Assembly (NCBI GenBank): GCA_965369385.1
Contig: CBDUQP010000001.1
Location: 4,628-68,627, forward strand
DNA from: an uncultured Phycisphaerales bacterium
GTDB taxonomy: Bacteria > Planctomycetota > Phycisphaerae > SM23-33
Length of the DNA: 64,000 bases
Reading direction: 5' to 3'
In this document: one piece after another, positions 1 to 64,000 of the stretch
How positions within the stretch are numbered: position 1 is the first letter of the stretch
Layout of the letters: each line of letters begins with the position of its first letter
The notes under the pieces: generated by a model
Told to the model about the DNA's origin: nothing
What the model saw: only the letters and a program-made list of their open reading frames with translations
Databases searched by the model: none
Made by a program: the position numbers and the translations under genes

Positions 1-479
1 CGGGACGGATGCGAATGGTATCGCCGGGACACAGTTCGAGCGGGTCGACCAGCGTTTCTGTACCGTCGGAACCCACACGATGAGCTTTCTTCGGGGCCAA
101 GTGAACCAAGCCCTCGATACTCGCACGCGCACCAAGAGCGGTTCGCGTCTCGATAAGGTTGGCCAGCAACAGGAAGAACGCCACCAGACCGGCGGCTTTG
201 TAATCCATCGCGGTGATCGAAGCCACAACCGCCAAGGCCACCAACTCGTCCATGTGCATCTGCCCGCGCAGCAACGAAGAAGCTGCGTGTAACACAATAG
301 GCACCCCCAGCAGCAACGCACCGGCAAGCGCCATCGCCTTACTGTGGAAGTCGTCTTCGAACAGCCACTCAGCTACATACGCGTTTATCACGAGTATGCC
401 GCCAAACAAGATGCCAAGAATGAAAATACTGGCTCGACCAGTCTGAGCCTCAACGGATTTCTTCAAAATATCATGTGCC
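1..479 (-). CDS. Heavy-metal translocating P1B-type ATPase, N-terminal fragment (partial; runs off the window start)
   Basis: Open minus-strand frame from ATG at 477-479 to the window edge. Translation is MAHDILKKSVEAQTGRASIFILGILFGG...MDELVALAVVASITAMDYKAAGLVAFFLLLANLIETRTALGARASIEGL..., which resembles the first TM helices and the conserved stretch of ZntA/CadA/CopA-type pumps. It is absent from the ORF track because there is no stop inside the window. Confidence 0.6.
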
Positions 480-892
480 ATGCACTTCTCCGCGAAATGT
501 TCGAGCGCAGCAGAAAGTGACGTCGAACTGACTGTGCACACCTTCCTGCTACGATTCTACGGTGGCACCGCCGATAAGGTTCATTGCAAAGAAGAGATTT
601 ATAGGTTCAACACTTCCAGATTGCAAGAACTTAGCCCTTTGGAGCCCATCTATCCGAGCGATTAGTTACTTCGGACACGGGCTCATTTTGACGTCGCTCC
701 TACGGCGAAGCCGACGGAGGTCCAGAACCACAAATAGCCCAAACTCGCCCACGTCTCCGGGACAATAGCACGCCAACCCTTTGCCCGCTCGCGCCCGGCA
801 AGTATACTCGGAGCCGCGATGGTCGGTGGAACCTCCGGCACATGCGCCATAACTATTGTAGATAACAAATTTCTTAAGGACATAGCTCACCC

Positions 893-1390
893 ATGCAATG
901 CAAATACTGCCCACACTGCGGAACCCCAACTTCGCTCAGAGATGTTGGCGATGAAGGCGAGATTCCTTGGTGCCCCGGCTGCGACACGCCACTTTTCGAC
1001 TCCCCATACCCCTGCGTGCTGGCTGTTACACTGGACGAGCAGAACAGAACTGCTGTGCTGATGCAGCATTACATCACCAAAGACCACTGGGTTCTGCCGG
1101 CAGGATACATCAAATCCGGCCACACCGCCGAGGAGACACTGTCCAAAGAGTTGATGGAAGAAACCGGACTCAGCGTTATATCATCTGAATATATAGACAG
1201 TTACCATCTGGAACACAAAGATGTGCTGATCTTCGGCTTTTTTGCCCGGGTGGCTGGCGAGCTGCAAACGAATTCACCGGAAGTGGATGATCTCAAGTGG
1301 GCCAGCTTCGAGGAAGTCGGCGGCCTGCTGAGACCAGGCGGCATAGGCCACTCATTGTATCTAACTGCCAAACAACGTTTTAGACTCTAG
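893..1390 (+). CDS. NUDIX hydrolase with N-terminal C4 zinc ribbon (NudC-like architecture)
   Basis: CxxC...CxxC pairs at the N-terminus (CPHCG...CPGCD). Nudix box GHTAEETLSKELMEETGL fits GX5EX7[RK]EXXEEXG. Confidence 0.8.
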   Translation: MQCKYCPHCGTPTSLRDVGDEGEIPWCPGCDTPLFDSPYPCVLAVTLDEQNRTAVLMQHYITKDHWVLPAGYIKSGHTAEETLSKELMEETGLSVISSEYIDSYHLEHKDVLIFGFFARVAGELQTNSPEVDDLKWASFEEVGGLLRPGGIGHSLYLTAKQRFRL

Positions 1391-1540
1391 TATGACGCAT
1401 TGGCCCATCTTCTTCCTCCCGCCCGCAAAGCCATGCAATCTATTTGCCCGAAGTGTTCATTCGACCTTCGTCAGGACGCCCGCAGATGCTAGAATCGCAC
1501 CTCGGCAGTAGTTGCATTCAGGAATCCAGGAACCAAGCAC

Positions 1541-2401
1541 ATGGACGAGACACTCAGAAGCATCATTTCGCAAATGGACGGCTGGGCACACGCTGAGCCC
1601 GACGAGATCGAGCACATTCCCGGCAAGACCAACCAGAACTACAAGATCCGCATGGGCGACCAGCGGTATGTGGTTCGCGTCAGCGGGCCAAACACCGTTC
1701 TACTGGGAATAGATCGCAAGGTTGAGTACGCGGTACTCAAGGAAGTGGCGTCTATAGGCGTGGGTCCCGAGCCCATACTGTTCGTCGAGCCCGAAGGCCA
1801 CATGATCTCGCGATTCATTGACGGCCGTCAGTGGGAGCCGGAAGAACTCAAGACCGACACCAACCTCCGCCGCCTGGCCCAGACCATGAAACGCTGCCAC
1901 CAGTTGCCCGGCATAGATGCCGTACACAATCCATTCCGCACGGTGGAAGAGTTCATCAAGGTAATCCGCTCGTTCGATGAGGCCCTGCCGGATGACATCG
2001 ACGATTTCCTGGCGAAGATGTACGAATATGAGAATGCCCTGAGCGACCCGCCGAGCCCGGTCGGCCTGTGCCATAACGATATCTGGGTGGGAAACCTGCT
2101 CGATGACGGAAACGTGCGGATTCTGGACTGGGAATTTGCGGGCATGGGCGATGTGTATTTCGACCTGGCGGCCCCCGCAATCTTCCAGAACATGACCGAC
2201 GACAACGAACGAGTGTTCCTGGATGCATATTTCGGCAAGTGCACCGAGGATCACATCCGCCGCCTCAAGATGATGGAGTTCATGGTACACTTCCGCGATG
2301 CCACCTGGTCACTTGTGCAGATGGGACGTTTCGGCGATGACGACGAGCACTACCAGAAATACGCAGACGACAGCTTCAAAGGCATGAGAGGCACATACTG
2401 A
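1541..2401 (+). CDS. Phosphotransferase family protein (APH/choline-ethanolamine kinase-like)
   Basis: Brenner-like motif LCHNDIWVGNLL and the Mg-binding segment ILDWEFAGMGDVYFDLA are typical of the APH/ChoK fold. Confidence 0.7.
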   Translation: MDETLRSIISQMDGWAHAEPDEIEHIPGKTNQNYKIRMGDQRYVVRVSGPNTVLLGIDRKVEYAVLKEVASIGVGPEPILFVEPEGHMISRFIDGRQWEPEELKTDTNLRRLAQTMKRCHQLPGIDAVHNPFRTVEEFIKVIRSFDEALPDDIDDFLAKMYEYENALSDPPSPVGLCHNDIWVGNLLDDGNVRILDWEFAGMGDVYFDLAAPAIFQNMTDDNERVFLDAYFGKCTEDHIRRLKMMEFMVHFRDATWSLVQMGRFGDDDEHYQKYADDSFKGMRGTY

Positions 2402-2410
2402 CCGGCTACC

Positions 2411-3355
2411 CTATTGGCCGGGGATGGCTTGGGCTTGTTTGCGGTAGTTCAGGGGGGAGCAGCTCATTTTTCTTTTGAAGGCGCGGCTGAACGAGAAGAG
2501 AGATTGGAAGCCAACGGTCCGACTGATCTCGGATACGGTCATATCGCTGCTATGCAAATAACTGCACGCCGCATTGATTCTCACATTGCGGATGAACTCG
2601 CCAAGCGGACGGCCCAGGGTCTCGCGGAACTTCGCCTGAAGGCGGCTTGCCGAAAGCGACATGTGTGTAGCGATAGTTTCCATCGACAAATCCGCATCGA
2701 GATTCGCATAGACATACTCGCAGACCCCCTGCATAAAGCCAACGTCCCGCGGATCGCCAGCAACTTCGTCATCGTCGTTGTCGCGTAAGAATGCAGGCTG
2801 GTCGTGGCGGGCCTGCACAAACTCGGCCAGCAGCATCGCCAGCTTCAGGTTGACCAGCCCCGACGTCCTGGCGGCTGATTTGCGATTCGAGTGCACTTCA
2901 TCAACAAGCGACTGAAGTCCCCGCCATGCCTCGTCAGTCATCTCGAACGGATGATTTCGCAGCACGCCGACCTGTGATGCATTCGCCAGTTCAAACGTCA
3001 CAAACAGCCAACTGAAATCGCCTTCGGGGGGCGCGCTGGTGTAGTAATGCCCCTGGTAAGGAAAGATGAGCATGCCCTGGCCGGGCGACAGCGGGAAAAC
3101 GCGGCCGTCCAGAATCACCCCGCGAGGCTCCTGCAGACAGAACACGAGCACGTAGCGATGATGACGGCTGGCAACACCGCCTTCGAACGCCGAACCTCGG
3201 TGAAACGCAAGAATCTCGCGCGGCAGCTCAGTTAAGACCCCACCTGCACCGGAGTAAAGGTTCTCGGGCATGCCCAGATTCTTTACGCCCCGCAAATTGG
3301 CAATCAACTGCTTCTGTCTAGTTGTTTTGGTTAAATTCTCAACATTTTTTGCCAT
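2411..3355 (-). CDS. AraC family transcriptional regulator (cupin sensor plus C-terminal double HTH)
   Basis: The N-terminal region is cupin-like. The C-terminal LSMETIATHMSLSASRLQAKFRETLGRPLGEFIRNVRINAACSYL...TVSEISRTVGFQSLFSFSRAFKRKMSCSP matches AraC/XylS HTH signature spacing. Confidence 0.85.
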   Translation of the reverse strand: MAKNVENLTKTTRQKQLIANLRGVKNLGMPENLYSGAGGVLTELPREILAFHRGSAFEGGVASRHHRYVLVFCLQEPRGVILDGRVFPLSPGQGMLIFPYQGHYYTSAPPEGDFSWLFVTFELANASQVGVLRNHPFEMTDEAWRGLQSLVDEVHSNRKSAARTSGLVNLKLAMLLAEFVQARHDQPAFLRDNDDDEVAGDPRDVGFMQGVCEYVYANLDADLSMETIATHMSLSASRLQAKFRETLGRPLGEFIRNVRINAACSYLHSSDMTVSEISRTVGFQSLFSFSRAFKRKMSCSPLNYRKQAQAIPGQ

Positions 3356-3506
3356 TTTATACCCGGATCTATTATGATCATAATACGCCAGTGATGCAAT
3401 GGATTACCTGGCCTGCAAAATGCCACAGGTGGCGACGAGTCGGCTCGCAGCCGACGATATGTCCCAAAGCAGGCCTGAACATTATGAACAAACAGGAGTT
3501 GTAACA

Positions 3507-4730
3507 ATGGGAATTCGTGTAGGAGCTATCGGTTTCGGCGCCAGGCTCAACGGCGTAATGAAACACGTTCAGGAGCAGGGAAACAATCTGTTGGAGCTTG
3601 TCACGGTTTATGACCCCAGTGAGGCATCTGTCCAGATGGCAAGGGATTTCGCCGGCGGTGACGTGAAGGTGTGCGATGACTATCACCAGGTTACCGACGA
3701 CCCAGATATCGATTGGGTGCTGATCGGGTCGTGGAATTGCTTCCACGCTGAACAGACCATCGCGGCATTCAAAGCAGGCAAGAATGTGTTCTGCGAAAAG
3801 CCCCTGGCCACCAAGCTGGAAGACTGCATCGCGATGCACGAGGCCCAAAAAGCGAGCGGCAAGGATTTCATCATGGGCTTCACGCTGCGATTCTCGCCCC
3901 ACTATCGCAAAATCAAGGAACTGCTCGAATCCGGCGTGATCGGCGATATCGTCAGCATGGAATTCAACGAGACGCTCGACTTCAACCATGGCGGATTCTT
4001 CCATTCCGACTGGCGCCGCAAGACAGAAAACAGCGGAACTGCCCTGCTGGAAAAATGCTGCCACGATATCGATCTGGCAAACTGGATGGTCGCCAGCCGC
4101 GCACGGCGAGTGGCTTCGTTCGGCGGCTGCAACTTCTTCAGGCCCGAGAACAAACATCAAATTCAGCGTCTCGGGGAAAATAAGGACGGCAAGCCCGCAT
4201 TCGGCACCTGGCCGCTGGCGGACGACAAGACAGTAACTGCGTTTACCGATGATAAGGACCTGGTAGACAATCAGGTCGCGATCATCGAGTACTACAACGC
4301 TATCCGCGCCACGTTCCACATGAATCACAGCACGGCTATCTCCGAACGCAGGATGTACATTTGCGGAACCGAAGGCACGCTGCGTGGCGACGTGCTGACC
4401 GGCGAGATTGAGGTGCGCCGCATCGGCTTCGACGAAGAGCGTAAAGAGTACAAACCGCTCGAAGAAGGCGGCGGACATGGCGGCGGCGATGAGATTCTCG
4501 GAAAAGAGCTGGCCGACACAATGCTCAACGGTACACCGCCTCTTTCGACACTGGCTGCGGGCATGGACTCGGCAATCACGTGCTTCGGCATAGATGAAGC
4601 GATGTTCACCGGGCAGGTAGTCGATATGATGCCATACTGGCAAGCGTCCGAACTGGACACCCCCACCGACGAGGTGCCACGCACCTTCGTCCCGGCCCCC
4701 GAATACATGAAAAGAGTCGGCTCAAAGTAA
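3507..4730 (+). CDS. Gfo/Idh/MocA family NAD(P)-dependent oxidoreductase
   Basis: N-terminal Rossmann motif MGIRVGAIGFGAR and the conserved EKPLA motif (FCEKPLATKLEDC). The start was moved to ATG 3507, which has AGGAG 9 nt upstream; the track start at 3399 lacks an RBS. Confidence 0.85.
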   Translation: MGIRVGAIGFGARLNGVMKHVQEQGNNLLELVTVYDPSEASVQMARDFAGGDVKVCDDYHQVTDDPDIDWVLIGSWNCFHAEQTIAAFKAGKNVFCEKPLATKLEDCIAMHEAQKASGKDFIMGFTLRFSPHYRKIKELLESGVIGDIVSMEFNETLDFNHGGFFHSDWRRKTENSGTALLEKCCHDIDLANWMVASRARRVASFGGCNFFRPENKHQIQRLGENKDGKPAFGTWPLADDKTVTAFTDDKDLVDNQVAIIEYYNAIRATFHMNHSTAISERRMYICGTEGTLRGDVLTGEIEVRRIGFDEERKEYKPLEEGGGHGGGDEILGKELADTMLNGTPPLSTLAAGMDSAITCFGIDEAMFTGQVVDMMPYWQASELDTPTDEVPRTFVPAPEYMKRVGSK

Positions 4731-6031
4731 CCCAGCTGGCCCGGCATCGCCCTCGCCGACCAGCCGGGGCCATCTTGAGTTAACGGCACTCTAACGGCAG
4801 TTTAACGGCACACAATTCAAGCCAGCCTGATCGGCTTGAAACGAGACAGGCCGATACGGATTCCCAGAAAACCCGGCCGACCTCACAAGCATGGAGACCC
4901 GGATATTGCATAATTCGCATTTGTGCAAAAAGGTGCAAAATGTTACACGAATGGCATCTTGTGCACCGATTTGGAGCTTCGAGAATCGGCCGTTAATTGA
5001 CGATCTCGCCAGCCGTTAGCCATGGTTCAGAATCAGCATTGCGTCATTACGTGCACCATCCGCAAAAACGCAGTTATTTCGACGTTTTGTCGTCCTTCTT
5101 TCACTTTTTTCCGCTTCTTTTTTCGCAAAACCCCACAATCCCCCGCATCAAAACCCGCCCCACCAGTCAGTATGTAGATATATGACTGCGCGCCGTTGTA
5201 GGGGCAGACCTATATGTCCGCCCGATTCGCCGTTCAGCCCGGCCGCCACACACCTGCCGGGCATTCGAGAGCACGTCAACTCACCGATTGTCCGTAACCC
5301 CTTTTTCCACTTCAAGATTCTCTCGCAAACAGATTGACCTTTGGGCGATTTGGGCCAACAATCAGTATGTCGGTGGACAAAACTCGGCTTCATGCCGTGT
5401 GGTCCCGCTGGTTCGCCACGGGAGACCCTATATCCCCCGACGTCTTTTTGCGCTCACCGCACCTGACACCATGGGAAAAATCTATTAGGAGACTTGTGTT
5501 TTCCGAACAAAGGCCTTACTCTTTGCGTTCGAAAGGAAGACTGCGCCCGCCGGTGATTCGTCGCCATGCGGGAACACACTTGGACGCATCTGAGACCAAC
5601 GTCTTTGTCCCAGTCAATTCGTGGGTTCCACTGAGTTGAGCACAGTGGCGGCTTTGGCAACGGCGGGCACAATCGCCAGCGAGGCCGATGTACAGCAACT
5701 GGGGCCGGCACACGCATAATTGCGTGCAGTTGCCGGACGGAAACGTCACGCTTGGTCGTCCATCATGTTGCGGAATCTTCGGTTGCGGGTGACGTATTCG
5801 AAAAAAGATGAAACCACCGGGCCCTATTGCGGGTCTTGGTAGTAACGGCAGATCGGTTAGCGGTAATTGTACAGTTGTGACTTTCAAATAACGGCAGCTC
5901 AGATTTTTAGAAAGCGTTCAGACGCAACTGGGTTTCTCTGACGCGATGGATATCGTTCTTGCCGGCTTCATTTACCGCCCGCGGGCGGCGCTCCCGGATT
6001 GCCGGGGGTGGGGAATAAGGAACAGACTTTG

Positions 6032-7648
6032 ATGAGTTACAAGGACGTATGGGCATATCAGCAGCATGTCGCGCGGGCGGTGATGGCGATGGTTATCTTG
6101 CTGCTATGCGGCTGCGAGGGGGACAATGCATGGACTGCAGCCTTCGATGAATCGTACAGTGACAACGTGCAGAAAATTGTCGAAGAGCAAGTTGCCGACA
6201 GGACCTCCGACAAGAGCGCACTGAAACGTTGGCAGGACCAGGCTGATGACAATTACCAGAGCGCCGACGATATCAAACACGACCCGATCCGTCTGAAGAT
6301 CGAGACTGAGCGGCGTCAGAGCGCACACAAGCTAATCTCGGCCGGCCCGCTTACAATCACCAGATGCCTCGTCCACAGTCTTGCGTTTAATGACGAAATC
6401 GTCGCAAGCCGGGCGGCAGTAAAATCACTCGCCGGCGAAAAGATAATCGTCCTTTCGCGATTCCTCCCGCACATTTCATATCGCTTGCGTGCCACCACAT
6501 TGCACGACGAAATCGGCCGTCACCTCGCCATGAGCGTGCTGGCATCTCAATCGCTGCTGGAGTTCGGCAAGGACAACCCCCTGGATGTGAACTTTCGACA
6601 GCTTGAACGTGATTTCCTGTTCAGCCACGAAGAGACGGTTGCCAACGTGATATCCGCTGTCCGGCTCAAGTTCTGGAGGATCCTTCTACGCCAAAAGCAA
6701 CTGGCCGAGCGTCTTCGGGTGCGGGACGGTTTCACCGAGCGTTACAAGAAGATGGTCAATCGCAGAGAAGCGAAGGAAGTGCTGGAACTGGATGTACTTA
6801 CGGCCAGGCTCAATGTACTGGACGAGAGCCTTCGCATAAACAGGCTCGAGAAGGATATTGAGCGTGAAAAGAAGGACCTCGCACATGCGATGGGGTTCCC
6901 GGTAGACATGGCCGATTTCTTGCTGTCCGGCGAGCTGAAGGAGTTCTCGCTGTCTGTGGATGACGCCACCGTCATCGCGTTCAATCGCAGCACACGGATC
7001 GCGCAGTCCCGCGCGGCAGTATACGAACGAGATCGTGTCCTGCGCCAGATAGTATGGGAGTACTTTCCGCATGTCGACATCGTCGGCGGATATCGCGGGC
7101 GGCACGTGGCCACTGGTGGTTCCCTTGTTAGCAACGATTCGGTGTATAGCGCCAACCCGTTCGTGAAGTACCACAATGACGGTTTTCTCGGCAGGCCCGC
7201 AGAGCATGGGCCCGCATGGCTGAACGAGCCGACGTCCGGCGGATTCTTCGATGCCGTGGTGGAACTGCCGATCCTTGACGGAAAGGAAAGGATTGGGCGT
7301 TTCAAGCGAGAGAGGGGGCTGCTGGAGCGAGACAGGCGTATGCTGTGCAACACGATCTGGCTGACGAATCGCGACGTTCGCAAGGCCTACGAAACGGTCG
7401 AAGAGCGTGTGGTATCAATGAAGATACGTCAGGAGAGAGTGGAAATCGCAAAGGCTCGGCTGAGCGTAAAAGAGCGATTCAAGGAACTTGGCGAAATCTC
7501 TGACGACGAGTTGGAGACCTTCCGCAGAGAATTCTTCGTGAGCCAGGATACGTACTTCGAGGAGCAGATACTGCTGCTCACGGCGCAGGAAAGATTGCGG
7601 CGGATTATGAGATATTTTGAACCGACGGGCGGGAAGGAAGCGAAGTGA
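6032..7648 (+). CDS. TolC-like outer membrane efflux protein (OMF family), lipoprotein-type signal
   Basis: Signal peptide with lipobox (VILLLCGCEG). Two TolC-type repeats with alternating Leu/Ala/Asn helices (TITRCLVHSLAFNDEIVASRAAV...; second repeat around VIAFNRSTRIAQSRAAVYERDR). AAGGAA RBS before ATG 6032. Confidence 0.7.
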   Translation: MSYKDVWAYQQHVARAVMAMVILLLCGCEGDNAWTAAFDESYSDNVQKIVEEQVADRTSDKSALKRWQDQADDNYQSADDIKHDPIRLKIETERRQSAHKLISAGPLTITRCLVHSLAFNDEIVASRAAVKSLAGEKIIVLSRFLPHISYRLRATTLHDEIGRHLAMSVLASQSLLEFGKDNPLDVNFRQLERDFLFSHEETVANVISAVRLKFWRILLRQKQLAERLRVRDGFTERYKKMVNRREAKEVLELDVLTARLNVLDESLRINRLEKDIEREKKDLAHAMGFPVDMADFLLSGELKEFSLSVDDATVIAFNRSTRIAQSRAAVYERDRVLRQIVWEYFPHVDIVGGYRGRHVATGGSLVSNDSVYSANPFVKYHNDGFLGRPAEHGPAWLNEPTSGGFFDAVVELPILDGKERIGRFKRERGLLERDRRMLCNTIWLTNRDVRKAYETVEERVVSMKIRQERVEIAKARLSVKERFKELGEISDDELETFRREFFVSQDTYFEEQILLLTAQERLRRIMRYFEPTGGKEAK

Positions 7649-9267
7649 TGCAGTGTAGAGTTGTGACAATATGCTTACTGGCGGTGGTCATCGTGGCCGG
7701 ATCGGGCGTTCTGTCGGCTGCCCAGGCCGGCGAAAAGGCTCCGAGGCTGGTTCTATCTCGCGAAGAGCAGCTCCACCTGCTGGAAGCCAAGCAGGCCAAG
7801 TTGGCGCTAGACCAGGCTGATCAGGAGAGATCGGCAGCCATGGCCGACCTGGACAAGGTGGAGAAGCTGTTCAAGGATGGGCTCGTTACAGTGACGCGGC
7901 TGAATGATGCCCGGATGGCCTTCAATCGCGCGAAGCTGAAATTTCGCCAGGCGGAGATAGATCTCGAAAAAGAGCGCCTTGAGTTCCTGAAGGATGCAAC
8001 CATTATCAGCGTAGTCAATGCCCGCAAGTACCGCAGTAAGGACGGCGAGGTGATGGCGTCGGTAACTATCCGCAACGCCAGCGACATTGGCAAGGCTCGC
8101 ATCGCGATGGCCGGGGAAGGCAGGAAAGTGCGAGATGCCGACCTTGGGGCATTGCTGAAGGTAGACAACGTTATCGTGACGCTCAAGGGCGAAACGCGTA
8201 CGTCGAGAGTTCTAGGCATTGATGAGCGGCAAGTCGCCGGCGCGAAAGCCATCGTGGGCGACCCCTTCCAGTTAATAGTGAACACTATCGAGTACGGTAA
8301 GGAAGTTACCCTCGAGTACAAATTGCTGAACAAGGCGGTAGATTCGGTCACGGTCTCATTGGAATTCCTCGGCACCAGCCGCGAATATGACGTGTACCTG
8401 AAGAACGAAAGTAACCAGGACCTGCCCGATGTCGCCTCCACGCAATATTCGCAAATAGGCAAGCTGGGCACGAAGATTCGCTACGATCTGAACCTCAAGC
8501 GCCTGGCTAAAACCACACAGAGCTTCGCCATGATAGTGCTGAATCTGCCGCCCTCGATACAGAAAGCGTTTATTGATCCCGAGAGCGAGGCATCACTGAC
8601 GCAAGTGAAGTTCACCGACGAGATCACCGAGCAAAACCTGTACTTCGAGGCGTCGATACCCTCCAACCTTTCGCCCAAGCTGGTGGATCAGAGCCTGTCA
8701 TTCTACATAGTCGTGACCCGCCCATCCGAGCTGAAGAACATCTTCGAGCTGGTGAAGAAGCATTCCAACAACATACCGGCCGAGGATATCCAGAAGATCA
8801 AGGGCGAGTGCGTGGAACTGGTGCTGATTCCCAAGGGCGTGGGCAAGCTGGATATCCTCATGGATACCCAATATAAGGAAGTAGAGATTGGCAAACCGGT
8901 CGATTTCAAGTTCCGCGTGATGAATTCGGGAACGTTGGTGTTGCGAAGCATCGCACCGAAGCTGGACCTGCCCATCGGCTGGGAAGCCGAGCTTGACCCG
9001 AAGTCAGTCACGATCCTCGCAGGGGAGGAGAAGGCGACATTCACCGCAAAACTGATTCCGCCGGGCGATGTGAGTGTCGGCGAGTATCCGGTCAAGATAG
9101 AAGCCGAAGGTCATTCCGGCGTGGAGGACATAGAAGCGATCGACAAGAGCTTCTCGGTTCGCCTTGGATCGCCGACCAACATAACCGGGACGGCCATACT
9201 CGTGGGCATTCTGGTAGTCATGGTCCTCGGAATCGCAATAGCGAGTATCAAGGTATCCCGAAGATAA
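7645..9267 (+). CDS. Secreted/periplasmic protein with MFP-like coiled-coil hairpin, beta-rich CARDB/NEW3-like repeats and C-terminal TM anchor
   Basis: Signal peptide. Then a coiled coil (DLDKVEKLFKDGLVTVTRLNDARMAFNRAKLKFRQAEIDLEKERLEFLK) like HlyD-family alpha-hairpins. Then repeated beta domains with the GW pattern (FRVMNSGTLVLRSIAPKLDLPIGWEAELDP) seen in COG1470/CARDB proteins. C-terminal TM ILVGILVVMVLGIAIASIKVSRR. Overlaps the upstream gene by 4 nt. Confidence 0.5.
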   Translation: MMQCRVVTICLLAVVIVAGSGVLSAAQAGEKAPRLVLSREEQLHLLEAKQAKLALDQADQERSAAMADLDKVEKLFKDGLVTVTRLNDARMAFNRAKLKFRQAEIDLEKERLEFLKDATIISVVNARKYRSKDGEVMASVTIRNASDIGKARIAMAGEGRKVRDADLGALLKVDNVIVTLKGETRTSRVLGIDERQVAGAKAIVGDPFQLIVNTIEYGKEVTLEYKLLNKAVDSVTVSLEFLGTSREYDVYLKNESNQDLPDVASTQYSQIGKLGTKIRYDLNLKRLAKTTQSFAMIVLNLPPSIQKAFIDPESEASLTQVKFTDEITEQNLYFEASIPSNLSPKLVDQSLSFYIVVTRPSELKNIFELVKKHSNNIPAEDIQKIKGECVELVLIPKGVGKLDILMDTQYKEVEIGKPVDFKFRVMNSGTLVLRSIAPKLDLPIGWEAELDPKSVTILAGEEKATFTAKLIPPGDVSVGEYPVKIEAEGHSGVEDIEAIDKSFSVRLGSPTNITGTAILVGILVVMVLGIAIASIKVSRR

Positions 9268-9281
9268 CTGGAGAGTGCGAA

Positions 9282-10022
9282 ATGCTGAAGATAGACGGGC
9301 TCAAAAAGGTTTACGAAGACGGAACGGTAGGTGTGGATTGCTTGGATCTGTCAGTAGCAAGTGGCGAGATATGCGTCCTGCTGGGTGCCAACGGTGCTGG
9401 CAAGACCTCCACAATAATGCTGATCTTGGGGTTCACTGAACCCACAGAGGGAACGGTCCTGATCAACAACATAGACGTGCAGGCCAAACCGCTTGAAGCC
9501 AAGAAGCACGTCGCGTACGTATCCGAGAACGTAATGCTGTACGGAAACTTCACCGCGCACCAGAACATGGTGTTCTTCTCCGAGCTTGCCAGCAGGGGCA
9601 AACGCTCTGAAGACGAGTACCACGCGGTGTTCAAGCGTGTTGGGCTCGCGGACAACGCCTACTATCGTCGCGTGAACGGATTCTCCAAGGGCATGCGTCA
9701 GCGGCTTGGCATTGCGATTGCGATTCTCAAGGATGCGGACCTGATCGTTCTCGACGAGCCCACCAGCGGCCTGGACCCCAAGGGAGGCTTTGAGTTCCTG
9801 GAGATCATCGAATCCCTCAAGGCCGAGGGCAAGGCGATACTCATGTCGAGTCACGACATCTTCCGCGTGAAGCGCATTGCCGACAAGGTAGGCATCATGC
9901 GCGGAGGCAATATCGTCGAAATGCTGGACCGCGACGGGATCGTCAACAGGGATCTGGAGCAACTCTACCTGGAATACATGAAAACCGAGGTAGCCGGGGC
10001 TACTTCTGCGAAGGTGCAGTAA
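9282..10022 (+). CDS. ABC transporter ATP-binding protein (ABC-2 type)
   Basis: Walker A GANGAGKT, signature FSKGMRQRLGIA, Walker B LIVLDEPTSGLD, H-loop SSHD. Confidence 0.9.
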   Translation: MLKIDGLKKVYEDGTVGVDCLDLSVASGEICVLLGANGAGKTSTIMLILGFTEPTEGTVLINNIDVQAKPLEAKKHVAYVSENVMLYGNFTAHQNMVFFSELASRGKRSEDEYHAVFKRVGLADNAYYRRVNGFSKGMRQRLGIAIAILKDADLIVLDEPTSGLDPKGGFEFLEIIESLKAEGKAILMSSHDIFRVKRIADKVGIMRGGNIVEMLDRDGIVNRDLEQLYLEYMKTEVAGATSAKVQ

Positions 10023-11401
10023 TGCTGATAACACTGATACGCAAAGAAATCGTATCGCATGTGCTGTCGCTGCGTTTTGGGGTGACGTTCATCCTGACGC
10101 TCCTGCTCGTATTCGCGAGCGTGTACATATGTGCAGACCAATACGAACGCGACCGAGACCAGGAAGCGGCGATAACAAAAGCAGGAAAGACCCATATCGC
10201 TGACATCCTGTCCGAAGAGAAGCCGCAGGATCAGCAAGCCAGGCTCCTGTGGCGCGAGGGACGTTTGGACGCCGTTCCGTCCACACCGCTGTCCACATTC
10301 GCCCGTGGGCTCACCGACTCGTCTCCTGCGGCGATAAAGACGCGCACATGGAAATTCACCAATATCGACCGCCATGCCGACCGGAACGCGATGTCGGGAT
10401 TGTTCAGCACGCCTGATCTGGTATATATCGTCAGTATTGTGCTGTCGCTGCTGGCGATCCTGTTCTCGTTTGACTCGATCTGCGGCGAGAAGGAAACCGG
10501 AACACTTCGCCTGATGATGTCCAATTCGGTCCCTCGGGACCTGGTGTTGCTGGCGAAATGGATAGGCGGCTATCTGGTGCTGATAACGCCGTTCACGGTG
10601 GCGTTTGCCGGCGGCGTGGGTTACGCGTGGTGGAAAGGTATCATCGGACTAGATGGCGATGTTCTTACGAGGATGAGCGTCATGTTTGGCGTGGCGTGCC
10701 TCTACCTGAGCGTGTTCTTCACTCTCGGCCTGCTGGTTTCATGCGTCACGCACAAGTCTGCGACCTCATTGTTTGTGTGCCTGTTCGTATGGGTCGTGTG
10801 GATTCTCGTAATCCCAAATCTGGCTCCAGTTCTTGCAGGCGTCTGCAAGCCTGTTACTCCACTGGAGATCATAGAAGCACAGAAGAAATCAATAGACAGG
10901 GAAATTCGGATTCGGCGATGGCGTCTGACCGAGACTTCCGGAGAGCTCAGCTACGGCACGAAGATCAAAGATGCAAGAGAGAAATTGGATCGTGAACGCG
11001 AGCGGCGTAAGGATGCGTGGGACAAGTTCTGGATGAATCAGTGCAATGCCCAAACGAGCATGGCAGAAGTCCTCGGGCGACTCTCGCCTTCGGGATGCTG
11101 GATGTACGCATCCGTCGGCCTGATGGATACCGGCCGGGTTTCATATGAAGAGTTCGACCTGGCACGCAGGCGACTCAAGGACGACATGAAGGCATATGGC
11201 GATGAACTGCGGAAGACCGGGCAAGCTTCGGGCAAGCCTGCCGAGATAATCCCGGAGAAGATCCCGACACTTAGAGTGAGGCGCCCCGCGACGAACAAGG
11301 CAGTGGCTGGCACTCTGCCCGATGTCCTGATCCTGAGCATACTCAACGTACTGTTCTTCCTGTCGGCCTTCTTGTTCTTCCTGCGATATGACGTCAGATA
11401 A
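10022..11401 (+). CDS. ABC-2 family permease with coiled-coil C-terminal extension and extra C-terminal TM helix
   Basis: ABC-2 signature DSICGEKETGTLRLMMS. N-terminal TM, extracytoplasmic loop, TM bundle, a charged helical segment (REIRIRRWRLTE...REKLDRERERRKDAWDKFW), and a terminal TM ending RYDVR. Confidence 0.7.
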   Translation: MLITLIRKEIVSHVLSLRFGVTFILTLLLVFASVYICADQYERDRDQEAAITKAGKTHIADILSEEKPQDQQARLLWREGRLDAVPSTPLSTFARGLTDSSPAAIKTRTWKFTNIDRHADRNAMSGLFSTPDLVYIVSIVLSLLAILFSFDSICGEKETGTLRLMMSNSVPRDLVLLAKWIGGYLVLITPFTVAFAGGVGYAWWKGIIGLDGDVLTRMSVMFGVACLYLSVFFTLGLLVSCVTHKSATSLFVCLFVWVVWILVIPNLAPVLAGVCKPVTPLEIIEAQKKSIDREIRIRRWRLTETSGELSYGTKIKDAREKLDRERERRKDAWDKFWMNQCNAQTSMAEVLGRLSPSGCWMYASVGLMDTGRVSYEEFDLARRRLKDDMKAYGDELRKTGQASGKPAEIIPEKIPTLRVRRPATNKAVAGTLPDVLILSILNVLFFLSAFLFFLRYDVR

Positions 11402-11525
11402 GTAGTACTGCGTATCACGTAGAACGATAGACGATAACCTGCCGGCAGTGGCTGGCAGGCAATAATTTGCGAATGTCGTACCTGTTAAGTGCGCCGTCCA
11501 GAACAAGAATCTGCGAGGTAGTCTT

Positions 11526-12980
11526 ATGCTTTGGCAATTGATGAAGAAAGAATGTCTCGAACACATGATGAGCCTGCGGTTTGCAATCGCATGCGTACTC
11601 TGCCTGGTAGTGGTGCTTTGTGGTGTGTTTGTCCGCCACCAAGCGTACGCCAAGCGGCTCAACGAGTATCACGAGAAGGTATCTACCGAGGTGAGAACCC
11701 GAAGCGAGCAGGAATGGCCTTGGCATATACGATGGCACGGGCAGAATGAGTATCAAAAGCCCAATGCACTGAAGATATTCGTTCGTGGGGTGGAAGACCG
11801 CAACGGACTCGAAGTGAACGTCAATGATCGCAATTGCCCTCAACCGAAGGCCGAAGACGTGACAAACAGGGCAGTATCCCTGTTCCCGTCGATGGATATC
11901 GTGGTGTTCGTTGGACTGATAATGTCATTGATGGCTATTGTGTTTGGTTATGACGCGATCTGCGGGGAGAAGCAGCGCGGTACTCTGCGAATGATGCTGT
12001 CATACTCAGTCCCCCGCCACCTCATACTCCTAAGCAAGTGGATCGGTGGATACGTGATGCTGATTCTGCCGTTCGTAATCGCGGTGATCATAGGATGCGT
12101 TGTCATAATGTCTCGCCCGGACGTATCTCTCACAAGTTCGCAGTGGTCCAGGCTTCTGGTTATTGGATTGTTCGCGTTACTGTACATCGCCACGATGTAT
12201 TCACTGGCGATGTTCGTGTCGTGTCTGACGGCCCGCCCATCGACAAGCGTGATGATCCTGTTGAGTATCTGGGTTGTGTTCATACTGGCCGTGCCAAACC
12301 TGAGCCCTTATGTGGCAGCACTGGGCGAGCCCGGCCCGAATCTGCAGGAAGCTGAGATCAAGCGGGGCAAAGCCGCCAGGAACGTGCCAATTCAGCTCGA
12401 AGCCGCCATGAAGGAATACGAAGAGGACAATAATATTGACCGCAAGTCACTGTCTTGGCGCAATCCAGAAGACCGGCTGGTACTCGCCGAGTGGTGGAAG
12501 TTCCGGGCAAAACTACGCTACGAGTTGAATAGGGACAGGCTTGCCGAGACCGCTCGGATTAACGACGAGTTCGCCAGAAAACTAGCAGTCCAGTCCGAAC
12601 TCACTCGTCAGATCAGCCGCGTCTCACCCCTGTCGTGCTTCGCGATGGCTGCCACGGAACTGGCCGACGCAGGCAGAACAGACCACGATCGCTACCTGAA
12701 GCAACTGCGGAAACACCAAGCCGTCTTGAGCGCATATCTTGTCGAGCAACAAGGCATAGCCGAAGACCTGTCCGTGGTGATGTCAAACAAGACTAACAAG
12801 GAAGATAAGAAGACGTGGAAAGACGTGCGAGACAGACCGGTCCCAACGTTCGCCTATGAACCGGCATCTGCCAGTACATATGCACCAATGGTAGCTGTCG
12901 ACGGGGGCATACTTGTTGGGATGTCCATTGTGCTGTTCATGCTGAGCTATCTAATGTTCATCCGCTATGATGTGAGGTAA
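11526..12980 (+). CDS. ABC-2 family permease, paralog of the 10022-11401 gene
   Basis: Same architecture and motifs as the upstream permease (DAICGEKQRGTLRMMLS; identical C-terminal FIRYDVR versus FLRYDVR). Tandem duplicate. Confidence 0.7.
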   Translation: MLWQLMKKECLEHMMSLRFAIACVLCLVVVLCGVFVRHQAYAKRLNEYHEKVSTEVRTRSEQEWPWHIRWHGQNEYQKPNALKIFVRGVEDRNGLEVNVNDRNCPQPKAEDVTNRAVSLFPSMDIVVFVGLIMSLMAIVFGYDAICGEKQRGTLRMMLSYSVPRHLILLSKWIGGYVMLILPFVIAVIIGCVVIMSRPDVSLTSSQWSRLLVIGLFALLYIATMYSLAMFVSCLTARPSTSVMILLSIWVVFILAVPNLSPYVAALGEPGPNLQEAEIKRGKAARNVPIQLEAAMKEYEEDNNIDRKSLSWRNPEDRLVLAEWWKFRAKLRYELNRDRLAETARINDEFARKLAVQSELTRQISRVSPLSCFAMAATELADAGRTDHDRYLKQLRKHQAVLSAYLVEQQGIAEDLSVVMSNKTNKEDKKTWKDVRDRPVPTFAYEPASASTYAPMVAVDGGILVGMSIVLFMLSYLMFIRYDVR

Positions 12981-12984
12981 TGCC

Positions 12985-14382
12985 ATGAAACGCTGGATTG
13001 CAATAACGACTGCCATAATCGCCCTGGCGGCACTGGCTGTGACCGTATCCGTGTTGTTCATGTGGGAGGACCATGATCCGCGAACTCTGTTGACGCGGCT
13101 GGAAACAACCGCCCCTGGCCAAGTCCGGGAGCAAATCCTCATGCGTCTGAAGTCGTCGCCAGGCGCGGATAACGCGATGATGGACGTTATCAAAGACAAG
13201 AGTCGCAAAGACAAGTTCGTAGCCGAAGTCGTCGAACTGCTCTTCAAAAGGAATGTTCATCGCCAGGCCAAAGATGTGAACGCAGCGCTACTCGAGACGC
13301 TGAAGTCAGAGAGTGTCGTCATTCGTCGCAAGGCCGCCGCATGCATGGCCATGTATGCCAAAAACGAGTTGCGAGCAGGCATGATAGACCTTCTTGACGA
13401 CCCCAACGCCGAAGTTCGCAAGCAAGCATACATTGTCCTTGTAAGCGGATATTGGAAATACCCAGCGTATGGCGTCTGGGAGCACATCAGCGCAGCCGGC
13501 CGTGCGAAGATGCTATCGATATGCCGCAAACAGATGAAATCTGAGACTGATAGTGACCTGCGAATACTGGCCAGGGCGGTAGTCGGACGTGAAATTGAAG
13601 TTCGGGCACTACAGGCCCGGCAGCTTGCCAGTTCTTCTGATCTGGCTGGCGCGGAGAAACTGCTCCAGAGCTGCCTTGAGCTTGATCCCGATAATCAGGT
13701 TGCCCAGATCAAGCTTATCCGCTTCTATCTCCGCAATGGCGATAAGAAGAAGGCAATAGAACTCGCCCGCAAACATGCCGCAATCATGGAAGTTCCCGAG
13801 CTGTCGGAGACTCCAAAGATCGACGGGGACCCGACTGACAAGGTGTGGAAAGAAGCATGCCGCATCGACAAGTTCTATCATGCCACATCCAAGTGGGTGC
13901 AACGCGAAGCAGAGGGAAGGTCCGAAGCCTACATAGGACACAAGGACGGAGTGCTATACATTGCGGTGTTGGGCTACGAAGACGATCTGAGCAAGATACG
14001 CGCAACGGTCACCGGCCGAGATACCCAGCCGTGGAAAGACGACTGCCTTGAGTTGATCTTCGATCCCGCCAACAGCGAGCGTGAACTGTATCAGTTCGTC
14101 ATTAACACGCTCGGCGCAATGTTCGACAAACACAAGAGCGACGCCAAGGTGAATTTCCCCTGCAAATATGGTGTGAAGGTATTCAAGGATCGCGGCTACA
14201 TGGGCTGGGAATTCGCCATTCGCGGCGACGATCTCGGCAAGAACAAGATCAAACCGGGAGTCATTTGGTCCATGAATATCTTCCGCACTCGCATAGGCGC
14301 AGCCAGCGAACAAGGTTGCGTCTGGTCGCCATGCGGATGGTCCCTGCGAATGGACACCTACCCCCTGGCACTGTTCAAATAG
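12985..14382 (+). CDS. Membrane-anchored HEAT/TPR-repeat protein with C-terminal CBM9/DOMON-like beta-sandwich domain
   Basis: N-terminal TM. HEAT-like DPNAEVRKQAYIVL. TPR-like LELDPDNQVAQIKLIRFYLRNGDKKKAIELARK. C-terminal PKIDGDPTDKVWKEA matches the CBM9-type 'DG..D..W' opening motif. The gene starts 5 nt after the permease stop. Confidence 0.5.
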   Translation: MKRWIAITTAIIALAALAVTVSVLFMWEDHDPRTLLTRLETTAPGQVREQILMRLKSSPGADNAMMDVIKDKSRKDKFVAEVVELLFKRNVHRQAKDVNAALLETLKSESVVIRRKAAACMAMYAKNELRAGMIDLLDDPNAEVRKQAYIVLVSGYWKYPAYGVWEHISAAGRAKMLSICRKQMKSETDSDLRILARAVVGREIEVRALQARQLASSSDLAGAEKLLQSCLELDPDNQVAQIKLIRFYLRNGDKKKAIELARKHAAIMEVPELSETPKIDGDPTDKVWKEACRIDKFYHATSKWVQREAEGRSEAYIGHKDGVLYIAVLGYEDDLSKIRATVTGRDTQPWKDDCLELIFDPANSERELYQFVINTLGAMFDKHKSDAKVNFPCKYGVKVFKDRGYMGWEFAIRGDDLGKNKIKPGVIWSMNIFRTRIGAASEQGCVWSPCGWSLRMDTYPLALFK

Positions 14383-15083
14383 ACATCTCCAGCGGCGCGG
14401 GCCACTGCCGTTCGGTCCGAGAAACACCATCGAGAGGCGATGAAGCCCGCCCTCAACTTCCAACGTGCCTACAACGTTCGGATATGCGCCGACGACATCA
14501 CACGCGTAGTCGGAACGCCAAGGGCATTACGGTTCGCAGCCTCTCCGAAGAGAACCAACGCACGCTCGACGCCGAAATGCGGCAGGCCGCCGACAGAGCC
14601 CTTCGAATCACGATCGAAGGCACCTGGGCGAATAGCTTGGAATAACGGGCCCCTGTCACACAAAATCGCATCTGTTGCAGGGTCTTGAATCACACTCCGA
14701 TTCACCACACCTCACATAGGACTATTCACACTTCCACTTCCACTTCCAGCAGAACAACGTCATGCAGATGCAGAGCGCCAATGCGGACGCTCTTGCCGCC
14801 ATCGCACAACTCGAATGACGATCCGGAAATGCCTGAAACCGCAGATCGAACAACCGCACCGTTCAGTCTTATAGCCAGATCGTATACCGGGTTTATCTCG
14901 CCTGGTGTGTGCAAAAAGTTGGCCTTCTGCGGCGAAGGATGGCGGTGCGATGAACCCGGAGAATTGTGCAAATGAACCATCCACCTGCCGCCTGCACGAA
15001 CGCGAACATTCGCCGCCACACACAACGGCGCATCGACCTCAATCTGCGCCGTTGCAAGGCCGCAAACAATGTGCCTGAAAAGC

Positions 15084-16199
15084 TCACGCATCTGCGGCGT
15101 CGGCCGGCACAGCCACTATCGGATCAGACTCTTGCCACCTGTAAGTCACATAATCACCCGCAACTGCTCTCAATTGCTCGTCACGGATTTCCAATGTGGT
15201 GCCCCAACCCTTGTATCGCACTGAAGCACTTCGAGACACAATCCCCAGCAGGTCGTCCAGTGCCCCCGTTTCGCGAAGCCGGCCCCACTCATCCAGTATG
15301 CCAACTTCATCGCACGCAACCAGAATTCCACCATCGTTAACGAAGTTCCTTATCGCCTCGGCCTGCGAATCGCTTATGCATCGCGTGCCACCGGCCAGCA
15401 GAACCTTGTACGCACTCAATTCTCCGCGATCGATATGATCATCAAACACCACGCCTGACTGAACGTGCAGATGTCTGCACAGTTCATTGGCACCGTGCCA
15501 GCGGTCCCAGGCTTCATGCGGATTATCGCGGCTGGAGAAGTCCTGATCCTGCTGCGAACACCAGATCGCGGCATATTCGAGCGGATCGCCATCGTTGAAC
15601 TCAATGCGCGGTGCCATCTCGGACTGTATCTTGCGAAGGGGTTCTGCCACCAGGTCTGGCGCGACTCCAATGCCCATGCACATTGCTCCGCCGGCGGACA
15701 CTGTCCCGATCCCCGCGTTAACGGCCGGGAGCGTATCGAAATCAGGCACCCACTGACCACCGTGATCCCGTAGCGGCCACCATGTCTCCACGCCACGGGT
15801 GCACTTGTAAGCATGCTGCATCTTCATCTGCATATCGCTCTGGGCGGAGAAGCCGTCAAGTTCCGCACTCATCATGCAATCCCAATCAAGCGTGCGCATG
15901 GGGATACCTGTGTTCCAGACGAGAGGAGCATTGTTGCGGCGGCGATAGTTGTTGAAGCAAACCACAGCATCCGCGCGGACGGCCGTTACCGAATCCACGC
16001 ACGCCTTCCACACTTCCATCAGAACATCGTATCGCCACATGATCCACTGCTTGAAAGTCATGTCATCGTAGTCGAGCTTCTCGGGCAGCGTCAGGCCGGT
16101 ATCGCGTTTGAAGCGATCCTGGCAAAAGTCGCACTTGCAGCCGGGAAGATACCACGGGTACACCCCCTGGAGACTCATCGTACTGCCATCGAACCACAA
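15084..16199 (-). CDS. GH42-like (beta-galactosidase family) protein, likely N-terminally truncated or degraded
   Basis: CxCxxC motif (PGCKCDFCQ) like the GH42 zinc site, but at residue about 20 instead of about 150. Trimerisation (GATase1-like) domain motif KVLLAGGTRCISDSQAEAIRNFVNDGGILVA. Upstream in-frame stop at 16218 and FeoB at 16418 leave no room for the missing N-terminus. The track start is TTG. Confidence 0.4.
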   Translation of the reverse strand: MWFDGSTMSLQGVYPWYLPGCKCDFCQDRFKRDTGLTLPEKLDYDDMTFKQWIMWRYDVLMEVWKACVDSVTAVRADAVVCFNNYRRRNNAPLVWNTGIPMRTLDWDCMMSAELDGFSAQSDMQMKMQHAYKCTRGVETWWPLRDHGGQWVPDFDTLPAVNAGIGTVSAGGAMCMGIGVAPDLVAEPLRKIQSEMAPRIEFNDGDPLEYAAIWCSQQDQDFSSRDNPHEAWDRWHGANELCRHLHVQSGVVFDDHIDRGELSAYKVLLAGGTRCISDSQAEAIRNFVNDGGILVACDEVGILDEWGRLRETGALDDLLGIVSRSASVRYKGWGTTLEIRDEQLRAVAGDYVTYRWQESDPIVAVPADAADA

Positions 16200-16417
16200 A
16201 CACCCTGCCCCGTCAGCTCATGGACGCCGGTCTTGCGAACTATCGCATGAATTCCGATCCTGCGCAGCGTCCCCGCAGCCAGCACAGCCGCCGCATTTTG
16301 ACTTGCCCGACAGTGCCCGCCGCACGCTCCACACGATAACGCCTGCTGCCACAGCCACAATCGCTATAACTATGATCGTCTCCGGCATATTTGGCATCTC
16401 ATCATCTCCCGTCGCGA

Positions 16418-19018
16418 TCAGGCGAACAGACTGCCCACCTGGTAAACCACCAGAGTCACTATATACGCCACCACCGTCAGGCCGAACAGTTGCAGCATCG
16501 CCCACTTCCACGAACCCGATTCGCGCTTCGTTACCACAATGGTAGCTATGCACGGCGCGGTTATCAGGCAGAACAGCATTATGCAGTACCCCGTCAGCGG
16601 CGTGTAGTTTGCCTTGAGCTTCGCGCGCAGGGCGTCGGAACCCTCGTCGGAATCGCCCAATGACATCACAATGCCCATCTGCGTCACGAACACTTCCTTC
16701 GCGGCGAACGCGCCGATCAGGGCCGTCCCGATTCGCCAGTCGAAACCAAGCGGCTTGAGTGCCGGTTCCATTCCCTTGCCGATACCGCCGGCAACGGTGT
16801 AGGACATTTCCTCCACTTGCCGCCGGCCTCCCAACTCAGATACGCAGCCGAGATACTCCGCCTCCATCTCGTCGAGGTATCTGATCACTGCGGGATAGAT
16901 GTCGCGGTTCTCGAGTTCCAGGCTCTTCATATCCAATTCCAGCCTGCTGAGCCTCGTCGCGTAATCCTCAGTTCCCTCAATCAGTTCATCGTCTTCCACA
17001 TCATGATCGAACTCGGCACGAACCGCCACAACCCTGTCGCGCAGCAGGAGAAAACTCGCAAGCGGGCTGCCGCCATCGGAGTGAGTAAGCTTCTCCACAG
17101 CGGCCTTGCGGTCCGCTTCGGCTGCGGCATATCCGTCTTCGTGAGGCCAGTACTGCGACTGCTTCTCTGCGGCAGCCAGCTCTGTCTGGACAGCCCTGGC
17201 GATCAACTGCGATTTGGCAGGCAGACCTACCTGCTGGTTCAACTGGCTCAATGATTGCACAAAACCGGCGGCCGCCTGGGCATGCAGCTTATCGTAGTCC
17301 TCATCGAAAGCAGTCTTCTGCGGGAATGTGGTAAGCGCCCAAAGCACGATCGAAATCGCCAGGATCACAGTTCCAGCTTTCCGCAAGTAAAGCCATGCAC
17401 GCTCCCACATGTGTATCAGCAGGCCCTTCAGCGTGGGCATGCGATACGGGGGAAGCTCCATCAGGAACGGAACCATGTCGCCGCGGAAAAGCGTCTTACG
17501 CAGCAGCTTCGCCAGCAAAATAGCCAACACGATGCCTATAAGATAGATGCTCCACAGGATCGGCGCACCCCACGCCTGCGGAAAGAACGCTGGGATAATC
17601 ATGGCGTATATCGGCAGCCGCGCGCCGCAACTCATAAGAGGCACTACGAGCATCGTGGTCAACCGGTCGCGGCGGGTTTCCAGCGTGCGTGTAGCCATTA
17701 TCGCCGGAATACTGCAACCAAAGCCGATCATCATCGGGATGAAACTCCTGCCGTGCAGGCCTATCCGATGCATCAGGCGATCCATCACAAATGCCGCGCG
17801 GGCCATGTATCCGCTGTCTTCAAGAAACGCGATCCCCAGAAACAGCAGCACGATATTCGGCAGGAACACAACCACCCCGCCGACGCCCGCGATAATGCCG
17901 TCCACCAGCAGCGAACGCAGCAGGCTTTCGCTGCCCCTCGGCCACATCGCCGAAACCGTGCTCCCGAGCCAGTGCACGCCGGACTCGATCCACCCCATTG
18001 GCGCCTCACCCAGCGTGAATGTCATATAGAACACCAGATACATCAAGCCGACAAAAATCGGCATCCCCAACCATCTGTTGGTCAGGAAGGTATCTATCTT
18101 GTCGCTCATGTTGTGGCGAGCTTCCACGCTGTGGCGAACCGTCTCGGTGCATGCGCCAGAAATGAACCCATAGCGGCGGTCGGCCAGTATGATCTCGGCA
18201 GAGTCGCCGCATACCGATTCTATGTGGCCGCGAAGCTTGGCTGCACGTGCAAGGATCTCGTCGGCCTGGCCCGCGCAATCTCTTCGAAATTCCTCGGCTG
18301 CCTCCCCATCGTCTTCGAGCAGCTTAACCGCCATCCAGCGCGAGCGTACCACGCCGCACTTCTCGGTGATCAGCCCAGCCAGTTCGCACACGTGAGGTTC
18401 CACTTCGTTGCCGTATGTGGGATGGCGCTGCCGCCGTAACTGCTCGGCTGCGCCGTCGGCCACTTCGACCACCGCGTCCAACAGCTCATCAATGCCCTGT
18501 GACCTGTTGCCTACAGTCCAGACAATCCGAACGCCGAGCAATTGCGACAGTTCATCGATATCGATATCGAGCCCGCGCCTTTTTGCGACGTCGGCCATGT
18601 TGAACGCGAGAACCACCGGTACGTTCATCTCCAGCAGTTGCGTGGCGAGGTAGAGATTGCGTTCGAGATTGGACGAATCCACAATGGCGACCACCACATC
18701 AGGACATTCTTCCAGCAGGAACTTGCGAGTGACCAGTTCGTCCATGGTATATGCGGTGAGACTGTAGGTGCCAGGCAGGTCCACAACGTGAAGCTTGCGC
18801 CCCTTGTGGACGGCAGTGCCTTCCTTCTTCTCAACGGTCACGCCGGGATAGTTGCCCACATGCTGACGAGCGCCCGTTATCGCATTGAAGACGGTGGTCT
18901 TGCCGCAATTGGGGTTACCCGCCAATGCTATCGAGATTCGGTGCCCATGGGTCTTGGCAACCTGGCCGGCGTTTGTGCTTGCAGGAGTCATCTCAGTTAT
19001 CGTCTCTATAAAGTTCAA
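16418..19018 (-). CDS. feoB: Ferrous iron transporter FeoB (long form with an inserted soluble coiled-coil segment)
   Basis: N-terminal G-domain (G1 GNPNCGKTT, G3 DLPG, G4 NMAD) followed by two gate/core TM regions. An insert of about 170 aa (AAAEKQSQYWPHEDGY...SRLELDMKSLELENRD) lies between the TM halves. The track start is TTG; an ATG (MTPASTNAG) lies 10 codons in. Confidence 0.9.
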   Translation of the reverse strand: MNFIETITEMTPASTNAGQVAKTHGHRISIALAGNPNCGKTTVFNAITGARQHVGNYPGVTVEKKEGTAVHKGRKLHVVDLPGTYSLTAYTMDELVTRKFLLEECPDVVVAIVDSSNLERNLYLATQLLEMNVPVVLAFNMADVAKRRGLDIDIDELSQLLGVRIVWTVGNRSQGIDELLDAVVEVADGAAEQLRRQRHPTYGNEVEPHVCELAGLITEKCGVVRSRWMAVKLLEDDGEAAEEFRRDCAGQADEILARAAKLRGHIESVCGDSAEIILADRRYGFISGACTETVRHSVEARHNMSDKIDTFLTNRWLGMPIFVGLMYLVFYMTFTLGEAPMGWIESGVHWLGSTVSAMWPRGSESLLRSLLVDGIIAGVGGVVVFLPNIVLLFLGIAFLEDSGYMARAAFVMDRLMHRIGLHGRSFIPMMIGFGCSIPAIMATRTLETRRDRLTTMLVVPLMSCGARLPIYAMIIPAFFPQAWGAPILWSIYLIGIVLAILLAKLLRKTLFRGDMVPFLMELPPYRMPTLKGLLIHMWERAWLYLRKAGTVILAISIVLWALTTFPQKTAFDEDYDKLHAQAAAGFVQSLSQLNQQVGLPAKSQLIARAVQTELAAAEKQSQYWPHEDGYAAAEADRKAAVEKLTHSDGGSPLASFLLLRDRVVAVRAEFDHDVEDDELIEGTEDYATRLSRLELDMKSLELENRDIYPAVIRYLDEMEAEYLGCVSELGGRRQVEEMSYTVAGGIGKGMEPALKPLGFDWRIGTALIGAFAAKEVFVTQMGIVMSLGDSDEGSDALRAKLKANYTPLTGYCIMLFCLITAPCIATIVVTKRESGSWKWAMLQLFGLTVVAYIVTLVVYQVGSLFA

Positions 19019-19298
19019 GCCCTGCCCAAAGCAGGGGTCTGGGTGATTCTATCGGCCAATCCGGCTGGCCAGCCAGGCTGCCAGGTCCGCCATCTGCCTT
19101 ATCCCGGGTGCGTAACCGGCCGAGGGCGAATCCATGGTTGCATCTTTACAGAATGCATATGTTGAGTGCAAGAACAAATGTTCAGCATGCCTAACTTTTT
19201 CAATATTATTCTGCTATTCACTCTATTTTTAAGGATTTACAGGAAAGCTCGAATCCCATATCACTGGCAGACATCACGCAAGAGCCCGGCCGGATGCC

Positions 19299-21128
19299 TC
19301 AGAATATGTCTCTACGAAATCCCGCGACACCCATCGCCGCCAACACCAGCCCGGCCGCCGAATACACCACTGTGCAAGCGCCGGTCAATGCCATGGTAGC
19401 CGCAAGTGACCAGTCACTGGAAGTATAACCGCACCATGGCCAATGGTATGTCGTGCTGAATGTAACCGATTCTGCCACGAATTCAGCCTCAACTGGGGAT
19501 AGCCACCCCACTCCCTCGACCAGCACCCATGCATGAATCACCGGATTCAGGCCGGCAACGGCTTCCAGGAGATCCGTATCATTACCTATTGCCCCGATGA
19601 GGCCACAAAGCAGTGGAATGCCCGCCCACAACACCAGCACGAACGCGACATTCATAATGACTGCGGCAGTGGTCTTCCTACACATTGAGCTGAACAGAAT
19701 TCCGCTTCCCGTCACGAACAGAGTGGACCATGTAATGAGCATCGCCATGTGAACCAGTACAATCCAATGGAGGTAGCCAGCAAACACGAACACAACCATG
19801 TGGCCAATCAGGAACACCCATACTGGCAGTACACGCTTGAACACGCCAATTGCCTTGCCGAAGACTATCTCCCAGCCGCCAATAGGAGTCGCCATGAGAA
19901 TCGGCCACGATCGCGACTCCTTCTCAGTAGTAATCGTCGTCGCGGCATGCACGGTTGTCAGAAAGATACCTATGAACATCAGGACCACAGCAAACACTCC
20001 GTGCGTTTCTCCATCGTCGAACGCATCATGATCCCCAAGGAAACAGTACATCCATACAAGCAGCCCCACAGTGACAATCGCCGCAATCACGTTCGACACT
20101 TTCCACTTCACGAGCGGCCGTCGGAGTTCTTTCCAAACCATAACCGGGCCGGTTACCCGACGAATTCTGTCGACGACCTCTGTGACAGTGCCACCCTCGC
20201 GCGCTTTCTTTTCATTTCGTTTCGATCTGACCTGATCGAATACCGTCGGCTGCCCCGTTGCCTGGCGAAGCGCGACCTTGCGAACAGTCAGAGTATTCCA
20301 CGCCAGTATCAACCCGGCCGCCACAAGCATTACCCCGCAATGCAGACCCGGCGAAAACGTCATGCCCATTGGAATGGCCCTGCCAGATAGCATGACCTCC
20401 GAATATATCGCCAAGGCAGCAAACGGGTTGGAATGGACGAACACTTCCAACATGAATGTCTGTATTCTGAGCGTGGAATCATCACAGAACAGAGCAACAC
20501 ACATGGGTACCACGCCATAAAGAAATGCTCCCATGGCCAACGTGTTTGTCACAACCAGATACGAACGCTTGCTGCGAATGGAGAAGAACATGCTGACGGC
20601 GGCTGCGAAGACGACTGCCGACAAAGTCATGCACACGCTGGCAACAACGAACTCCCATGGTACGCCACCAAAGACTCGCAAAACCGCCAATACAGGCAAG
20701 CTGATCAGCAACAGCACAAATAGCTGCCACAGCTTGCTGAGCAACTTGCCCATCACCACCTGCAAGCTGGTTATCGGTGTTGTCATCAACGTGCCGAGCG
20801 TCTTGTGATATACCTCATCACTTATCGAATTGCTCAGCATGACGACCGCCAGAAACTGCATCATGCAGAACTGCGTCCACGTGATGACAAGCACAGCCTC
20901 TCTGCCCATCATCACCATGCGCGATATCTGGTACGCCCCAGAGTAGTGATGCGTCGCAGAGCCGGCCCAGAACATGGAGAAGATGGATGCCAGGATCAGC
21001 AGGTAGCCGACCCTGAGCACGTAGTTGCGCTTTCGACGACTCGACACACGGAGTTCCTTGTCAAGGATCGGACCGGTCAGCCACCACGGATTGGCAAATC
21101 TCAGAACTGCACTGATTGTTTTAGCCAT
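19299..21128 (-). CDS. Fused double ABC-2 family permease
   Basis: Two ABC-2 units, each with the signature (DEVYHKTLGTLMTTPI and TEKESRSWPILMATPI), each followed by about six TMs. Start set at ATG 21128 (MAKTISAVL), which has AGGTGA 7 nt upstream and avoids overlap with the ATPase. Confidence 0.7.
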   Translation of the reverse strand: MAKTISAVLRFANPWWLTGPILDKELRVSSRRKRNYVLRVGYLLILASIFSMFWAGSATHHYSGAYQISRMVMMGREAVLVITWTQFCMMQFLAVVMLSNSISDEVYHKTLGTLMTTPITSLQVVMGKLLSKLWQLFVLLLISLPVLAVLRVFGGVPWEFVVASVCMTLSAVVFAAAVSMFFSIRSKRSYLVVTNTLAMGAFLYGVVPMCVALFCDDSTLRIQTFMLEVFVHSNPFAALAIYSEVMLSGRAIPMGMTFSPGLHCGVMLVAAGLILAWNTLTVRKVALRQATGQPTVFDQVRSKRNEKKAREGGTVTEVVDRIRRVTGPVMVWKELRRPLVKWKVSNVIAAIVTVGLLVWMYCFLGDHDAFDDGETHGVFAVVLMFIGIFLTTVHAATTITTEKESRSWPILMATPIGGWEIVFGKAIGVFKRVLPVWVFLIGHMVVFVFAGYLHWIVLVHMAMLITWSTLFVTGSGILFSSMCRKTTAAVIMNVAFVLVLWAGIPLLCGLIGAIGNDTDLLEAVAGLNPVIHAWVLVEGVGWLSPVEAEFVAESVTFSTTYHWPWCGYTSSDWSLAATMALTGACTVVYSAAGLVLAAMGVAGFRRDIF

Positions 21129-21153
21129 TGTATTCACCTGGTCCACCGATGCC

Positions 21154-22086
21154 TTAGTGGACAAGACCTTCGGTCAGCATGAGGAACGCGTCGTCGAGCT
21201 TAACCTTCTCAGGCATAATCGAAATTACATCCACGCCGCCCTGCACCAACAAACGTGCCACCAGGCCATCGTTCGTCTCGCCATCATCAAGCGACACCAC
21301 CAGATCGGCGCTTCCTTCCGGCTGGGTGACGCCGAGAACGACTGGATGGGCAGACAATTGTGCGATTGCCTTATCCGGATCGCCTGCCACCCGCACCCGA
21401 ACATTGTTGTGCACGCCGAGACGTTTCTGTATCTCGTCCTGCGTGCCGCTGAAAACCATCTTTCCCTGCTCGATAATGCCCACGTGATCGCAAATCTCTT
21501 CCAGCTCGCTCAGAATGTGGCTGGAGATCATAATGGTTTTGCCCATCCTCTTGAGCTCCAGCAGCAATTCACGAATCTCGATGCGAGCTCGCGGGTCCAG
21601 TCCGCTGGCGGGCTCGTCCAGTATCAGCACCTTTGGATCGTGAATAAGCACCCGAGCCAACCCAAGACGCTGCTGCATTCCACGAGACAGGCTATCCACG
21701 TGGGTGGCCTTCTTGACCTGGAGATCCGTGAGTTCCAACACCTGCTCCACAACCGCCTTTCGCTGCTTACGGGGCACACGAAACGCAGCCGCGAAGAATT
21801 CCAGATACTCGAACACCTTCAGATCGTCGTAAACGCCCATGAAATCCGGCATGTATCCCACTATCTTCCGCACGTTCATCCCGTTTCGCCGCACATCCAT
21901 CCCGTCGATCTTCGCCACGCCGGAAGTCTGCTCCAGCAGCGTTGCCAGAACTCGCATCGTGGTGGTCTTGCCTGCACCGTTCGGGCCGACAAAACCAAAA
22001 ATATCGCCCTCCTTGATGAACAGATCCAGTTCGCTCACTGCCGCCAAACTGCCGAAATACTTACTCAGACCCTTAGTTTCTATCAT
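21154..22086 (-). CDS. ABC transporter ATP-binding protein with C-terminal accessory domain
   Basis: Walker A GPNGAGKTT, signature LSRGMQQRLGLARVL, Walker B VLILDEPASGLD, H-loop SSHI. About 80 aa of C-terminal extension. Confidence 0.9.
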   Translation of the reverse strand: MIETKGLSKYFGSLAAVSELDLFIKEGDIFGFVGPNGAGKTTTMRVLATLLEQTSGVAKIDGMDVRRNGMNVRKIVGYMPDFMGVYDDLKVFEYLEFFAAAFRVPRKQRKAVVEQVLELTDLQVKKATHVDSLSRGMQQRLGLARVLIHDPKVLILDEPASGLDPRARIEIRELLLELKRMGKTIMISSHILSELEEICDHVGIIEQGKMVFSGTQDEIQKRLGVHNNVRVRVAGDPDKAIAQLSAHPVVLGVTQPEGSADLVVSLDDGETNDGLVARLLVQGGVDVISIMPEKVKLDDAFLMLTEGLVH

Positions 22087-22090
22087 CGCC

Positions 22091-24166
22091 TTATCCCTTC
22101 TCCGGAAACACTATCAACCGCACCAGCTTGATATGTGAAGTCTCATGATCATAGCCCGCCACCGACAGCGGAGTCGGGGCGTTTTCGTATCGCACTATTA
22201 CCTCGGCTGCGCCCATCCGGCGATACTCGTCAATCGCCCGGGTTCTGGCGTCACAGCCAATCGCTTTGGTCGGATTGGCTTCGGTTGAGCCGCCGTAGCT
22301 GGGCTCCGATCCGCCACGACGAGGCAACGCCAACCATCCCGACTTTTCCTTGTTGGTGAACCCATGGGTTCCACTGGCCTCAACCGACTTCCCAGGGGCA
22401 ATGCTGCCGACTGAAATGAGTTCGCCAGTAGCCAGTATCACACATGCCATGGATATCTCGCTGTCGGCGTTATTGGTGATTATCACGCGCACAGACGATG
22501 GATCCCGGCCGATGATCTTCGCAGAAATCGGCATCTTCTCGCCATGCGTTTCGCTGGTCATGCACTGCATAGACCAGATACCTATCGGGATCGGAAGAGG
22601 AATACTGGCACCATCGTGCTGACGATACAACACATCTTGCGAGACAACCGAACCAAAGGACTGCCACCCCGCAGACGGGGCAATCGCGGCCCACCACTGT
22701 TTCGCATCTGTGCCCTGCAGTTCGTAGTTGTCATTGTGGGGAGCGAATATTCCCGCGTAAGTCGTAGTGCAGGTCTCGCCGGTGGCCGCGACCCCGTCAA
22801 GCATCGTGACAATCCGCAACTGCGAATCGCCCGCTCGCAACCATTCCACACCATAGTACGCCACTGCCGTAAACAGCAGAACACACAGCGTTGAAGTGAT
22901 CCATGTGAGAGGCTGACGATCCAGGCGCTTCAGAACAAGATAGTCCACCGGGCCAAGCAGCACCGCCAGCACCACCAGAATCAGCACTATCCAGCCCATG
23001 CTGATCGGCTCCATGGCCTCAATATCCATCAGGTAGCCACATATGTTGCTGCTCTCTGCCTCTCGTGGGCTCGTTTGACCATAGTAGCGTCCGCCCCTAA
23101 AACCACCCCCGTAGTTGTTACTCGTGTCTTTTTCGTCCTTCACCTTCATCTTGCTTGGAGCCTGCGGACCCAGAACCGATTCAATGCGTTTGATCCAGAA
23201 CCCCGCCGCCACATCAGCTTTGACCCTCACCCCGCTGTATCCCTTCAATGTTGAAGGATCGAAACCGAGAACACCCACGCGACCAAAACCAGCCAACCCC
23301 ACCACGAACAGGAGATCGCCTCTGTCGGTGATCTTGTCGGTGATGATCGCGCCTTCTTTCGGTGTGAGGTTGCAATATGCGATTTTGTTTCTGTTGCGTA
23401 TCCCCTTTCCAAAAGACTTGCGGATAGTCCGCTCCTTGAGCATACCAACATCAACTGGCAAGAGTTTTCGCAACACATGATCCGCAGCCATGGGCCTTGC
23501 ACCAAGAACCATCAGCAGCTTGCCGCCCCTGCGGACCCATTGCTCGATGGCCTTGCACTGGTGACTTGTCAGGCTGTCCCAGTCCACATCATAGAGGACC
23601 AGCACGTCAAGAGTGTCATACCCGGTCCAATCATATGGCAGCAGCCTCGCCAGCCTCGACAACACATGCACCATGTCGCCTTGATTATCACTCGAACAAA
23701 ACTGCGCCAACCTGCCCAAGTGAAAAGATGACCTTCCAACCTGCCCAATCAGGATGCGATCCTCGGTGACTGCTTCCACAAAGTTCCTGCCGGAGAGTGC
23801 GAAGTCGACATCGCCACTCCAGCGGCGACGCCCTTGTGAATCGTAAATTTTCAAGCTGACTTCACCCGCGTGAGAAGCAATCTTGGCAGACAGTATCATC
23901 CTTGCTGGAACGTCTGGCGTCAGCACGAACTGCCGTGAAACCGTCATCCGGTTTATGTCATCCTGGTCTGCGCTCAGCATAACCGTCCCGCCGAACGCTT
24001 CTGTCAGCTTGTCCGCCGCGATACTTATCTGAACGGGTGTCCACCGAGTCGGCCTATACACACCGCCCCATCCTACGCTGCAATCCACGTTGAACTCTGA
24101 CTCTGCCGCAGAGCACGTACAGGCCGCCAGCAATAAGACGAGCAGAACACTCTTCAAACGCCCCAT
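22091..24166 (-). CDS. Lipoprotein/membrane protein with GATase1-like (ThuA/DUF4159-like) domain, MoxR-VWA operon member
   Basis: Lipoprotein signal MGRLKSVLLVLLLAACTCS. GATase1-like core LDVLVLYDVDWDSLTSHQCKAIEQWVRRGGKLLMVLG. Two central TM helices (WIVLILVVLAVLLGPV; TLCVLLFTAVAYYGV). Confidence 0.5.
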   Translation of the reverse strand: MGRLKSVLLVLLLAACTCSAAESEFNVDCSVGWGGVYRPTRWTPVQISIAADKLTEAFGGTVMLSADQDDINRMTVSRQFVLTPDVPARMILSAKIASHAGEVSLKIYDSQGRRRWSGDVDFALSGRNFVEAVTEDRILIGQVGRSSFHLGRLAQFCSSDNQGDMVHVLSRLARLLPYDWTGYDTLDVLVLYDVDWDSLTSHQCKAIEQWVRRGGKLLMVLGARPMAADHVLRKLLPVDVGMLKERTIRKSFGKGIRNRNKIAYCNLTPKEGAIITDKITDRGDLLFVVGLAGFGRVGVLGFDPSTLKGYSGVRVKADVAAGFWIKRIESVLGPQAPSKMKVKDEKDTSNNYGGGFRGGRYYGQTSPREAESSNICGYLMDIEAMEPISMGWIVLILVVLAVLLGPVDYLVLKRLDRQPLTWITSTLCVLLFTAVAYYGVEWLRAGDSQLRIVTMLDGVAATGETCTTTYAGIFAPHNDNYELQGTDAKQWWAAIAPSAGWQSFGSVVSQDVLYRQHDGASIPLPIPIGIWSMQCMTSETHGEKMPISAKIIGRDPSSVRVIITNNADSEISMACVILATGELISVGSIAPGKSVEASGTHGFTNKEKSGWLALPRRGGSEPSYGGSTEANPTKAIGCDARTRAIDEYRRMGAAEVIVRYENAPTPLSVAGYDHETSHIKLVRLIVFPEKG

Positions 24167-24191
24167 AATTAACCCTCTGTAGAAACTGGAC

Positions 24192-26162
24192 CTATATCCG
24201 AATCTTCGCATTATACACCAACCATTCCACACACACCACCGCCAGCACCACCATCACGAACCATGGCCAGAGCTCAACATTGCTGGCGACGACCGGGCTT
24301 TCCTGCAAAGTCACTTCCCTGCCGGAAAGCAGCATTTTGTCGGCCGGCGATATGTCACTCTCGTCCCTGTCAAGCAAGTTCACCGCAAAAGCTTCTTCGG
24401 GCCGATCATCAATGCCGGCACGATAAATTCCCACTCGAGACGTGTTGGCATACCGCACCGCTCCGCCATCACTGCGTATCTCATCGAACGCCCCGTCAGG
24501 CCGGCTGATCTTCACCTTGCTTCCGTCAGGCAGACCCTCGATGGAAAATGCCTGCAACACTTCCAGGTTCACTCGATCTCCCGCACCGGAATCCTGCAAC
24601 AGGTAACTCAGCGAGTTGTAGCAGAACATCACGAAACCGGGCTCGAACGGCCAGTTGGTATCCATGGGATTAAACGATGCGATAACAAACACACTGCCCG
24701 ACCTTCGCACCACGGCCATTGCGGGCGTATCGTTGAACTCCGCAAGTATCTCCGCATCGCGAGGCAAATCCATCTTCCGGCATTTTGCGGCAAACACGTT
24801 TGCCATGCCCACCGCCTGCAACACGGGATGGCGGTTTCGCCAATCGACGATCGCCTGGCTCTTGAGCTCGTCACCCATCGTCACGCCTATGCCCGGTGGT
24901 GCAGCGCCGAAAACGATATACTTGCAACGCGGCAATGACGCCGGAACGTAGCCGTCAATAACCACCACATCGTATGACGTCTCCACCTGTCCGCTGTCAC
25001 CGCTCATGGCGTCGAACTCAGCCGGTGTCTTAACGTCGAGCAGTTTCACAGGGCATGCCTTCAACGCCAACTCCAGTGCTATATTGCCCGTGGTCACCAG
25101 CAGCACTCGCATCTTCTTGGCCGGCTGCAATACCGCCCAGGCCGCGTTGTCTGCCTTCAGGGCGTCGTCGCAGACCGCCCTCACCTCAATAATGCCCTGG
25201 CCCTCGTGGGAGAGCGTGAAAGTTACCGACATGCTGCCGGCCTGGCTGTTCTTCCCTCGCTTGCCAGTCCGTGGTTTCAGCGTCAATTGCCTCACTGCCT
25301 TGGCCTTGCCATCGACGCTGAGCTGCACGTCGCAAGTTACCGACTTGTCGCCATAATTCGCAAGCTCCGCGAAAACGGACACTTCAGACGCCTTCTCGTA
25401 AGAACGCCGCGCCTGCATGGAGACCACCGCAACGTTATCGTTGCGATTGCCGATTCGATGGAAGATAAGCTCCCCCTCAGCAAGTGCTATCTCGTCAAGA
25501 TCACTTATGCGACCATCGCTGAACAGCTCCAGCTTCGCCGGCGGGCGGCCTGTCTGGGCGGCAGTCGTGTTCGATGTAGCTCCCGAAAACGCGGTGGCTA
25601 CGACTATCGCTTCAGAAAGTGCACTCTTGCCGTCAGATTGCTCTATGGAGTCTATCGCCGCCAGGAGCCTGGCCTTGTCGGAAGTAAAATTGCATAAAAC
25701 CTTCGCGCCATTATCAAAGGCAACGATCATCGCTTCATCACTATAATCACGAAGCCATTGTGTCTGGCTTCGTAGCGATTCAACCAGCACCCGGGACTGT
25801 AGCTTGGCGATGTCAAGACGAGTTTCGCCGTCTTCCATCGTGCTCATGCTGCACGAACGATCTATCAAAATCACGTATCGCTTGGCCTGGCCGGCGTTCA
25901 TACTAAGCACCGGCCGACCAAGGGCGACCAGTATCGCCGCCAATGCCAGCAACTGAAGTAGCAGCAGTATGCTCTTGCGGATTCGCTGCAACGGCGCGTT
26001 GACCCGCAAATCCTGCACCGCCCGCTTCCACAGGAACGTGCTGGATACCTCCATTTCCTTACGCTTGAGCTTGAGGAAATACAGCAGCACCAGCAGAGGC
26101 ACTGCCACCCCGGCTGCTATCAACGCTGTTCTTGCTGCCATCCATCCCATATCAAACTCCAA
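24192..26162 (-). CDS. BatA-like VWA-domain protein (N-terminal double-TM 'aerotolerance' domain, VWA, C-terminal TM)
   Basis: N-terminus ALIAAGVAVPLLVLLYFLKLKRK then a second TM (BatA_N pattern). VWA MIDAS DRSCSMS. C-terminal TM WPWFVMVVLAVVCVEWLVY. Confidence 0.75.
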   Translation of the reverse strand: MEFDMGWMAARTALIAAGVAVPLLVLLYFLKLKRKEMEVSSTFLWKRAVQDLRVNAPLQRIRKSILLLLQLLALAAILVALGRPVLSMNAGQAKRYVILIDRSCSMSTMEDGETRLDIAKLQSRVLVESLRSQTQWLRDYSDEAMIVAFDNGAKVLCNFTSDKARLLAAIDSIEQSDGKSALSEAIVVATAFSGATSNTTAAQTGRPPAKLELFSDGRISDLDEIALAEGELIFHRIGNRNDNVAVVSMQARRSYEKASEVSVFAELANYGDKSVTCDVQLSVDGKAKAVRQLTLKPRTGKRGKNSQAGSMSVTFTLSHEGQGIIEVRAVCDDALKADNAAWAVLQPAKKMRVLLVTTGNIALELALKACPVKLLDVKTPAEFDAMSGDSGQVETSYDVVVIDGYVPASLPRCKYIVFGAAPPGIGVTMGDELKSQAIVDWRNRHPVLQAVGMANVFAAKCRKMDLPRDAEILAEFNDTPAMAVVRRSGSVFVIASFNPMDTNWPFEPGFVMFCYNSLSYLLQDSGAGDRVNLEVLQAFSIEGLPDGSKVKISRPDGAFDEIRSDGGAVRYANTSRVGIYRAGIDDRPEEAFAVNLLDRDESDISPADKMLLSGREVTLQESPVVASNVELWPWFVMVVLAVVCVEWLVYNAKIRI

Positions 26163-26199
26163 ATCCGCTTAATGCTCTCATCGCAAGTCGCAATAAATG

Positions 26200-27111
26200 C
26201 TACTTGAGCAATCCCGTTCTTCGCAGGTAGGTGAGCACGAGCTTTTCCACTGAATCGCCCGAGTTAATCAATCCGTAAATCGCACCGCGCTTCTTGCAGA
26301 ACTCCTTAATCTCATTGCAGTACGCGGTGAGCGCCTTGTTGTAGTAGTTCAACAACGCCCGACTCATTGTCACTTCCGAAACATCCACGTCCTCAACGTC
26401 AACGAGCTTCACATCTCCGGTGAGCTCCGGCGATAGTTCCTGCGGGCTCAACAACTGAAACGCATACAAGTCGGAATTGCACCCGATAAGACGCCTCAAT
26501 CCATCGTCAAAACCTTCCTTCAGCAGAAAGTCCGATATCACCACCACCACGCCGCGAGAATCATTGCCGCCCGCCAGTTCCCTGCAACTCCTGCTGAAAT
26601 TCGATACGCCTTCGGCGCGAGTGCTTATCAACATTTCCGCCATCTGAGGCAGGTAGCGGCGGCCTCGCATGTTCGCAACGCGTCCGACAATACCGTCGGC
26701 GAACGCACTAATACTCACACGATTATTGTTCGCAAGCGAAACATACGCCAAAGCCGCCGCCATTTGCTTGGCGAATATCTCCTTCGACGGCTCGCCCAGA
26801 GACATCGACCCGCTAACGTCTATCGCTATGTGAACCGTCAAGTCCTGCTCTTCGAGGAACAGCTTCAGGAAGAACTGCTCAAGGCGGCCGTAGATATTCC
26901 AATCCACCAGACGAAGATCGTCGCCGACCACATACGGGCGATGATCGGCAAACTCCACGCTCTGCCCGCGACGCTTGCTGCGGCGCTCGCCCTGCAACTT
27001 GCCCTGGAGAATCTTGCGGCTCATGACGTCCAGCGCATCCAAGCGTGTCATGAAGTCCGGACTAAGAAACTCCTTCAGCTTGCCGGCAGATGTTCTCGCG
27101 AGTGTGGTCAT
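26200..27111 (-). CDS. DUF58 domain protein (VWA-like, MoxR partner)
   Basis: Conserved DUF58 segment EFADHRPYVVGDDLRLVDWNIYGRLEQFFLKLFLEE, then a VWA-like DVSGSM. Overlaps the MoxR gene by 4 nt. Confidence 0.85.
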   Translation of the reverse strand: MTTLARTSAGKLKEFLSPDFMTRLDALDVMSRKILQGKLQGERRSKRRGQSVEFADHRPYVVGDDLRLVDWNIYGRLEQFFLKLFLEEQDLTVHIAIDVSGSMSLGEPSKEIFAKQMAAALAYVSLANNNRVSISAFADGIVGRVANMRGRRYLPQMAEMLISTRAEGVSNFSRSCRELAGGNDSRGVVVVISDFLLKEGFDDGLRRLIGCNSDLYAFQLLSPQELSPELTGDVKLVDVEDVDVSEVTMSRALLNYYNKALTAYCNEIKEFCKKRGAIYGLINSGDSVEKLVLTYLRRTGLLK

Positions 27112-28133
27112 GATGCCTCAACGGTTCTGTCGGTAATCTGCGAGGTCTTCTCGAGTATGTCACTCAGCACTTCATCGTTCGATATGCCCTCGGCCTGCCC
27201 TTCGAAGTTCAGTATCACTCTGTGCCGCATAGCCGGCAGGTATGCCTTGGCGATGTCGTCATAGCTCACGTGATACCGCTCATCCAGCATCGCCAGCACC
27301 TTCGCCGCCAGCACAATAGACTGCACCCCGCGAGGCGAGCCCCCGAACCGCAGATATCTGTTAGTGATATCCTGCGCAAATTCGCCGCCGGGATGTGTCG
27401 CCAGCACCAGGCGGATCGCGTAGTCCTGCACATGCGATGCAATTGCCACCTGCTGCACGAGCTGCTGAGCAGCGATAATCTGCTCGCCCGCGACAACTGC
27501 TTCGGCGGTCGGATTGTGCCCAGCCGTCGTGCGGTCCAGAATCTCCCGCAACTCGTCACGCCCGCTGTAGGGGATAATCAACTTGAAGAAGAATCTGTCG
27601 AGCTGGGCTTCCGGCAGCGGGTACGTGCCTTCCTGTTCAATGGGGTTCTGCGTAGCCAGCACACAGAAAGGCTCGGACAACTTGTAAACCACGCCACCAC
27701 TGGTCACCGAGTGTTCCTGCATCGCCTCAAGCATCGCCGATTGCGTCTTCGGCGTGGCACGGTTAATCTCGTCGGCAAGTATGATCTGACCGAATATGGG
27801 ACCATGCTGAAACTCGAACTCGCGACGGCCGGTTTGCCGGTCTTCCATGACCACGTTGGTACCTATGATATCCGCAGGCATGAGGTCAGGCGTGAACTGT
27901 ATGCGGCGAAACTTCAGCGACAGCGCCGAGCTGAGCGTGCGAACGAGAAGTGTCTTGCCCAAACCGGGCACCCCCTCCAGCAGCACGTTTCCACCGCAGA
28001 ACAGGCAGACCAGTACATCCCTGACAATGTCATCGTGCCCAACTATCACCTTGCCGATCTCGGCGCGGAGCGAATCAAACATCTGCCGGAACTCGCGGCA
28101 TTGAGATTCCACGTTATGTGTTTCTTGTGACAT
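27108..28133 (-). CDS. MoxR-family AAA+ ATPase
   Basis: Walker A GVPGLGKT, Walker B ILADEINRATPKTQSAMLEAMQE, and the typical MoxR C-terminal lid. Confidence 0.9.
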   Translation of the reverse strand: MSQETHNVESQCREFRQMFDSLRAEIGKVIVGHDDIVRDVLVCLFCGGNVLLEGVPGLGKTLLVRTLSSALSLKFRRIQFTPDLMPADIIGTNVVMEDRQTGRREFEFQHGPIFGQIILADEINRATPKTQSAMLEAMQEHSVTSGGVVYKLSEPFCVLATQNPIEQEGTYPLPEAQLDRFFFKLIIPYSGRDELREILDRTTAGHNPTAEAVVAGEQIIAAQQLVQQVAIASHVQDYAIRLVLATHPGGEFAQDITNRYLRFGGSPRGVQSIVLAAKVLAMLDERYHVSYDDIAKAYLPAMRHRVILNFEGQAEGISNDEVLSDILEKTSQITDRTVEAS

Positions 28134-28134
28134 G

Positions 28135-31100
28135 CTATTTATCTCCTGTATTGCCCTTGGGGCCCTTCAGCCGCCCTGCCGACTTGCGCTTTGTCCGCAG
28201 GAGTTGCTGCAAATAAGGGGCTTCGTTCTGGCTGTTCTTGTCTTCTTTTTCTTTTTGCGGCGATGTTTTCGGTGGGGTCTGTTTGGCAGTTCGCGTCACG
28301 TCGACAGTCTCAAGCTCATCCTGCTCGGTGCCGTCGGGCGTTTCAAAACGCGCTGCCCCTTGGGCGTCCATGGTATCTCTGACCGCACTTCGGCGCCTCT
28401 GCAATGCACTGAGTGTGCTGTCGGCCTGAACTGCTCGGCGGCGGAAACTGAGCAAGCCCGCGACGCCCCGGTACATGGCGCGAATATCTATTGAAACCCG
28501 TCTGATGGCTACGTCCAGCAGGAACAGGACTATCCACACGATAATCAGCGGCATGGTGATTTCGCGAGAATCCTCAAACACGCCAAGTTTCTCGCGCGAG
28601 AACAAGTCCGCCTGCTCCGGATCGCCGGTCAATACACGTCCGCCGGTCATTCTCGCTACCTGCGAAAGCAATGCGGCGTTGTCTGTCAGATCGCGAAACT
28701 CGGCTGCGTATGGAATGGTTACCGCGCACAGGGCCGACTTTGTCTTGCTGCCCGCCCCGAGCTTTCTGTACTTGACGTTCAGCAAATAGCTGCCCGGTGC
28801 CCGGGTTCTGAAGGCTGCACGATACGCGCCTGGTCCCACCTGCGAGATGCCCAGCTTCCGCGTTGCCATATTCGGGCCCGTGACCTCGGCTGAGATGGCT
28901 GCGAACTGGACGAACTTCCCTTCTGCATCAACGGCTTCGACACCGACATCAACACTTCCGCCGTGGATATCGGTGAATATCTCGCAATCACGCGAACCGG
29001 TGGACCTGCTAGTCCACTGCACCACCTGCTCCCAGAACCCACTAAAGCCACCCCACCCGACCCATTGCTCGGCCCACCTGCCATCGGCGGTGCTCATAAA
29101 TGCCACGCTGCGTCCCAGACCGGCCTGGCAGGTAGCCATTATCGGATCGTTATCGGGCCCACGTAACACCACGTTTGCGAAACCCCCCTTGTCGCCGGTG
29201 AGCATGTATCCATCGAGTCTCGGAAGGGAAGTTATGCCCTTGATTATTTCACTACCGCCTGAAACGATCGTCGGCGTGAATGTCTTCTCAACTATCAGCG
29301 ACCGCCGCACGACACGCGCTTCTTTCACGAATATCTGCGGAAGGCTGGCCGCATTCTTCACATTGTAGAACCTGCCGCCGGTTGCCCTGGCGATTTTCTT
29401 CAGGCTGAAAACATCATTAGGCGAATGTGGGAACACAGCCACGCCCGTGCAGGTAATGCCCGCCGACTTGAACTTCTTCAGCAACGCAGGGCTCGGCGGG
29501 CTGGGGTCGCCATCGCTTATGATAATCATATGCTTCTGGACCGCGCCGCATGTCTGTAACTTCTTCAGGACTGTCGTCATCGGTGCGGCAAAGTCCGGCA
29601 TGTCGCCCATGTTCATGGTGTTGATGGCATTGTTGACAGCCTTCTTGTCGCCCGCTTCCGAAAGCGGATGCACCCACGTTCCGCCATCCGGACCGCCGTA
29701 AAACGCAGCCACTCCAACCAGATCTTTACGACTCAGTGCATTGACAGCCGCCTTGGCAACCTGCCTGCCCCAATAATTGCCCCGGGGCATCTCGCAAGCG
29801 TGCATCAGCAGCACCAATGCCCCTTTGGGCATCTCCTTCTTGTGAGGAGGATCCATATCAACCGGCAGTATCCGCGCAGTGGGCGAACCAATCCATCCGC
29901 CCGCACCGTAGGAATTCGGGCCACCGATCATCAACAATCCGCCCGCTGTATCCTCCACGTACTTGCACAACAATTCCTGCTGGGCATAAGTGAACGATCC
30001 ACTGTCGGCGTCGATCAACACCACTGCGTCAACACCCATCATGGCAGCGAGATTATCGGGAAACTCGCCATACGTCTTCTGCCTCACCTGCATGCCCGCC
30101 TCGGAAAGAACATGCGTAAATTCTTCCGATGCCTTATTGTCGCCCACTATCAGGACATGCCCCTTTCCCGAAACCATCGTTATGGCTGCGGCCCGGTTGT
30201 TGCGGGATATCCCATCAGCGGCCGAATCGTCACAAATGAAGTGTGCCTCGTACTCGTACACTCCACGCGAACCAGCCGGCAGGACGACAGTCTTCACGTT
30301 AGTGCCCGGCTTGAGCGTTACCTTCATACCAAGGCCGGCTTCATCGTCCGGCGACAGATCAACAGGCCGCCCGTTCAGCATAAGCTGCAACTGCCCTGTC
30401 GCATGTGAGGTGCTGTTCAACACGAAACGAAGCGGGATGCTCTGTCCGTTGAGCGCCTGCGACGGCGCCGCCAGGCGAGTGAAAACCACCTCCCGTTTGT
30501 GATCGTACCGGAGCGGCAGAACATCTATCGGGATTCCATTGGACGCCGCAATACGCGCCACAGCCGTCAGGTCGCCATCGGTCTCGTTACCGTCGCTTAT
30601 CAGCAGCAGGCGGGTGGCAGTGTCCGGAGGCGCTATCGCCATCGCCATCTGCACGCCATCAGCAAGCCGGCTCTGATGCCCCAGAGCGGATATGCTGCGT
30701 CTGCGGAACTCAGGGTTCGGGCTGGGCAGTTTGGATATCTCCACATGCTCGGCTACATCAACAATTGCCAGCCGATCATTCGGGCGTTTGCCCTCAACAG
30801 CCTTCGCAAGGAAATCCACACCATAACTTTCCAACGTTGCAGGCGCACCATTCTTTGTCTTCGCTCCGGTGCCGACTGCAATGCCCGATACCGAAAGGCT
30901 GCGATCTACCACCGCGACAACTGTAACATCCTCACTTCGCTGCCCGATCATTGGCCTGGCAAGCAGAACCGCCAGCAACACTATTACCGCCACGCGCATA
31001 ACTATCGCCATCATCCGACGAACAATGCCGATTCCCTTCTGGCAGCGCAGAGCGATCACAACTGCCGGCACCGACAGTAAGCCCGTCAGCAGCCACCATG

Positions 31101-31143
31101 GCTGACCAAAATAGAGACTACTCGCTGCGATCATGGTTTCCAT
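28135..31143 (-). CDS. Large membrane protein: BatA-like N-terminal double TM, two VWA domains and a GATase1-like domain
   Basis: N-terminal TMs (WWLLTGLLSVPAVVIAL; VAVIVLLAVLLARP). VWA MIDAS VVDRSLSVSG. GATase1-like AMMGVDAVVLIDADSGSFTYAQQELLCKYVEDTAGGLLMIGG. Second VWA IIISDGDPS. C-terminal TM plus a basic tail. Confidence 0.7.
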   Translation of the reverse strand: METMIAASSLYFGQPWWLLTGLLSVPAVVIALRCQKGIGIVRRMMAIVMRVAVIVLLAVLLARPMIGQRSEDVTVVAVVDRSLSVSGIAVGTGAKTKNGAPATLESYGVDFLAKAVEGKRPNDRLAIVDVAEHVEISKLPSPNPEFRRRSISALGHQSRLADGVQMAMAIAPPDTATRLLLISDGNETDGDLTAVARIAASNGIPIDVLPLRYDHKREVVFTRLAAPSQALNGQSIPLRFVLNSTSHATGQLQLMLNGRPVDLSPDDEAGLGMKVTLKPGTNVKTVVLPAGSRGVYEYEAHFICDDSAADGISRNNRAAAITMVSGKGHVLIVGDNKASEEFTHVLSEAGMQVRQKTYGEFPDNLAAMMGVDAVVLIDADSGSFTYAQQELLCKYVEDTAGGLLMIGGPNSYGAGGWIGSPTARILPVDMDPPHKKEMPKGALVLLMHACEMPRGNYWGRQVAKAAVNALSRKDLVGVAAFYGGPDGGTWVHPLSEAGDKKAVNNAINTMNMGDMPDFAAPMTTVLKKLQTCGAVQKHMIIISDGDPSPPSPALLKKFKSAGITCTGVAVFPHSPNDVFSLKKIARATGGRFYNVKNAASLPQIFVKEARVVRRSLIVEKTFTPTIVSGGSEIIKGITSLPRLDGYMLTGDKGGFANVVLRGPDNDPIMATCQAGLGRSVAFMSTADGRWAEQWVGWGGFSGFWEQVVQWTSRSTGSRDCEIFTDIHGGSVDVGVEAVDAEGKFVQFAAISAEVTGPNMATRKLGISQVGPGAYRAAFRTRAPGSYLLNVKYRKLGAGSKTKSALCAVTIPYAAEFRDLTDNAALLSQVARMTGGRVLTGDPEQADLFSREKLGVFEDSREITMPLIIVWIVLFLLDVAIRRVSIDIRAMYRGVAGLLSFRRRAVQADSTLSALQRRRSAVRDTMDAQGAARFETPDGTEQDELETVDVTRTAKQTPPKTSPQKEKEDKNSQNEAPYLQQLLRTKRKSAGRLKGPKGNTGDK

Positions 31144-33548
31144 ACCTGCACGCGGTTATTGCCTGAATCCACAACAAACACCCTGTCCTCTTCATCCACC
31201 GATACGCCCCACGGCGATACCAGCTGGCCCTTCTCGCGGCCGCTCTTGCCGAAAGTGCCCAGAGATTCACCTTGCGGGTTGAACATCTGGACCCGGTCAT
31301 TGCCATACTCGCAGACCACAAGAGTGCCATCGTCCATCACATCCACATCATAAGGATACCTCAGTTGCCCATCGCCTCGCCCGAGCGAACCGATATACCT
31401 GATCAACTTGCCGCCCAATTCGTAGACAGCTATGCGATGATTGCACGCGTCGGCCACGTAGAGGCGCTTTCGCTGCTGGTCTATGCACATGCCCGACGGC
31501 CTGGATAGCTCGCCATCACCTTCGCCGAATCGGCCGAAAGTATACATGAACTCGCCTTCCATCGAAAACACAGTCACACGATCATTTCCGCCGTACTCAC
31601 TGACAAACACCCTGCCGTCCTGGCTGAAGACGACGTCGGTGGGATAGATGAACTCCCCATCGCCCCTGCCCATCCGGCCGAACTGCCGCACATACTTGCC
31701 ATCAAGCGTGAACACAGCCACACGATGATAGTGGGTGTCGGCGATATACAGATATCCGTCGGGCCCGCACGCAATGCCAACGGGCTTGCCCGCACGCGTC
31801 ATCGGCATGGTAAACATCTTCAGCGGTTTGCCCTTGCGCGTGAACTTCCGAACAAATCCCGCCTTGTCTATCACGAACACAGAATCGTCAGAGCCGACCG
31901 ATATCGCCCGCGGATACATGAACTCCGCCCTGCCGCGTCCCGTACCGCCGAATATGTATTGCACTTCCGCATTGTCGCCGGTTCGCGGTTTGTCGCATCC
32001 TGCGGGACAGAGCATCAGCAGGCAAAGCACAATCGCAGCCGCGCCAACCAACCGCCTTCGCAGCAGCTTGAATACCCCTATCAGCCCCACGCACAAAATC
32101 GCGTATGTGCCAAGCAGCACCAGGCACGATGCGATGACGTGCTGATCGCGTGCGTAGTGCATCTGATTCAAAAGCCGCTGGGCGAAGCTGGCGACACCTG
32201 CCGGCAGCAACACCATGCTCGCTGACAGCTCCGTCATGCCAAGCATCATCACCACCAGCACCGCACCCACAAACGCCGGCCAAGCCAGCGGAAAGCGAAC
32301 ACGCCAGAACGTACGCCACACACCTGCACCGTCCAGCATTGCCATTTCGCCAAGCCGCGCGATGCGCCAATCCCACGTGAGCTTCAGCAACACCAGCGCC
32401 ACCCCCGCAAAACGAGCCGCCTGCCCCAATGATACCACGCACCAATGCTGACCTACGCTGCTGGAAAGCCCCACTGCCCCGAGCAATCGCAGCAACCCCA
32501 CCGCCACAAGTGAACCCGGAAGGAACATCGCGACGAACAGGCTGATGTGCATTATCGCAGACACGGCCGCACCAATGCGTCCGAACCCGCCAGCCGCCAT
32601 CGCGCCGCCAGCCATCAAGATCGCACCAAACGCCGCCAAGGCAGACGTGGCCAGCGACATGATCAAATCATCCGAATGCAGCGTGAGGAACTGCTTGATG
32701 GGAGAGAGGCTGCTCAGATTCGCCACAAGCAGGCCTACAGGCAATATCAGCGATATCAGCACCAACAGACATATGATTCCACACCGCCAAATCCCCGCTC
32801 TGTGCTGCGGAGTTCCCGCTGATTGCTCAGACGACCATCCACCGCTTCTGCGCCACAGCCCCACGCCCACGACAAGCCCCGCGCACGCCAGCGGCCAGGC
32901 GGCCCGCACAACCGCACCTTCACTGCCCGTCAGTTCATACAGTACCGCCAATTGCGTTCCCACGGTCTTGACGCCTGCCAGGTGGAACGCGCCGAACTCG
33001 CACAGGCACAGCGAGAAACACACCGCAAACGCCAGCGATATAGGCCGCGCCAGCAGCGGAAGGGTGATGCGCGTAAACCTGCGGACCCTGCCTGCATCAA
33101 GACACGCCCGGTCGCTCACCGTGCCCGCTGCCCGCCAGCCCTGTGCTATCACCAGCGCCGCAAGCGGCCAATACCACATGACCAGTGTTCCGCATGAAGT
33201 GATCGCGGCCGTGAGTTGAGCGCGCGACATATCCGCAGCCAGCCAGCCGCCCAGTGATCCCGTAGGATCAAGCAGCAGTGACCATGCGTAGTACAGCAAG
33301 TAACGCGGCATGAGCAGTGCCAGCAGCATCAGCGTCATCAGCAGCGTTCTGCCGCCGGTGAGCCTGGCCAGGACCATGCCGGGAACAATGCCCAGCAGAA
33401 CCCCAACTGCCGCAGTTAGCGCAGCCAGCATCGCCGAGTGCCAGAACATCCCCAGCACATCTCCGCCCACATCCGGGCCGGCAGCATCCAGCGGCGCTAA
33501 ACATATCGCGACCAGCGGGCCGAGAACAATCGCCACACACGCACACAT
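31131..33548 (-). CDS. Iron(III)/thiamine-type ABC double permease (FbpB-like) fused to a C-terminal NHL-repeat beta-propeller
   Basis: Two permease halves, each with an EAA-like loop. The last permease helix ends ...GVFKLLRRR, then an extra hydrophobic segment with a lipobox-like LCLLMLCPAGCDK. Then six NHL-type repeats (YPRAISV..., LYIADTHYHRVAVF, YPTDVVF, PSGMCID..LYVADACNHRIAVY, YPYDVDV, PWGVSVD..VFVVDSGNNRVQVW). One uninterrupted frame of 805 codons. Confidence 0.7.
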   Translation of the reverse strand: MCACVAIVLGPLVAICLAPLDAAGPDVGGDVLGMFWHSAMLAALTAAVGVLLGIVPGMVLARLTGGRTLLMTLMLLALLMPRYLLYYAWSLLLDPTGSLGGWLAADMSRAQLTAAITSCGTLVMWYWPLAALVIAQGWRAAGTVSDRACLDAGRVRRFTRITLPLLARPISLAFAVCFSLCLCEFGAFHLAGVKTVGTQLAVLYELTGSEGAVVRAAWPLACAGLVVGVGLWRRSGGWSSEQSAGTPQHRAGIWRCGIICLLVLISLILPVGLLVANLSSLSPIKQFLTLHSDDLIMSLATSALAAFGAILMAGGAMAAGGFGRIGAAVSAIMHISLFVAMFLPGSLVAVGLLRLLGAVGLSSSVGQHWCVVSLGQAARFAGVALVLLKLTWDWRIARLGEMAMLDGAGVWRTFWRVRFPLAWPAFVGAVLVVMMLGMTELSASMVLLPAGVASFAQRLLNQMHYARDQHVIASCLVLLGTYAILCVGLIGVFKLLRRRLVGAAAIVLCLLMLCPAGCDKPRTGDNAEVQYIFGGTGRGRAEFMYPRAISVGSDDSVFVIDKAGFVRKFTRKGKPLKMFTMPMTRAGKPVGIACGPDGYLYIADTHYHRVAVFTLDGKYVRQFGRMGRGDGEFIYPTDVVFSQDGRVFVSEYGGNDRVTVFSMEGEFMYTFGRFGEGDGELSRPSGMCIDQQRKRLYVADACNHRIAVYELGGKLIRYIGSLGRGDGQLRYPYDVDVMDDGTLVVCEYGNDRVQMFNPQGESLGTFGKSGREKGQLVSPWGVSVDEEDRVFVVDSGNNRVQVWKP

Positions 33549-33589
33549 GCCTGCTATCGCCAGAATCGCCGAGATTGTGCCTCGTTGGG

Positions 33590-34669
33590 TCAGTCCAATA
33601 TCCTCCCGGCCGTCCGTATCGCCCGCGACAGCTCGCCGGCTATCTTCTCATAGGGAACGTCTAATCGCTTGACGACTGCATATTGCTGATACTTGCTCGC
33701 CAGTGATTTTCGCACGGGCATATTGTGCGAATCGCTTTCGGCGAGCATCTTCTCCACCTGCTCGCCAAGCACGAACGCCATGAACTCGCGGGCCTCCGCA
33801 GAGTTCGGTCCGCCAGCGATGAGCGCAGCTGTGTTCGGTATGGCAAGCGTACCCGCACCGTTCTGGTCCAGCATGTTCATGGCAATCGGCCAGCCGTTTC
33901 GCACGCCGGCGTGAACATCGTCTGTATCGGTCATGCAAATGTCGGCCTGTCCGGACGCCACCATGCGGACTGCGGTGCTGTTGCTGTCTACCAGTCGCAC
34001 ACCATTTGCCTTGAGAGCCTTGAGGATTTCCTCCGCGCGAGTTCTTCCGTAATGGGCGAACCAACTGGCCACATCGCCGCCGGTTGTCCCAAACTCCGGC
34101 CGCGCCATCACGATTCTGCCCTTCCACTTGGCATCAAGCAGATCTTCGAGGCGTTTTGGAGCTTCCTTGGCACCCACGCGTTTGGTGTTGTATGCAATTA
34201 CTCTCGCCCGCATCGCGAACGCATACCAACGTCCTTGCGGATCAGCGAGTCCTTTGGGCCAGTCCTTCACGTCATCAGATTCGTACTTCGCCAGCAGACC
34301 ATCATGCCCAAGGCGTATGGTGTGGAATATCTCGCTCGACCAGAACACGTCCGCAGTCGGGGAGTCCTTCTGTGCTCGCAGACGCTGCACGAGGCCCACT
34401 GTCTTGCTCGATTCAGTATCAAACCTGGCGAGCACCTTTATGCCTGTACTGGCCTCGAATGCTGCGATGATGGGTTCTGCCACCTCCTGATCCACAGAGC
34501 AGTAGACGACAACCTGCCGCTCGTCGCCATCGGCCTTGCCGCAGCCGACCAGTCCGACAGCAGACATGAACAGCGCAATAACAATCGACGCAACAATCGT
34601 AATCGACGATATGCCAGCCGACACCTCACCACGCAGCGAGCGCCGGCAATATACATTACGCATCCGCAA
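33590..34669 (-). CDS. Iron(III)/thiamine-family ABC transporter substrate-binding lipoprotein (FbpA/AfuA-like)
   Basis: Lipoprotein signal ...VGLVGCGK. SBP-bact-1-type sequence (VVVYCSVDQEVAEPIIAAFEASTGIKV...). Directly upstream of the FbpB-like permease. Confidence 0.8.
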   Translation of the reverse strand: MRMRNVYCRRSLRGEVSAGISSITIVASIVIALFMSAVGLVGCGKADGDERQVVVYCSVDQEVAEPIIAAFEASTGIKVLARFDTESSKTVGLVQRLRAQKDSPTADVFWSSEIFHTIRLGHDGLLAKYESDDVKDWPKGLADPQGRWYAFAMRARVIAYNTKRVGAKEAPKRLEDLLDAKWKGRIVMARPEFGTTGGDVASWFAHYGRTRAEEILKALKANGVRLVDSNSTAVRMVASGQADICMTDTDDVHAGVRNGWPIAMNMLDQNGAGTLAIPNTAALIAGGPNSAEAREFMAFVLGEQVEKMLAESDSHNMPVRKSLASKYQQYAVVKRLDVPYEKIAGELSRAIRTAGRILD

Positions 34670-34810
34670 ATCTCCCTTCCTGCCGCGAAAGTTCGTTTCG
34701 CAGCAGTTTCGACCGAACAGTTAGATACGAACAACACCATCCACCCTTTTCTTTACATCCATCGCGAATGACTGAGATGCTTCACAGCGACAACCCATCC
34801 GCAAAAACGC

Positions 34811-36496
34811 TCAGTCACCGTCCGACCTTTTCTTTGCTTCAGCTTCGAGTTGGCTGAAGTACTTCTTCACCGACGCTTCGTAGCGCCGGGGAATGCGGTT
34901 ATCGCCTATGGCATCGGCGGCTTGTTCTTTGGCAGCGGTCACAACAATCTTGAGTTCGCGAGAGGCCTGCCCCTTTGCGTGGCGGCCCCTGAACTCCCAG
35001 CTCGCTATCGCGGGCCCGGCCTTGCGGGCATTCTTCACACGTTTTCGCTCACTTGATGTATCTTCCGGATCGCCGGTCGGCCTGGCGCCCAATCCTCGCC
35101 CCCGGCCCATTCCATCTCCATTACCATTGCCGTCCCCGTCCCCGTCCCCGCCTTCGGCCTCCATATCATCTTCATCTTCTTCCCCCATCGAATCGGCAGC
35201 CCTGGCTATCTCGTCCAGGGCGGCCTGCGCGATCTCCATATCCTGGACCATGCCTTCCAGGCGGCTCAGTTGGTCGGCGAGACCCTCAAGGTCCTCCGGC
35301 GACACATCGTCGCCATCCTTGGCGCAGTCAGCGGCCGCGTCGCCCAGTTTTTCGCACATTTCCGACGCTCGCTGGGCATCCCTGACCTTATCCATGATCT
35401 TGTTGATCTTCTCTTCGCTCAGGCCCTGCTCACGAAGCGCCTTGCGAAGTTGACTGTCACCCATCTTTGCGGCATCTTTGCTCAGCCCGGCTTTGGCGAG
35501 CGTGTCGGATAGTTCCTTCTGATCCTTGGATATCTTGTCGAGCTGTTTGGCCAGAGCCTGCAACTGTTTCGCCAGCGCCTCACGCTCGGCCTTGGTGAGC
35601 TTTCCGCCTGCGAGTTTCTCCGCAAGCTTGCGGGCTTCGGCGGCGGCGGTTTTGTAATCGCCTCTGGCAAGTGCGTTAATCATCTTGCGAGCCTGATCGC
35701 CCTTTCCGCTCCGCAGTTTCCGCATCTTGCTGTTGAAGTTGTCCTTTGCTCCGAAACCCTTGCGGCGGGAGTGATCGTTTACACTGCGAGACAAATCGCC
35801 AAGTTTACGAATTACCTGGCGCCTCAGGTCCGACGGTTTCAGGAGATCAAGAGCCTTGGCAATGTCGCCTGCCTGTTCGGTCAGCGAATCATCACCGAGC
35901 TGGCTCACAACCGCCTTCACCGATGCCACCGCCTTCTTGGCATCACTGGCGGCCTTCTGCTGCTTGTCTTTGGCGCTCTTACGGGTTTCCCTTTCGGCGT
36001 CGCTGCCGAGGAGGTCCATCGAAGGAACGAACACGAATACCGCGACGACTGCGATCCATATAGTCAGACCGTAAGCCCATGCCTTCGATGGGCGAATCGG
36101 GAAATGCGGTTTGAGCTGAATGTCGGCCGCCCGCATGTGAGCCTCTTGCACGCTGGCCCGGGCGAACTGGTTGTCCACGTCAGCGAGTGAAATAGCAGTG
36201 CTGAATCGCTCACGAAGGCCCAGGCGAGTGTCTATTGCCAAGGCTGCGTCCATCTGCGAAGGACGCCTGGTCCACCAGCGATAGGCAATGGTCGCGGCTG
36301 CGCACAGTCCCAAAACCCAGCAGACCCAAGGCACCACCACAGGTGCAGCTACCAGACGCTGAGAGAGAATACCAACCAGGGCAAACAGACCGGCCACCGT
36401 AACCACCAAAGCCGCCTGCCGAAGAAACACGTCCGCAGCCATAAACAGCCTTGCGATCCTGAGCTTACGATCAAACGCATCCGGTTTCGTGTCCAT
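34811..36496 (-). CDS. Membrane-anchored coiled-coil protein with acidic low-complexity tail
   Basis: Start moved to ATG 36496 (MDTKPDAFD); the track's N-terminal 78 aa look non-genic. Three TM helices, then about 300 aa of K/A/E-rich coiled coil, then a DGDGDGNGNGDGMGRGRG low-complexity segment. No recognisable catalytic motif. Confidence 0.45.
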   Translation of the reverse strand: MDTKPDAFDRKLRIARLFMAADVFLRQAALVVTVAGLFALVGILSQRLVAAPVVVPWVCWVLGLCAAATIAYRWWTRRPSQMDAALAIDTRLGLRERFSTAISLADVDNQFARASVQEAHMRAADIQLKPHFPIRPSKAWAYGLTIWIAVVAVFVFVPSMDLLGSDAERETRKSAKDKQQKAASDAKKAVASVKAVVSQLGDDSLTEQAGDIAKALDLLKPSDLRRQVIRKLGDLSRSVNDHSRRKGFGAKDNFNSKMRKLRSGKGDQARKMINALARGDYKTAAAEARKLAEKLAGGKLTKAEREALAKQLQALAKQLDKISKDQKELSDTLAKAGLSKDAAKMGDSQLRKALREQGLSEEKINKIMDKVRDAQRASEMCEKLGDAAADCAKDGDDVSPEDLEGLADQLSRLEGMVQDMEIAQAALDEIARAADSMGEEDEDDMEAEGGDGDGDGNGNGDGMGRGRGLGARPTGDPEDTSSERKRVKNARKAGPAIASWEFRGRHAKGQASRELKIVVTAAKEQAADAIGDNRIPRRYEASVKKYFSQLEAEAKKRSDGD

Positions 36497-36715
36497 AAGT
36501 AACCCCACAATGCCACAATGACAGTTGTTACTGCTATTTTGCCCAAAAAGGCTCTGTTTTGCAATGCTCAACCGCTTCAATGGCAAGGCTCTAAAAAAGA
36601 GGCATAACAGCACCTTGGAGATCGCCCGCGCAAACCTTATTATGGAATAACAATTGTGACTTGTCGCCGAGTGACAAGATTCACACCAACCCAGCAAAGA
36701 TTGCAAAGGACAAAC

Positions 36716-38155
36716 ATGATATTCCGCCAAACGTCGCGCCGATTCGTTCTAGTTGCTCTTGTAGCCCTTTGTGTTTTCCTGCCTGCCTGCCTGCCTGCAC
36801 CCCAGCCGCAGCCGCAGGCCAAATACATATTCTACGTAATCGGCGACGGCATGGGCCCAAGCCAGGTGGAAGCGGCTGAGCGTTTCATACAGGCACGCCC
36901 CGAAATGAGCGGCCGCGACGACTACGTGTATCCAAAACTGGCGATGAACCTGCTGCCGCACTCCGGCACGTGCACTACACACTCAAACAACAGTGCCGTA
37001 ACCGACTCAGCAGCTGCCGGTACCGCGCTTGCCTGCGGAGTGAAGACCGACGGAGGCGTAATGGCCATGAGGCCGGACCGAAAAACCCCCGTGCCGTCAA
37101 TTGCTCACGTCCTGAAGAAGAACGGCTATCGAATCGGCATAATCTCGACAGCCGAAATTGATCACGCCACCCCCGGCGTTTTCTATGCTCACGAGCCAAG
37201 CCGCGGCAATTACTACGAAATCGCCACAACAATCGGCAAGACGGGCTTTGAATACTTCGCGGGCGTCGGCTGCGAAAGCGCGTTACCACACCGCCTGAAA
37301 GGCCGCCCCAGCCCGTTTGAAGTCATCCGCGCCGACGGCTACACCGTCTGCCGCACTATGGATGAGCTTCGCAAAGTGCAGACAGGCAACCGTCGCGTGG
37401 CATGCGCACTGAACGTTCCCTGGGAGATCGACCGCAAGGCGAACGACCCCCGACTCGTTCACATGGTGCGCGAAGGCATTCGCCTGCTGGGCACCGACAA
37501 AAACTTCTTCATGATGATCGAGGGCGGCAGGATAGACTGGTCATGCCACGAGAATGACGGAGCGTCGACCGTTCTTGAAACAATCGCCATGGACGAAGTG
37601 ATCCAGGAACTGATCACCTTCTATATGAAGCACCCCACCGAAACGCTGATCGTGGTGACTGCCGATCACGAGACGGGCGGGATGCAGCTGGCTGGCGACA
37701 AGCACGCCGAGGCTCGCCGGATATTGCCGCGTCAGAAGATACTGGCTGAACACACAGCCCCGATACTCAAGAAGCTTCGAGCTAAGAAACTGCCTGCGGA
37801 CAAGGCAATCGTTGAACTCGATAAGATCTTCGGTTTCGGCAAGCTCACGCCCGAAGAGCACAAACTGCTCGCCGACACCTGGACAGCCACGCTCTCAGGC
37901 GACCCGAAGACAAAGAGCAAATTCAAGAGCATGTACGGCCGTTACGATCCGGTCGAAATCCTCTGCACGCGATTCATGAACAGGAAGGCGGGAATCGCCT
38001 GGCGAACCTTCGGCCACAGCGCCACGCCGGTTCCCGTCAGAGCAGTCGGCGTTGGCGCCAAGGCCTTCGCGGGCAGAACCGACAACACCGACCTGCCCCG
38101 CCTGATCCTGAAAGCCGCCAACATAAGCGAAGCCAACCTGGCAAAACGTAAGTAG
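36716..38155 (+). CDS. Alkaline phosphatase (PhoA family), lipoprotein
   Basis: Signal/lipobox VALCVFLPACL. Metal-site motif YVIGDGMG. Active-site serine motif TDSAAAGTALACG. IDHATPG and VTADHETGG motifs. Confidence 0.85.
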   Translation: MIFRQTSRRFVLVALVALCVFLPACLPAPQPQPQAKYIFYVIGDGMGPSQVEAAERFIQARPEMSGRDDYVYPKLAMNLLPHSGTCTTHSNNSAVTDSAAAGTALACGVKTDGGVMAMRPDRKTPVPSIAHVLKKNGYRIGIISTAEIDHATPGVFYAHEPSRGNYYEIATTIGKTGFEYFAGVGCESALPHRLKGRPSPFEVIRADGYTVCRTMDELRKVQTGNRRVACALNVPWEIDRKANDPRLVHMVREGIRLLGTDKNFFMMIEGGRIDWSCHENDGASTVLETIAMDEVIQELITFYMKHPTETLIVVTADHETGGMQLAGDKHAEARRILPRQKILAEHTAPILKKLRAKKLPADKAIVELDKIFGFGKLTPEEHKLLADTWTATLSGDPKTKSKFKSMYGRYDPVEILCTRFMNRKAGIAWRTFGHSATPVPVRAVGVGAKAFAGRTDNTDLPRLILKAANISEANLAKRK

Positions 38156-38172
38156 GCTGAATGCACAGTTGA

Positions 38173-38580
38173 AGCGAGAATTGGGACTGTCCCGTTGTCG
38201 GGCCTGCCCGCCGTGGCGGGGACTGTCCCCAATGGCACTGCCATCTGTTTTGGTTGTTTTTGGTCGTCCGGGCCGAAGGTCCGATGGGCAGTAAGCCGGG
38301 GTGTGACCGACCAACGGGAGGGAACCCCCGGAATAGATCCCCCAAAACTTCAGAACCCCGATAGGGGTGGCCAGAGAAGCTTAACAGCGAGTTGGATGCC
38401 TGATAACTGGGCAACTCTTGTGCCAATTATTCCTGTCAATTCGCAAGTCAGCATCTCCCCCCCGGCCCTTCGGGACGGGGAGTATAGAGATCTGTATCCG
38501 GGGGCTGCACCGCGACTTACGTCGCGGCTAACCCCCGGCGTCGAAGATCCCGATACACATCGGGGCCCATCGGACCTTCG
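38173..38580 (+). repeat. Copy A of a modular hairpin-rich intergenic repeat family (about 410 nt, contains internal inverted modules)
   Basis: Shares with copy B the 5' module GGGACTGTCCCCAATGGCACTGCC, a G/T-rich tract GGTTGTTTTTGGTCG, and the 3' block from GGGCAACTCTTGTGCC to CCCATCGGACCTTCGGCCC (about 130 nt, near-identical). Also carries the reverse-complement module CGGGCCGAAGGTCCGATGGGCAG at about 38262. Confidence 0.8.
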
Positions 38581-38838
38581 GCCCTGACGACAGAAACTAC
38601 GGCAGCCACGCTCAACGAACGCCTTCAGGATTTCTGCCGGAAACCTAGCTAAACGCATTCGATCTTAATACGGCCTCTTTAGGCATGGCACTGGTTACAG
38701 GCCGGACACTCATCACGATTAGGGCTCCCTCACCCGCACACCGCCGGCGAGAGACTTTCTTTTATGGAAACCGCATGGTCGATGGGTTAATCTGAAGTCT
38801 TCTGAAAAGGGATCAGCCGCAGAAAGGAAGATGGCAAC

Positions 38839-40413
38839 ATGGGAGATAAACCACGTAAGAAACGCAAGTGGCTCAGGCGGATTGTTATCGCGATTGTCGT
38901 GCTGACGATTATCCTCGGCAGCGTGTGGGGATACTGGGCATACCAGTGCGCCTGCGCCGAAGCCGAAATCCAGGCATACCTCGACGAATGCCGCAAAGCA
39001 GGCCTCCCAGTTGACGATGATGACTTTCAGGCTACACCAATGCCCGATGAGGAGAACCTTGCTGTCATCTTCACCAATGCGGGCAAGAGCATCCCGACCA
39101 GCAGAAAGCAAAGGAATCTCCTGTTCCAATGGCGAAGAAGAGGGGTCGCCGAATACCTCGCTGTCTACCAGGCGTTAATCGCCGCCAATTCCAAAACGTT
39201 TGACATTCTCGCCAAATCAGAGGGATGCAGCGGCGTTGACTGGGGCTTCCAGATGCCACGCGAGCGGGAGGACAACCAAATGCCGGGGCGTCTGGCGATG
39301 AGGCTCGGAAGATTCCTTGGCGTGTCGGCGATATGCCACCATGCAAAAGGCAATGACGCCAGAGCCGTGGAGAGCCTGCATTATTCGCTCTCTCTTGCTG
39401 ACGCAGTTCGCCAATACCCGTCAACCGTCACATCGCACCTCGCCTACGCGATTGAGGAAATGATGTGTCGCGCCATCCAGCACATTATGGCAGACCTTAA
39501 TGTGGGACAATCAACGCGAACCGAAAAGTCTCAGCCTGCCCCCAAAGCCGCAGTCAAAAGGCTGATAGCAAATCTACTGGTCGATCAAGATATAAGGCGA
39601 TGCTACGCCCGCACATTACACGTCGAACGTATGTGGCAATTGGGCATGCTGCGTCACTTCTATGAGAATCTTGATGAACTTTCAGATGCTTATCGGCACA
39701 CAGGCTTCTTGCAATCTTCTCCAAAGACCTGGTGGACAAAGCTATTGGCGTTGGTCGGAAACGAACGCCCTTCATCCGGATATCTGGCTAGCCTGTGGTT
39801 CAAACCGGAACAATCGCGGGCTATGCTCAAGCTAATGAAGCGCACAGACTTGCATGCAGAGGCATTGAGCCAGCCTAACTGGCAACTGGCCTGCGCTCAT
39901 GTGCCTGAGTTCTCGTATTCCACCCCATCGGGAGATGATATCAAACGGAGAGGTATCAGCATAATGATGTCGGCGTATGCAGTACGACCAGATGACTTGC
40001 GGTTTGTATTTAGGACCATTGCACAGCGTCGCCTGACCGCTACTGCACTGGCAGTTCGGCTTTATGAGATTGACCATGGCAAACGCCCGGCGAAGCTGGA
40101 GCTGCTGGTCCCCAAATACCTGCCCGCAGTGCCCGACGACCCGTTCGCTCCCGTCGGAACGCCGCTGCAATACCGCCCCAACGCAAAGCATCCCATGCTT
40201 TACAGCCTCGGGCCGAACACCAAAGATGATGCCGGAGCGATGAGGCCAAAGGGCAAATCATGGGATGACGGCCCGTTCGACATCTGCGTATTCCTTGACG
40301 GATGGGATCCAAGAGAAGACATCCCTCTTGATCCCACAACCACTCAACCGGCTCAACAGTCCGGGCCATCATTCACGGGCATGCCGCCTGCTCCTGGCTC
40401 CACGCCCAAATAG
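38839..40413 (+). CDS. Hypothetical N-terminally membrane-anchored protein (524 aa), flanked by repeat copies A and B
   Basis: Basic N-terminus plus a single TM (KRKWLRRIVIAIVVLTIILGSVWGYWAY). The remainder is soluble with no recognisable motif. AGGAAG RBS before the ATG. Confidence 0.45.
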   Translation: MGDKPRKKRKWLRRIVIAIVVLTIILGSVWGYWAYQCACAEAEIQAYLDECRKAGLPVDDDDFQATPMPDEENLAVIFTNAGKSIPTSRKQRNLLFQWRRRGVAEYLAVYQALIAANSKTFDILAKSEGCSGVDWGFQMPREREDNQMPGRLAMRLGRFLGVSAICHHAKGNDARAVESLHYSLSLADAVRQYPSTVTSHLAYAIEEMMCRAIQHIMADLNVGQSTRTEKSQPAPKAAVKRLIANLLVDQDIRRCYARTLHVERMWQLGMLRHFYENLDELSDAYRHTGFLQSSPKTWWTKLLALVGNERPSSGYLASLWFKPEQSRAMLKLMKRTDLHAEALSQPNWQLACAHVPEFSYSTPSGDDIKRRGISIMMSAYAVRPDDLRFVFRTIAQRRLTATALAVRLYEIDHGKRPAKLELLVPKYLPAVPDDPFAPVGTPLQYRPNAKHPMLYSLGPNTKDDAGAMRPKGKSWDDGPFDICVFLDGWDPREDIPLDPTTTQPAQQSGPSFTGMPPAPGSTPK

Positions 40414-40430
40414 TGCATCAAACGCAAAAA

Positions 40431-40859
40431 CGGGACTGGCTCCAATGGCACTGCCGTCTGGTTTGGTTGTTTAGTCGTTTGGTTGTTTGGTCGTTTGGTT
40501 TAACCCCAACGGGGTGGCAAGCAGTTAGCCGGGGTTGAGCGAAGCGAGCCCCCGGAATAGAGCTCAAAAAACATCAGAACCCCGAAGGGGCCTGCCCGCC
40601 GGATGAGGAGGGTGGCAAGAGAAGTGTTTGCGTCGCATTGAGGTTCGAATCGGGCAACTCTTGTGCCAATTATTCGTGTCAATTCGCAAGTCAGCATCTC
40701 CCCCCGGCCCTTCGGGACGGGGAGTATAGAGATCTGTATCCGGGGGCTGCACCGCGACTTACGTCGCGGCTGACCCCCGGCTAACTGCCCATCGGACCTT
40801 CGGCCCGAACAACACAAAACGGCAAGAACAGACGGCAATGCCATTGATAGCAGTCCCCG
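40431..40859 (+). repeat. Copy B of the repeat family, complete, with about 29-nt imperfect terminal inverted repeats (MITE-like)
   Basis: Left end GGGACTGGCTCCAATGGCACTGCCGTCTG. Right end CAGACGGCAATGCCATTGATAGCAGTCCCC, its imperfect reverse complement. Internal (GGTTTGGTTGTTT)n tract and its complement near the right end. The 3' block is about 97% identical to copy A. Confidence 0.8.
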
Positions 40860-40944
40860 TTTTGCCCAAAAGTTTGTCGAGGGCTATTGACGCATCGGTG
40901 GTGCATCTGTATAGTATTTCGCTCCGCCGATTGGCGGGGATTAT

Positions 40945-41018
40945 GGTGGCTATAGCTCAGTTGGTAGAGCACCGCGTTGTGGTCGCGGGGGTCGCGGGTT
41001 CAAGCCCCGTTAGCCACC
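40945..41018 (+). tRNA. tRNA-His (anticodon GUG)
   Basis: Cloverleaf read by eye. G-1 plus acceptor GUGGCUA/UAGCCAC, discriminator C. D-arm GCUC-AGUUGGUA-GAGC. Anticodon stem CCGCG/CGCGG with loop UUGUGGU. T-arm GCGGG-UUCAAGC-CCCGU. No encoded CCA. Confidence 0.85.
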
Positions 41019-41023
41019 CTGAA

Positions 41024-41058
41024 GGGCCTGGAAGCGAGAGTTTTCAGGCCCTTTCTTT
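41024..41058 (+). terminator. Rho-independent terminator after tRNA-His, overlapping the convergent pflA stop
   Basis: GGGCCUG-(13 nt loop)-CAGGCCC followed by UUUCUUU. Confidence 0.6.
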
Positions 41059-41778
41059 ATGCGCAAGTAACAGCGACTCAAGAAGTTGCTGAAGCTCGGT
41101 CATCCTATCCGAATCAGCCGCCCGAACATCTGCCAGAGGATATTCACGCCCCAACTGCTCCCATTTGCCCCTCGCCATCGCGTGGTAAGCCAGCAGTTCG
41201 GCCTTGGCCAGGGTGCCCGCACCGGCCAGGAGTCCTGCCAGCATGCGGATATCAGCTTCATTATCATTCAGGCCGGGAACTATCACCTGACGCACCCAAA
41301 GCGGGATTCCCCGTCCGCACACTACCGCCATAAACTCCAGCGCCGTCGACAACTCCCCGCCCGACAACTCCTTGTAACGCTGCGGATCGGCGTGTTTTAT
41401 GTCCAGAATCACCAAACGGGTATAGTCCAGCACCCGCTGAACGTCGGCGTCCAAACGATAGCCAGCAGTATCCACTGCTGTGTGAATGCCCTCGGCCTGA
41501 CAGAGTCTCAGCACATCGGCTGCGAATTGCGCCTGCATCAGCGGCTCGCCGCCAGACAGCGTCACGCCGCCCTTTTCGCCGAAATACCTGCGATACTTCA
41601 TCACGCGACTGAGCACATCGGCTGCCGTCATCTCCTTGCCGCCTCGCGGATCCCATGTGTCGGGATTGTGACAGTACTGGCACCTCAGCGGGCAACCCTG
41701 TAGGAAAACCACGCACCGCAGGCCTGGCCCGTCAAGGGCACCAAGCGTCTCCACAGAATGCACGCGGCCGGTGGTCAT
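41044..41778 (-). CDS. pflA: Pyruvate formate-lyase activating enzyme (radical SAM)
   Basis: CxxxCxxC radical-SAM cluster motif CPLRCQYCHNPDTW. Conserved GGVTLSGGEP. Sits directly downstream of pflB on the same strand. Confidence 0.9.
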   Translation of the reverse strand: MTTGRVHSVETLGALDGPGLRCVVFLQGCPLRCQYCHNPDTWDPRGGKEMTAADVLSRVMKYRRYFGEKGGVTLSGGEPLMQAQFAADVLRLCQAEGIHTAVDTAGYRLDADVQRVLDYTRLVILDIKHADPQRYKELSGGELSTALEFMAVVCGRGIPLWVRQVIVPGLNDNEADIRMLAGLLAGAGTLAKAELLAYHAMARGKWEQLGREYPLADVRAADSDRMTELQQLLESLLLAHKERA

Positions 41779-41789
41779 GTCATTTCCTA

Positions 41790-42035
41790 ATTACTGGGCG
41801 ACACTTGAGGCAACTGTTCGTGTTAATCCGCAGGCACACATCTCCTCCTGCCCCTTCGGGGCGGGACTTTCTGGGGGCGTATTTGTCCGGGGGCTGCGCC
41901 GCGATAAACCCCGCGGCTTACCCCCGGCTAACTGCCCATCGGACCTTCGGCCCGAACGACAACAACCGGCAAACAAGAGACAACAACAACTGCGATGACA
42001 ACAACAACGAGGACACTGAATGCGATTGCCCTGTC
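41790..42035 (+). repeat. Copy C of the repeat family (3' half only, diverged)
   Basis: Contains the UUCG hairpin (CCUCCUGCCCCUUCGGGGCGGGA), the CCGGGGGCUGCGCCGCGAUAAACCCCGCGGCUUACCCCCGG hairpin, then CTAACTGCCCATCGGACCTTCGGCCCGAAC and an (ACAACAAC)n tract. Stem sequences differ from copies A and B but keep their pairing. Confidence 0.7.
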
Positions 42036-42037
42036 CC

Positions 42038-44269
42038 TTACACCTGCGAGTGGAAGGTCCTGGAAATTACTTCTTCCTGCTGCTCGCGGTTGAGCTTGTG
42101 GAAGTTCACCGCGTATCCGGAAACGCGAATCGTCAAATTAGGATACTTCTCCGGATTCGCCATCGCGTCGACCAGTAACTCGCGGTCGACAACGTTGATA
42201 TTCACGTGATGCCCGCCCTGGGCAAAGTATCCGTCAAGCACACCTACCAAATTTCCGCGCTGCTCGGGCAGTGCCTTGCCGAGCGTCGCCGGCGTAATAC
42301 TGAACGTACATGATATCCCGTCACGGCATGCATCGTAGGGTATCTTGGCGACCGAATTCAGCGACGCCAGCACACCGTGGCAGTCTCGCCCGTGCATGGG
42401 GTTGGCGCCGGGTGCAAAAGGCTGACCGTATTTCCTACCGTCCGGCGTTGAACCAGTCTTCTTTCCGTAAACCACGTTCGAAGTAATCGTAAGTATCGAA
42501 AGCGTGTGCTCGGCGTTTCGATAGGCGGGCGTCTTCTTTAACGATGCAAGGAAGTCTTCAACAAGAGTCGCAGCGATAAGGTCAACGTCGTCCTCATCGT
42601 TACCGAACGTCGGAAACTCGCCTGCGATTTCGAATTCCTTCACCAGTCCCGATTCGTCCTTCACGGGCATGACACTGGCATATTTGATCGCGCTGAACGA
42701 ATCGGCCACCACCGAAAGCCCCGCGATTCCAAACGCCATGAACCTGTCAACCTGCGTATCGTGCAGGCCCATCTCCAGCTTCTCGTAGGCGTAACGGTCG
42801 TGCATGAAGTGGATGATATTCATCGCGTTGACATACACCTTGCACAGCCAGTCGCGATAGAAATCAAACCGCCTCGACACTTCATCATAATCCAGCGGGC
42901 CATCGCCAATAGGCTCCATCTGGGGGCCGATTTGCTGACCAGTCAACTCGTCCCTACCGCCATTTATCGCCATCAGCAGTGTCTTGGGCAGATTACATCT
43001 CGCGCCGAAGAACTGCATCTGCTTACCGAGAGTCATCGCAGATACGCAGCACGCTATACCGTAATCGTCGCCATACACCGGCCTCATCAAATCGTCATTC
43101 TCGTACTGGATGGACGCGGTATCGATAGACACCTTCGCACAGTAACTCTTGAACGCATCGCTGAGGCGTTCGGACCAGAGCACGGTCAGATTCGGTTCCG
43201 GGTTGGGCCCGAGGTTATATAGCGTGTGAAGCATTCGGAAGGATGTCCTGGTAACGAGCGGCCGCGAGTCTTCGCCCATCCCGCCTACCGACTCGGTAAT
43301 CCACGTGGGGTCACCTGCGAAAAGTTCGTTATATTCCGGCGTGCGAAGCTGGCGAGCCATTCGCAGCTTCATCACGAAATCGTCGATGATTTCCTGCACG
43401 CCGGATTCATCAAGCGTGCCCTCAGCGAGATCTCGCTGAAAGAAAATATCCAGGAACGTGCTGACCCGCCCGAGCGACATCGCGGCCCCGTTCTGTTCCT
43501 TGATCGCACCGAGATAGGCAAAGTACACCCACTGCACAGCCTCGCGTGCATTGCGGGCAGGTGCGGAAATATCGATACCGTAAATCTCGGCCATCTGATT
43601 AAGCATTCGCAGGAAGTTAAGCTGCTTTGTGATCTCTTCCAGCAGGCGAATGTTCTCTTCGGACATATCCTGTAGGCCAAGTTCGGCGTGATCGTTCTCT
43701 TTGCACTCAATAATGCGATCTACGCCGTAGAGGGCAACTCGGCGGTAGTCACCGATAATTCGGCCTCGTCCGTAGGAATCGGGCAGGCCGGTTATCACGC
43801 CGGATTTGCGGGCCCGCCTTATCTCCTCGGTGTAAGCCCGGAAGACGCCGTCGTTGTGTGTGCTTCGATAGGCGAAGATGCCCTCGATCTTATCGTCAAC
43901 CTTGTAGCCGTATGCCTCGCACGCCCTGCGGGCCAGCCGCATCCCGCCAAATGGGTTGAGACTGCGTTTGAGGGGGCTATCGGTCTGGAGGCCGACAATT
44001 ATCTCGCGATCCTTGTCAAGATACCCCGGTTCGTAGGTGAGCAGTGACGATATGTGCTCGGTGTCTATAGACAGCACACCGCCACGCTCACGTTCGAGCT
44101 GCTCAAGGGCGGCGAGTTTGCCCATGAGCCCTCGCGTGCGGTCGGTGGGACCGGCGAGGAAAGACTCATCGCCATCGTAAGGTGTGTAGTTGTTCTGGAT
44201 GAAGTCGCGAACGTCAATCTGACGCTGCCACGTTCCATCGACAAAGTTTCGCCAGGCATCGTTTACCAT
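42038..44269 (-). CDS. pflB: Formate C-acetyltransferase (pyruvate formate-lyase)
   Basis: Glycyl-radical motif RVSGYAV near the C-terminus. Active-site region with adjacent cysteines (GIACCVSA). The N-terminus [42 protein letters not shown] aligns with E. coli PflB residues 1-50. Start moved from 44353 to ATG 44269. Confidence 0.9.
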
Positions 44270-44487
44270 TGCTGAATCTCCAAAATATGGGGAAATTGGA
44301 AAACTCACTGCAACAGCCGCCCGGAAATGAAAAACGCCCGGACATACCATCACATGCCCAGGCGGTCGGCAAAACTCTCTAATTACCTCGATCCCTTGTG
44401 GTTATGCCCACAATAAATCCGCCAGTCTCAAGGTAAGCTTTGTTCGTACTGTATTATAGGCACCCCCGCAGCAGCGTTCAAGACCCA

Positions 44488-44562
44488 TTAAACTAGGGAC
44501 GGTGCCCTATTTAATTCCAATTCAGGTTATTCCTATTTAAATAAGGCACCGTCCCTAGTTTA
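44488..44562. promoter_or_regulatory. 25-bp near-perfect inverted repeat with about 23-nt spacer, between the membrane-protein gene stop and the pflB upstream region
   Basis: TAAACTAGGGACGGTGCCCTATTTAA ...23 nt... TTAAATAAGGCACCGTCCCTAGTTTA, with one mismatch. No U-tract follows on either strand. Confidence 0.5.
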
Positions 44563-44572
44563 AGGATGCGGA

Positions 44573-45346
44573 TCAGTCCTTCAGTTCATCGGGAATCGCC
44601 GGATCGTCAGCCAGCGGAACTTCGCCGACAGCTTCTATCGGGATCGGGACCACGGGGGTTCCGCTGCTGCGATAGAATCCGCGAGAGAACTTCACCTGCA
44701 CCACCAGCCACACCAGCAACGCCACCACAGGCACCGCCAGGAATCGCCCGTAGTAGATCACGTGCTCGATCGGCTCGCTATCGGCGGTAAGGGAAATGCT
44801 GGCTGCGATGATAGCGTCCAGCGTGTACAATCCGCCCATCTCGCCAGCCATGTTCAGGACTTCGTTCCACGAAATGAGCATCGCCAACAATACGATGCCC
44901 CACAAAGACGCGCTGACAAAGCCGGATATTCCGCCGGTGCGTTCCAGTATCGCAAGTTGCGTACCAAAGACGAGAATCAACAGCAATATCACCGCACTGA
45001 CCACCGCCAGGAACTTGGTTGCAGGCAGTATCCAACTCAGGATGCCCTGCCAACTCTCAGCCACCTTAAGTGGAGCGGACATCGCATCTACATCGTCGCC
45101 GATGGCTGGGGATTGAACTGCGGGCATAGCCTTGATAACGTCATCGGCCCGTTGGGTTGCAGCCTCCTGCACCGACACGTGCTGGAGCGGGTCGAGCAGG
45201 CCGACAAATCTGACCAGAACGAAGCCCGTCAACTGAGTGACGATGCAGATGGCGATCACCATCGAGAAGAAGTTCTTGCCCGCCCGGATCGAACGAAAAG
45301 CTGTATCAAACTCGGGTTCCGGACGCATATATCGTGACTGTTCCAC
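44573..45346 (-). CDS. Hypothetical integral membrane protein (about 5 TM)
   Basis: Hydropathy only: FFSMVIAICIVTQLTGFVLV, FLAVVSAVILLLILVFG, LWGIVLLAMLISW, FLAVPVVALLVWLVVQV. Confidence 0.45.
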   Translation of the reverse strand: MEQSRYMRPEPEFDTAFRSIRAGKNFFSMVIAICIVTQLTGFVLVRFVGLLDPLQHVSVQEAATQRADDVIKAMPAVQSPAIGDDVDAMSAPLKVAESWQGILSWILPATKFLAVVSAVILLLILVFGTQLAILERTGGISGFVSASLWGIVLLAMLISWNEVLNMAGEMGGLYTLDAIIAASISLTADSEPIEHVIYYGRFLAVPVVALLVWLVVQVKFSRGFYRSSGTPVVPIPIEAVGEVPLADDPAIPDELKD

Positions 45347-45444
45347 TTTCTTCTCCGGTCATATCTCTAGAAGATCTCTGAATGCAAGTATCGGACTGTC
45401 TATCAATCAGACTCTAACTACTGATATCGGACCCGAAACGCCTT

Positions 45445-46764
45445 CTACATGAGCAAAGCCGCCTCTTTGAACGCCTCAGCGGCCGCCTTTATCGTGATAT
45501 CTATGTCCTCGTCACTGTGGGCAGCCGACACGAACATGGTCTCAAACTGGCTGGGAGCTATGTATATTCCCGAGGCCAGCATCGACTGAAAATACGCGCC
45601 GAATGCATCGAGATTGCTTTCAGCGGAAGAATCGTAGTCGACCACCGGTCCGCTGGTGAAGAAACACCCCAGCAAGCTCCCGATACGATTAAAGCATACC
45701 TTGCCTCCAAGCCCTGCCTCTATAACAGCCTCCTGCATGCCTGCATTCAACTCGGCGGCTTTGTGTTCCAGGAGAGAATAGAACCCCTCTTCGGAAAGCT
45801 CGCTCAACATCGCCAGCCCACCGGCCATCGAGGCAGGATTGCCCGAAAGCGTGCCCGCCTGGTAAACATCACCATCCGGCGCCAAATGTGACATAATGCC
45901 AGCCGACGCGCCAAACGCGCCAACAGGCATGCCCCCGCCTATTATCTTGCCTAGTACAGTAATGTCGGCGTCAATATCGTACAGCTCCTGGGCGCCACCG
46001 TAGGCTATTCGAAATCCGGTGATTACCTCATCGAAGATCAGCAACACGCCGCGAGCACTACAAATATCCCGAAGGCCCTGCAAGTATCCCTCTGCGGGGG
46101 GAACAACGCCCATATTGCCGGCGATGGGTTCCACAATAATCCCCGCAACCTCGCCCAAATTCGCATCCAGCAAGGCCTCTACGGCGGGCAAGTCATTGTA
46201 GGGAGCAGTAAGCGTGTCGGCCGCCGAGCCCTTGGTAATGCCCGGGCCGGAGGGCAAGCCCAAAGTAGCCACCCCACTACCCGCAGCCACCAGCATGGAA
46301 TCGCAATGCCCGTGATAACATCCGATGCATTTGATTATCTTGTCCCTACCGGTCACACCGCGAGCAAGGCGAATAGCGCTCATTGCCGCTTCAGTGCCAC
46401 TGGAAACAAAGCGGACTTTCTCGATCGATCTGAATGCCCGGACAACGGCCTCGGCGAGACGGGTCTCTATCTCAGTTGGCCCGCCATAGCTGACGCCCCG
46501 CAGCACCGCTTTGTTTATGGCGGTCATTACGGTGTCATGTGCGTGGCCTAGTATGTTTGGACCGTACCCGCAGACATAATCGATGTACCGGTTCTCGTCG
46601 ATATCGGTGATGCATGATCCGATGCCCTTGAGAATTACCGGAGGAATCCCGCCGACGGCCTTGAACGCGCGCACAGGCGAATTAACCCCGCCCGGAAGCA
46701 CGTTTTGTGCACGCTCAAAAGCAAGTTCGGATTTATGAATTCTTCTACCCATCTGAAACCCCAT
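45445..46764 (-). CDS. hemL: Glutamate-1-semialdehyde 2,1-aminomutase
   Basis: VLPGGVNSPVRAF near the N-terminus. PLP-lysine region ITVLGKIIGGGMPVGAFG. Aminotransferase class III fold motifs. Confidence 0.9.
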   Translation of the reverse strand: MGFQMGRRIHKSELAFERAQNVLPGGVNSPVRAFKAVGGIPPVILKGIGSCITDIDENRYIDYVCGYGPNILGHAHDTVMTAINKAVLRGVSYGGPTEIETRLAEAVVRAFRSIEKVRFVSSGTEAAMSAIRLARGVTGRDKIIKCIGCYHGHCDSMLVAAGSGVATLGLPSGPGITKGSAADTLTAPYNDLPAVEALLDANLGEVAGIIVEPIAGNMGVVPPAEGYLQGLRDICSARGVLLIFDEVITGFRIAYGGAQELYDIDADITVLGKIIGGGMPVGAFGASAGIMSHLAPDGDVYQAGTLSGNPASMAGGLAMLSELSEEGFYSLLEHKAAELNAGMQEAVIEAGLGGKVCFNRIGSLLGCFFTSGPVVDYDSSAESNLDAFGAYFQSMLASGIYIAPSQFETMFVSAAHSDEDIDITIKAAAEAFKEAALLM

Positions 46765-46820
46765 ATCTTCACCCGAAGTCCGAAGAACACCCGGGCGAAG
46801 GGCGTTTATGTTTTGCCAAC

Positions 46821-49610
46821 CTATTTCACAACCAGGTTCACCAAGCGACCGGGAACCACAATCTCCTTGACTATATTCTTGCCTTCAATTGCCGAAGCAA
46901 CCTTATCTTCCAACTTTGCCAAAGCAAGAATTGCATCCTTATCACTGTCGGCGGGCACTTCAATCTTGCATCGCATCTTACCGTTAACCTGGACCGCCAA
47001 CTCAACAGTATCACTCTTGAGCATATCCTCATCATAGGTAGGCCAAGGTTGATATGTTACCGAATCGCTCTCGCCAAGTGCCTGCCACAATTCCTCGCCT
47101 ATGTGTGGTGCCATCGGGCTAAGTACCTGCACGAACCGCCCGGCCTGTGATTTGCTGATCTTACCAACGCGGAAGACCGCGTTAACAAATTCCATGAGGG
47201 CAGCGATAGCGGTGTTGAACTTCATCGCGTCGTAATCGTCGCCGACCTTCTTAATAACCTTGTGCAGTTCGCGTTCGATGCTCTCGTCGCCGTCATCATC
47301 CACGAGCAACGAAGCAACATCCTCGTCACCCACAATCATGCGCCATGACCTGCCGAGGAAGCGGAACACGCCGGGCACGTCCTGGGTATTCCACGGTTTG
47401 GATGCCTCCAGCGGGCCCATGAACATCTCGTACAGGCGGAACGTGTCGGCCCCGTATTGTCCGATCACCTCATCGGGGTTAACCACATTCTTGAGACTCT
47501 TTGACATCTTCTCAACCGATTCGACGAGCTGCTCACCGGTCTGCTTGTGGACAGGCTTTCCATCGCTGAGATCAACATCATCATAGCCAACACACATACC
47601 GCGGCTGTCACGATAGGCGAAACTGCGGATCATGCCCTGGTTGAAGAGCTTGCCGAACGGTTCGCGAGTGGTGACGCAGCCGAGATCGAACAACACCTTG
47701 TGCCAGAACCTCGCATAGAGCAGATGGAGAACCGCGTGCTCTGCCCCACCGACATACAAGTCCACGCCGCCGGCTGGGTTCATCTCACTGGGTGCCATCC
47801 AGTAGTTTTCTATGTCAGGATCGCAGAACACGTTGTCATTTTTTGGATCCAGATACCGCAGGTAATACCAGCACGAACCCGCCCACTGCGGCATGGTATT
47901 CAGTTCGCGTCTGGCCTTGCCGCCACATGCGGGACACGTGGTTGATATCCAGTCAGTTACCTTGCCCAATGGAGGGGTAGGCGGCGCGTTGGGATCGTCA
48001 CTCATCGCGGGAGCGTAATCCTCCATTTCCGGCAGTTCGAGCGGCAAGTCTTCGTCAGTCAGGCCGACAGTACCGCAGCACTTGCAGTGCATGATCGGGA
48101 ACGGTTCGCCCCAGTATCGCTGGCGGCTGAACAGCCAGTCGCGGAGCTTATAGTTGACGGCTGCCTCGCCGAGTGAATTTTCATCAAGCCACTGCGTAAT
48201 CTTCGCCTTGAATTCCGAGGTAGACAGCCCGTCATACTCACCGGAGTTAATCGCGATCCCATCACCGGTGTATCCCTTCCAGTCTTCGCCCTGGGGTGGG
48301 GCAACTACCTGGATAATCGGGAGATCGAAAGCGGTGGCGAAATCGAAGTCTCGTGTATCATGGGCGGGCACAGCCATGATGGCACCGGTACCGTAACCCA
48401 TCATCACATAATCCGCCACCCATACGGGGATCTTCTCGTCATTCACGGGGTTGATCGCATATGTGCCGGTGAACACACCGCTCTTTTCCTTGGCATCGGC
48501 CGACCGCTCTATTTCGGATTTGGACGAAGCCAGCTCTTTGTAGGCCTCTACGGCGGCTTTCTGCTCGGCGGTGGTAATCTGATCAACGAATTGGTGCTCC
48601 GGCGCAAGCACCATATAGGTAGCGCCGAAGAGCGTATCTGGGCGCGTTGTATATACACGAAGCAGTTCATCACAGCCGTCAATGGCGAAATCAACCTCGG
48701 CACCTTCAGACTTGCCAATCCAGTTTCGCTGCATAATCTTGACCGATTCCGGCCAATCCACATCTTCGATGTCTTCCAGAAGGCGGTCCGCATAGGACGT
48801 AATCCGCAGCATCCACTGCTTCAAGTTGCGTCGGAATACCGGATAGTTCCCGCGCTCACTGCGGCCCTCGTTTGTTACTTCCTCATTCGAGAGTACCGTG
48901 CCCATCGCCGGGCACCAGTTCACCGGAACCTCATCCATAAACGCCAACCGCTGCTCATCCACGACGCGGCGTTTCTGGTCGGCCTCAAGTTCGGTAAACT
49001 TCATATGTCCGCACGGAGGGCCGGTGACCACTTCAACATCCACAGCCGTGTCACGGGGAGATACCCCACCGTCGAGGTCCACAACGTACTGTCCGCTCTC
49101 GAGCTTGTCGACCAGGTCGCTTATCGGACAGGCCGCACCAACTTCGGGATCGTACCAACTGTTGAACAGACGCAGGAATATCCACTGTGTCCAGCGGTAA
49201 TAATCCACGTCGGTAGTGCTCACGCGGCGGGTCCAGTCATAGGAGAAACCAAACATCTTGATCTGACGTTCGATGTTGGCGATGTTCTTTTCGGTCGTCG
49301 AGCGAGGATGCACACCGTGCTCCACGGCATACTGCTCAGCCGGCAGACCAAATGCATCATAACCCATGGGATGCAAAACATTAAAACCCTTCATGCGGGC
49401 ATGTCGGCAGACAATATCCGTAGCGGTATAGCCTTCCGGATGTCCCACGTGCAGCCCCGCACCGCTGGGGTAGGGGAACATGTCGAGCACGTACATCTTG
49501 GGCTTGTCCTCGAAACCTTCGTCGCCGGGATTCGGCTGAACGAACGTTCCGTTTTCTTCCCAATACTTCTGCCACTTGGCCTCGATGGCTGTGAAATCGT
49601 AACCGGCCAT
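46821..49610 (-). CDS. leuS: Leucine--tRNA ligase
   Basis: HIGH-type motif [21 protein letters not shown] motif [11 protein letters not shown], a large editing-domain insert, 929 aa. Confidence 0.95.
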
Positions 49611-49800
49611 AGGTATCTCCTGTCAGCGTTCCGCGCGTAATTGTCGCACTATCATATAATAAGGAACTTACTTTCTACGCAACCGCCCCCGGGAAGTCAA
49701 GGAACCCGGTGAACCTGCAATCATGCAATAGCGTAGTGTGCGACTTTTTTGAGTGGCGATTTGCAACCACTTCTACAACAGATAGATAAACATAGTATTT

Positions 49801-50480
49801 GGTGTTTGTTTCTGTTGGTTTTATCTTGGTTTCTATGTGCGCCGTTGCCGAGTTTTTTGCTGTTGGCGTTTTCGGGCCGAAGGTCCGAGGGGATATTAGC
49901 CGGGGGTAAGGCTCGACGTAAGTCGTGCCGCAGCCCCCGGATATACTCTCTGTAATCCCCGCCCCGAAGGCGGCGGGAGGTATGCTCCTTTGCGAATTGC
50001 AGAACCGGGGACCGTCCCAATCCTGTCCGGCATGCGATTTGTACAAGGTTGCGGGTGGCGAGTGCGGGTGAGGATTGACCGGTGAGCGGATGGGCTCCGG
50101 CCCGAAGGGCCGGCAAGAACTTAGACGGAGGCATACACGTCACGACGAAGCCGAAGGGGAAGACGGAAGCCTCCGGACAAGGCGTGCAAGAATAGCCAAG
50201 CCCCAACGGGGCGATACAAGGGTAATCCGAAATGGCCGTGTTCTTCTGAGACCGTGAATTGCTGTCTGTCCCAGGGCCTACGCGTGCACGCTGCGGATTA
50301 CCAGACAAATACGTATCGCCCTTTCAGGACTCTGTTTCAACGTGGCCGCTGGATCGGAGGTTGTTTCAATATTGCCTCCGCCTAAGATCTGGCGAGGCCT
50401 TCGGCCTCTAAAAACGGATGCGGCTGCAATCCCCATGCCGGACAGGATTGGGACGGTCCCCAACGCCGGGACAGTCCCAG
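49801..50480 (-). repeat. Copy D of the repeat family (reverse orientation, composite: 3' block plus a TIR-bounded segment of about 400 nt)
   Basis: Region 49870-50010 is the reverse complement of the shared 3' block (..GGGCCGAAGGTCCGAGG..CCGGGGGTAAGGCTCGACGTAAGTCGTGCCGCAGCCCCCGG..CCCGCCCCGAAGGCGGCGGGAGG..TTGCGAATT). GGGGACCGTCCCAATCCTGTCCGGCATGCG at about 50006 is matched inverted by CGCATGCCGGACAGGATTGGGACGGTCCCC at about 50432. A G/T-rich tract lies at 49801-49835. Confidence 0.7.
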
Positions 50481-50504
50481 TTTTCGCTCAGGCATTAATC
50501 GCAG

Positions 50505-53237
50505 TCAGGATTCGTTTCCCCGGACATGCTTGGCACCTGCAGCGTGATTCTTCCTGATGCCGCCGGCAATCTCCTGTGAGAGTTCCTCGATCCTGTACGG
50601 TTTGGCCAAGAAGCCCAAAGCACCTTCGGCGATAATCGATGAGATTACATCGGCCCTTGCAAAACCGCTGGCGACAAGCACGCAAATATCCGGATCAATT
50701 TCCTTCAGTTTACGGAATGTCTCCTGTCCGCTTATCTTGGGCATGACCAAGTCCAGGAGGACCACATCCACCACCCCCTCATGGGACTGGACAAAGCCGA
50801 TGGCTTCCAAGCCATCTTTGCACGTGGTGACGGTGTAGCCCAACCCCTGTAGAATACGTGCCGAGACGTTGCGGAGAATCTCCTCATCATCCACAACCAA
50901 AACGTGCCCCTCACCTCGCCGCAATTCATCGTCCGCGACCGGTCGCACATCTACCGCTGACTCCGACTGTGGCAAGAGTACCGTGAACGTGCTTCCAACA
51001 CCGACTTCACTGTAGACGCGAATCAGGCCGTGATGGCTATGCACGCAAGCGAATACACCCGCAAGCCCCAACCCCGTTCCCTTGCCAACTTCTTTTGTGG
51101 TGAAGAACGGTTCGTACATCCGCTTCTGTGTTTCGGCGTCCATGCCGATTCCGGTATCGGAAACTTCTATCTCTACGTATTCGCCGGGCTTGATTTCGCC
51201 GCCATACGAAACGGCGTCATCTATCATCACGTTGCGTGTGGCAAACGTCAGGACGCCACCGACCGCCATGGCATCTCTCGCGTTCAATCCCATATTGAGA
51301 ATGGCACTTTGAAGCTGTGTCGGATCGCCATCTATCACCGAGGGGCAGGCATCGAGCTTGGAAACGATTTCTATACTCTTGTCAATACTCCTGGCCAACA
51401 AGCCTATTACATCGTTCGAGATGATCTGGTTCACATCGATTGAAATCGTCTGGAGCTTGCCCTTTCGCGAAAAAGCCAGCAATTGCTGAGTAAGATCGGC
51501 GGCTCTGGAACTTGCATCAACAATAGCATCCGTCAGGCCCTTCTGTGAAGAATCCGGCCCCATGTCCATCGCCAGCAACTGGGCATTGCCCATTATGCCA
51601 GTCAGCAAATTGTTGAAATCGTGCGCCACCCCGCCTGCTAGCTGGCCGACTGCATCCATCTTCTGCGACTGGCGAAGCTGGTCTTCCAGCTCGTTTCGCT
51701 CACTCATATCCCGCATGATGGAAGACAGATACAACTCACCGTCGCCAGACTTGTGAGACATGATGATCTGGGATACGGGAATCTCCCTACCGCTGGCGGA
51801 CAGCAGGAGCGTCTCGCCGACCCATCTCCCCTCGGCTATGGCGGTAGGTATCGCCTCGTCACGAAGGATGGAGAAGGCCGACTCCGAATGACAATCGGAA
51901 ACCATCTTGTCGGTCAAATCGAGATCATCCGGCAGTCCAAGAAGCCTCCTCCCGGCCGGGTTAACGTAGGAGAGTCGACCATCAGGTGATGCCATAGCAA
52001 CAAGATCACTGGTGGCCTCAAGAATGTCACTAAGCCGTTTCCGCTCCATTTGAAGGGCGTACTCCCGCGAGATGTCGCGGAACACCAGTACCAAGCCTAC
52101 GACGAGCCCCGCAGCGTCCCGTATGGGCGCAGCGCTGTGGGCTATTCGCCGCTGGGATGCGTCGCGGGCAACAAGAAGCATATCAGCCGACACATCAGTC
52201 AGGCGGCCGGTTTTCACTACAGTGTCAACCAGGCTCGCCATGTCACTGTCAATCCGCTGATCCGCAATACGGAAGACCTCCGTAAGGCCGCGTCCGGTGA
52301 CTTCATCAACGGACCAGCCTGTAAGCTCGGCCGCCACCGGGTTCATTCGCACAATGTTCCCTTCGGCATCGGTGGCAAGTACTGCGTCTCCTATGGAGTC
52401 GAGCGTTACATGCAAGTCCTCCCTGCTTGCTCTCAAATGGTCCATCTGGCTGCGAATCGCCTTCTGCATGGTATCGAAAGATTCAGCCAGCGTAACCAGC
52501 TCGGCGCTTCCGCCGGAAGGCAGTTGGATGTCTATCTCACCGGCAGCCAACTGCCTTGATGCCTGCGTCAGGGAGACCAGAGGCTTGGAAATAGATCGAG
52601 CCACAACATACGCACCAATCGACCCGAGAAAGGCAACTGCAATGCCTATTGCCGCTGATTCGATGATTGTCCAGCGAAGCATAGCGCCCAGCGTACTCAG
52701 CTTTATGCCTGATCCAACGAGAAATGGCCTGCCGCGACTGTCACGGTGAGGAGTCAACACGACCCTGATATCTCCCCACTTGTCGCTGATGATCTTGTGC
52801 TCGGGCAACATCGTCTTGAACGCACCGACGTACGCATCTGGATTGCTGTGTACCTGGAGGAAAGTCGCACAATCGGATGCGCTGTCATTCTTGTCCGTAT
52901 GTGTGGCTGTCGTGAAAACAATCTTGCCATCCAGAACCATAACGCTCCAGATATACTCCAGACCAAGCTCACGACAAAGGGAATCGTTCCTTGCGACTAT
53001 CGCATCGAATTCCTTGGCAGATACGGAAGTCTTATCCGCTATTCGCCCGTGATAGTCCGGCCCGAACAACTCGGTAGCCATTGTATTCACCGCCATCAAC
53101 TGCGCGTCAACGCCAGCGATCAGATCTGCTTTGCGACTCTGGTAGGCAAGCAGGGTATATAGAGTTGAGCAGAGAATAAGACTGCCGATAATGGCAGCGA
53201 GAATCTTGGTCTGGATTCTGGGAGACTTCATGCCCAT
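50505..53237 (-). CDS. Hybrid sensor histidine kinase/response regulator (periplasmic sensor, HAMP, PAS, HisKA, HATPase, REC)
   Basis: Two TMs flank a periplasmic domain. H-box [20 protein letters not shown]-boxes DTGIGMD and GTGLGLA. C-terminal receiver [11 protein letters not shown]...[14 protein letters not shown]. Confidence 0.85.
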
Positions 53238-53578
53238 GGCAACCCAATCTCTAAACAGCGTCTCTGGCGAATTGGCTAACGTCCCTGCGAAGACCCTTCA
53301 AAACACATCCCCATCCAAACGCACGGAGCCAAGTGCCCAAGTGAACATAAGCTTATGCTATCACGCCTATACCATACAATCGGTCCTGCACACCGAATAC
53401 CTGAAATGGGGGTGTAATACTTGCCCATGCAAAAGTATATCGACTAAGGGCATGTCACCCAACACTCTTCTTCAAGAATATACGCGCAGCACGCAAACCA
53501 AGAGGGTTCCTGAAGAGCAGAAGTGATCCAACCGCCCCCGCGATCGTCCAACCGAAAGCCCGCTCGTGTCAGGCTCGG

Positions 53579-54607
53579 CTACATCCCCAGAAATGCCAAG
53601 ATGTTAGAATTGGACATCTTCGCCTGCAAGTCGGCAGGCAGACAACGCAATGCCTCTATCTCATCTTCGTATGTGCCTTTGAACTTGAAGACGCTTGTCC
53701 GGTCCTTCCCTTCCTTGCGAACGCAGAAGAAACTGTACGCGGGCGAATCTGTGCCCCACAACATCATCTCAGGATACATCCCGCAAATAGTCTGCATTAC
53801 CTTCCGAAAGTCCGTATAGTCGGCGTCTATCAGCAACTCACCCGAGATCACGTCATCGGCTATCAGCTTATTGGCTAGATCCACCTGTATCTTCATCGCG
53901 GCAGTGTCTATCCAAACATTCGACATCGAAGCAGCCTTGGCAAGCAACTCGCGATTATAGAGCAAGCAGTGTGCCAGGCAGAACCGAATGCCCGGCCGAG
54001 ATTCAGCAATCTGGAGAATGTCTGTAGCCTGGGAATACTCTTCGCCCTCAATAGTGGACGCATGGAACAGGAGGGGCCAGTTCCGCTCTTCGGCGAAGTC
54101 CAGCAACGGCGTACCTGGACCCAACAACTCGATGGCCTTCGACTGGCTGATGACAGGATTCACCTTGACACCGTAGATGGGATACTGCTCATCGAGCGCG
54201 GTCAGTTCGGCGATCTGCTCATCGACCGCGCGCAACGGATCTATACTGATAAACGGCAAGAAACGCCCCGAAAGCTCCGGGCATATCTCGAATATTTCGT
54301 GCAGCAGCGAACGATTCTCGGCTGCGAACGGCGCCGGCGAAATGGGATCGTCCGCCGGTGTAAGAATACCGTTGCGTAACTTCTGAGTATCAAAATACAA
54401 ATCTGAGCAGAACGGGAAGACCACATTGAAGTCAACACCACCGGATTTCTGACGGTAGTAAAGACCCTCAAGCGACTGCGCATAAGGGAAGTCGCCGCAA
54501 TACAGAGCCTTTAGCCACACGCCTACGTGTGCGTGGACATCTATGGTCTTTCCCGTAAGCTGCTCGCGTGTGATGTGCCTTACGGCCAAGGGTGCCCACC
54601 TTCCCAT
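53579..54607 (-). CDS. Amidohydrolase-2 family metal-dependent hydrolase (TIM barrel)
   Basis: HxH motif IDVHAHVG at the barrel start, conserved downstream His/Asp (LLFHAS.., WGTDSP). Start is uncertain between ATG 54607 and an in-frame GTG at about 54583; it overlaps the upstream gene's stop. Confidence 0.65.
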   Translation of the reverse strand: MGRWAPLAVRHITREQLTGKTIDVHAHVGVWLKALYCGDFPYAQSLEGLYYRQKSGGVDFNVVFPFCSDLYFDTQKLRNGILTPADDPISPAPFAAENRSLLHEIFEICPELSGRFLPFISIDPLRAVDEQIAELTALDEQYPIYGVKVNPVISQSKAIELLGPGTPLLDFAEERNWPLLFHASTIEGEEYSQATDILQIAESRPGIRFCLAHCLLYNRELLAKAASMSNVWIDTAAMKIQVDLANKLIADDVISGELLIDADYTDFRKVMQTICGMYPEMMLWGTDSPAYSFFCVRKEGKDRTSVFKFKGTYEDEIEALRCLPADLQAKMSNSNILAFLGM

Positions 54608-55560
54608 GGGGCAGGATCGCCGCGCAAATCCACATCCCAACGATAGTCATCCGCCACGGCGCCCTGAATGTGCAGTTCGCTGCGAAGTACCTGAAGAATG
54701 GACGAAGGCACAAGCGGCGTCACCGGACCATGGGCGGCCAGGCGTGTGATGAATCGCTGCCAGGCAAACCCGCCACCGACATCGCCATTGTTCCAGAAGC
54801 TCACCAGCTTGGAACCAGCCAGCTCGCGCGGGCCAATGGTGTGGGCCTTGGGCGGTACGTATGCCCAATCGCCGGATGCGCCGGAATCGTTATAAACCGT
54901 GCTCTGCATTATCGTGATCGGGTGCAGCTCCACCTGGCGGCTACCTGCCTGCAGATAGGCATCAATATCGTCGCCGAACTCTTCACCCAGATGCGACTCG
55001 AAGAACGCCACGTGTCCGCACCATCCGATACCGCCGTAGCACACGTCCGCCCCGCCGATGTCTTCCAGCATCTGGCTGTAATCTTCAATGTTCTCTTTCA
55101 GCGGGAAGTGGATCTGGCTTTCCGGCATGCGAAGCTCGGGCTTGATCTGGCTGAACAGGTCACGCATCATCCAATAGCGGAAACCGCCCTTCCAGTCGAT
55201 GGGAGCGTCGTTTCCGTCCTGATCGCACCATTCGTCCATATTGAACGTGTGCACGTGGTGGCAGGGCAGGTTAAGCGTATTAATGATATGAGCTACCCAG
55301 CGATAGTGAGGCCACGGCGCGGGCAGTATCATCACGTGCTGGCGACCTTCGTCGAGCGCCTTCTTGATACCCGCAATAATGTGCGTCACGAACTGGAAGT
55401 AGAAGTTCGCTTGGTCTTCAACAATGCGAATCTTGAAGTTCTCGTTGGGATGCTTGCAGAGATCTTCACGCTTGATCTTACGTACCTTGGCGCACGCTTC
55501 CTGATCCCGGAAGGAAAGAAACTTCGCCGGCTCGAATTTCCAATTGTTTTCCATTACCAA
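54580..55560 (-). CDS. Glucosamine-6-phosphate deaminase/isomerase-like protein (NagB/6-phosphogluconolactonase fold)
   Basis: ILPAPWPHYRWV and GIGWCGHVAFFES resemble the NagB substrate-binding and catalytic His segments. Tentative family assignment. Confidence 0.6.
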   Translation of the reverse strand: MVMENNWKFEPAKFLSFRDQEACAKVRKIKREDLCKHPNENFKIRIVEDQANFYFQFVTHIIAGIKKALDEGRQHVMILPAPWPHYRWVAHIINTLNLPCHHVHTFNMDEWCDQDGNDAPIDWKGGFRYWMMRDLFSQIKPELRMPESQIHFPLKENIEDYSQMLEDIGGADVCYGGIGWCGHVAFFESHLGEEFGDDIDAYLQAGSRQVELHPITIMQSTVYNDSGASGDWAYVPPKAHTIGPRELAGSKLVSFWNNGDVGGGFAWQRFITRLAAHGPVTPLVPSSILQVLRSELHIQGAVADDYRWDVDLRGDPAPWEGGHPWP

Positions 55561-55786
55561 CCCTTTCTCGGCCTGCCCTTCGCTGAAAAGTTAACTGACC
55601 ATATGGTTATTTTACTTCATGGTAACACATGATCTTTCACAGTCAAGAGAAGCTTGAATTCCCCGGGCAAATAACCATCACAAGCAATCCCCAGTCAACG
55701 GATTGCCTGCCCTGAAAACGACTTGTAACTGGTTTTAACTCAACACTTGTAGATTATTGAAGAATCCCGGCCTCCCACAGCGAGTG

Positions 55787-56614
55787 TCAGGATTTCGCTT
55801 GCGGCTTTGGCCTGTCGGCGGGTTTCCCTCGCCACAAGGCATACGCAACCATCGCAACGCCTGCCACAAACGGGACTATCGACAGATACTGCCCCATAGT
55901 CAGCCCGTGTAGGGCTTTCAGGTCATCCACATGGTAATCCTTGACGAATTCCACACAGAACCGACCGGCGAAGTAAACGGCCATGAACGTACCAACCATA
56001 ATCCCCATCGGGCGTTTTTCTTTGCCGGCGAGGCGATCTACCGCAATCAAAACAAGCAACACGCAGATCCCCATCGCGAATTCATAAAGCTGCGACGGAT
56101 GCAGCGGCGTGTTTGGCGCGGCTTGCCAGTGCTTGAAAATGACCGCCCAGGGCACATCAGTTGGGCGTCCCACGACTTCAGAGTTCAGGAAATTCCCCAG
56201 ACGAATGCCCGCAGCCCCCACCGCAGCCGACATGGCGAAGCGATCCATCAATTCGAGAACGCGAATCTTGTGCCTGATGGCATAGAACGTAGCTGCCAGC
56301 AGCAAACCGATAGTTGCGCCATGGCTGGCCAATCCACCCTCCCATACGCGCAGAACACTTATCGGATCGGCCAGATATCTTGCAGGATGATAGAAGAAAC
56401 AATGCCCGAGCCTGGCACCGATAATCACGGCCAGCACCCCCCACATCAAGAATCCGTCGGTGACCTCATGGGAGTGCCCCCCGCGAAGCATTTGGCGGCG
56501 CCACAACACAAACGCAGTCAACAGAGTAGCTGCGAATACCAAACCGTAGTAGCGAATCTGGAACGGCCCCAGATTCACCAGAACCGGCTCCAGATCGAAA
56601 ACAAGAGCACCCAT
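55787..56614 (-). CDS. lgt: Prolipoprotein diacylglyceryl transferase
   Basis: Lgt signature GGLASHGA and GRLGNFLNSEVVGRPTDVPWAVIF. Start moved to ATG 56614 (MGALVFDLEPVLVNLGPFQIRYYG) by alignment with the E. coli Lgt N-terminus. Confidence 0.85.
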   Translation of the reverse strand: MGALVFDLEPVLVNLGPFQIRYYGLVFAATLLTAFVLWRRQMLRGGHSHEVTDGFLMWGVLAVIIGARLGHCFFYHPARYLADPISVLRVWEGGLASHGATIGLLLAATFYAIRHKIRVLELMDRFAMSAAVGAAGIRLGNFLNSEVVGRPTDVPWAVIFKHWQAAPNTPLHPSQLYEFAMGICVLLVLIAVDRLAGKEKRPMGIMVGTFMAVYFAGRFCVEFVKDYHVDDLKALHGLTMGQYLSIVPFVAGVAMVAYALWRGKPADRPKPQAKS

Positions 56615-57008
56615 ATATCTTTCCTTCACCTCTTCAACAACGATTCGGCGATGCTGCAGGGCGTCACAAACTGCCCTCGCATCGTCCGGAATCACAAAGC
56701 AAGTCAGCCATTATCGCCAGAGCGAATCGAATTACCAGTATTGCGTATGCCCGCACACAGAGCAGGTGAGCCCCGATGTGCATCGGGATCTTCGACGCCG
56801 GAGGCGGGCAGGTGAAACAACAAGGGCGAACAATCACCTGCGAGACTGATTTCAAATAGGCTCGCTCACCTGCGGTCTCCTGGCCACATGTCCAGCGAAA
56901 GATGCGATGTAATTTCGCTCCTGATCAACTCGTTTTATTACGTTTTGAGCACAAAACGGGGGAAATAGCTGAATAATCGTAACTTCAGAAGAATATGCCA
57001 TATTTGGG

Positions 57009-57037
57009 TTGCCTCGTAGCCTTCACCCCTATATATT
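57009..57037 (+). promoter_or_regulatory. Putative sigma70-type promoter driving the riboswitch-nrdDG transcript
   Basis: TTGCCT -35 and TATATT -10 with a 17-nt spacer, about 30 nt upstream of the riboswitch P1. Confidence 0.45.
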
Positions 57038-57064
57038 GTATGTGTTGCTGGTGTCCTGAGTGAT

Positions 57065-57295
57065 CAGGATGGCAAGAGGGAACCCGGTGAGAGTCCGGGA
57101 CTGCCCCGCAGCGGTAATCGGGAACGAACCCCGCGTTCGAGCACTTTCCGGGATTTTTCGCCAGTTGTTCTGAGGCTTGCTGAATGTTCAGCAGTAGTCA
57201 GGCCCTTGGCGATCCGGATGGGAAGCGGCGGGAAGTAGACGCGACGATGATGTCGCACGCCCGAGAGTCCGAAGACCTGCCAGCGACCTGTGCAA
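57065..57295 (+). promoter_or_regulatory. Cobalamin (B12) riboswitch in the nrdD leader
   Basis: Core AGGGAACCCGGUGAGAGUCCGGGACUGCCCCGCAGCGGUAA matches the conserved cobalamin-riboswitch core (E. coli btuB: AGGGAAUCCGGUGCGAAUCCGGAGCUGACGCGCAGCGGUAA). Downstream GGGAAG...GAGAGUCCGAAGACCUGCCAGCG matches the B12 box (btuB: GCCCGAAGACCUGCCGGCC). P1 pairs UGGCA near 57070 with UGCCA near 57287. Confidence 0.8.
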
Positions 57296-57692
57296 ACGCA
57301 CGGTTATCGACCCGAGCCTCCGAGGGGAGACGGGTTGAAGCGAAAAGGCACTACGCAGTGGCGACGAGACGATAGGTACAAGAAAGTCTGGACCTGAAGT
57401 TGCAGTTAGACGACAGGTACACGGAAATTCTGATCTAAAACGTCCCAGGCCGCACCTGTATGGCTTTTCACTTCTACCGACCCCTTTGGCAGGGTTCGCA
57501 GGCAACCGTGATAGTTTTTTGATGGTTGTCCGCCGCTTGAGGGGCGGAGGTTGAATCAGCGTTCGGCAGCACTGGCGACGGATGCCGGCTGCGGGATGTA
57601 CCCTCATTTCGTTGTTTGAAATTGTTTCAGTGTCGCCGGTCAAATGTTTTTTCGTGTCTTCGCATTTGTGCGCAGCATGAGACGTACTCAAG

Positions 57693-59801
57693 GTGAAAGG
57701 AATCGCCAGGATGATCGAATCGATTCGTAAGCGTGATGGAAGAGTTGTCCCATTCGAACCGGAACAGATCACTCGCGCGATCTACAAAGCTGCCGAATCC
57801 TGTGGCGGTAGTGACTACGACAAAGCCGAACAGCTCGCCAGGCAAGTTGCAGACCTGCTGTCCACCAAGCATCCGACCGATATGCCGGAAGTCGAAGAAG
57901 TTCAAGACGCCGTCGAAAAAATCCTCATCAAGAGTGGCCACGCACGCACCGCAAAGGCGTTCATTCTCTATCGCGAGAAACGCAAGAGCGCCCGTCACCA
58001 CAACGCACTGATCGGCGCCACGATCAACATGTTCTCCGACTACCTTGATGATCGTGACTGGAAGACGAAAGAAAACGCCAACCAGCAGAAGTCGATCAAC
58101 GGGCTGAACAACTACGTCCGCGAGTTCTTCACCAAAAATTACTGGCTGCACGAGGTGTTCCCCGAAGAGGTCCGCAGGGCTCACCAGTCCGGCCGCCTGC
58201 ACATTCACGATCTCGGCTTCCTCGGTCCATATTGTGCCGGATGGGATCTCAGGCAACTGCTGATGCTCGGTTTCGGTGGCGTTCCGGGCAAGGTGGAATC
58301 CAAGCCCGCCAAGCATCTGCGGTCTTTCCTGGGGCAGATCGTGAATTCCACTTTCACCACTCAGGGCGAGTGCGCCGGAGCCCAGGCATGGAGCAGTTTT
58401 GATACATACTGCGCCCCGTTCATCAGACGCGACAACATGGACTACGAACAGGTGAAGCAGTGCCTGCAAGAGTTCGTCTTCAATATCAACGTACCCACGC
58501 GAGTCGGCTTCCAATGCCCATTCTCGAATCTCACGTTCGACCTTACCGTACCGTCCACTCTAAAAGACCAGGCCGTGATCAATGGCGGCCAGATCATCGA
58601 CGCAAAATACGGTGACTTCCAGGAAGAGATGGATATCTTTAATCGCGCGTTCTGCGATACGATGATGGAAGGTGACGCCAAGGGGCGAGTGTTTACCTTC
58701 CCGATCCCCACGATCAATATAACCAAGGATTTCGACTGGAATTCGCCGGCGTTTGAGTCGTTCATGCAGATCACCGCAAAGTACGGCGTGCCCTACTTCG
58801 CAAACTACGTGAACTCAGACCTGTCGCCCGAAGATGCAGTCTCCATGTGCTGCCGCCTGCGTATAGACACCAGCGTACTCCGCAAACGCGGCGGCGGGCT
58901 TTTCGGCAGCAACCCGCTTACCGGTTCTGTCGGCGTGGTAACGGTGAACCTGCCGCGAATCGGCTACAAGGCCACCACCGAAACCGAGTTCCGCGAGATG
59001 CTCGCCAACGAAATCCGCATCGCCCGCGATTCGCTGGAAATCAAACGCAAGCTGATCGAGAAACAGACCGAAGCCGGCCTGTATCCATATTCCGCACACT
59101 TCCTGCAGACAGTCAAACAACGCACGGGCGCATACTGGCATAATCACTTCAGCACAATCGGCATTGTCGGCATGAACGAAGCCCTGCTGAACTTCATGGG
59201 CGTTGGCATCGCAGAAGAAAAGGGCAGTCAATTCGCTATTGAGCTGATGAACTTCATGCGAGACCAACTGCAACGCATACAGGAAGATACCGGGCACGTC
59301 TATAATCTGGAAGCCACTCCCGCAGAGGGAACTGCACACCGCCTCGCGCGGCTTGATCTGGAGCACTACCCGGACATCATCACTGCCGGCGACGACACGC
59401 CCTACTACACCAACTCCACACAGTTACCCGTGGGCCAGACAGACGACATCTTCGAAGCGGTCGAACTACAAGATGAACTGCAATCGCTCTACACCGGCGG
59501 AACCGTGCTGCATCTTTACCTCGGCGAAGCGATAGAGGATCCACAACTGTGCAAACGGCTGATCAGAAAAATATTCGCAAACAACAAACTGCCCTATATC
59601 TCGATCACGCCCACGTTCAGCATCTGCCACGATCACGGGTATATCAGCGGAGAGTTTTTCGCCTGCCCACAGTGCGATAAGGCCACAGAGGTCTACTCCA
59701 GAGTCACCGGTTACCTGCGGCCGGTACAAAACTACAACGATGGCAAACGCGCCGAGTATTTCGACCGCCGCAAGTACACCATGCCGGAGGTGATGGCATG
59801 A
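57693..59801 (+). CDS. nrdD: Anaerobic ribonucleoside-triphosphate reductase (class III)
   Basis: N-terminal ATP-cone (IRKRDGRVVPFEPEQITRAIYKAAE). C-terminal Zn ribbon CPQCD plus earlier Cys. Glycyl-radical motif SRVTGYLRP. The AGGTGA RBS sits 6 nt before the third ATG (57711), so the start may be 57711; 702 aa from the track start. Confidence 0.9.
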   Translation: MKGIARMIESIRKRDGRVVPFEPEQITRAIYKAAESCGGSDYDKAEQLARQVADLLSTKHPTDMPEVEEVQDAVEKILIKSGHARTAKAFILYREKRKSARHHNALIGATINMFSDYLDDRDWKTKENANQQKSINGLNNYVREFFTKNYWLHEVFPEEVRRAHQSGRLHIHDLGFLGPYCAGWDLRQLLMLGFGGVPGKVESKPAKHLRSFLGQIVNSTFTTQGECAGAQAWSSFDTYCAPFIRRDNMDYEQVKQCLQEFVFNINVPTRVGFQCPFSNLTFDLTVPSTLKDQAVINGGQIIDAKYGDFQEEMDIFNRAFCDTMMEGDAKGRVFTFPIPTINITKDFDWNSPAFESFMQITAKYGVPYFANYVNSDLSPEDAVSMCCRLRIDTSVLRKRGGGLFGSNPLTGSVGVVTVNLPRIGYKATTETEFREMLANEIRIARDSLEIKRKLIEKQTEAGLYPYSAHFLQTVKQRTGAYWHNHFSTIGIVGMNEALLNFMGVGIAEEKGSQFAIELMNFMRDQLQRIQEDTGHVYNLEATPAEGTAHRLARLDLEHYPDIITAGDDTPYYTNSTQLPVGQTDDIFEAVELQDELQSLYTGGTVLHLYLGEAIEDPQLCKRLIRKIFANNKLPYISITPTFSICHDHGYISGEFFACPQCDKATEVYSRVTGYLRPVQNYNDGKRAEYFDRRKYTMPEVMA

Positions 59802-60562
59802 AGTTCTCCGGATTGCAAAAATGCAGCTTCGTGGACTTCCCCGGAAAGATCGCTGCCGTGATCTTCACACAGGGATGCAACTTCAACTGCACCTACTGCC
59901 ACAATCGCTGCACTATAGACAATAGCAGCGAGAGCCTGCTCGATGGAATGGAAGTGCTGGCGTTCCTGGCCAAACGACGGGGCATGCTGGATGGCGTCGT
60001 GATTTCCGGCGGCGAACCGACACTGCAAACAGGGCTGACAGATTTTATCCGCACCGTTAGACTCATGGGCTTCGCAGTAAAACTCGACACCAACGGCAGC
60101 CGGCCGCGAGTTCTTGAGAGCCTGCTTGACGCCAAGCTGCTGGACTTCGTGGCGATGGACGTTAAGGCCCCCATGCACACGTATGAACAGATAACCAGAC
60201 GCCCGACAGACATGGCCGCCATTCGCCAGAGCATTGATTTGCTTCTCAGAGGCGATGTGGATTACGAGTTCCGCACCACGCTGGCACCGCAACTGTCCGC
60301 AGCCGACGTCCTGATGATAGCCACGCGAATCCACGGCGCAAAACGCTACGCAATCCAGCAATACCGTCCGGTTGAAGATGCAGATGTCACGCTTAGCATA
60401 GATGACCTGAAGCCCCACAGTGATGAATACGTGCTTGGCGTGGCGGACCTGGTGCGCCCGATGGTATCAACGTTCGAAGTTCGCGGCGTATCGCAAGCGG
60501 CACGCAAGGCGGCCGAGTTCGCACCAGTCACAGGCATCCTGCAAGAAGCTGTCTCAGCGTAA
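59798..60562 (+). CDS. nrdG: Anaerobic ribonucleotide reductase activating protein (radical SAM)
   Basis: Cluster motif GCNFNCTYCHN, GVVISGGEPT. Overlaps the nrdD stop by 4 nt. Confidence 0.9.
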   Translation: MKFSGLQKCSFVDFPGKIAAVIFTQGCNFNCTYCHNRCTIDNSSESLLDGMEVLAFLAKRRGMLDGVVISGGEPTLQTGLTDFIRTVRLMGFAVKLDTNGSRPRVLESLLDAKLLDFVAMDVKAPMHTYEQITRRPTDMAAIRQSIDLLLRGDVDYEFRTTLAPQLSAADVLMIATRIHGAKRYAIQQYRPVEDADVTLSIDDLKPHSDEYVLGVADLVRPMVSTFEVRGVSQAARKAAEFAPVTGILQEAVSA

Positions 60563-60572
60563 GGTGATTTTG

Positions 60573-61142
60573 ATGATCTTTTCCGACGGGCAAATCATAG
60601 AAGCTTTGAAGTCAGGGCGCATCACGATAGACCCCGTCCCCTCGGCCGACCAGTTCGCACCATCAGCAGTGGACCTGCACGTAGGGGCCGAGTTCAAGCG
60701 ATGGAAGACCCCGCCTGCGGGCGTAACCCAGCACCTGCGATTGTCGGAAGTGAACATCCCGGACTACGCGGATATGGTAGAGGATATTGATCGTAACGAA
60801 GACGGCTCGGTGCTGATCAGGCCGGGCGAATTCGTACTGTCCCAGACCATGGAACGAGTGCACGTACCGCACGACAGCCAACTGGCTGCCCGCGTGGAGG
60901 GCCGAAGCAGTTTCGCCAGACTTGGCTTGGTAGTACACATGACAGCCCCCACCATTCACGCCGGTTTCGAGGGTAACATCGTGCTTGAAATGATGAACTT
61001 CGGGCCGTTCCCACTGGCGATGGACCCCAACCACACACGCATCTGCCAAATCATCTTCGAAGAACTCGGCGCCCCACCCTCATGCGCCATCGACACCCCC
61101 TTCCAAAACCAGTCCACCGTCCTGGGCAAGAAAAGCGATTAA
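60573..61142 (+). CDS. dcd: dCTP deaminase (housekeeping, trimeric dUTPase-fold)
   Basis: Conserved VEGRSSFARLGLVVH and C-terminal NFGPFPLAMDPNHTRICQIIF. Start moved to ATG 60573, which has AAGGTGA RBS; the track start at 60420 overlaps nrdG. Confidence 0.9.
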   Translation: MIFSDGQIIEALKSGRITIDPVPSADQFAPSAVDLHVGAEFKRWKTPPAGVTQHLRLSEVNIPDYADMVEDIDRNEDGSVLIRPGEFVLSQTMERVHVPHDSQLAARVEGRSSFARLGLVVHMTAPTIHAGFEGNIVLEMMNFGPFPLAMDPNHTRICQIIFEELGAPPSCAIDTPFQNQSTVLGKKSD

Positions 61143-61484
61143 GCCCAATAGCCCGCAACACCAATAGCCCAACTCCCAATATCCGCCGGCCATCAAACAA
61201 GCGATCCAATCAAGTCATTTCACCCAAAGTTCATTTCGCCAAGCCACGCAAGAACGCCGCTCGTTTGAGTGGCAAGAATGGTCTGGCCGGGCGAACATTG
61301 AACCACCTGCGCAGGCGTGTTGAGCGGGCAGGTGCGAGCCTTGACAATATCAACGTTCGGCGCCAGCGAAAGCTGGGTATAGAGATATGCGGAGAGATCG
61401 CGCCGTAACTGCCTGTTGCAGATAACCGCAGGGATGATCCCCATGGGCAAAGGGCGAGATCTAGCCCCAGACAAGGTAAAAATG

Positions 61485-62228
61485 CTAAGCTTCTGGGATC
61501 CCGATTCGTGACAGGTATGCGGAAAATCGCTGGGATATCTTTTCTCGGTAGAAGTTCTCAAGATTTGTGCAGAACTTCTCGGGGCCGAGTTGGGATAGTG
61601 GCACGGTGAAGAAGTGCTTAAAATCGATCACGGCTCTGCTGAAGGTTATCTTGCTCGGCTGCGTGACATGTGTATTGTTGACGCAATGGTATCTGGGTCT
61701 CTGGTCGTTGGTGATGCTTTTTAAGACCCCAATGGGGATTGCCGTCATTTGCATGGCCAACGCCTCAAGGTGTTCTCCCGTTACCGTTTGAACCACGTCG
61801 AACAGTGGCGCAACCAGCGCTGACAAGAGTATCTTGTCATGTTTCTTCCCGCCTTTGCTCAGTTCGTCTCTTGCTTCGCTATTTCGCTCCAAGTCGCATG
61901 CTTGGGAGAGCACGATCACCCAGGGGTATGTTATCTCACTTAGTGAAACTGTGTTCCCCTGTCGGGACACGAGATAGGAACAGACATCCTTATATATTGC
62001 CCCTTGGCCAGCATCTCCCGTCGCTTCTGTCGCATCGAATAGTGATTCCGCAGCGTTCGTTTTGTCCTTCAGATCTGCGATGTATTTCTGGAAGCGCACT
62101 GTGTTGGAAGGGTAAACGTCTTCGCTGCGCAGATCGGTTGGCTCAGTAGGATATTCTGTCTTCTCTTGGTACTTGTCCTGTGTGCCGGTACTTGGAGGAT
62201 TCCCCGTATAGCTTCCATCATTCTGCAT
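61485..62228 (-). CDS. Hypothetical protein (247 aa) in the low-GC island; disordered N-terminal third
   Basis: ORF in a region of about 48% GC, against about 60% elsewhere. No recognisable motif. Overlaps the upstream ORF by 11 nt, suggesting a two-gene operon. Confidence 0.4.
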   Translation of the reverse strand: MQNDGSYTGNPPSTGTQDKYQEKTEYPTEPTDLRSEDVYPSNTVRFQKYIADLKDKTNAAESLFDATEATGDAGQGAIYKDVCSYLVSRQGNTVSLSEITYPWVIVLSQACDLERNSEARDELSKGGKKHDKILLSALVAPLFDVVQTVTGEHLEALAMQMTAIPIGVLKSITNDQRPRYHCVNNTHVTQPSKITFSRAVIDFKHFFTVPLSQLGPEKFCTNLENFYREKISQRFSAYLSRIGIPEA

Positions 62229-62985
62229 TCATAATCCCCCGCAGAGTGTCGGTGATCATTCCTTCAAACACTGATGTGGCTTTGTCATGGAACTTCTCCA
62301 GTGTTGACTCTATGTTCTCATATTCCAGAATCCCCAGTGAGAATACGTCAGTATCAATAATGTACTGCCGGGCCTTGATTGGTGCTGGGTGGTCGGGATT
62401 ATGAATGCCGTACTGGAGGACCACACGCATTGAGTCATACGTGTATTCCACGCGGTTAAACGCTCGTGATATCGCCTGCCGTTCTGCTGGTTTCTGTTTT
62501 CCTGAGGCGGTTACCAAGTATTCCTTAGAGATGTACTTGCCCCAGCTAAGAGGGGGAGTCTTGCCTCCTGCGTCGATGACGTCGATATACCTGATCCCCA
62601 ATCGTTTGAGCGTACAGTTGTCACGATATTCCCGCAAGACGTCCAAGACGTTCTCAAAGTCCGCTTTCAATGACTTAAAGGAATCATAGGAACTGTATTC
62701 TATGGAGAAGTGATCATTAGAGACCTTTATGATTCTCTTCTCCTCCATATCGGTAAACACCCATACATTAGCGGTGGTGACCTCGCCAGGGGTTTCAATC
62801 CCGTTTGCAGTGATCTTGAATCCACTAGCAATCATCTGCTCACGACTCGTGACCGGACCCTTCCTTCGCAGCTGTTTCGCCAATTCCTCAGGGCATTCTT
62901 CAGAAGACTTGTCTCCTATGGGAGACGGGTCAAGGAAGTCAGCGCGGATGATAATCTTGTCAAGAAAAGTTTTTTTGTATTCCAT
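62218..62985 (-). CDS. Hypothetical protein (255 aa) in the low-GC island
   Basis: Clean ORF with AGGAG-like sequence upstream. No catalytic motif recognisable by eye. Family unknown. Confidence 0.45.
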   Translation of the reverse strand: MEYKKTFLDKIIIRADFLDPSPIGDKSSEECPEELAKQLRRKGPVTSREQMIASGFKITANGIETPGEVTTANVWVFTDMEEKRIIKVSNDHFSIEYSSYDSFKSLKADFENVLDVLREYRDNCTLKRLGIRYIDVIDAGGKTPPLSWGKYISKEYLVTASGKQKPAERQAISRAFNRVEYTYDSMRVVLQYGIHNPDHPAPIKARQYIIDTDVFSLGILEYENIESTLEKFHDKATSVFEGMITDTLRGIMNAE

Positions 62986-63175
62986 GCTCCGCTCCTGTCG
63001 TCCGGGGGCATGTGGCTATTGCTTCTCGCCCCTTCCTGTTTCAATGTGTGGGAGTAGACTAACTCCTGTGGCCACGATATGCAACACGGGAACGTGTCCC
63101 CTTGTTCTCATACTCACATACTGGCCGCTGAGGACACATCTGATGCATGTGTCTTCCTTGATCTCGATTGTTTCT

Positions 63176-63250
63176 GTTCGGGCCAACGGTCTGGCAGGTG
63201 CTTAGCCGGAGTGTAAGCCGCATATCGCGGCGCAGCCCCCGGCACCCCAA
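63176..63250 (-). repeat. Copy E of the repeat family (short 3'-block fragment, reverse orientation) inside the low-GC island
   Basis: GTTCGGGCCAACGGTCTGGCAGGTGCTTAGCCGGAGTGTAAGCCGCATATCGCGGCGCAGCCCCCGG aligns with the reverse complement of copy B 40744-40810 (GTTCGGGCCGAAGGTCCGATGGGCAGTTAGCCGGGGGTCAGCCGCGACGTAAGTCGCGGTGCAGCCCCCGG). Confidence 0.6.
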
Positions 63251-63479
63251 ACCAGCCCGCCGCGACGGATCAGGTGAGAAGATGATCGGCCATCATCCGT
63301 GGCACAGCTTGACCACTGCTGCCACAGACTATGCGGGTGGCAATCGAGTTACCATCCCAAGTAGACAGCAATATGCCAATAGCTGCAGCAGTTATGTGTC
63401 ATAGAATCCAACAGGGTCTTTCACTAGCATCATCGTCCCACTCTTCTCTTTGGAGTTACGGGAACGTCGCGTCGCGATA

Positions 63480-64000
63480 CTAGTGCCTGCCAAAGCTTGG
63501 AAATTCTGGGCGAACTGCACCCATGTAGCTGCCCTGAAGTTTCTCAACAGGCTCTTTGTCATGCCCGTCACATCGCATGAAGACCAACTGGCCGATACGC
63601 TCCCTCGGTTTCAATGCGATCGCAGTGTTTGATATGTTGGCAATCTCAAGCGTCAGACAGCCACGGTAATTTGGGTGGACCCAAGGCGCAGTGGCTATGA
63701 CTATAAAGGTTCTTGCCCAAGACGAGCGAGTCAGTATTTGACCGCACAGATCAGCGGGAATCTTGATGAATTCCAGAGTCATGCCAAGGATCGCGTGGTG
63801 CGCAGGTATAATTACACTCTCATCATCGGGAACGTACAGCTCCTGACTCATCTCCTCAGGCGGAGTCAAGCCTGCTTCAAAACATGCGATTCGTCCTACA
63901 GTTGGCATGACGAAGTAGTGACCAAGTCTTATGTCTATGCTGTCCACGTCCCCGTTGTCCTCAGAGGCAAAAGACTCGAGGTCAAATGGGCAGACATGGA
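63480..64000 (-). CDS. Second, divergent dCTP deaminase/dUTPase-fold protein (partial; N-terminus beyond the window end)
   Basis: ILTRSSWARTFIVIATAPWVHPNYRGCLTLEIANISNTAIALKPRERIGQLVFMR aligns with the Dcd motif GRSSLARLGL...GWSGCIVLEF...LALRPGMLIGALSF. The frame stays open upstream of the track start (a GTG) to the window edge (...HVCPFDLESFASEDNGDVDSIDIRLGHYF is similar to Dcd ...INGATVDVRLGNKFRTF). Confidence 0.65.
   Translation of the reverse strand, partial: HVCPFDLESFASEDNGDVDSIDIRLGHYFVMPTVGRIACFEAGLTPPEEMSQELYVPDDESVIIPAHHAILGMTLEFIKIPADLCGQILTRSSWARTFIVIATAPWVHPNYRGCLTLEIANISNTAIALKPRERIGQLVFMRCDGHDKEPVEKLQGSYMGAVRPEFPSFGRH

What the first reader, a model, noticed from the sequence alone, without database searches (positions are those of the whole stretch)
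31131..33548. ABC double permease fused in-frame to a periplasmic six-bladed NHL beta-propeller, with a vestigial lipobox at the junction
An FbpB-type permease (two 6-TM halves) continues without a stop into one extra hydrophobic segment and then six NHL repeats. The extra helix would place the propeller in the periplasm, so the fusion makes topological sense. At the junction, LCLLMLCPAGCDK looks like a lipoprotein signal plus lipobox. This suggests that a once-separate NHL lipoprotein gene fused to the permease. The permease gene has a cognate iron-type SBP upstream and feeds directly into the MoxR/VWA operon. No ABC ATPase is adjacent.
Basis: seen in the sequence. Interest (0 to 1): 0.6.

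Follow-up and report, generated by a model that had tools for sequence, protein, structure and literature searches.

The report
Permease–propeller fusion with conserved internal lipobox
In hundreds of Planctomycetota one gene encodes both a membrane transporter subunit and a periplasmic propeller protein, joined by a strictly conserved lipoprotein signal that probably lets the cell cut the two apart and lipid-anchor the propeller; I found no description of such an internal signal.

Summary
The 805-aa ORF (31131-33548, minus strand) is real. It has a 12-TM FbpB-like double permease, a 13th hydrophobic segment and a six-bladed NHL propeller. It is not an artefact: 386 species-level genomes encode a relative, and 161 of the 172 loci read carry the fusion in one frame. 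All are Phycisphaerae/Sedimentisphaerales-type Planctomycetota.

"Vestigial" is wrong. The junction is a complete lipoprotein signal under strong selection: a basic patch, 15-17 uncharged residues and L-[TA]-G-C. The Cys is invariant in 120/120 close relatives and persists down to 27% permease identity. Some relatives are split. Their permease ends right after TM12, and a separate NHL gene starts with its own lipoprotein signal. Fused and split forms interleave on the tree. Lgt is encoded in the same window.

Best reading: one gene gives two mature proteins. Lgt and LspA would cut at Gly517|Cys518 and release a lipid-anchored propeller beside its permease. Cleavage is inferred, not shown.

The conserved core is permease, NHL, a ~1000-aa VWA/GATase1-like protein and MoxR. 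No importer-type ABC ATPase lies next to the permease in any of 172 loci. The upstream FbpA-like binding protein lacks the Tyr-Tyr iron ligands. The physiological role is unknown.

The parts
31131..33548 (-). Whole ORF, 805 aa: permease-NHL precursor
32844..33548 (-). Permease half 1 (aa 1-235, TM1-6), including the first EAA-type coupling loop at aa 143-166 (33051-33122)
   Evidence: Hydropathy; AF2 helices; NCBIfam PhnU2/ModB partial hits over aa 31-198; EAA alignment.
32058..32792 (-). Permease half 2 (aa 253-497, TM7-12). It includes the second EAA loop 'LGEMAMLDGAGVWRTFWRVRFPLAW' (32280-32354) and the family-signature periplasmic loop 'FAQRLLNQMHYARDQ' (32139-32204)
   Evidence: Foldseek match to FbpB 9j4r_A.
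32052..32069 (-). Cytoplasmic basic patch K494-LLRRR499, the n-region of the internal signal peptide
   Evidence: R494/R497/R499 columns conserved in 111, 109 and 97 of 120 sequences.
32007..32051 (-). TM13, the h-region (aa 500-514)
   Evidence: Sequence varies but stays hydrophobic. The uncharged stretch before the Cys is 15-17 aa in 187 of the 221 non-identical fused proteins in which the Cys could be placed. AF2 pLDDT is 40-53.
31995..32006 (-). Lipobox P515-A-G-C518. The predicted LspA cut is between G517 and C518. Asp519 is at +2
   Evidence: Cys in 120/120, Gly at -1 in 118/120, Asp at +2 in 89/120. The window copy has Pro at -3, where the family has Leu in 85/120.
31968..31994 (-). Low-complexity tether (aa 519-527)
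   Evidence: Poorly conserved, pLDDT below 50.
31134..31967 (-). Six-bladed NHL beta-propeller (aa 528-805)
   Evidence: Pfam NHL E 4.9e-30; PDB phmmer Thin/TRIM32 8.7e-84 and TRIM71 2.3e-50; Foldseek TM 0.91.
33590..34669 (-). FbpA-family solute-binding protein with its own N-terminal lipobox (LVGC)
   Evidence: SBP_bac_6 E 1.8e-24. Best PDB matches are HitA, TtFbpA and FutA. The Tyr-Tyr ligands are replaced by an invariant TDTDD.
34811..36730 (-). Conserved first gene of the cluster: membrane-anchored coiled-coil/acidic protein with no family assignment
   Evidence: Syntenic in the loci that reach that far. No credible Pfam or NCBIfam hit.
28135..31143 (-). ~1000-aa membrane protein with VWA_2, VWA and GATase1_like domains. 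Its start overlaps the stop of the permease-NHL gene (ATGA at Met4)
   Evidence: It lies directly downstream of the NHL coding region in 148 of 165 loci and in every clade examined.
27108..28133 (-). MoxR AAA+ ATPase
   Evidence: AAA_3 E 8.6e-62.
26200..27111 (-). DUF58 protein
   Evidence: E 1.3e-33.
24192..26162 (-). BatA N-terminal domain + VWA protein
19299..24232 (-). Extension of the cluster found only in the main clade: 713-aa unknown protein, GldA/DrrA-like ABC ATPase (21154-22086) and ABC-2 double permease (19299-21164)
   Evidence: Absent from the far-clade clusters.
55787..56695 (-). Lgt, prolipoprotein diacylglyceryl transferase. This enzyme would modify Cys518
   Evidence: PF01790 E 4.3e-65.

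Best explanation
The gene encodes a precursor of two membrane-associated proteins.

Proposed steps:
1. The first 12 TM helices form an FbpB-fold double permease whose C-terminus is in the cytoplasm.
2. A short basic loop (KLLRRR) and a 15-residue hydrophobic segment form an internal lipoprotein (type II) signal peptide. It sends the C-terminal NHL propeller across the membrane.
3. Lgt, which is encoded in the same window, adds diacylglycerol to Cys518.
4. LspA cuts between Gly517 and Cys518.

The products would be a 517-aa permease that keeps the spent signal peptide as a dispensable 13th helix, and a 288-aa lipid-anchored six-bladed NHL propeller. Asp at +2 hints that the propeller stays in the inner membrane. 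Making both from one ORF delivers the propeller in 1:1 ratio right beside its permease.

The pair is the membrane core of a conserved envelope module: permease, NHL lipoprotein, a ~1000-aa VWA/GATase1-like protein and a MoxR AAA+ ATPase. Usually an FbpA-like binding protein, DUF58 and BatA-VWA are also present.

What is shown: architecture, topology logic, conservation, split relatives and synteny.
What is inferred: lipidation and cleavage.
What is guessed: the physiological role. My guess is a periplasmic binding or receptor partner for a non-iron solute, or for the periplasmic VWA proteins.
For: 1. The junction has every element of a type II signal. The basic n-region is conserved. Cys is present in 120/120, Gly at -1 in 118/120, T/A/S at -2, and Leu at -3 in 85/120.
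2. The PROSITE PS51257 core pattern is found at the junction in 211 of 239 fused proteins. Elsewhere in the same proteins, which have 12 other TM helices, it occurs 0.31 times per protein.
3. The uncharged stretch before the Cys is 15-17 residues in 187 of the 221 non-identical fused proteins in which the Cys could be placed. That is signal-peptide length, not TM length.
4. The h-region sequence itself drifts freely.
5. The x-G-C motif survives in fused relatives with only 27-34% permease identity.
6. Split relatives exist in all clades examined. Their permease stops within about 15 aa after TM12. The next gene encodes the NHL protein with its own N-terminal signal and lipobox: L087, L154, L167 'LLLLLILPGC', L170 'MRAFALGLPVMLLMAGC', L171/L172. 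So TM13 is not part of the permease, and the mature NHL protein is a lipoprotein.
7. Fused and split forms interleave on a permease tree, with at least 8 fused/split sister pairs. This is expected if both give the same mature products.
8. In two independent AF2 models (window protein and a far-clade homologue) the TM13 end, lipobox and tether form the main low-confidence stretch (the window model has only one other, residues 500-502). TM13 is therefore not predicted to pack into the bundle.
9. Lgt is encoded at 55787-56695.
Against: - There is no experimental or proteomic evidence of cleavage or lipidation.
- I know of no documented natural substrate of Lgt/LspA whose signal lies 500 residues into a polytopic protein. 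Literature searches found none.
- TM13 is tied to TM12 by only 6 residues, which could hinder access by LspA.
- The window's own lipobox has Pro at -3 (CPAGC). This fails the strict PROSITE/DOLOP pattern.
- LspA was not seen in the window.
- The Asp+2 retention rule was established in Enterobacteria, not Planctomycetota.
Confidence: 0.62

Rival explanations
1. The protein stays in one piece as a 13-TM permease with a covalently tethered periplasmic propeller, as in OpuA/GlnPQ-type fusions. The G-C motif is conserved for another reason, such as helix capping, a disulfide, or lipidation without cleavage.
For: Tethering extracytoplasmic domains to ABC TMDs through an uncleaved signal anchor is established (OpuABC, PMC2861598). 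The AF2 pTM of 0.82 exceeds what the permease alone could give, since it is 63% of the chain. This suggests a defined propeller-permease arrangement that a tether would favour. The loop between TM12 and TM13 is very short.
Against: A plain anchor needs no lipobox. Yet Cys, Gly at -1, the -3/-2 preferences, the basic n-region and a 15-17-residue length are all kept. Split relatives make the same propeller as a free lipoprotein and a 12-TM permease. Frequent fused/split switching is hard to reconcile with an obligatory covalent tether.
Confidence: 0.25
2. The lipobox is a neutral relic of a recent gene fusion.
For: The window's copy is slightly off-consensus (Pro at -3). Fusion of once-separate genes is supported by the split relatives.
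Against: The fusion is old and widespread. The motif is invariant across more than 220 non-identical sequences, down to 27% permease identity, while the neighbouring h-region and tether residues vary.
Confidence: 0.04
3. The fusion is an assembly, frameshift or gene-calling artefact.
For: None beyond the general error rate of metagenome assemblies.
Against: The same single frame appears in 161 independent loci from different samples and assemblers, and in the 120 best database proteins.
Confidence: 0.01
4. System-level alternative: the permease, binding protein and an ATPase encoded elsewhere form an ordinary FbpABC-type (iron) importer that merely sits next to a MoxR/VWA operon. The propeller is an accessory of the importer.
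For: The fold is FbpB-like. The EAA-x3-G coupling motifs are kept in both halves in all clades. An FbpA-family binding protein is directly upstream in 149 of 165 loci. FeoB lies downstream in the window.
Against: No importer-type NBD lies next to the permease in 172 loci, 2.3 Mb in total. The binding protein is missing in several clades (L170, L171, L172), whereas NHL, the big VWA protein and MoxR are always present. The Tyr-Tyr iron ligands are replaced by an invariant TDTDD. Linkage to VWA/MoxR holds at 27-30% permease identity, so it is not accidental adjacency.
Confidence: 0.3

Closest known systems
FbpB/HitB/SfuB-type double permeases of type I ABC importers (solved example: Thermus thermophilus FbpBC, PDB 9j4r)
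   Same: There are two 6-TM halves in one chain. The overall fold matches (Foldseek TM 0.74 over 522 columns). Cytoplasmic EAA-type coupling loops are present in both halves. An FbpA-family binding protein is usually upstream.
   Different: Identity is only 20%. The window protein misses Pfam BPD_transp_1 at E<=0.01. It has an extra 13th hydrophobic segment plus the NHL propeller. No importer NBD gene is adjacent in any of 172 loci. The gene is locked into a MoxR/VWA cluster. The binding protein lacks the Tyr-Tyr iron site.
ABC importers with a substrate-binding domain fused to the TMD through a signal anchor (OpuABC, GlnP; PMC2861598)
   Same: An extracytoplasmic domain is encoded in the same chain as the TMD, C-terminal to an extra membrane segment. 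Other species have the same domain as a separate lipoprotein (B. subtilis OpuAC versus L. lactis OpuABC).
   Different: The fused domain here is an NHL propeller, not a binding-protein fold, and a separate binding protein still exists. As far as that paper describes, the OpuA anchor is an uncleaved signal anchor. Here a full lipobox is conserved.
Bradyrhizobium japonicum FbcH, a cytochrome b-c1 polyprotein cut at an internal signal peptide (Thony-Meyer et al. 1991; cited from my own knowledge, not found in the held library)
   Same: One gene yields two proteins. A polytopic membrane protein is followed by an internal signal peptide that exports a periplasmic domain and is then cleaved, giving two subunits of one complex.
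   Different: That case uses signal peptidase I. Here the signal is type II (Lgt/LspA), which would also lipid-anchor the released domain. Cleavage here is only inferred.
Bat / MoxR-DUF58-VWA 'aerotolerance' clusters (Bacteroides batA-E; Borrelia BB0170-0176, PMC5700661; Leptospira, PMC3557215)
   Same: MoxR AAA_3, DUF58 and BatA-N + VWA proteins occur in the same order. In Borrelia the BatA-type VWA domain faces the periplasm, where an NHL lipoprotein could meet it.
   Different: Classical Bat operons have no FbpB-like permease, NHL protein or FbpA-like binding protein. The function of Bat clusters is itself unresolved.
NHL-repeat propellers (TRIM32/Thin, TRIM71, TRIM2/3, Brat; bacterial PknD sensor domain; ScyF)
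   Same: The fold is a six-bladed NHL propeller with 31-33% identity to the Thin and TRIM71 NHL domains (18-25% to TRIM2/3 and Brat). The ScyF model matches at E 4.9e-47 but below its cut-off (160.9 versus 350 bits).
   Different: It is periplasmic and lipid-anchored. The residues conserved in the family are the generic repeat motif (YP.., D..NHR), so no catalytic or ligand site can be read off. It is not a ScyF equivalog.

Membership tests
Type I ABC importer permease (BPD_transp_1 / FbpB-like double permease) | Two 6-TM halves with N- and C-termini in the cytoplasm | tested here: met
   Hydropathy and the positive-inside count; AF2 helices; Foldseek match to FbpB 9j4r_A, TM 0.74.
Type I ABC importer permease (BPD_transp_1 / FbpB-like double permease) | EAA-x3-G...LP coupling loop in each half | tested here: met
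   aa 143-166 and 399-423. The motif is conserved in the main clade. The E..DG core is kept, but LP is degenerate in the far clade.
Type I ABC importer permease (BPD_transp_1 / FbpB-like double permease) | Significant match to the family profile (PF00528) | tested here: inconclusive
   The window protein has no PF00528 hit at E<=0.01 and only weak NCBIfam hits (PhnU2 4e-8, ModB 2e-6). Most homologues carry a precomputed PF00528 hit.
Type I ABC importer permease (BPD_transp_1 / FbpB-like double permease) | A cognate importer-type NBD, normally in the same operon | tested here: not met
   None next to the permease in the 64-kb window or in 172 related loci. A trans-encoded NBD could not be searched for.
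Bacterial lipoprotein (type II signal peptide; PROSITE PS51257) | Basic n-region, uncharged h-region, lipobox [LVI][ASTVI][GAS]C | tested here: met
   Family: 211/239 match the PS51257 core at the junction; residue statistics. The window copy itself deviates at -3 (Pro).
Bacterial lipoprotein (type II signal peptide; PROSITE PS51257) | Signal at the N-terminus (Cys within the first ~15-35 residues) | tested here: not met
   Cys is residue 518 in the fused forms. The feature is met in the split relatives, for example L170 with Cys17.
Bacterial lipoprotein (type II signal peptide; PROSITE PS51257) | The modifying machinery is present in the organism | tested here: met
   Lgt at 55787-56695, PF01790 E 4.3e-65. 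LspA was not seen in the window.
Bacterial lipoprotein (type II signal peptide; PROSITE PS51257) | Actual diacylglyceryl modification and LspA cleavage | not testable with these tools
   Needs labelling, globomycin treatment or mass spectrometry.
NHL-repeat six-bladed beta-propeller | Six NHL repeats forming a closed propeller | tested here: met
   Pfam NHL E 4.9e-30; 24 strands in the AF2 model; TM 0.91 to 6xg7.
FbpA-type ferric-ion binding protein (the upstream SBP) | Tyr-Tyr pair that ligates Fe3+ | tested here: not met
   HitA 'NNYYWY' aligns to 'TDTDDVHA'. TDTDD is invariant in 74 orthologues. That the YY pair is the iron ligand comes from my own knowledge of FbpA structures.
Bat-type MoxR-VWA cluster | MoxR (AAA_3) + DUF58 + BatA-N/VWA membrane proteins in one operon | tested here: met
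   synteny.

The most novel reading that the evidence does not exclude
The FbpB-fold permease and its NHL lipoprotein are not an ABC importer. They are the membrane core of a MoxR/VWA-driven envelope machine that works without any ABC ATPase. The EAA loops would couple to another cytoplasmic partner, or the pair would be the client that MoxR-VWA assembles or loads, as NorQD does for NorB. In most lineages this core would be made as a bacterial polyprotein cut by LspA at an internal site.
Probability: 0.15. Interest if true: 0.85.

Novelty: new variant of a known kind. Interest (0 to 1): 0.62.

Why it matters
1. If the internal signal is used, the substrate range of the Lgt/LspA pathway is wider than assumed. 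Lipoprotein predictors (PROSITE PS51257, and tools such as LipoP and SignalP) look only at N-termini, so they would miss this whole class.
2. The case is clean and cheap to test, using a tagged construct, globomycin and a Cys mutant. Fused and split natural variants serve as built-in controls.
3. It ties an ABC-permease fold and a periplasmic propeller to Bat-type MoxR-VWA clusters. Their function has been unclear for 25 years, so this gives a new handle on them.
4. Current annotations ('6-bladed beta-propeller', 'ABC transporter permease', 'SMP-30/gluconolactonase') each describe half the protein and miss the cluster.

Tried and rejected
- Assembly artefact: rejected.
- 'Vestigial lipobox': rejected on conservation.
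- The GldA-like ATPase at 21154-22086 as the missing NBD: unlikely. It is DrrA/GldA-type, sits beside an ABC-2 permease, and is absent from the far-clade clusters that still have the permease.
- The second ATPase at 9282-10022: it also belongs to an ABC-2 system.
- Iron as the ligand: not supported, because the Tyr-Tyr pair is lost.
- ScyF membership: below cut-off.
- Aravind-type 'MoxR-vWA-beta-propeller ternary system': the bpMoxR hit is weak (38 bits against 207 for AAA_3), so I did not pursue it.
- phmmer of the permease against PDB found nothing. Only the fold search did.
- Literature searches for an internal lipobox, a lipoprotein polyprotein, NHL + permease, or MoxR + NHL returned nothing relevant.
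- The van der Heide & Poolman 2002 review and the FbcH papers are not held.
- The afdb50 fold library was unavailable.
- The exact sequence P0001 could not be located on a contig.
- Enzyme active-site reading of the NHL domain: the invariant residues are just the repeat motif, so nothing can be concluded.


Full report
**1.

Window 31131-33548 (minus strand) is one uninterrupted 805-codon ORF. Hydropathy finds 13 hydrophobic segments. Lys/Arg counts are 22 in the loops predicted to be cytoplasmic and 6 in those predicted to be periplasmic. This gives an N-in topology, 12 helices, a KLLRRR cytoplasmic turn, a 13th helix going outward, and the C-terminal domain outside.

The C-terminal 280 residues are a six-bladed NHL propeller:
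- Pfam NHL E 4.9e-30 and DUF5128 7.8e-17.
- PDB phmmer Thin/TRIM32 8.7e-84 and TRIM71 2.3e-50.
- 24 strands in the AF2 model.
- Foldseek TM 0.91 to 6xg7.

The N-terminal 520 residues are very diverged. They have no Pfam BPD_transp_1 hit at E<=0.01 and only weak NCBIfam hits to PhnU2, ModB and GlcU. There is no PDB hit by sequence. The AF2 model (pLDDT 83, pTM 0.82) nevertheless superposes on the Thermus thermophilus FbpB double permease, 9j4r_A: TM 0.74 over 522 columns at 20% identity. Both halves keep an EAA-type coupling loop. 'FbpB-type double permease' is therefore right at the fold level.

**2. The fusion is a large, old family, not an artefact**

A search of 5.8 billion proteins gave 440 hits. 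The best 120 are all 750-848 aa, 47-56% identical, and cover 90-100% of the query. A scan of one genome per species found relatives in 386 genomes. The 80 fetched are MAGs labelled Sedimentisphaerales, Phycisphaerae or Planctomycetota. Some carry 'Pirellulales' or 'Anaerolineales' labels that are probably binning labels.

A search of 1.84 billion cluster representatives with the permease part alone found 1331 relatives. Among them are fused proteins of 820-850 aa with only 27-34% permease identity. Of the 172 loci fetched in total, 161 carry permease and NHL in one frame.

**3. The junction is a used lipoprotein signal, not a vestige**

In an alignment of the query with 119 homologues:
- The Cys (C518) is invariant, 120/120.
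- Position -1 is Gly in 118.
- Position -2 is T, A or S in 106.
- Position -3 is Leu in 85.
- Position +2 is Asp in 89.
- The three Arg/Lys columns after TM12 are conserved in 111, 109 and 97 sequences.
- The hydrophobic core between them varies freely in sequence.

Across 225 non-identical fused proteins from all clades, the Cys could be placed in 221. The uncharged stretch before it is 15-17 residues in 187 of them. That is the length of a signal-peptide h-region plus lipobox, shorter than a normal TM helix.

The PROSITE PS51257 core pattern occurs at the junction in 211 of 239 fused proteins. Elsewhere in the same proteins, with 12 other TM helices, it occurs 0.31 times per protein. The x-G-C motif is still present at 27% permease identity.

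In both AF2 models, of the window protein and of a far-clade homologue, the main low-confidence stretch (pLDDT below 50) is the end of TM13, the lipobox and the tether; the window model has only one other, residues 500-502. The 13th helix is therefore not predicted to be part of the packed bundle. The window also encodes Lgt at 55787-56695 (PF01790, E 4.3e-65).

One caveat applies to the window copy: it reads CPAGC, with Pro at -3, which is off the strict consensus.

**4. Split relatives give the strongest argument**

In several lineages the permease ends within about 15 residues after TM12, in a short basic tail. Examples are P0123, P0124, P0128, P0135, P0138, P0139, P0147, P0292, P0180, P0297, P0337 and P0249.

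Where I could read the context, the next gene encodes the NHL protein with its own start codon and a hydrophobic leader ending in a lipobox (a basic n-region is evident in most):
- L087 '...VLVCMFGVCGCDK' and L154 '...ATVATCGCGSGK'.
- L167 '...RVRRSHLLLLPLLLLLILPGCTEE', 12 nt after the permease stop.
- L170 'MRAFALGLPVMLLMAGCRSGE', a full PS51257 match.
- L171/L172 '...ACGGCDE' and '...ACAGCDE'.
- L168 keeps an orphan permease followed by a 62-aa remnant, '...LLPASCDK...' plus the first blade.

So the permease works with 12 helices, and the propeller is a lipoprotein in its free form.

On a rough NJ tree of 62 permease domains, fused and split forms interleave, with at least 8 fused/split sister pairs. 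Repeated switching suggests the two states are functionally equivalent. That follows naturally if the fused precursor is cut at the lipobox.

The broader, mostly ~520-550-aa subfamily suggests that split is the older state. However, the tree is unrooted and crude.

**5. Mechanism proposed, and how sure each step is**

| Step | Status | Estimated probability |
|---|---|---|
| Sec/YidC-dependent insertion of TM1-12; TM13 acts as an internal export signal, so the propeller is periplasmic | Follows from topology | ~0.9 |
| Lgt lipidates Cys518 and LspA cuts G517\|C518 | Inferred from conservation and split relatives | ~0.6 |
| The lipoprotein stays in the inner membrane next to the permease | Hint only | Not estimated |

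The hints for the third step are the Asp at +2, which is an E. coli rule, and the pTM values. pTM is 0.82 and 0.73, above the ~0.63 ceiling that the permease alone could contribute. I take this as AF2 being fairly confident about the relative placement of the propeller and the permease (the ceiling is my own estimate from the TM-score formula).

I found no paper describing an internal type II signal or this family. The conceptual precedents are:
- The B. japonicum FbcH cytochrome b/c1 polyprotein, cut by signal peptidase I (from my own knowledge).
- SBD-TMD fusions such as OpuABC, whose B. subtilis counterpart is a free lipoprotein (PMC2861598).

**6. Genomic context**

In the window and in every main-clade locus long enough to show it, the gene order is identical:
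1. A coiled-coil membrane protein of unknown family.
2. An FbpA-like binding protein.
3. The permease-NHL gene.
4. A ~1000-aa VWA/GATase1-like membrane protein, whose start overlaps the permease-NHL stop (ATGA).
5. MoxR.
6. DUF58.
7. BatA-VWA.
8. A ~700-aa protein of unknown family.
9. A GldA/DrrA-like ABC ATPase.
10. An ABC-2 permease.

More distant clades keep a shorter cluster. The last three genes are absent in L165, L166, L169 and L170. In L170, L171 and L172 the binding protein is also absent. The permease, NHL, the large VWA protein and MoxR are present together in every cluster examined (in L167 MoxR lies beyond an integrase insertion); the exceptions are L154 and the decayed L168. That quartet is the conserved core.

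A BatA-type VWA domain faces the periplasm in Borrelia (PMC5700661). The propeller and the VWA proteins could therefore meet there.

**7. The missing ATPase and the ligand**

A tblastn scan with ABC NBDs over all 172 loci (2.3 Mb) found:
- Only the syntenic GldA-like gene, in 40 loci.
- Four unrelated NBDs, each 4 kb or more from the permease.

The window's two ABC ATPases both sit beside ABC-2 permeases. The coupling loops are conserved. So either an NBD is supplied in trans, which I could not test, or the loops serve another partner.

The binding protein is closest to the ferric-binding proteins HitA, TtFbpA and FutA (E ~1e-24). But the Tyr-Tyr iron ligands ('NNYYWY' in HitA) align to 'TDTDDVHA', and TDTDD is invariant in 74 orthologues. 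'Iron-type' is therefore a family label, not a substrate call.

The conserved residues of the NHL domain are the generic repeat motif, so no site can be read from them.

**8. Verdict**

The fusion, the topology, the origin and the operon link all hold. 'Vestigial' is wrong. 'Iron' and 'no ATPase' need qualification.
- The best explanation is a one-gene, two-protein precursor processed at a conserved internal lipoprotein signal. It forms the membrane core of a permease-NHL-VWA-MoxR module.
- I rate it a new variant of known kinds: ABC TMD fusions, signal-peptidase-processed polyproteins and Bat-type clusters. Interest is 0.62. The comparative case is strong, unusual and cheap to test, but no experiment backs it and the physiological role is open.

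Noticed in passing
window 55787-56695 (-): Lgt (prolipoprotein diacylglyceryl transferase, PF01790, E 4.3e-65) lies 22 kb from the fusion gene. The enzyme needed for the proposed modification is therefore present in this organism.
   Followed up: partly
window 33590-34669 (-): The FbpA-family binding protein has an invariant 'TDTDD' where ferric-binding proteins have their Tyr-Tyr ligands. Other invariant patches (DTES, WSSE, SNST) are rich in acidic and hydroxyl residues. The ligand is probably not Fe3+-tyrosinate. Compare AfuA, an 'iron' SBP that binds sugar phosphates (from my own knowledge).
   Followed up: partly
window 31995-32006 (-): The window's own lipobox is CPAGC, with Pro at -3. 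Relatives have Leu at -3 in 131 of 221 and Pro in only 7. This copy may be processed less efficiently than its relatives.
   Followed up: partly
window 34811-36730 (-): A 639-aa membrane-anchored protein with a long coiled-coil and an acidic C-terminal part is always the first gene of the cluster. It has no Pfam or NCBIfam family.
   Followed up: no
window 22091-24232 (-): A 713-aa protein with no family (weak DUF7408 hit) and a possible N-terminal lipobox (LLLAAC) sits between BatA-VWA and the GldA-like ATPase in all main-clade loci. It may be the auxiliary (GldG-like) part of the ABC-2 system.
   Followed up: no
window 5999-14382 (+): A second ABC-2 exporter cluster: an OEP-family outer-membrane lipoprotein (lipobox LLLCGC), an NPCBM_assoc protein, an ABC ATPase (9282-10022), two ABC-2 permeases and a TPR/HEAT protein.
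   Followed up: partly
window 16418-19018, 41044-44353, 57693-60562: FeoB, pyruvate formate-lyase with its activase, and anaerobic ribonucleotide reductase NrdD with a radical-SAM activase are present. The organism is an anaerobe, which fits Sedimentisphaerales.
   Followed up: no
L168 10001-11778 (CP070790.1, 4.28-Mb Planctomycetota MAG): An orphan 524-aa permease is followed by a 62-aa ORF consisting of the NHL signal peptide, the lipobox (LLPASCDK) and the first blade only. No VWA or MoxR gene is nearby. This looks like a decaying copy of the module.
   Followed up: partly
L167 15770-20300: A block with a phage-type integrase, HEPN_Swt1 and DUF5343 is inserted between the big VWA gene and MoxR, splitting the cluster. 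MoxR there is called as two fragments.
   Followed up: no
L165 19769-20422 and L166 12701-13339: In two far-clade loci a TPR + Iron_traffic (YggX-like, PF04362) gene lies convergently right after the BatA-VWA gene. With FeoB next to the cluster in the window, this is a weak recurring hint of an iron link.
   Followed up: no
L154 5593-12362: In one high-GC lineage with the split arrangement, the four-gene unit (coiled-coil protein, SBP, permease, NHL) is not followed by VWA or MoxR genes. It is the only locus seen where the unit is detached from the MoxR cluster.
   Followed up: partly
window 31134-31143: The big VWA gene is listed as starting at 31143. Its fourth codon is an ATG that overlaps the permease-NHL stop as ATGA, matching the 4-nt overlap seen in relatives (L001, L002, L004). 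The true start is probably Met4, which implies translational coupling.
   Followed up: partly

Follow-up and report, generated by a model that had tools for sequence, protein, structure and literature searches.

What are the hairpin-rich repeats that lie around tRNA-His in the 64,000-nucleotide stretch analysed here (hereafter the window), which comes from a Phycisphaerae MAG? Three readings were offered in the initial annotation: a non-autonomous mobile element, a family of structured ncRNAs and an element of the REP/BIME type. We weighed these readings by defining the repeat unit, locating its relatives in other genomes and analysing how its stems covary.

A three-hairpin unit occurs nine times in the window

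By self-BLAST and a repeat search of the window, we recovered the repeats A, B, C, D and E where they had first been noticed. With a covariance model (R1) trained on 96 non-window units, all window sequence being left out, and run with filters off, we found nine copies of one unit of ~110 nt, rather than the at least five copies first counted, with scores of 23-60 bits (at most 11 bits on the opposite strand). Each unit comprises, in this order, a hairpin H1, a spacer of ~20 nt, a nested hairpin H2, the near-invariant GGCTAA, which is a conserved unpaired motif 3' of H2, a linker and a hairpin H3. The three hairpins described before are confirmed, except that H3 (GGACC-UUC-GGCC) has an A.C mismatch on the plus orientation. 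The H2 pattern CCGGGGGCTGC-N16-28-CYCCGGC matched five times in the window (0.00 expected), and GGGACNGTCCC occurred eight times (2.1 expected).

Inverted doublets, with a minus copy followed by a plus copy 75-94 nt away, make up A, B and a further pair found in region D; the remaining units, C, D and E, stand alone. A and B, first read as one copy each, are thus real repeats that each hold a diverged minus copy and a plus copy, an arrangement that had gone unseen. Likewise, region D had been taken as one copy; unit D is real, and the region holds three units, that is single D and the doublet at 50096-50410. The features are as follows.

38173-38202: extra palindrome module AGCGAGAATTGGGACTGTCCCGTTGTCGGG, outside doublet A
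38217-38604: doublet A; minus unit 38267-38378, plus unit 38454-38586, 75-nt spacer; R1 34.7 and 32.7 bits
38219-38266: left terminal module of doublet A, GGGACTGTCCCCAATGGCACTGCC and a GT-rich tract
38454-38545, plus strand: span of the R1 match in the plus unit of doublet A, 33 bits
38540-38564, plus strand: 25-nt hairpin GTCGAAGATCCCGATACACATCGGG, nested within the plus unit of doublet A (alignment A1)
40424-40865: doublet B; minus unit 40500-40601, 94-nt spacer, plus unit 40696-40809; R1 41.5 and 54.8 bits
41796-42035, plus strand: single unit C; leader 41796-41839, core 41840-41956; R1 60.1 bits
49801-49984, minus strand: single unit D; core 49871-49984, GT-rich tail 49801-49870; R1 55.4 bits
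50007-50461: doublet D2/D3; minus unit 50096-50222, plus unit 50308-50410, 85-nt spacer; R1 40.8 and 27.6 bits
63177-63273, minus strand: single decayed unit E; R1 22.9 bits, E = 3e-4

Doublet B is the most complete element and also contains a (GGTTGTTT)n tract and an A/C-rich tail. BLAST of its two ends supported the terminal inverted repeats reported for it (40424-40475 and 40814-40865, 52 nt, 75%), and as single-stranded DNA it is predicted to fold into one long hairpin (-110 kcal/mol, z = -7.8). It ends 86 nt before tRNA-His (40946-41019), a proximity already pointed out. Doublet A matches B at 72.5% over 426 nt (BLAST) and is also supported by the inverted repeat I1/I8; its right terminal module is absent or decayed. 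In A, the hairpin GTCGAAGATCCCGATACACATCGGG stands in place of TAACT, which follows H2 in other copies, and a second copy of this hairpin lies at 56767-56804 (inverted repeat I6, 38 nt, 92%). The AGCGAGAATTGGGACTGTCCCGTTGTCGGG module has its inverted counterpart at 50459-50488, outside doublet D2/D3 (inverted repeat I12, 30 nt, 83%). This doublet is bracketed by an inverted repeat with GGGGACCGTCCC (50007-50041 and 50427-50461, 35 nt, 91%; inverted repeat I7), and its H2 outer stem is the compensated variant CCGGAGG...CCUCCG.

Among the single units, C occupies the spacer between pflB and pflA and is antisense to the operon; Pfam domains of both genes (PFL-like and Gly_radical for pflB, radical SAM for pflA) bear out the location first given for it. 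Its A/C-rich tail terminates with GCCCTGTCCC, which abuts the pflB stop codon, and the unit has a three-hairpin DNA fold (z = -3.5). Unit D is found upstream of leuS and is 79.5% identical to B over 161 nt (BLAST). In E, H1 is degenerate and H2 and H3 are retained, with an exact H2 pattern match at 63205-63242.

The doublets measure 390-455 nt and have no ORF inside. No direct repeats of at least 4 nt were seen by eye at the borders of B or D2/D3, the exact borders being uncertain; target-site duplications are not expected from Y1 transposition. As first observed, the left side is free of copies, with no R1 match below E=0.01 left of 38 kb. This clustering on the right is not statistically compelling, because intergenic gaps longer than 200 nt are few (about 4-5) in the left 38 kb. 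Finally, tblastn found no Y1 gene in the window and Pfam no transposase or integrase among 37 larger ORFs scanned, in agreement with the initial annotation.

In other genomes the unit brackets a Y1 gene

The unit is also found in genomes of Verrucomicrobiota, Planctomycetota, Acidobacteriota and Sumerlaeales, where it brackets a gene for a 148-aa Y1 protein. Scanning genomes with the H2 pattern yielded 88 stretches, mostly from the first three of these groups, in which R1 detected 188 units, mostly as minus-then-plus doublets. One Verrucomicrobial MAG shows such a pair at nearly every locus, and one MAG by itself has 73 units in 31 loci with a single Y1 gene among those loci. By tblastn, a Y1 gene adjoins units in loci from 7 MAGs, with one Y1 gene per MAG within the 8-kb loci around the matches. 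At locus L152, the units flanking the Y1 gene are 78% identical to positions 40502-40590 of doublet B (E = 6e-11).

The association also holds in the reverse direction, starting from the protein. A unit stands beside the ORF in 7/7 loci fetched via Y1 homologues, and each of 80 metagenomic loci picked solely by Y1 protein similarity has at least one unit (80/80). In these metagenomic loci, we found a minus unit upstream in 65/74 cases, a plus unit downstream in 65/74 and the full layout of minus unit, ORF and plus unit in 55 of the 68 assessable ones, with median gaps between unit and ORF of 9 and 7 nt. In the full-length form, H1 adjoins the ORF and H3 is outermost. Locus L016 represents an intermediate form, with codons 1-20 of the Y1 gene still present in the doublet spacer. 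Three assemblies are syntenic at the P0096 locus, but since they encode an identical protein they probably represent one species.

The window copies are distinguished by terminal modules, GT-rich tracts and GGGACNGTCCC palindromes, that are absent from Y1-flanking units elsewhere, and a unit of the window type, with its lineage-specific leader and tail, was not found in the metagenome scan. In a syntenic relative (LeuRS 73% identical), 22.8 kb contain no unit, including the 950-nt region upstream of leuS.

Stem covariation points to DNA palindromes

Pairing is kept in 96.6% of cells of the protein-ascertained set, compared with 30-51% in slid controls, and double changes occur in 18/20 pairs (354 double-change cells vs 94 +/- 13 in shuffles). 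Within the window, 89% of cells pair and double changes affect 9/20 pairs, with 11 double-change cells vs 3.5 +/- 1.4 in shuffles. The compensatory stem changes first seen by comparing copies are thus real, and the kept pairing does indicate selection on structure. Out of 2231 cells, 2135 are Watson-Crick, 21 are G.T and 22 are A.C. The covariation is therefore strong, Watson-Crick only and symmetric between the strands, which points to DNA palindromes rather than to strand-specific RNA.

These data bear on the possibility that the units are genes or cis-acting domains of a structured ncRNA (an sRNA or leader family), whose hairpins would be kept for RNA function. Such a reading accounts for three hairpins preserved by compensatory changes and for the UUCG-like loops of H1 and H3 in the plus orientation, and, of the five best-conserved plus-type units, all but C (A-right, B-right, D and E) face the start of the next gene. 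However, G.U-type pairs make up ~1% of cells and are no commoner than A.C, unlike in strand-specific RNA helices. Moreover, the units form inverted pairs and occur on both strands relative to genes (C runs antisense to the pfl operon, and A and B have left halves that point at gene ends), and promoter-like and terminator-like sites are not enriched. Nor does an ncRNA fit Y1 ORFs bracketed at gaps of 7-9 nt in 55/68 loci, or a syntenic relative devoid of units. The Rfam comparison called for at the outset matched no family at the gathering threshold, either in the window or in 12 loci, and gave no relevant match in 38100-42100 even at E<=10. The RNA reading is disfavoured on three grounds, the equal rarity of wobble pairs on the two strands, the presence of units in both orientations with respect to neighbouring genes and the absence of an Rfam match. 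We regard the window repeats as DNA elements; a primary ncRNA function is improbable, while a role at the RNA level in addition to the DNA role is possible.

Alternatively, the units could persist mainly through host use, as proposed for REPs, by stabilising transcript ends, terminating transcription or binding a nucleoid or regulatory protein. Unit C separates pflB from pflA within a single operon, and stable hairpins there could uncouple the two mRNA levels; each doublet end shows, read inwards, a small hairpin with a T-rich tract behind it (38232-38244, plus strand; 40844-40832, minus strand). However, terminator-like sites (8 vs 4.2 +/- 2.2 expected) are not significantly in excess, no host protein or phenotype is tied to the units and the bracketing of Y1 genes is left unexplained. 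As the main cause of persistence, host use seems very improbable; it is compatible with a mobile-element origin and secondary to it.

The associated protein is IS200-like

The Y1 protein matches Pfam Y1_Tnp (9e-23) and passes the NCBIfam model transpos_IS200 (59-70 bits, cut-off 55), whereas it fails REP_Tyr_transpos (RayT; 16-26 bits, cut-off 80). Its best PDB matches are the TnpA proteins of ISDra2 and IS608 (E about 1e-7). In 12 aligned sequences (alignment A4), Y114, Q118, H121 and H122 are invariant, forming the motif Y(I/V)xxQxxHH, and E130, L135 and D143 are conserved in the C-terminal part; the protein also has WQ, DH(V/L)H and Y-x3-Q. The gene is thus IS200-like, with the Y-x3-Q-x2-HH signature of 'subclass 1.2', membership in this subclass being a matter of motifs only. 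A class 2 or RayT protein does not fit the Y(I/V)xxQxxHH motif and the REP_Tyr_transpos score below cut-off, nor does TnpA-Y1 class 3 fit WQ, DH(V/L)H and Y-x3-Q and the differing flanking repeats.

Relation to known repeat systems

We found no published description and no Rfam entry of this three-hairpin repeat in the literature and databases searched. Its organization recalls REP/REPIN sequences and their RAYT (TnpA-REP) proteins, known together as 'REPtrons' (Nunvar 2010; Bertels & Rainey 2011; Ton-Hoang 2012; PMC3116915, PMC8266576). In both, palindromic intergenic repeats are present in many copies that far outnumber the genes, the inverted doublet, foldable into one long hairpin, is the dominant form, and a Y1/HuH gene lies between inverted repeat copies, which for the present family is seen in the related genomes. 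However, a REP is a single hairpin of 20-40 nt, whereas our unit has ~110 nt, three hairpins and conserved linkers and is without a 5' GTAG or CGTC tag; RAYTs are class 2 (Y-x3-NP), in contrast to the class-1-like Y-x3-Q-x2-HH found here, and the hosts differ, here being the PVC group and Acidobacteriota.

The protein itself resembles TnpA-Y1 of subclass 1.2 (Quentin et al. 2018, PMC6006769) in its Y-x3-Q-x2-HH signature, conserved C-terminal extension, length of 148 aa and lack of any sign of high copy number. This subclass is described there as of low copy number and without IS properties, the rows of Table S1 consulted list no structures for it, and the phyla are others than here, where a three-hairpin repeat brackets the genes. 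Similarly, TIRYTs or 'TIRtrons' (Di Nocera et al. 2013, PMC3733652) and class 3 comprise Y1 genes between long inverted repeats or 'atypical secondary structures'; their repeats can be moderately abundant families organised as dimers (PMC3733652; Quentin 2018), and like the present family they occur in Planctomycetes and Acidobacteria. TIRYT proteins differ in being mostly subclass 2.1 with HTH extensions and a TIR motif GGGGWSAS (PMC3733652), and class 3 in its Y-x4-Q, W[TA] and NHVH motifs and in its repeats, those listed in Table S1 (Quentin 2018) being CnGA-GCCGCGACCGTAAGGGAGCGG, a different sequence. Modularity, with core hairpins, linker and tail modules that vary, and nested insertions, is shared with BIMEs of E. 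coli and BOX elements of pneumococcus, although there is no sequence kinship and BOX has no associated transposase.

With IS200/IS605 elements and their MITE-like derivatives (PATEs), the family shares the Y1 transposase fold, hairpins at the ends and gene-less derivatives. The units might then be the ends of an ordinary active IS of this type, of which the window copies would be recent MITE derivatives with no REP-like long-term host association. The scores above the IS200 and below the RayT cut-off fit this idea, and the doublets resemble internal-deletion derivatives, as does L016 with its 20 remaining Y1 codons. On the other hand, IS200/IS605 elements lack inverted repeats at their left and right ends, whereas the ends here are inverted copies of one ~110-nt unit, much longer and triple-hairpinned, and TnpB is absent. 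In addition, the signature and C-terminal extension fit a subclass reported to be of low copy number and without IS properties (PMC6006769), and the MAG with 73 units shows a single Y1 gene among the loci examined. Lastly, the window copies must be old, since they differ by 20-35% from one another. We therefore consider an ordinary active IS unlikely, if somewhat less so than an ncRNA.

A model for the gene-less copies

Together, these data suggest that the window repeats are gene-less, REPIN/MITE-like non-autonomous elements of a Y1-bearing family, and that their mobilisation in trans probably relies on a Y1 enzyme with its gene elsewhere, a reading to which we assign a probability of about 0.8. 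Two of the three initial readings, the non-autonomous mobile element and the REP/BIME-like element, are in this way retained, and the structured ncRNA is not. The doublets have the traits of MITEs, being small, devoid of ORFs, provided with TIRs and built of core units that match the ends of Y1-bearing elements. A hit to a known IS end, one of the refuting conditions set at the outset, likewise makes the element MITE-like. The hairpins, on the contrary, are not the incidental feature that a plain MITE would imply, as they form the conserved, covarying core of the element ends.

In this family the unit serves as terminal inverted repeat. The full-length form consists of a minus unit, the 148-aa Y1/HuH gene and a plus unit, and in the window doublets 75-94 nt join the two ends in place of the ~460 nt holding the ORF. 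By analogy with TnpA of IS200/IS605 and with TnpA-REP of E. coli, we infer mobilisation in trans, in which a Y1 enzyme from elsewhere in the genome would recognise the hairpins in single-stranded DNA, for example in the lagging-strand template. We likewise infer which hairpin is bound, where cleavage occurs, with GGCTAA as no more than a candidate site, and any secondary effects on host transcripts. By cutting and rejoining DNA beside the hairpins, the enzyme would then copy or move the doublets.

A three-hairpin repeat unit occurs nine times in the window

By combining a repeat search with self-BLAST of the intergenic regions, we recovered all five places at which the initial annotation had reported a modular, hairpin-rich repeat, with similarity in both orientations among A (38.2-38.6 kb), B (40.4-40.9 kb), C (41.8-42.0 kb), D (49.8-50.0 kb) and E (63.15-63.28 kb). 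The unit spans about 110 nt and consists of a hairpin H1, a spacer, a nested hairpin H2, GGCTAA, a linker and a hairpin H3; the nested-hairpin pattern CCGGGGGCTGC-N16-28-CYCCGGC was found five times in the window versus 0.00 expected. Since the left halves of A and B aligned as diverged reverse-complement copies of the unit, A and B are inverted doublets (a minus unit followed by a plus unit), and the annotated number of five copies was too low. Indeed, a covariance model (R1) trained on 96 units from genome-scan stretches and on zero window sequences detected, with filters off, nine units at 23-60 bits, with at most 11 bits on the opposite strand at the same places. All nine are intergenic. 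Two of them are new and make up a third doublet, which a 35-nt inverted repeat encloses; they are listed here with the tRNA gene downstream of doublet B.

50096-50222, minus strand: repeat unit detected by R1, third doublet
50308-50410, plus strand: repeat unit detected by R1, third doublet
40946-41019: tRNA-His

Unit C is located between pflB and pflA, as annotated. The reported lack of a transposase or integrase was also borne out: none is encoded by the 37 larger ORFs, which are housekeeping genes or of no assigned role, and tblastn found no copy in the window of the Y1 gene that accompanies the unit elsewhere. In the gap that separates doublet B from tRNA-His we noticed a sigma-70-like promoter (TTGACG-17-TATAGT, 40887-40915, plus strand), which is likely that of tRNA-His, with doublet B just upstream of it. 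Doublets A and B flank a gene of 524 aa (38839-40413, plus strand) with an N-terminal membrane helix and a C-terminus (…PDDPFAPVGTPLQYRP…LYSLGPNTKDDAG) that recalls, by eye, the type II secretion pseudopilin GspG motif; a Pfam search of this protein returned no domain. A, this gene and B could constitute a composite transposon.

A reading of the units as terminators or promoters was set aside, such sites not being significantly enriched. On the minus strand, the leaders of the plus units of A and B contain AATTGGCACAAGAGTTGCCC, a perfect sigma-54-type TGGCAC-N5-TTGC (38409-38428, 40652-40671) pointing into the doublet spacer. This site was rejected as a family feature: C has only a degenerate form of it, and neither the remaining units nor the other genomes have it. 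Elsewhere in the window, a ZMP/ZTP riboswitch (pfl motif, 44349-44439, minus strand, 62.8 bits) lies directly upstream of pflB (42038-44353, minus strand), and a cobalamin riboswitch (57032-57298, plus strand, 95.9 bits) precedes nrdD (57693-59801), which encodes the anaerobic ribonucleotide reductase, and the gene for its radical-SAM activase (59798-60562).

Homologues of its LeuRS assign the window to Phycisphaerae: after a 100% match, the next ones, at 73%, belong to MAGs of Phycisphaerales and Phycisphaerae. A syntenic relative with the same leuS-aminotransferase order had no unit in 22.8 kb, including the 950-nt region upstream of leuS, which speaks for insertion in particular lineages and against a cis-regulatory role that is conserved. 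The window copies also bear lineage-specific additions, namely a leader, GT- or AC-rich tails and terminal GGGACNGTCCC palindromes. None of these additions has a counterpart in the other loci, the leader and tail modules matching none of 176 (L001-L176), and a metagenome scan with the window-type H2+H3 pattern gave 0 matches.

The unit is shared by several phyla

When the H2 pattern followed by CTAA was sought once in 185,579 species genomes, 88 stretches emerged, mostly from Verrucomicrobiota MAGs and also from Phycisphaerae, other Planctomycetota, Acidobacteriota and one Sumerlaeales MAG, with a few chance matches (Pontibacter, Amycolatopsis, Burkholderiaceae). Their common architecture starts with TTTCTYCGA, H1 (TGCCCC-loop-GGGGCA) and a spacer of ~20 nt, followed by H2 (CCGGGGGCTGC, inner hairpin, CTTGCCCCCGG), CTAATTTCCTGCGG and H3 (YGTCCC-TCCG-GGGAC). 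Among units ascertained through protein similarity, H2 is mostly CCGGTGG...CCACCGG, and therefore the variant targeted by the genome scan is in the minority; in the alignment of these units (A5), GGCTAA 3' of H2 is at least 90% conserved. A strong match to a known RNA family, envisaged by the initial annotation, did not appear: Rfam returned nothing relevant at the gathering threshold for the whole window and 12 related loci, or in a permissive search of 38100-42100.

Tandem direct arrays of units also occur (L016 748-1160 and L070 7258-7928, both in Acidobacteriota MAG JBDTOZ01). Beyond H3, Verrucomicrobial doublets are asymmetric, with GAGCnAAGCGTTGGCGACAATTCT on one side and AACCGGGCGTCCC on the other (L002, L010, L011, L021, L034, L054, L071 and others), so the true mobile unit in these MAGs would be longer than two cores and have distinct left and right ends.

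The units bracket an IS200-like Y1 gene

Beside the units of locus L015 lies a 148-aa ORF matching Pfam Y1_Tnp (9e-23), and by tblastn seven MAGs, spanning three phyla, have loci in which this Y1 gene adjoins units. The protein scores above the cut-off of the NCBIfam IS200 model (59-70 bits vs 55) and below that of the RayT model (16-26 bits vs 80), and its nearest solved structures are the ISDra2 and IS608 TnpA proteins. A reverse test starting from the protein removes the bias of finding the repeat first. Homologues 50-55% identical led to seven loci (Gemmataceae, Chthoniobacteraceae, Acidobacteria and others), all seven with a unit directly beside the Y1 ORF, and none of 80 metagenomic loci retrieved by Y1 protein similarity was without a unit. 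Of 74 assessable loci, 65 had a minus unit within 200 nt upstream of the ORF; a downstream plus unit was likewise present in 65 of 74. Both flanks were occupied in 55/68, with median gaps of 9 and 7 nt. The full-length element is therefore a minus unit, the ORF and a plus unit, in each of which H1 faces the ORF and H3 lies outermost.

Gene-less doublets, of the same geometry but with a 46-115 nt spacer, predominate; one MAG, for instance, has 31 loci with 73 units. One doublet (L016) retains in its spacer codons 1-20 of the Y1 gene, a remnant that internal deletion would be expected to leave, and appears intermediate between the full-length and gene-less forms. The window unit at 40502-40590 is 78% identical (E = 6e-11) to Y1-flanking units of locus L152. 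The window doublet spacers were considered as Y1 relics and rejected, tblastn giving no similarity.

Pairing is kept and is symmetric between the strands

The compensatory stem changes reported among the window copies were upheld: in the window units alone, pairing holds in 89% of cells, with compensation at 9 of the 20 pairs. In A5 (120 units), standard pairs occupy 96.6% of cells, and both-side changes were found at 18/20 pairs, in 354 cells vs 94 +/- 13 in shuffles; sliding the partners lowered pairing to 30-51%. Folded as single-stranded DNA, B forms one long hairpin (z = -7.8) and C three hairpins (z = -3.5).

The unit resembles a structured RNA closely enough to mislead ncRNA screens. 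A helix made by one RNA strand should tolerate G.U far more than A.C. The A5 cells are nearly all Watson-Crick pairs (2135, with 21 G.T and 22 A.C), a symmetry that fits palindromes obliged to pair on both DNA strands; with inverted units on either side of the Y1 gene, an enzyme that works on one strand would need them to do so. Of the three readings initially offered, that of a mobile, REP-like element is right and that of an ncRNA family is unlikely.

Other palindromes and nested elements

The GGGACNGTCCC palindromes (at most one mismatch) number 8 in the window vs 2.1 expected (38183, 38219, 50008, 50450, 50468 and others), mostly at the outer ends of doublets, and may be a second, simpler REP-like family of this genome. 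A link to TIRYT was discarded: one copy (GGGGACAG, 38219-38230) fits the motif GGGGWSAS and the other terminal palindromes do not. Between the pflB riboswitch and the next gene lies a 27-nt inverted repeat (44488-44563, 96% complementary, 22 nt apart; TTAAACTAGGGACGGTGCCCTATTTAA / TTAAATAAGGCACCGTCCCTAGTTTAA), its GGGACGGTGCC core resembling the doublet terminal palindromes. Nested inside the plus unit of A, a 38-nt segment with the hairpin CCCGAT-ACAC-ATCGGG (38532-38569) recurs inverted upstream of lgt (56767-56804, 92% complementary).

In some Phycisphaerae and Planctomycetota, an in-frame insertion of ~240 aa at the start of the LeuRS editing domain (L178 3422-4150, P0197; also P0206, P0222) encodes a class-2 RAYT-like domain (NHVH, YICDNP) flanked by the palindrome CACAGGCGTCTCGCCTGTG, which occurs twice in direct orientation upstream and once inverted downstream. 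This insertion is a REPtron inside an essential gene; the window LeuRS is without it.

Relation to known systems and significance

REP/RAYT systems are mainly known in Proteobacteria, with a short single hairpin as repeat; the present family differs by its long, triple-hairpin, strongly covarying end. As in REP/REPIN-RAYT (PMC3116915, PMC8266576), a Y1 gene is bracketed by inverted repeats and gene-less doublets are many. 'TIRtron' (PMC3733652) and class 3 Y1 (PMC6006769) cases occur in Planctomycetes and Acidobacteria and share this overall logic. Unlike all of these, our unit has three hairpins, ~110 nt and no GTAG tag. Class 3 was rejected although its CnGA foot resembles the CCGA before H1: in Table S1 of PMC6006769, its repeat differs from the unit, and the protein motifs misfit. 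By motifs only (Y-x3-Q-x2-HH and a conserved C-terminal extension), the Y1 protein belongs with subclass 1.2, which PMC6006769 describes without associated DNA structures and for which we found no entry in its Table S1; the Y1 genes here are, by contrast, tied to a three-hairpin repeat. A full-text literature search of incomplete coverage gave no description of such a unit.

Together, these data indicate that the hairpin repeat in the window is real; mobilisation by a Y1 enzyme, the site that such an enzyme would recognise and any function of the hairpins for the host are inferences. Tentatively, with a probability of about 0.35, the unit and its subclass-1.2-like Y1 gene would represent an undescribed, ancient REPIN-RAYT-type partnership of Acidobacteriota and the PVC superphylum. 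Each end would then offer three hairpins and one GGCTAA site, both strands being read, an architecture for recognition that no studied Y1 enzyme shares. More boldly, the unit might double as an RNA, e.g. as partner or regulator of the Y1 protein. The family is frequent in poorly studied phyla, that is Verrucomicrobiota (including Akkermansia relatives), Planctomycetota and Acidobacteriota, and opens three questions to test: the way in which a Y1 enzyme recognises a compound signal in single-stranded DNA, a possible second and independent domestication of an IS200 transposase in subclass 1.2, and the influence of such repeats on the intergenic regions of their host genomes.

Follow-up and report, generated by a model that had tools for sequence, protein, structure and literature searches.

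How does a riboswitch act on a gene that lies more than 400 nt away from its aptamer, when neither a terminator nor masking of the ribosome-binding site is found between the two? This question about the signal route, which bears more widely on riboswitches in GC-rich bacteria that lack canonical terminators, is raised by the leader of an nrdD-nrdG-dcd operon in the 64-kb stretch of DNA analysed here (hereafter, the window). We consider it probable that the region is a composite regulatory leader in which two layers of control are combined (features in Table 1).

Table 1. Features of the nrdD-nrdG-dcd operon and of its leader, in window coordinates.
Feature	Position	Strand	Basis or remark
NrdR box 1 (ATGCCATATTTGGGTT)	56995..57010	.	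all six conserved positions
Sigma-70-like promoter, TTGCCT-17-TATATT (predicted)	57009..57037	+	consensus scan
NrdR box 2 (CCCCTATATATTGTAT)	57026..57041	.	all six conserved positions; 15-bp linker from box 1
Cobalamin riboswitch aptamer (RF00174)	57032..57298	+	cmscan, independent fold, covariation in ten nrdD-linked aptamers
P1 helix	57045..57052 / 57279..57286	+	
Conserved core (GGGAACCCGGUGAGAGUCC)	57078..57096	+	fits GGGAA..GGUG..A.UCC
L5 (CCCCG)	57104..57108	+	
Extended peripheral stem, with 64-nt insertion relative to the Rfam model (about 57152-57215)	57147..57218	+	cmscan alignment
B12 box (AGUCCGAAGACCUGCC)	57266..57281	+	identified as a B12 box
Small hairpin, CUGUGC-AAAC-GCACGG then UUAUC	57288..57303	+	MFE fold
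P13-like two-tier hairpin, loop CGAGGGG (L13)	57307..57338	+	MFE folds
139-nt irregular hairpin	57337..57475	+	-49.3 kcal/mol, z = -4.64
Candidate anti-P13 switching strand, complementary to P13	57477..57498	+	pairs with 57313-57333 in the unconstrained MFE
Probable nrdD Shine-Dalgarno (AAAGGA)	57697..57702	+	8 nt before the ATG
nrdD, class III anaerobic ribonucleoside-triphosphate reductase with N-terminal ATP-cone	57711..59801	+	Pfam and NCBIfam profiles
nrdG, radical-SAM activase	59798..60562	+	TIGR02495, 215 bits (cut-off 131); PF04055
dcd, dCTP deaminase, third gene of the operon	60573..61142	+	TIGR02274, 131.6 bits (cut-off 92.8); PF22769

The original prediction placed the riboswitch upstream of nrdD and nrdG, and profile searches bear out both genes, which lie directly 3' of it on the same strand. 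NrdD scores 1026 bits against NF006126 (cut-off 548), 557 bits against TIGR02487, 642 bits against PF13597 and 81 bits against PF03477 (the ATP-cone), and its translation carries a C-terminal RVTGY glycyl-radical motif along with CxxC-type cysteines. As the activase gene is adjacent (the nrdG start overlaps the nrdD stop by 4 nt), the equivalog score, the glycyl-radical motif and the neighbouring nrdG together identify a class III RNR operon. The ATG of dcd follows 10 nt past the nrdG stop, behind AAGGTGA, and the same nrdD-nrdG-dcd order is common to four related loci (L001, L003, L004, and L008). Like the NrdR operator, the P13-like hairpin and the 139-nt hairpin described below, dcd had been overlooked in the first reading of this DNA. 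Neither NrdJ nor any gene for B12 transport or synthesis is present among the 18 largest ORFs of the window.

A cmscan search covering all 4227 Rfam families confirms that the leader contains a cobalamin riboswitch: RF00174 matches 57032-57298 on the plus strand with 95.9 bits (E 1.2e-22; gathering score 31.5), and the alignment is non-truncated, extending over model positions 1-189 of 189. Between 56800 and 57800, no other meaningful Rfam match is found even at E <= 10, one chance match to a miRNA being the only other hit. The coordinates initially given for the element (57065-57295) designate the right region, but they omit the 5' strand of P1 (57045-57052) and the 5' half of P2. The core and the B12 box, which had been said to fit the consensus closely, are both found, with a degenerate GCCACUG-type motif (GCACUUU). 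Folding of 57038-57340 independently of Rfam recovers P1, P2, P4, and the insert stem in the MFE structure (z = -3.1, with 0 of 100 shuffles equally stable). When ten nrdD-linked aptamers were aligned with MAFFT, unguided, and passed to RNAalifold, helices P3, P4, P5, and P6 emerged along with the P6 extension, and 15 of the 30 pairs showed compensatory changes; P1 and P2 are missing from this result because MAFFT misaligns them, and both are paired in the cmscan alignment. Taken together, these three approaches recover the P1-P6 junction architecture that the original prediction required, with covariation support. The aptamer belongs to the classical type and carries a P6 extension, and its fold and sequence lead us to predict cobalamin binding. 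The 64-nt insertion belongs to a peripheral stem which folds to -32 kcal/mol and is not present in the aptamers of relatives, and a second insertion relative to the Rfam model (17 nt) lies 3' of it. We also considered that the aptamer insert or the spacer downstream might be a repeat or mobile element, but neither has a second copy within the window.

The second layer of control is a predicted one, at the promoter. NrdR boxes are defined by C4, A6, A8, T9, T11, and G13 in a 16-bp box (PMC13584703), and the promoter region of the operon holds two such 16-bp boxes separated by a 15-bp linker. This is the sole strict two-box pair in the 64 kb, while any pair was observed in only 1 of 200 random windows. 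Nowhere else in the window is the NrdR palindrome matched as well as by box 2 (score 19 of 22, unique), and box 1 (weighted score 15 of 22) differs from the complete palindrome at positions other than the conserved six. Both boxes overlap the -35 and -10 elements of the sole promoter-like site 5' of the aptamer, the -35 overlapping the end of box 1 and the linker, and the -10 forming the centre of box 2. This promoter, already proposed in the original prediction, is plausible in view of the NrdR overlap and of the layout in relatives (on reading their sequences, the -35/-10 arrangement resembles that of the window), but its consensus match alone is not above chance, as two matches were found in the region when 0.8 +/- 1.0 were expected. 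Transcription is predicted to start at about 57044. As the NrdR operator overlaps the promoter, the nrdDG operon is predicted to be under dual control, by NrdR at initiation and by B12 in the leader. If it behaves like NrdR in characterised systems, the repressor with bound dATP and ATP would prevent transcription from starting whenever deoxynucleotides are abundant. A tblastn search detected neither an nrdR gene nor a second ATP-cone protein in the window.

Related loci indicate that this arrangement recurs. A riboswitch is located directly 5' of nrdD in 11 of the 160 NrdD relatives, the 11 belonging to at least four phyla, and B12 elements upstream of nrdDG were published in 2003-2004 (PMC545781); the original description of such riboswitches as known but uncommon is fair, because the arrangement recurs in these 11 relatives from several phyla. 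Of these 11 loci, 10 have an NrdR box at a distance of 45-60 nt 5' of the GGGAA core of the aptamer, and so does the window. The genome loci numbered 80, and 20 of them contain a strict NrdR box pair, which is located upstream of nrdD in 19. No database entry carries the NrdD sequence of the window itself, and the closest NrdD proteins share 78% (genome scan) and 76% (metagenome scan) identity with it. Thus, several phyla share, in front of nrdD, a module of fixed geometry made up of the NrdR operator and the B12 aptamer. Its distance to the gene varies: in L113 and L116, just 49-78 nt separate the B12 box from the tblastn-inferred nrdD start.

In the window, 413 nt lie between the aptamer end (57298) and the nrdD ATG (57711), which agrees with the original estimate of a long spacer of about 400 nt and is approximately twice the length found in relatives. 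The original prediction suggested that this segment be folded in search of a sequestering helix or a terminator, and we found neither. It is structured, and its z-score is -2.75 on the plus strand versus -1.25 on the minus strand. Behind the small hairpin, the P13-like hairpin contains an SD-like GGGGAG (57324-57329) and a TTG at 57335, and four nucleotides of its loop (GGGG, 57324-57327) are complementary to the CCCCG of L5. These sequences do not covary because they are nearly invariant. Homologous hairpins in L002, L003, L069, and L152 have the loop CGCGGGA and an L5 of GCCCCGC, and P13 together with L13-L5 complementarity is kept in five high-GC leaders. The window L13 has an A where these four closest aptamer relatives have a C, so that the kissing loop would be shortened or shifted to four G-C pairs. 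Judging from this complementarity, an L5-L13 kissing loop may form.

Further downstream, the 139-nt hairpin is more stable than all 200 shuffled sequences and forms in the model whether or not P13 is locked. The segment that follows it is predicted to form with P13 the best duplex of the leader (-29 kcal/mol, within the top 0.2% of background 30-mers), a weakly significant result, since 10 of 100 leaders reach this energy after shuffling. For the distal spacer, blastn (word size 7) detected no homologue in the 160 related loci (best E = 0.58), which leaves nothing to compare for covariation. Homology of the spacer to the long, riboswitch-less leaders of L001 and L004 is unsupported. Nor does it appear to be protein-coding: a 194-aa ORF on the minus strand (57188-57772) has no Pfam match and a low GC3 (0.51), and the small plus-strand ORFs are not conserved.

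How might cobalamin binding then be felt by nrdD? The transcript would begin essentially at P1 of a full-length aptamer, with the P13-like hairpin coming next and, as precedent suggests, bound cobalamin would turn the B12-independent class III reductase off. Such a shut-off would be sensible provided that another part of the genome encodes a B12-dependent NrdJ. Without B12, P13 would be absorbed into an extended helix with 57477-57498, and this helix would stack on the 139-nt hairpin. Binding of B12 would make the kissing loop lock P13 locally, freeing a C-rich segment (~57470-57498), and this would lead to premature termination, most likely Rho-dependent, in the remaining ~200 nt; masking of the nrdD ribosome-binding site would play no part. 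In the model, the predicted unpaired fraction of 57470-57500 is 0.27 and increases to only 0.39 on locking of P13. There is a single C-rich, G-poor stretch (57427-57486, C/G 2.3), and because most of it forms the 3' arm of a stable structure, the 139-nt hairpin, it is a poor Rho loading site as drawn. Transmission through a P13/anti-P13 swap and premature termination is the weakest step of the proposed mechanism and we put it forward tentatively, as a best guess that is possible rather than probable.

It is rather unlikely, in our view, that the 373 nt between P13 and nrdD constitute a lineage-specific expression platform of a kind undescribed for cobalamin riboswitches, or else contain a second sensor. 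As a platform, the 139-nt hairpin would serve as a spacer or scaffold for the long-range P13/anti-P13 swap, which would control Rho-dependent or other non-canonical termination at a distance. As a second sensor, the segment would add a further input (oxygen or nucleotide status, for instance) to be integrated with those of B12 and NrdR on the operon.

Other routes fare less well than the helix swap. The SD-like sequence and the TTG in P13 are spaced by 5 nt and precede an existing ORF of 20 codons (57335-57397), so one could imagine uORF-mediated translational control as in Mycobacterium tuberculosis ppe2, whose riboswitch masks the SD of a uORF inside the L13 hairpin (PMC11260477). P13 would then mask GGGGAG and TTG, and B12 would block the uORF and lower nrdD expression via polarity or Rho. 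We regard this as very unlikely: the ORF is not conserved (2 codons in L003, 3 in L002, and absent in L069), its SD and TTG are also paired, within the extended helix, in the model of the apo state, and it stops 313 nt before nrdD, making termination-reinitiation coupling impossible. A conserved uORF of the ppe2 type, with its SD in the L13 hairpin and its stop abutting the main start, is thus not found in the window.

Constraint folding with P13 locked or free, under a thermodynamic model, revealed no B12-dependent masking of the nrdD ribosome site. The nrdD SD, 359 nt past P13, is located in a hairpin loop and is predicted to be unpaired with a value of 0.62 in both modelled states. A variant of this idea is suggested by the MFE structure of the leader, in which the segment between the small hairpin and P13 (57301-57308, CGGUUAUC) forms an 8-bp helix, two pairs of which are G-U, with the nrdD start region (57710-57717, GAUGAUCG), and this long-range masking could be modulated by B12. 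We give it slim chances, since six of the base pairs persist when P13 is locked and predicted accessibility of the AUG region barely changes between the modelled states (0.17 versus 0.22). Moreover, a complementary 8-mer allowing G-U pairs is expected by chance about this often (a rough estimate), and reading of the L002 and L003 sequences reveals no equivalent pairing.

No intrinsic terminator was found on the plus strand of 56700-57800. A second scan detected clear terminators in L002, L074, and L118 but, for the present leader, weak candidates only (-5 and -7 kcal/mol, 4 U in 8). In L002, the counterpart of the small hairpin (5157-5171, CCGCGC-CCA-GCGCGG then U6) scores as an intrinsic terminator, and in the window the 5' strand of this hairpin overlaps an outer P1 extension proposed by Rfam. 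The hairpin could accordingly be imagined to act as a weak terminator when B12 closes P1, plausibly as in L002. That this holds in the window seems scarcely credible, as its 6-bp stem, with a G-U and an A-U pair, is followed by UUAUC only and fails both scans; the U tract is also missing in L003, L069, and L152.

Finally, that the riboswitch is a relic or governs a separate short RNA, with nrdD served by a second promoter-like match inside the spacer (TTGGCA-18-GATAGT, 57486-57515), draws on the unusual length and poor conservation of the spacer but is the most improbable account, given that two promoter-like matches are within chance, that no NrdR box lies near the second one, that the aptamer scores as high as those of relatives with its B12 box intact, and that the order NrdR box, aptamer, nrdD is found in relatives, including the short-spacer loci L113 and L116.

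The locus would provide a clean and well-supported case of triple-layer control of deoxynucleotide supply in a poorly studied lineage, exerted by NrdR at the promoter, by the B12 riboswitch in the leader and by the ATP-cone on the enzyme. Based on literature precedent, it also leads to an annotation prediction, namely uptake or synthesis of cobamides by the organism, together with a B12-dependent alternative reductase.

Known systems offer parallels for both control layers and for their combination. In M. tuberculosis, the metE and ppe2 B12 riboswitches have leaders of 365 and 292 nt, and metE undergoes B12-dependent premature termination without a canonical intrinsic terminator, while the SD inside the ppe2 L13 hairpin belongs to a uORF and not to the main gene (Kipkorir et al. 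2024, PMC11260477). High GC content, a long leader and the lack of a canonical intrinsic terminator are likenesses with the window, and their L5-L13 kissing loop has a candidate counterpart there. The window leader is longer, however (about 670 nt from the predicted start, 413 nt of it past the aptamer), its 139-nt hairpin has no counterpart described for metE or ppe2 and, unlike the ppe2 uORF, its candidate uORF is unconserved and does not abut nrdD. At the DNA level, canonical NrdR operators consist of two 16-bp boxes with a 15-16 bp linker (PMC13584703, PMC9110341), and the window site is the same in its six positions per box, its 15-bp linker and its overlap with the promoter.

The association of a B12 riboswitch and an NrdR operator with RNR operons has been described since 2003-2006. 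Desulfovibrio vulgaris and Desulfuromonas have a B12 element in front of nrdDG (Rodionov et al. 2004, PMC545781, who cite a comparative analysis of B12 regulons from 2003), and B12 elements precede nrdDG in bacteria containing NrdJ, for which repression was proposed (PMC545781). The window shares with them a cobalamin riboswitch in a class III operon leader and the proposed logic of a B12 repression favouring NrdJ, but differs by its Planctomycetota/Phycisphaerae-like lineage (as indicated by NrdD and by synteny), by dcd as third gene and by its 413-nt spacer. The other precedent is the nrdABS operon of Streptomyces coelicolor, which is controlled by a B12 riboswitch (Borovok et al. 2006) and whose promoter region, with its NrdR boxes, is bound by NrdR (Grinberg et al. 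2006), both studies being cited in PMC13584703 and PMC12528414. As presented there, nrdABS encodes a class Ia enzyme (nrdAB) and its control was shown experimentally, whereas the window operon is of class III and its control is predicted; on the same account, both combine an NrdR operator with a leader riboswitch, and in both the B12-independent enzyme would be the one repressed in the presence of B12.

The whole window, compared with Rfam 15, contains a single match to the Cobalamin model (RF00174), located at 57032-57298 (+), which scores 95.9 bits (E = 1.2e-22; gathering score 31.5) and spans model positions 1-189 without truncation. The aptamer differs from the model by two insertions: one of 64 nt in a peripheral hairpin, which forms an extended, stable stem (-32 kcal/mol), and one of 17 nt further 3'. 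The MFE fold of 57038-57340 (z = -3.1, more stable than all of 100 shuffles) gives P1, P2, P4, and the insert stem. Similarly, with ten nrdD-associated aptamers aligned by MAFFT without further guidance, RNAalifold finds P3, P4, P5, P6, and a P6 extension, with compensatory double changes at 15 of 30 pairs. The riboswitch of the original prediction is thus upheld by a significant match to the full model and by a core that folds, both independently and in the comparative alignment. Its location was correct, but the limits then proposed (57065-57295) leave out the 5' strand of P1 (57045-57052) and half of P2. A permissive Rfam scan (E <= 10) of 56800-57800 returned nothing notable besides RF00174.

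Features of the nrdD leader and neighbouring genes
Feature	Position	Strand	Basis or remark
lgt (gene upstream)	55787-56695	opposite to nrdD
NrdR box 1, ATGCCATATTTGGGTT	56995-57010		6/6 conserved positions
Promoter-like match, TTGCCT-17-TATATT	57009-57037	+	consensus scan
NrdR box 2, CCCCTATATATTGTAT	57026-57041		6/6 conserved positions
P1	57045-57052 pairs 57279-57286	+	cmscan alignment
Aptamer conserved core, GGGAACCCGGUGAGAGUCC	57078-57096	+	cmscan alignment
L5 (CCCCG)	57104-57108	+	cmscan alignment
B12 box, AGUCCGAAGACCUGCC	57266-57281	+	cmscan alignment
Small hairpin, then UUAUC	57288-57303	+
P13-like two-tier hairpin	57307-57338	+	loop CGAGGGG, complementary to L5 CCCC
Irregular hairpin, 139 nt	57337-57475	+	-49.3 kcal/mol, z = -4.64
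Segment pairing with whole P13 sequence	57477-57498	+	unconstrained MFE; extends long hairpin
nrdD	ATG 57711 to 59801	+	PF13597 642 bits, N-terminal ATP-cone, NF006126, TIGR02487
nrdG	59798-60562	+	TIGR02495 215 bits (cut-off 131)
dcd (dCTP deaminase)	ATG 60573; gene to 61142	+	TIGR02274 131.6 bits (cut-off 92.8)

The downstream genes are nrdD and nrdG, as had been proposed: besides the PF13597 and TIGR02495 scores, NrdD reaches 1026 bits with NF006126 (cut-off 548) and 557 bits with TIGR02487, and its C-terminal region shows the RVTGY glycyl-radical motif. The start of nrdG overlaps the nrdD stop by 4 nt, and the dcd ATG follows the nrdG stop by 10 nt, with its own AAGGTGA in front. As dcd lies directly behind nrdG, the operon reads nrdD-nrdG-dcd, and conversion of dCTP to dUTP is predicted to fall under the same NrdR and B12 control. 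Upstream, lgt lies on the opposite strand, so that the 1015-nt intergenic region is divergent. Among 160 related loci, this gene order occurs only in four (L001, L003, L004, and L008), labelled Planctomycetaceae, Phycisphaerae, or Phycisphaerales; a fifth, L070, has a weak dcd match (31% identity). The window's NrdD has no exact match on record; the best NrdD identity among relatives is 78%, and gene order and NrdD identities together place the window, as far as sequence comparison goes, near this Planctomycetaceae/Phycisphaerae-labelled group.

NrdR sites are made up of two partly palindromic 16-bp boxes, 15-16 bp apart, in which C4, A6, A8, T9, T11, and G13 are highly conserved (PMC13584703). 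The two boxes found here are separated by a 15-bp linker, and box 2 is the window's single best match to the full palindrome. No other two-box pair exists in the 64 kb, and any such pair was seen in 1 of 200 first-order Markov random windows. The TTGCCT/TATATT promoter of the original prediction is within chance as a consensus match by itself (2 found versus 0.8 expected), but it becomes credible because it coincides with this operator (box 2 has the -10 at its centre, and the -35 straddles box 1 and the linker) and because relatives, whose sequences were read by eye, have a similar layout. Transcription would then start at about 57044, some 7 nt past the -10 and essentially at P1. The earlier interpretation, largely right, is therefore incomplete, having overlooked the NrdR operator. 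Within the window, neither an nrdR gene nor another ATP-cone protein was found.

The NrdD relatives comprise 80 loci from GTDB species genomes and 80 from JGI/ENA metagenomes. In at least 11 of them, RF00174 immediately precedes nrdD and shares its strand; this number is a minimum since a regex pre-screen may have passed over others. Six belong to the genome set (L002, L003, L030, L069, L073, and L074; labelled Phycisphaerae (two), Bacillota (two), Proteobacteria, and Bacteroidota) and five, without organism label, to the metagenome set (L094, L113, L116, L118, and L152). Alignment of the leader with these relatives reveals a conserved ACACTATATATTGTAT-like palindrome directly 5' of every aptamer. 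In the window and in 10 of the 11 relatives, the GGGAA core is preceded, 45-60 nt to its 5' side, by a NrdR box that keeps five or six of the conserved positions. Of these 11 leaders (the window and 10 relatives), 8 show another box about 31-32 nt farther upstream. The one departure is the near-identical L074/L094 sequence, with the distal box alone detected, at 83 nt. Operator and B12 aptamer thus form a composite module of fixed geometry. In L001 and L004, which are nearest to the window by NrdD (76-78% identity), a NrdR pair lies 340-400 nt upstream of nrdD and the riboswitch is missing; long leaders are thus a clade trait independent of the riboswitch. These two loci share a 103-nt leader block (L001 9806-9906, L004 9795-9892; 78.6% identity, E = 7e-12). 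Its fold comprises two conserved hairpins, Rfam offers no match to it, and the block, present in two sequences, may be an undescribed nrdD leader element. Some 9 kb upstream of its nrdD, L003 (Phycisphaerales) also has two Acido-Lenti-1 matches (RF01687, gathering score 37), one on each strand: 793-841 (-) (38.8 bits) and 950-998 (+) (39.1 bits).

From aptamer end to nrdD ATG, the spacer measures 413 nt, in agreement with the roughly 400 nt announced. The distance from B12 box to nrdD start is 439 nt, versus 49-335 nt in relatives, whose starts were inferred by tblastn. L069 and L152 have in-frame ATGs with a good SD (9947 and 1609) that precede the beginning of the tblastn matches by 54 and 78 nt; if these are the true starts, the distances become 217 and 257 nt. 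The NrdD of both loci probably has a short N-terminal extension, hence spacers shorter than raw match coordinates indicate. None of the 160 loci contains a homologue of the window's spacer (best E = 0.58), and within the window the spacer occurs once; a 194-aa minus-strand ORF across it has no Pfam match. Its plus strand is more structured than the complement (z = -2.75 versus -1.25), which points to an RNA-level feature. None of 200 shuffles is as stable as the 139-nt hairpin, and the last 240 nt are without significant structure (z = -1.09).

At the position of the small hairpin, between P1 and the P13 hairpin, L002 (Phycisphaerae) carries a homologous hairpin (5157-5171, CCGCGC-CCA-GCGCGG) followed by U6, a convincing canonical intrinsic terminator. 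The U tract is absent in the window, L003, L069, and L152, and the same leader position seems to be used differently in these close relatives. In the four aptamer-closest relatives, L5 reads GCCCCGC and L13 CGCGGGA, the expected kissing loop by complementarity; the pair is near-invariant, and thus without covariation. In L069, the 9-mer TGAAGGTCG occurs at about 9796-9804 (P13 3' strand) and again at about 9948-9956, across the candidate nrdD start (A-TGAAGGTCG, the in-frame ATG at 9947, read from sequence); seen by eye, the P13 5' strand could pair with either copy.

At the sequence level, then, the promoter carries a NrdR site, the predicted transcript has at its 5' end an aptamer that scores highly, and a P13-like hairpin follows whose loop could kiss L5. 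Judging from precedent, cobalamin binding would turn the nrdD operon off. The nrdABS operon of S. coelicolor is reportedly turned off by cobalamin, a result attributed to Borovok et al. in 2006. Repression by B12 has also been proposed where B12 elements precede nrdDG in bacteria that contain NrdJ (PMC545781). With dATP and ATP bound, NrdR acts as a repressor of initiation (PMC9110341, PMC13584703), and at the operator it would be expected to do so here.

How the aptamer acts on expression is less clear-cut. The sequestering helix or terminator sought in the spacer was not found: scans of the leader gave no intrinsic terminator, and the modelled accessibility of the nrdD SD and AUG region does not differ between free and locked P13 (0.62/0.62 and 0.17/0.22, respectively). 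A 20-codon uORF starting at TTG 57335, behind an SD-like GGGGAG in P13, resembles that of M. tuberculosis ppe2 (PMC11260477); it ends 313 nt before nrdD and is unconserved (two or three codons, or none, in relatives). As these three outputs are unsupported, a helix swap remains. Without B12, the P13 sequence would pair with 57477-57498; with B12, the kissing loop would keep P13 local and free a C-rich region (about 57470-57498), which could permit termination by Rho, a mechanism reported in other riboswitch leaders of high GC content. The C/G ratio reaches 2.3 at 57427-57486. The duplex (-29 kcal/mol) is the leader's best and ranks among the top 0.2% of background 30-mers; its energy is matched in 10 of 100 shuffled leaders. 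Locking P13 raises the modelled accessibility of the C-rich region by a small amount, from 0.27 to 0.39, and P13 pairs with a downstream segment in the MFE of four of five high-GC leaders (not L002), a result easily obtained in GC-rich RNA. We therefore put forward this modelled output step tentatively, its support being modest. It appears unlikely that the distal leader works as a second sensor or as a new expression platform acting at long range.

No RNR or B12 transport/synthesis gene was found among the 18 largest ORFs of the window; by analogy with precedent, NrdJ may be encoded elsewhere in the genome, as originally supposed. A ZMP/ZTP riboswitch (RF01750, 62.8 bits; 44349-44439 (-)) immediately precedes a gene for a glycyl-radical enzyme resembling pyruvate formate-lyase (42038-44353 (-); PF02901 663 bits, PF01228), the classic "pfl motif" arrangement. 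The window also carries feoB (16418-19018 (-)), a BatA/VWA aerotolerance-type cluster (24192-31143 (-)), and a single tRNA-His (GTG) gene (40946-41019 (+)). The pfl, nrdDG, feoB, and BatA/VWA genes suggest an anaerobic, facultative, or microaerophilic organism.

The arrangement itself was, as stated originally, already known, descriptions of B12 riboswitches in front of nrdDG dating from 2003-2004 (PMC545781). The predicted dual control by NrdR and a B12 riboswitch resembles that of S. coelicolor nrdABS, to judge from the titles of references 6 and 7 in PMC13584703. Long leaders are known as well: P. aeruginosa nrdAB has a 408-411-nt leader carrying NrdR sites (PMC12528414), and M. tuberculosis has long B12 leaders with premature termination and uORFs (PMC11260477). 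The part that such precedents leave unexplained is the distal leader of 373 nt, whose 139-nt hairpin is highly non-random.

Follow-up and report, generated by a model that had tools for sequence, protein, structure and literature searches.

Two probable accessory cassettes beside dcd-nrdDG in an uncultured Phycisphaerales bacterium, candidates for phage-conflict systems

Type II toxin-antitoxin (TA) systems such as MazEF, Kis-Kid and CcdAB encode toxins of about 110 aa, and in MazE-MazF the toxin is masked by acidic antitoxin tails. In the type III TA and abortive-infection (Abi) endoribonucleases CptIN, ToxIN and AbiQ, the toxins are neutralised by an upstream tandem-repeat RNA. Deamination of dCTP is carried out in housekeeping metabolism by Dcd (TIGR02274), and a defensive dCTP deaminase has been described in which an N-terminal kinase domain precedes a zinc-dependent cytosine deaminase domain (Tal et al., bioRxiv 10.1101/2021.04.26.441389). 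Here, we compare with these systems a group of genes at the right-hand end of the window, by which we mean the whole 64,000-nucleotide stretch of DNA that was analysed.

Our results support a model in which two independent, horizontally acquired accessory cassettes, modules A and B, adjoin dcd-nrdDG, a reading that we consider probable though well short of certain. Both modules are candidates for phage-conflict systems. The original prediction had described overlapping 247-aa and 255-aa open reading frames on the minus strand, followed by a second Dcd-family gene that leaves the window. All three are present (Table 1), the last as a frame that stays open between 63480 and the end of the window (no stop as far as 63998). 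The interpretation placed on these genes, that of a single island, was only partly right, because they appear to form two independent modules.

Table 1. Features of the dcd-proximal region, in window coordinates
Feature	Position	Strand	Remarks
Native housekeeping dCTP deaminase, dcd	60573..61142	+	TIGR02274, 132.7 bits; GC3 0.72, like nrdD/nrdG; outside both modules
Left border spacer, native dcd to module A (convergent)	61143..61484	.	GC 55.3%, host-like; no recognisable gene
Module A gene 2, p247: acidic N-terminal extension plus MazF/CcdB-fold core	61485..62228	-	Putative effector; fold from a predicted model
N-terminal extension of p247, about 72 codons	62013..62228	-	Occupies the place of the separate 55-70 aa gene of most relatives
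Overlap of gene 1 stop and gene 2 start, 11 nt	62218..62228	-	From ORF coordinates; consistent with translational coupling
Module A gene 1, p255: TIGR04255-family protein, 255 aa	62218..62985	-	TBP-like duplicated alpha/beta saddle fold (predicted)
Spacer between modules A and B	62986..63479	.	494 nt; GC 55.5%, host-like; carries a degenerate host repeat
Module B last gene, Dcd2: Dcd/dUTPase-fold dCTP-deaminase-like protein, non-housekeeping clade	63480..64000, 5' end outside window	-	Pfam DCD, 5e-24

Module A is a recurrent cassette. Its first gene encodes p255, which matches the NCBIfam family TIGR04255 with 110.8 bits (E = 9.7e-32; curated cut-off 30 bits) in an alignment that spans positions 2-251 of the 252 in the profile; a fold search of BFVD returned only generic TBP-like matches. 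A scan for relatives of p247, the product of the second gene, with one genome per species, gave 244 proteins. Of 86 informative loci, drawn from bacteria and archaea, 84 have a TIGR04255 gene directly upstream of the p247-family gene in the same orientation; the two exceptions are an orphan (L047) and a locus with a truncated TIGR04255 gene (L088), and the flanks share no further conserved gene. Distances in one family track those in the other (Mantel r = 0.78, a value reached by none of 2000 permutations). The usual order is TIGR04255 protein, small protein of 55-70 aa, MazF/CcdB-fold protein. The small gene, which both gene callers and PGAP annotate, carries the motif YGxxKPRRxxIRAKI, which 73 of 85 loci have in the gap, and on a Methylocystis plasmid annotated by PGAP the three coding sequences overlap, by 8 nt in each case. 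The small proteins consist of two parts, an acidic N-terminal one with a net charge of -4.4 ahead of the motif and a basic C-terminal strand (+4.0 across the motif). The window copy has no separate gene of this length and represents a minority two-gene form.

The genes flanking module A, listed here by simple occurrence, include resolvases, integrases, restriction-modification genes and RhuM, and the plasmid copy is flanked by an Abi gene and a recombinase; housekeeping genes are also numerous. Eight IMG/VR contigs and one plasmid carry the module, and p247 has no match in INPHARED. No part of module A has a Pfam match. In PADLOC-DB v2.0, the check suggested with the original prediction, there was no significant match for the window proteins or for three full three-gene sets of homologues, and in the literature on TIGR04255 and IPR026349 we found no description of the cassette.

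The core of p247, about 175 aa in length, is modelled as an SH3-like barrel with the fold of the CcdB/MazF structural superfamily, and on the strength of this model we predict that p247 is a member. Thus, of the two ORFs for which no function could at first be assigned, one belongs to TIGR04255 and the other has a model with a MazF/CcdB fold. Sequence comparison did not detect this relationship: p247 matched no Pfam family at E<=0.1, the p247-family alignment gave an hhalign probability of 0.1% against MazF (represented by a small alignment of five MazF/Kid/ChpBK sequences), and profiles of both proteins of module A, searched against PDB sequences, gave nothing useful. When the motifs are aligned by eye (FPxVIVLTQDCDL with RPVLVIQND, and VAPLY with vvPlTs), F/Y and Y/F stand where MazF has its catalytic Arg (start of strand 2) and Thr, so the canonical catalytic positions do not look conserved in the p247 family. 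The family has an invariant set of its own, Q-x-C-D ... D-F-K-H ... E ... R. The MazF-like "GajC" of type II Gabija stands in an unrelated context.

Upstream of the core, the N-terminal extension of p247 has a net charge of -7 and a pI of 4.3, against a pI of 8.4 for the core, and is modelled as mostly disordered with one confident strand (residues 45-52). This extended architecture is limited to L001, the IMG/VR contig L082 and P0002-P0006. With hhalign, the extension and the small protein pair in the expected segments but not significantly (E = 0.37), and searches with a full-length HMM and with a motif HMM, the latter with shuffled controls, were likewise not significant. A fusion of the small protein into p247 is therefore suggested by position only. 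The fused toxin-antitoxin protein CapRel-SJ46 offers a parallel in that p247 carries, within the effector chain, a segment at the position of the small protein; the folds are unrelated.

Compared with MazEF, Kis-Kid and CcdAB, module A shares a predicted toxin fold but no detectable sequence homology, and its core is considerably longer than their toxins. Those systems have no counterpart of the obligatory, folded 255-aa TIGR04255 partner, and no antitoxin domain that binds DNA was detected in module A. The partners in module A are proteins, unlike those of the type III systems. With overlapping genes there is no space for an RNA antitoxin, the region from 60.9 to 64 kb has no Rfam match, and promoter and terminator scans of the same region gave nothing beyond chance.

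Of the features of a type II TA system, the analysis covers the operon arrangement of module A and the strict association of its genes; we infer that module A is a module of the TA or abortive-infection type. The MazF/CcdB-fold protein would be a growth-arresting effector. The acidic small protein, or in the window the N-terminal extension acting in cis, would mask the effector much as MazE tails mask MazF, and the TIGR04255 protein would be an obligatory partner with a neutralising, sensing or regulatory role. An alternative that we regard as unlikely, though by no means negligible, is that the module is not a toxin system at all, the barrel being a harmless nucleic-acid- or protein-binding domain and the TIGR04255 pair a regulatory or housekeeping-accessory unit. 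The lack of sequence similarity to MazF and the apparent loss of the canonical catalytic positions would fit such a role. The Cys, His, Lys and Asp residues that the family itself keeps invariant could be the sign of a different enzyme, and TIGR04255-like genes can stand alone in stable contexts, a solo gene in a conserved housekeeping context being known.

Module B is represented in the window by its last gene only. We conclude that the gene for the second Dcd, Dcd2, runs off the window because its frame is open to the end and its Pfam DCD match begins at profile position 30; judged from its closest relative (P0177, 189 aa, 66% identity), about 18 codons are missing. As had been claimed, it has TRSSWARTF in place of GRSSFARLGL. 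The catalytic Ser, Arg and Glu residues (S92, S93, R96 and E118) are invariant in the Dcd2 clade and align with those of solved Dcd structures; Dcd2 is predicted to deaminate dCTP. The clade has the signature T[KR]SSWARxF...TAPW[IV]HPxYRGCLTLEIAN. At E<=1e-30, Dcd2 has 22 relatives, and many matches are C-terminal domains of proteins of 620-800 aa.

The clade, like the p247 family, has partners of its own. An HExxH protein of about 465 aa, c0, is encoded directly upstream of the Dcd2-clade gene in 58 of 60 loci, and a helical protein of about 150 aa, c1, upstream of c0 in all 42 of 42 loci. Proteins in which c0 is fused to a Dcd domain also occur (E = 9e-41). An Xre-type HTH gene accompanies the c1-c0-Dcd cassette, as a divergent regulator in some relatives, and the flanks of the cassettes are variable. 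The closest relative of Dcd2 also has an HExxH gene upstream, and its locus (L176) lies between genes for a GpA-type terminase and Phage_portal_2, in the packaging module of a lambda-like prophage; the cassette thus occurs as a moron in a prophage. Searches of the PDB with c0 and c1 profiles gave nothing useful, PADLOC did not match Dcd2 relatives or c0-Dcd fusions, IMG/VR pattern scans yielded no relatives of Dcd2, and the INPHARED matches to Dcd2 reach only 28-35% identity. In the literature on Dcd combined with HExxH or defence, we found no description of the module B cassette.

These observations bear out the view that the second Dcd is not of the native housekeeping type. It is highly improbable that Dcd2 is instead a normal paralogue of the chromosome, such as a bifunctional dCTP deaminase-dUTPase beside nrdDG that would supplement the native enzyme in dUMP supply during anaerobic growth. 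Dcd2 does lie near dcd-nrdDG, retains the catalytic residues and, even as a truncated protein, scores 104.3 bits against the TIGR02274 equivalog, for which the cut-off is 92.8. However, its identity to the native Dcd is just 31%, its GC3 is 0.55 as against 0.72, and it falls in a distinct clade that is found in an accessory cassette with variable flanks, at times fused to the HExxH protein and in one case in a prophage. A defence-type dNTP-pool module had been proposed; the known defensive dCTP deaminase has a different fold. Dcd2 would share with the defensive dCTP deaminase the predicted chemistry, which would deplete phage dCTP, but it has the Dcd/dUTPase fold only, Ser/Arg/Glu chemistry and, in relatives, an HExxH partner, and PADLOC matches none of the genes. 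Module B may be a regulated dCTP-deaminating or nucleotide-pool module acting in phage-host conflict, with its partner genes c0 and c1 expected just beyond the window, past position 64000.

The region is foreign in composition, as had been suggested. The ORF pair has a GC content of 49.0% (p255 47.5%, p247 50.4%) and Dcd2 of 51.4%, as against 57.9% for native dcd and a window mean of 55.8%. We regard the drop in GC as real because the pair is the lowest 1.5-kb stretch of the window (z = -3.9, with none of about 1190 windows as low) and because GC3 is 55-58%, below that of nrdD, nrdG and dcd (67-72%). The figures first given for the drop, from about 60% to about 48% after dcd, hold only locally, from dcd to p255, and the dip is not continuous: both spacers return to a host-like value of about 55%. 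Neither spacer contains an ORF with a Pfam match, and the one between the modules has no Rfam or Pfam signal. This second spacer does contain the repeat fragment reported as copy E, at about 63170-63250, which is a degenerate copy of an interspersed host repeat with other copies at 38.2-38.6, 40.4-40.9, 41.8-42.0 and 49.9-50.5 kb.

Could the three genes nevertheless form one island, with the second Dcd and the two ORFs acting as a joint dNTP-pool defence module or surviving from a single prophage? All three are on the same strand and have a low GC3 (0.55-0.59), and the nearest relatives of both modules are viral or from a prophage (L082 and L176). However, Dcd2 is never found beside module A elsewhere: no Dcd homologue occurs in the pair loci L001-L080 and no pair homologue in 80 Dcd2-clade loci. 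The two low-GC blocks are parted by a host-like spacer with a host repeat, and each module has conserved partners of its own. With regard to a prophage remnant, the visible part, 61-64 kb, has no integrase, att repeats, tRNA target or phage structural genes; the sole tRNA gene of the window is at 40.9 kb, and the right-hand border is outside the window. We therefore consider a single island improbable and favour two independent cassettes.

Taken together, the two cassettes allow a more specific reading, which we offer tentatively and regard as possible but doubtful as a whole. Module A would be an undescribed tripartite immunity or TA system of bacteria and archaea whose MazF/CcdB-fold effector has a new active site based on Cys, His and Lys, and in which the small acidic protein docks via its basic beta-strand as a restraint, the TIGR04255 protein is the sensor or neutraliser, and the window copy is naturally fused in cis. 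Module B would be a new nucleotide-depletion system of prophages, built on the Dcd fold and controlled by the HExxH protein.

Should module A prove to be a toxin or defence system, the TIGR04255 family, which is sporadically distributed, would gain a function. The CcdB/MazF toxin superfamily would gain a partner architecture in which a large partner protein is folded, a small peptide is bipartite and fusions occur naturally, and the masking of an effector could readily be studied by comparing the fused with the unfused forms. Both cassettes are short, self-contained and easily cloned. Finally, a defence role for dUTPase-type domains has been predicted, though not validated (PMC13092281), and module B would be a Dcd/dUTPase-fold counterpart of the dCTP-depletion defence that relies on a zinc deaminase.

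The gene layout at the end of the window is as originally predicted: the 247-aa and 255-aa ORFs (module A) are joined by an 11-nt overlap, and a second Dcd-like gene (Dcd2, module B) is cut by the window edge, since its Pfam DCD alignment starts at profile position 30. The proposed low-GC island was borne out as a dip, with 49.0% GC in the ORF pair and 51.4% in the Dcd-like gene versus 55.8% in the window, and the pair is the window's GC minimum among 1.5-kb stretches (z = −3.9). Likewise, GC3 is 0.55–0.59 in the three genes versus 0.67–0.72 in nrdD, nrdG and native dcd. The dip is discontinuous, however, because the spacers at 61143–61484 and 62986–63479 have host-level GC (55%). The latter spacer holds a degenerate copy of an interspersed repeat with five further sites in the window. 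This family (~80–400 nt, partly palindromic, core GTTCGGGCCGAAGGTCCGATGGGCAGTTAGCCGGGGG...CGCGGCGCAGCCCCCGG) is intergenic, occurs in both orientations and is REP- or MITE-like; several copies flank tRNA-His at 40946. Elsewhere in the window, a cobalamin riboswitch lies directly 5′ of nrdD–nrdG, which suggests that the anaerobic ribonucleotide reductase may be under B12-dependent repression, and a ZMP/ZTP riboswitch lies upstream of a 771-aa ORF.

Coordinates of features in the window
Feature	Position	Strand	Remark
247-aa ORF	61485-62228	-	module A, gene 2
255-aa ORF	62218-62985	-	module A, gene 1
Dcd-like frame	from 63480	-	module B; Pfam DCD; open to window end
Cobalamin riboswitch	57032-57298	+	95.9 bits
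ZMP/ZTP riboswitch	44349-44439	-	62.8 bits
771-aa ORF	42038-44353		
Repeat copy	38170-38620		
Repeat copy	40430-40860		
Repeat copy	41795-41975		
Repeat copy	49870-50490		
Repeat copy	56767-56804		
Repeat copy	63170-63250		degenerate; approximate bounds

The original prediction left both ORFs of module A without an assignable function. This no longer applies to the 255-aa protein, a clear member of the TIGR04255 family (110.8 bits; cut-off 30) with no match in Pfam, and holds only in part for the 247-aa protein, which matched nothing in Pfam or NCBIfam but has a core modelled with the MazF/CcdB fold; PADLOC matched neither. A database search returned 107 homologues of the 247-aa protein, the majority ~185 aa long, with Q109, C111, D112, G151, R179, D202-F-K-H205, E229 and R234 invariant. 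Because similarity to MazF was undetected at the sequence level, both in Pfam and in a profile comparison with a small MazF set, and because the equivalents of the MazF catalytic Arg/Thr are aromatic in an alignment made by eye, the modelled fold points to a highly derived CcdB/MazF-fold branch with its own conserved polar constellation.

Relatives of the 247-aa family (244, at one genome per species) span many phyla of Bacteria and, among the archaea, methanogens and ANME lineages. Across 80 fetched loci together with viral and other loci, a same-strand TIGR04255 gene lies directly upstream of the MazF-fold gene in 84 of the 86 that are informative. The exceptions are an orphan MazF-fold gene preceded by ~660 nt of non-coding DNA (L047:1049-1606) and a viral contig in which a truncated 137-aa TIGR04255 fragment precedes it (L088:7558-8630). 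Pairwise distances in the two families covary strongly (Mantel r 0.78, matched by 0/2000 permutations), and the two genes therefore travel as a unit. No further conserved neighbour genes were found around these loci, and the flanks are variable: the 141 immediate neighbours include 5 resolvases, 4 tyrosine integrases, C5 and N6 methyltransferases, Type ISP and ResIII restriction components, NgoMIV endonuclease and RhuM, plus ordinary housekeeping genes. Eight IMG/VR contigs and one plasmid carry module A, and no INPHARED phage does. Its closest relative, in a Verrucomicrobiota MAG (L001:7310-9159; 46% and 49% identity), lies directly 3′ of a C5 cytosine methyltransferase gene, and a 287-aa ORF after that gene may be a candidate restriction partner. 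A divergent TIGR04255-like protein (P0169, 238 aa; ERZ17812451, gene 5001-5717) stands alone, with neither a small gene nor a MazF-fold gene alongside; the conserved, housekeeping-like context of this solo type (RecG, peptidases M48 and M17, RNase E/G) appears in 146 blocks of the collection.

In most loci, 145–360 nt separate the TIGR04255 stop from the core-aligning start of the MazF-fold gene, and this gap encodes a protein of 55–70 aa marked by FSxEY..T in its N-terminal part and YGxxKPRRxxIRAKI in its C-terminal part. The C-terminal motif occurs in 73/85 loci, most others having a divergent small ORF. Gene callers annotate the small ORF, and PGAP also lists it on a plasmid of Methylocystis iwaonis; there, the three coding sequences overlap by 8 nt each, and their neighbours are a recombinase gene and one for an "abortive infection family protein". 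Charge divides the small proteins into two parts: its mean net value is −4.4 ahead of the C-terminal motif and +4.0 over it. A minority form, comprising the window, L001, an IMG/VR contig (L082) and P0002–P0006, has no separate small gene; instead, its last protein joins an acidic ~70-aa extension (net charge −7, pI 4.3) to a core that is basic (pI 8.4). We considered whether this extension is a fused small protein. Although hhalign pairs its YxSxxVxYxKYxAxL with YGxxKPxRxxIRAKI of the small protein, E is only 0.37, and HMM tests, which included shuffled controls, also came out negative, so the similarity is not significant and the two are equivalent by position only. Some other homologues (such as P0089 and P0096) have a longer extension of ~90 aa (MIKVE.YLF..EN....D.NKLRRFLKD...) unrelated to that of the window; thus, the N-terminus of the family has been elaborated more than once.

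From the patchy distribution across phyla, the foreign base composition, the tight coupling of the genes and the constant pairing of the MazF-fold gene with TIGR04255 (one orphan excepted), we infer that module A is of the toxin–antitoxin or abortive-infection type. The MazF/CcdB-fold protein would be the putative effector, the acidic peptide would mask it, in trans elsewhere and in cis in the window, and the TIGR04255 protein could serve as an obligatory neutraliser or sensor.

Dcd2, though truncated, passes the dCTP deaminase equivalog cut-off (104.3 bits vs 92.8) and aligns to solved Dcd structures with Ser-Ser, Arg and Glu kept. It is 31% identical to native Dcd and 28–35% identical to phage Dcd proteins, and an exhaustive HMMER search places it in a distinct clade, its best match being P0177 (189 aa, 66% identity). 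Many matches are the C-terminal domain of 620–800 aa proteins whose N-terminal parts match neither Pfam nor PADLOC; these are natural fusions of an HExxH protein to Dcd (E 9e-41 and 2e-5). A scan of JGI metagenomes recovered 499 relatives, chiefly of soil, peat and sediment origin, and 80 of these loci were fetched for neighbourhood counts. A ~465-aa HExxH protein (motif HEMGHF; H198, E199 and H202 invariant) lies directly 5′ of Dcd on the same strand in 58/60 loci with enough upstream DNA, a ~150-aa helical protein precedes it in 42/42, and a divergent Xre-type HTH gene accompanies the cassette in 23 of 80. The conserved, uncharacterised cassette reads divergent Xre HTH, helical protein, HExxH protein, Dcd-fold protein, and the window's equivalents of the upstream genes would lie past 64000.

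On the P0177 contig, the order is GpA-type terminase, a 165-aa gene, a 461-aa HExxH protein (HMM E 1e-71), Dcd, a 64-aa gene and Phage_portal_2. Because its GC is below that of its surroundings, the cassette resembles a moron carried within the lambda-like packaging module of a prophage. Module B falls outside the family of the known defensive dCTP deaminase, in which a zinc-dependent cytosine deaminase is joined to a kinase domain, although it could have a comparable effect. A defence role for dUTPase-type domains has been predicted but not validated (PMC13092281).

The original prediction had placed both ORFs and the second Dcd in one island that could be a dNTP-pool module or a prophage remnant. 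No Dcd homologue was found in the 80 fetched module A loci (L001–L080), nor any module A gene in the 80 Dcd2 loci. Modules A and B are independent cassettes, chance neighbours here with host-like DNA between them, and the idea of one functional module is therefore refuted; a small accretion of conflict-type genes at this locus is kept alive. Searches of the accessible literature, PADLOC v2 and Pfam turned up no account of either cassette. The finding holds up, with more structure than first supposed, and its functional reading is a candidate one: module A is best classed as a toxin–antitoxin- or Abi-like candidate built on a CcdB/MazF-fold putative effector, and module B as a candidate nucleotide-pool cassette built on the Dcd fold.
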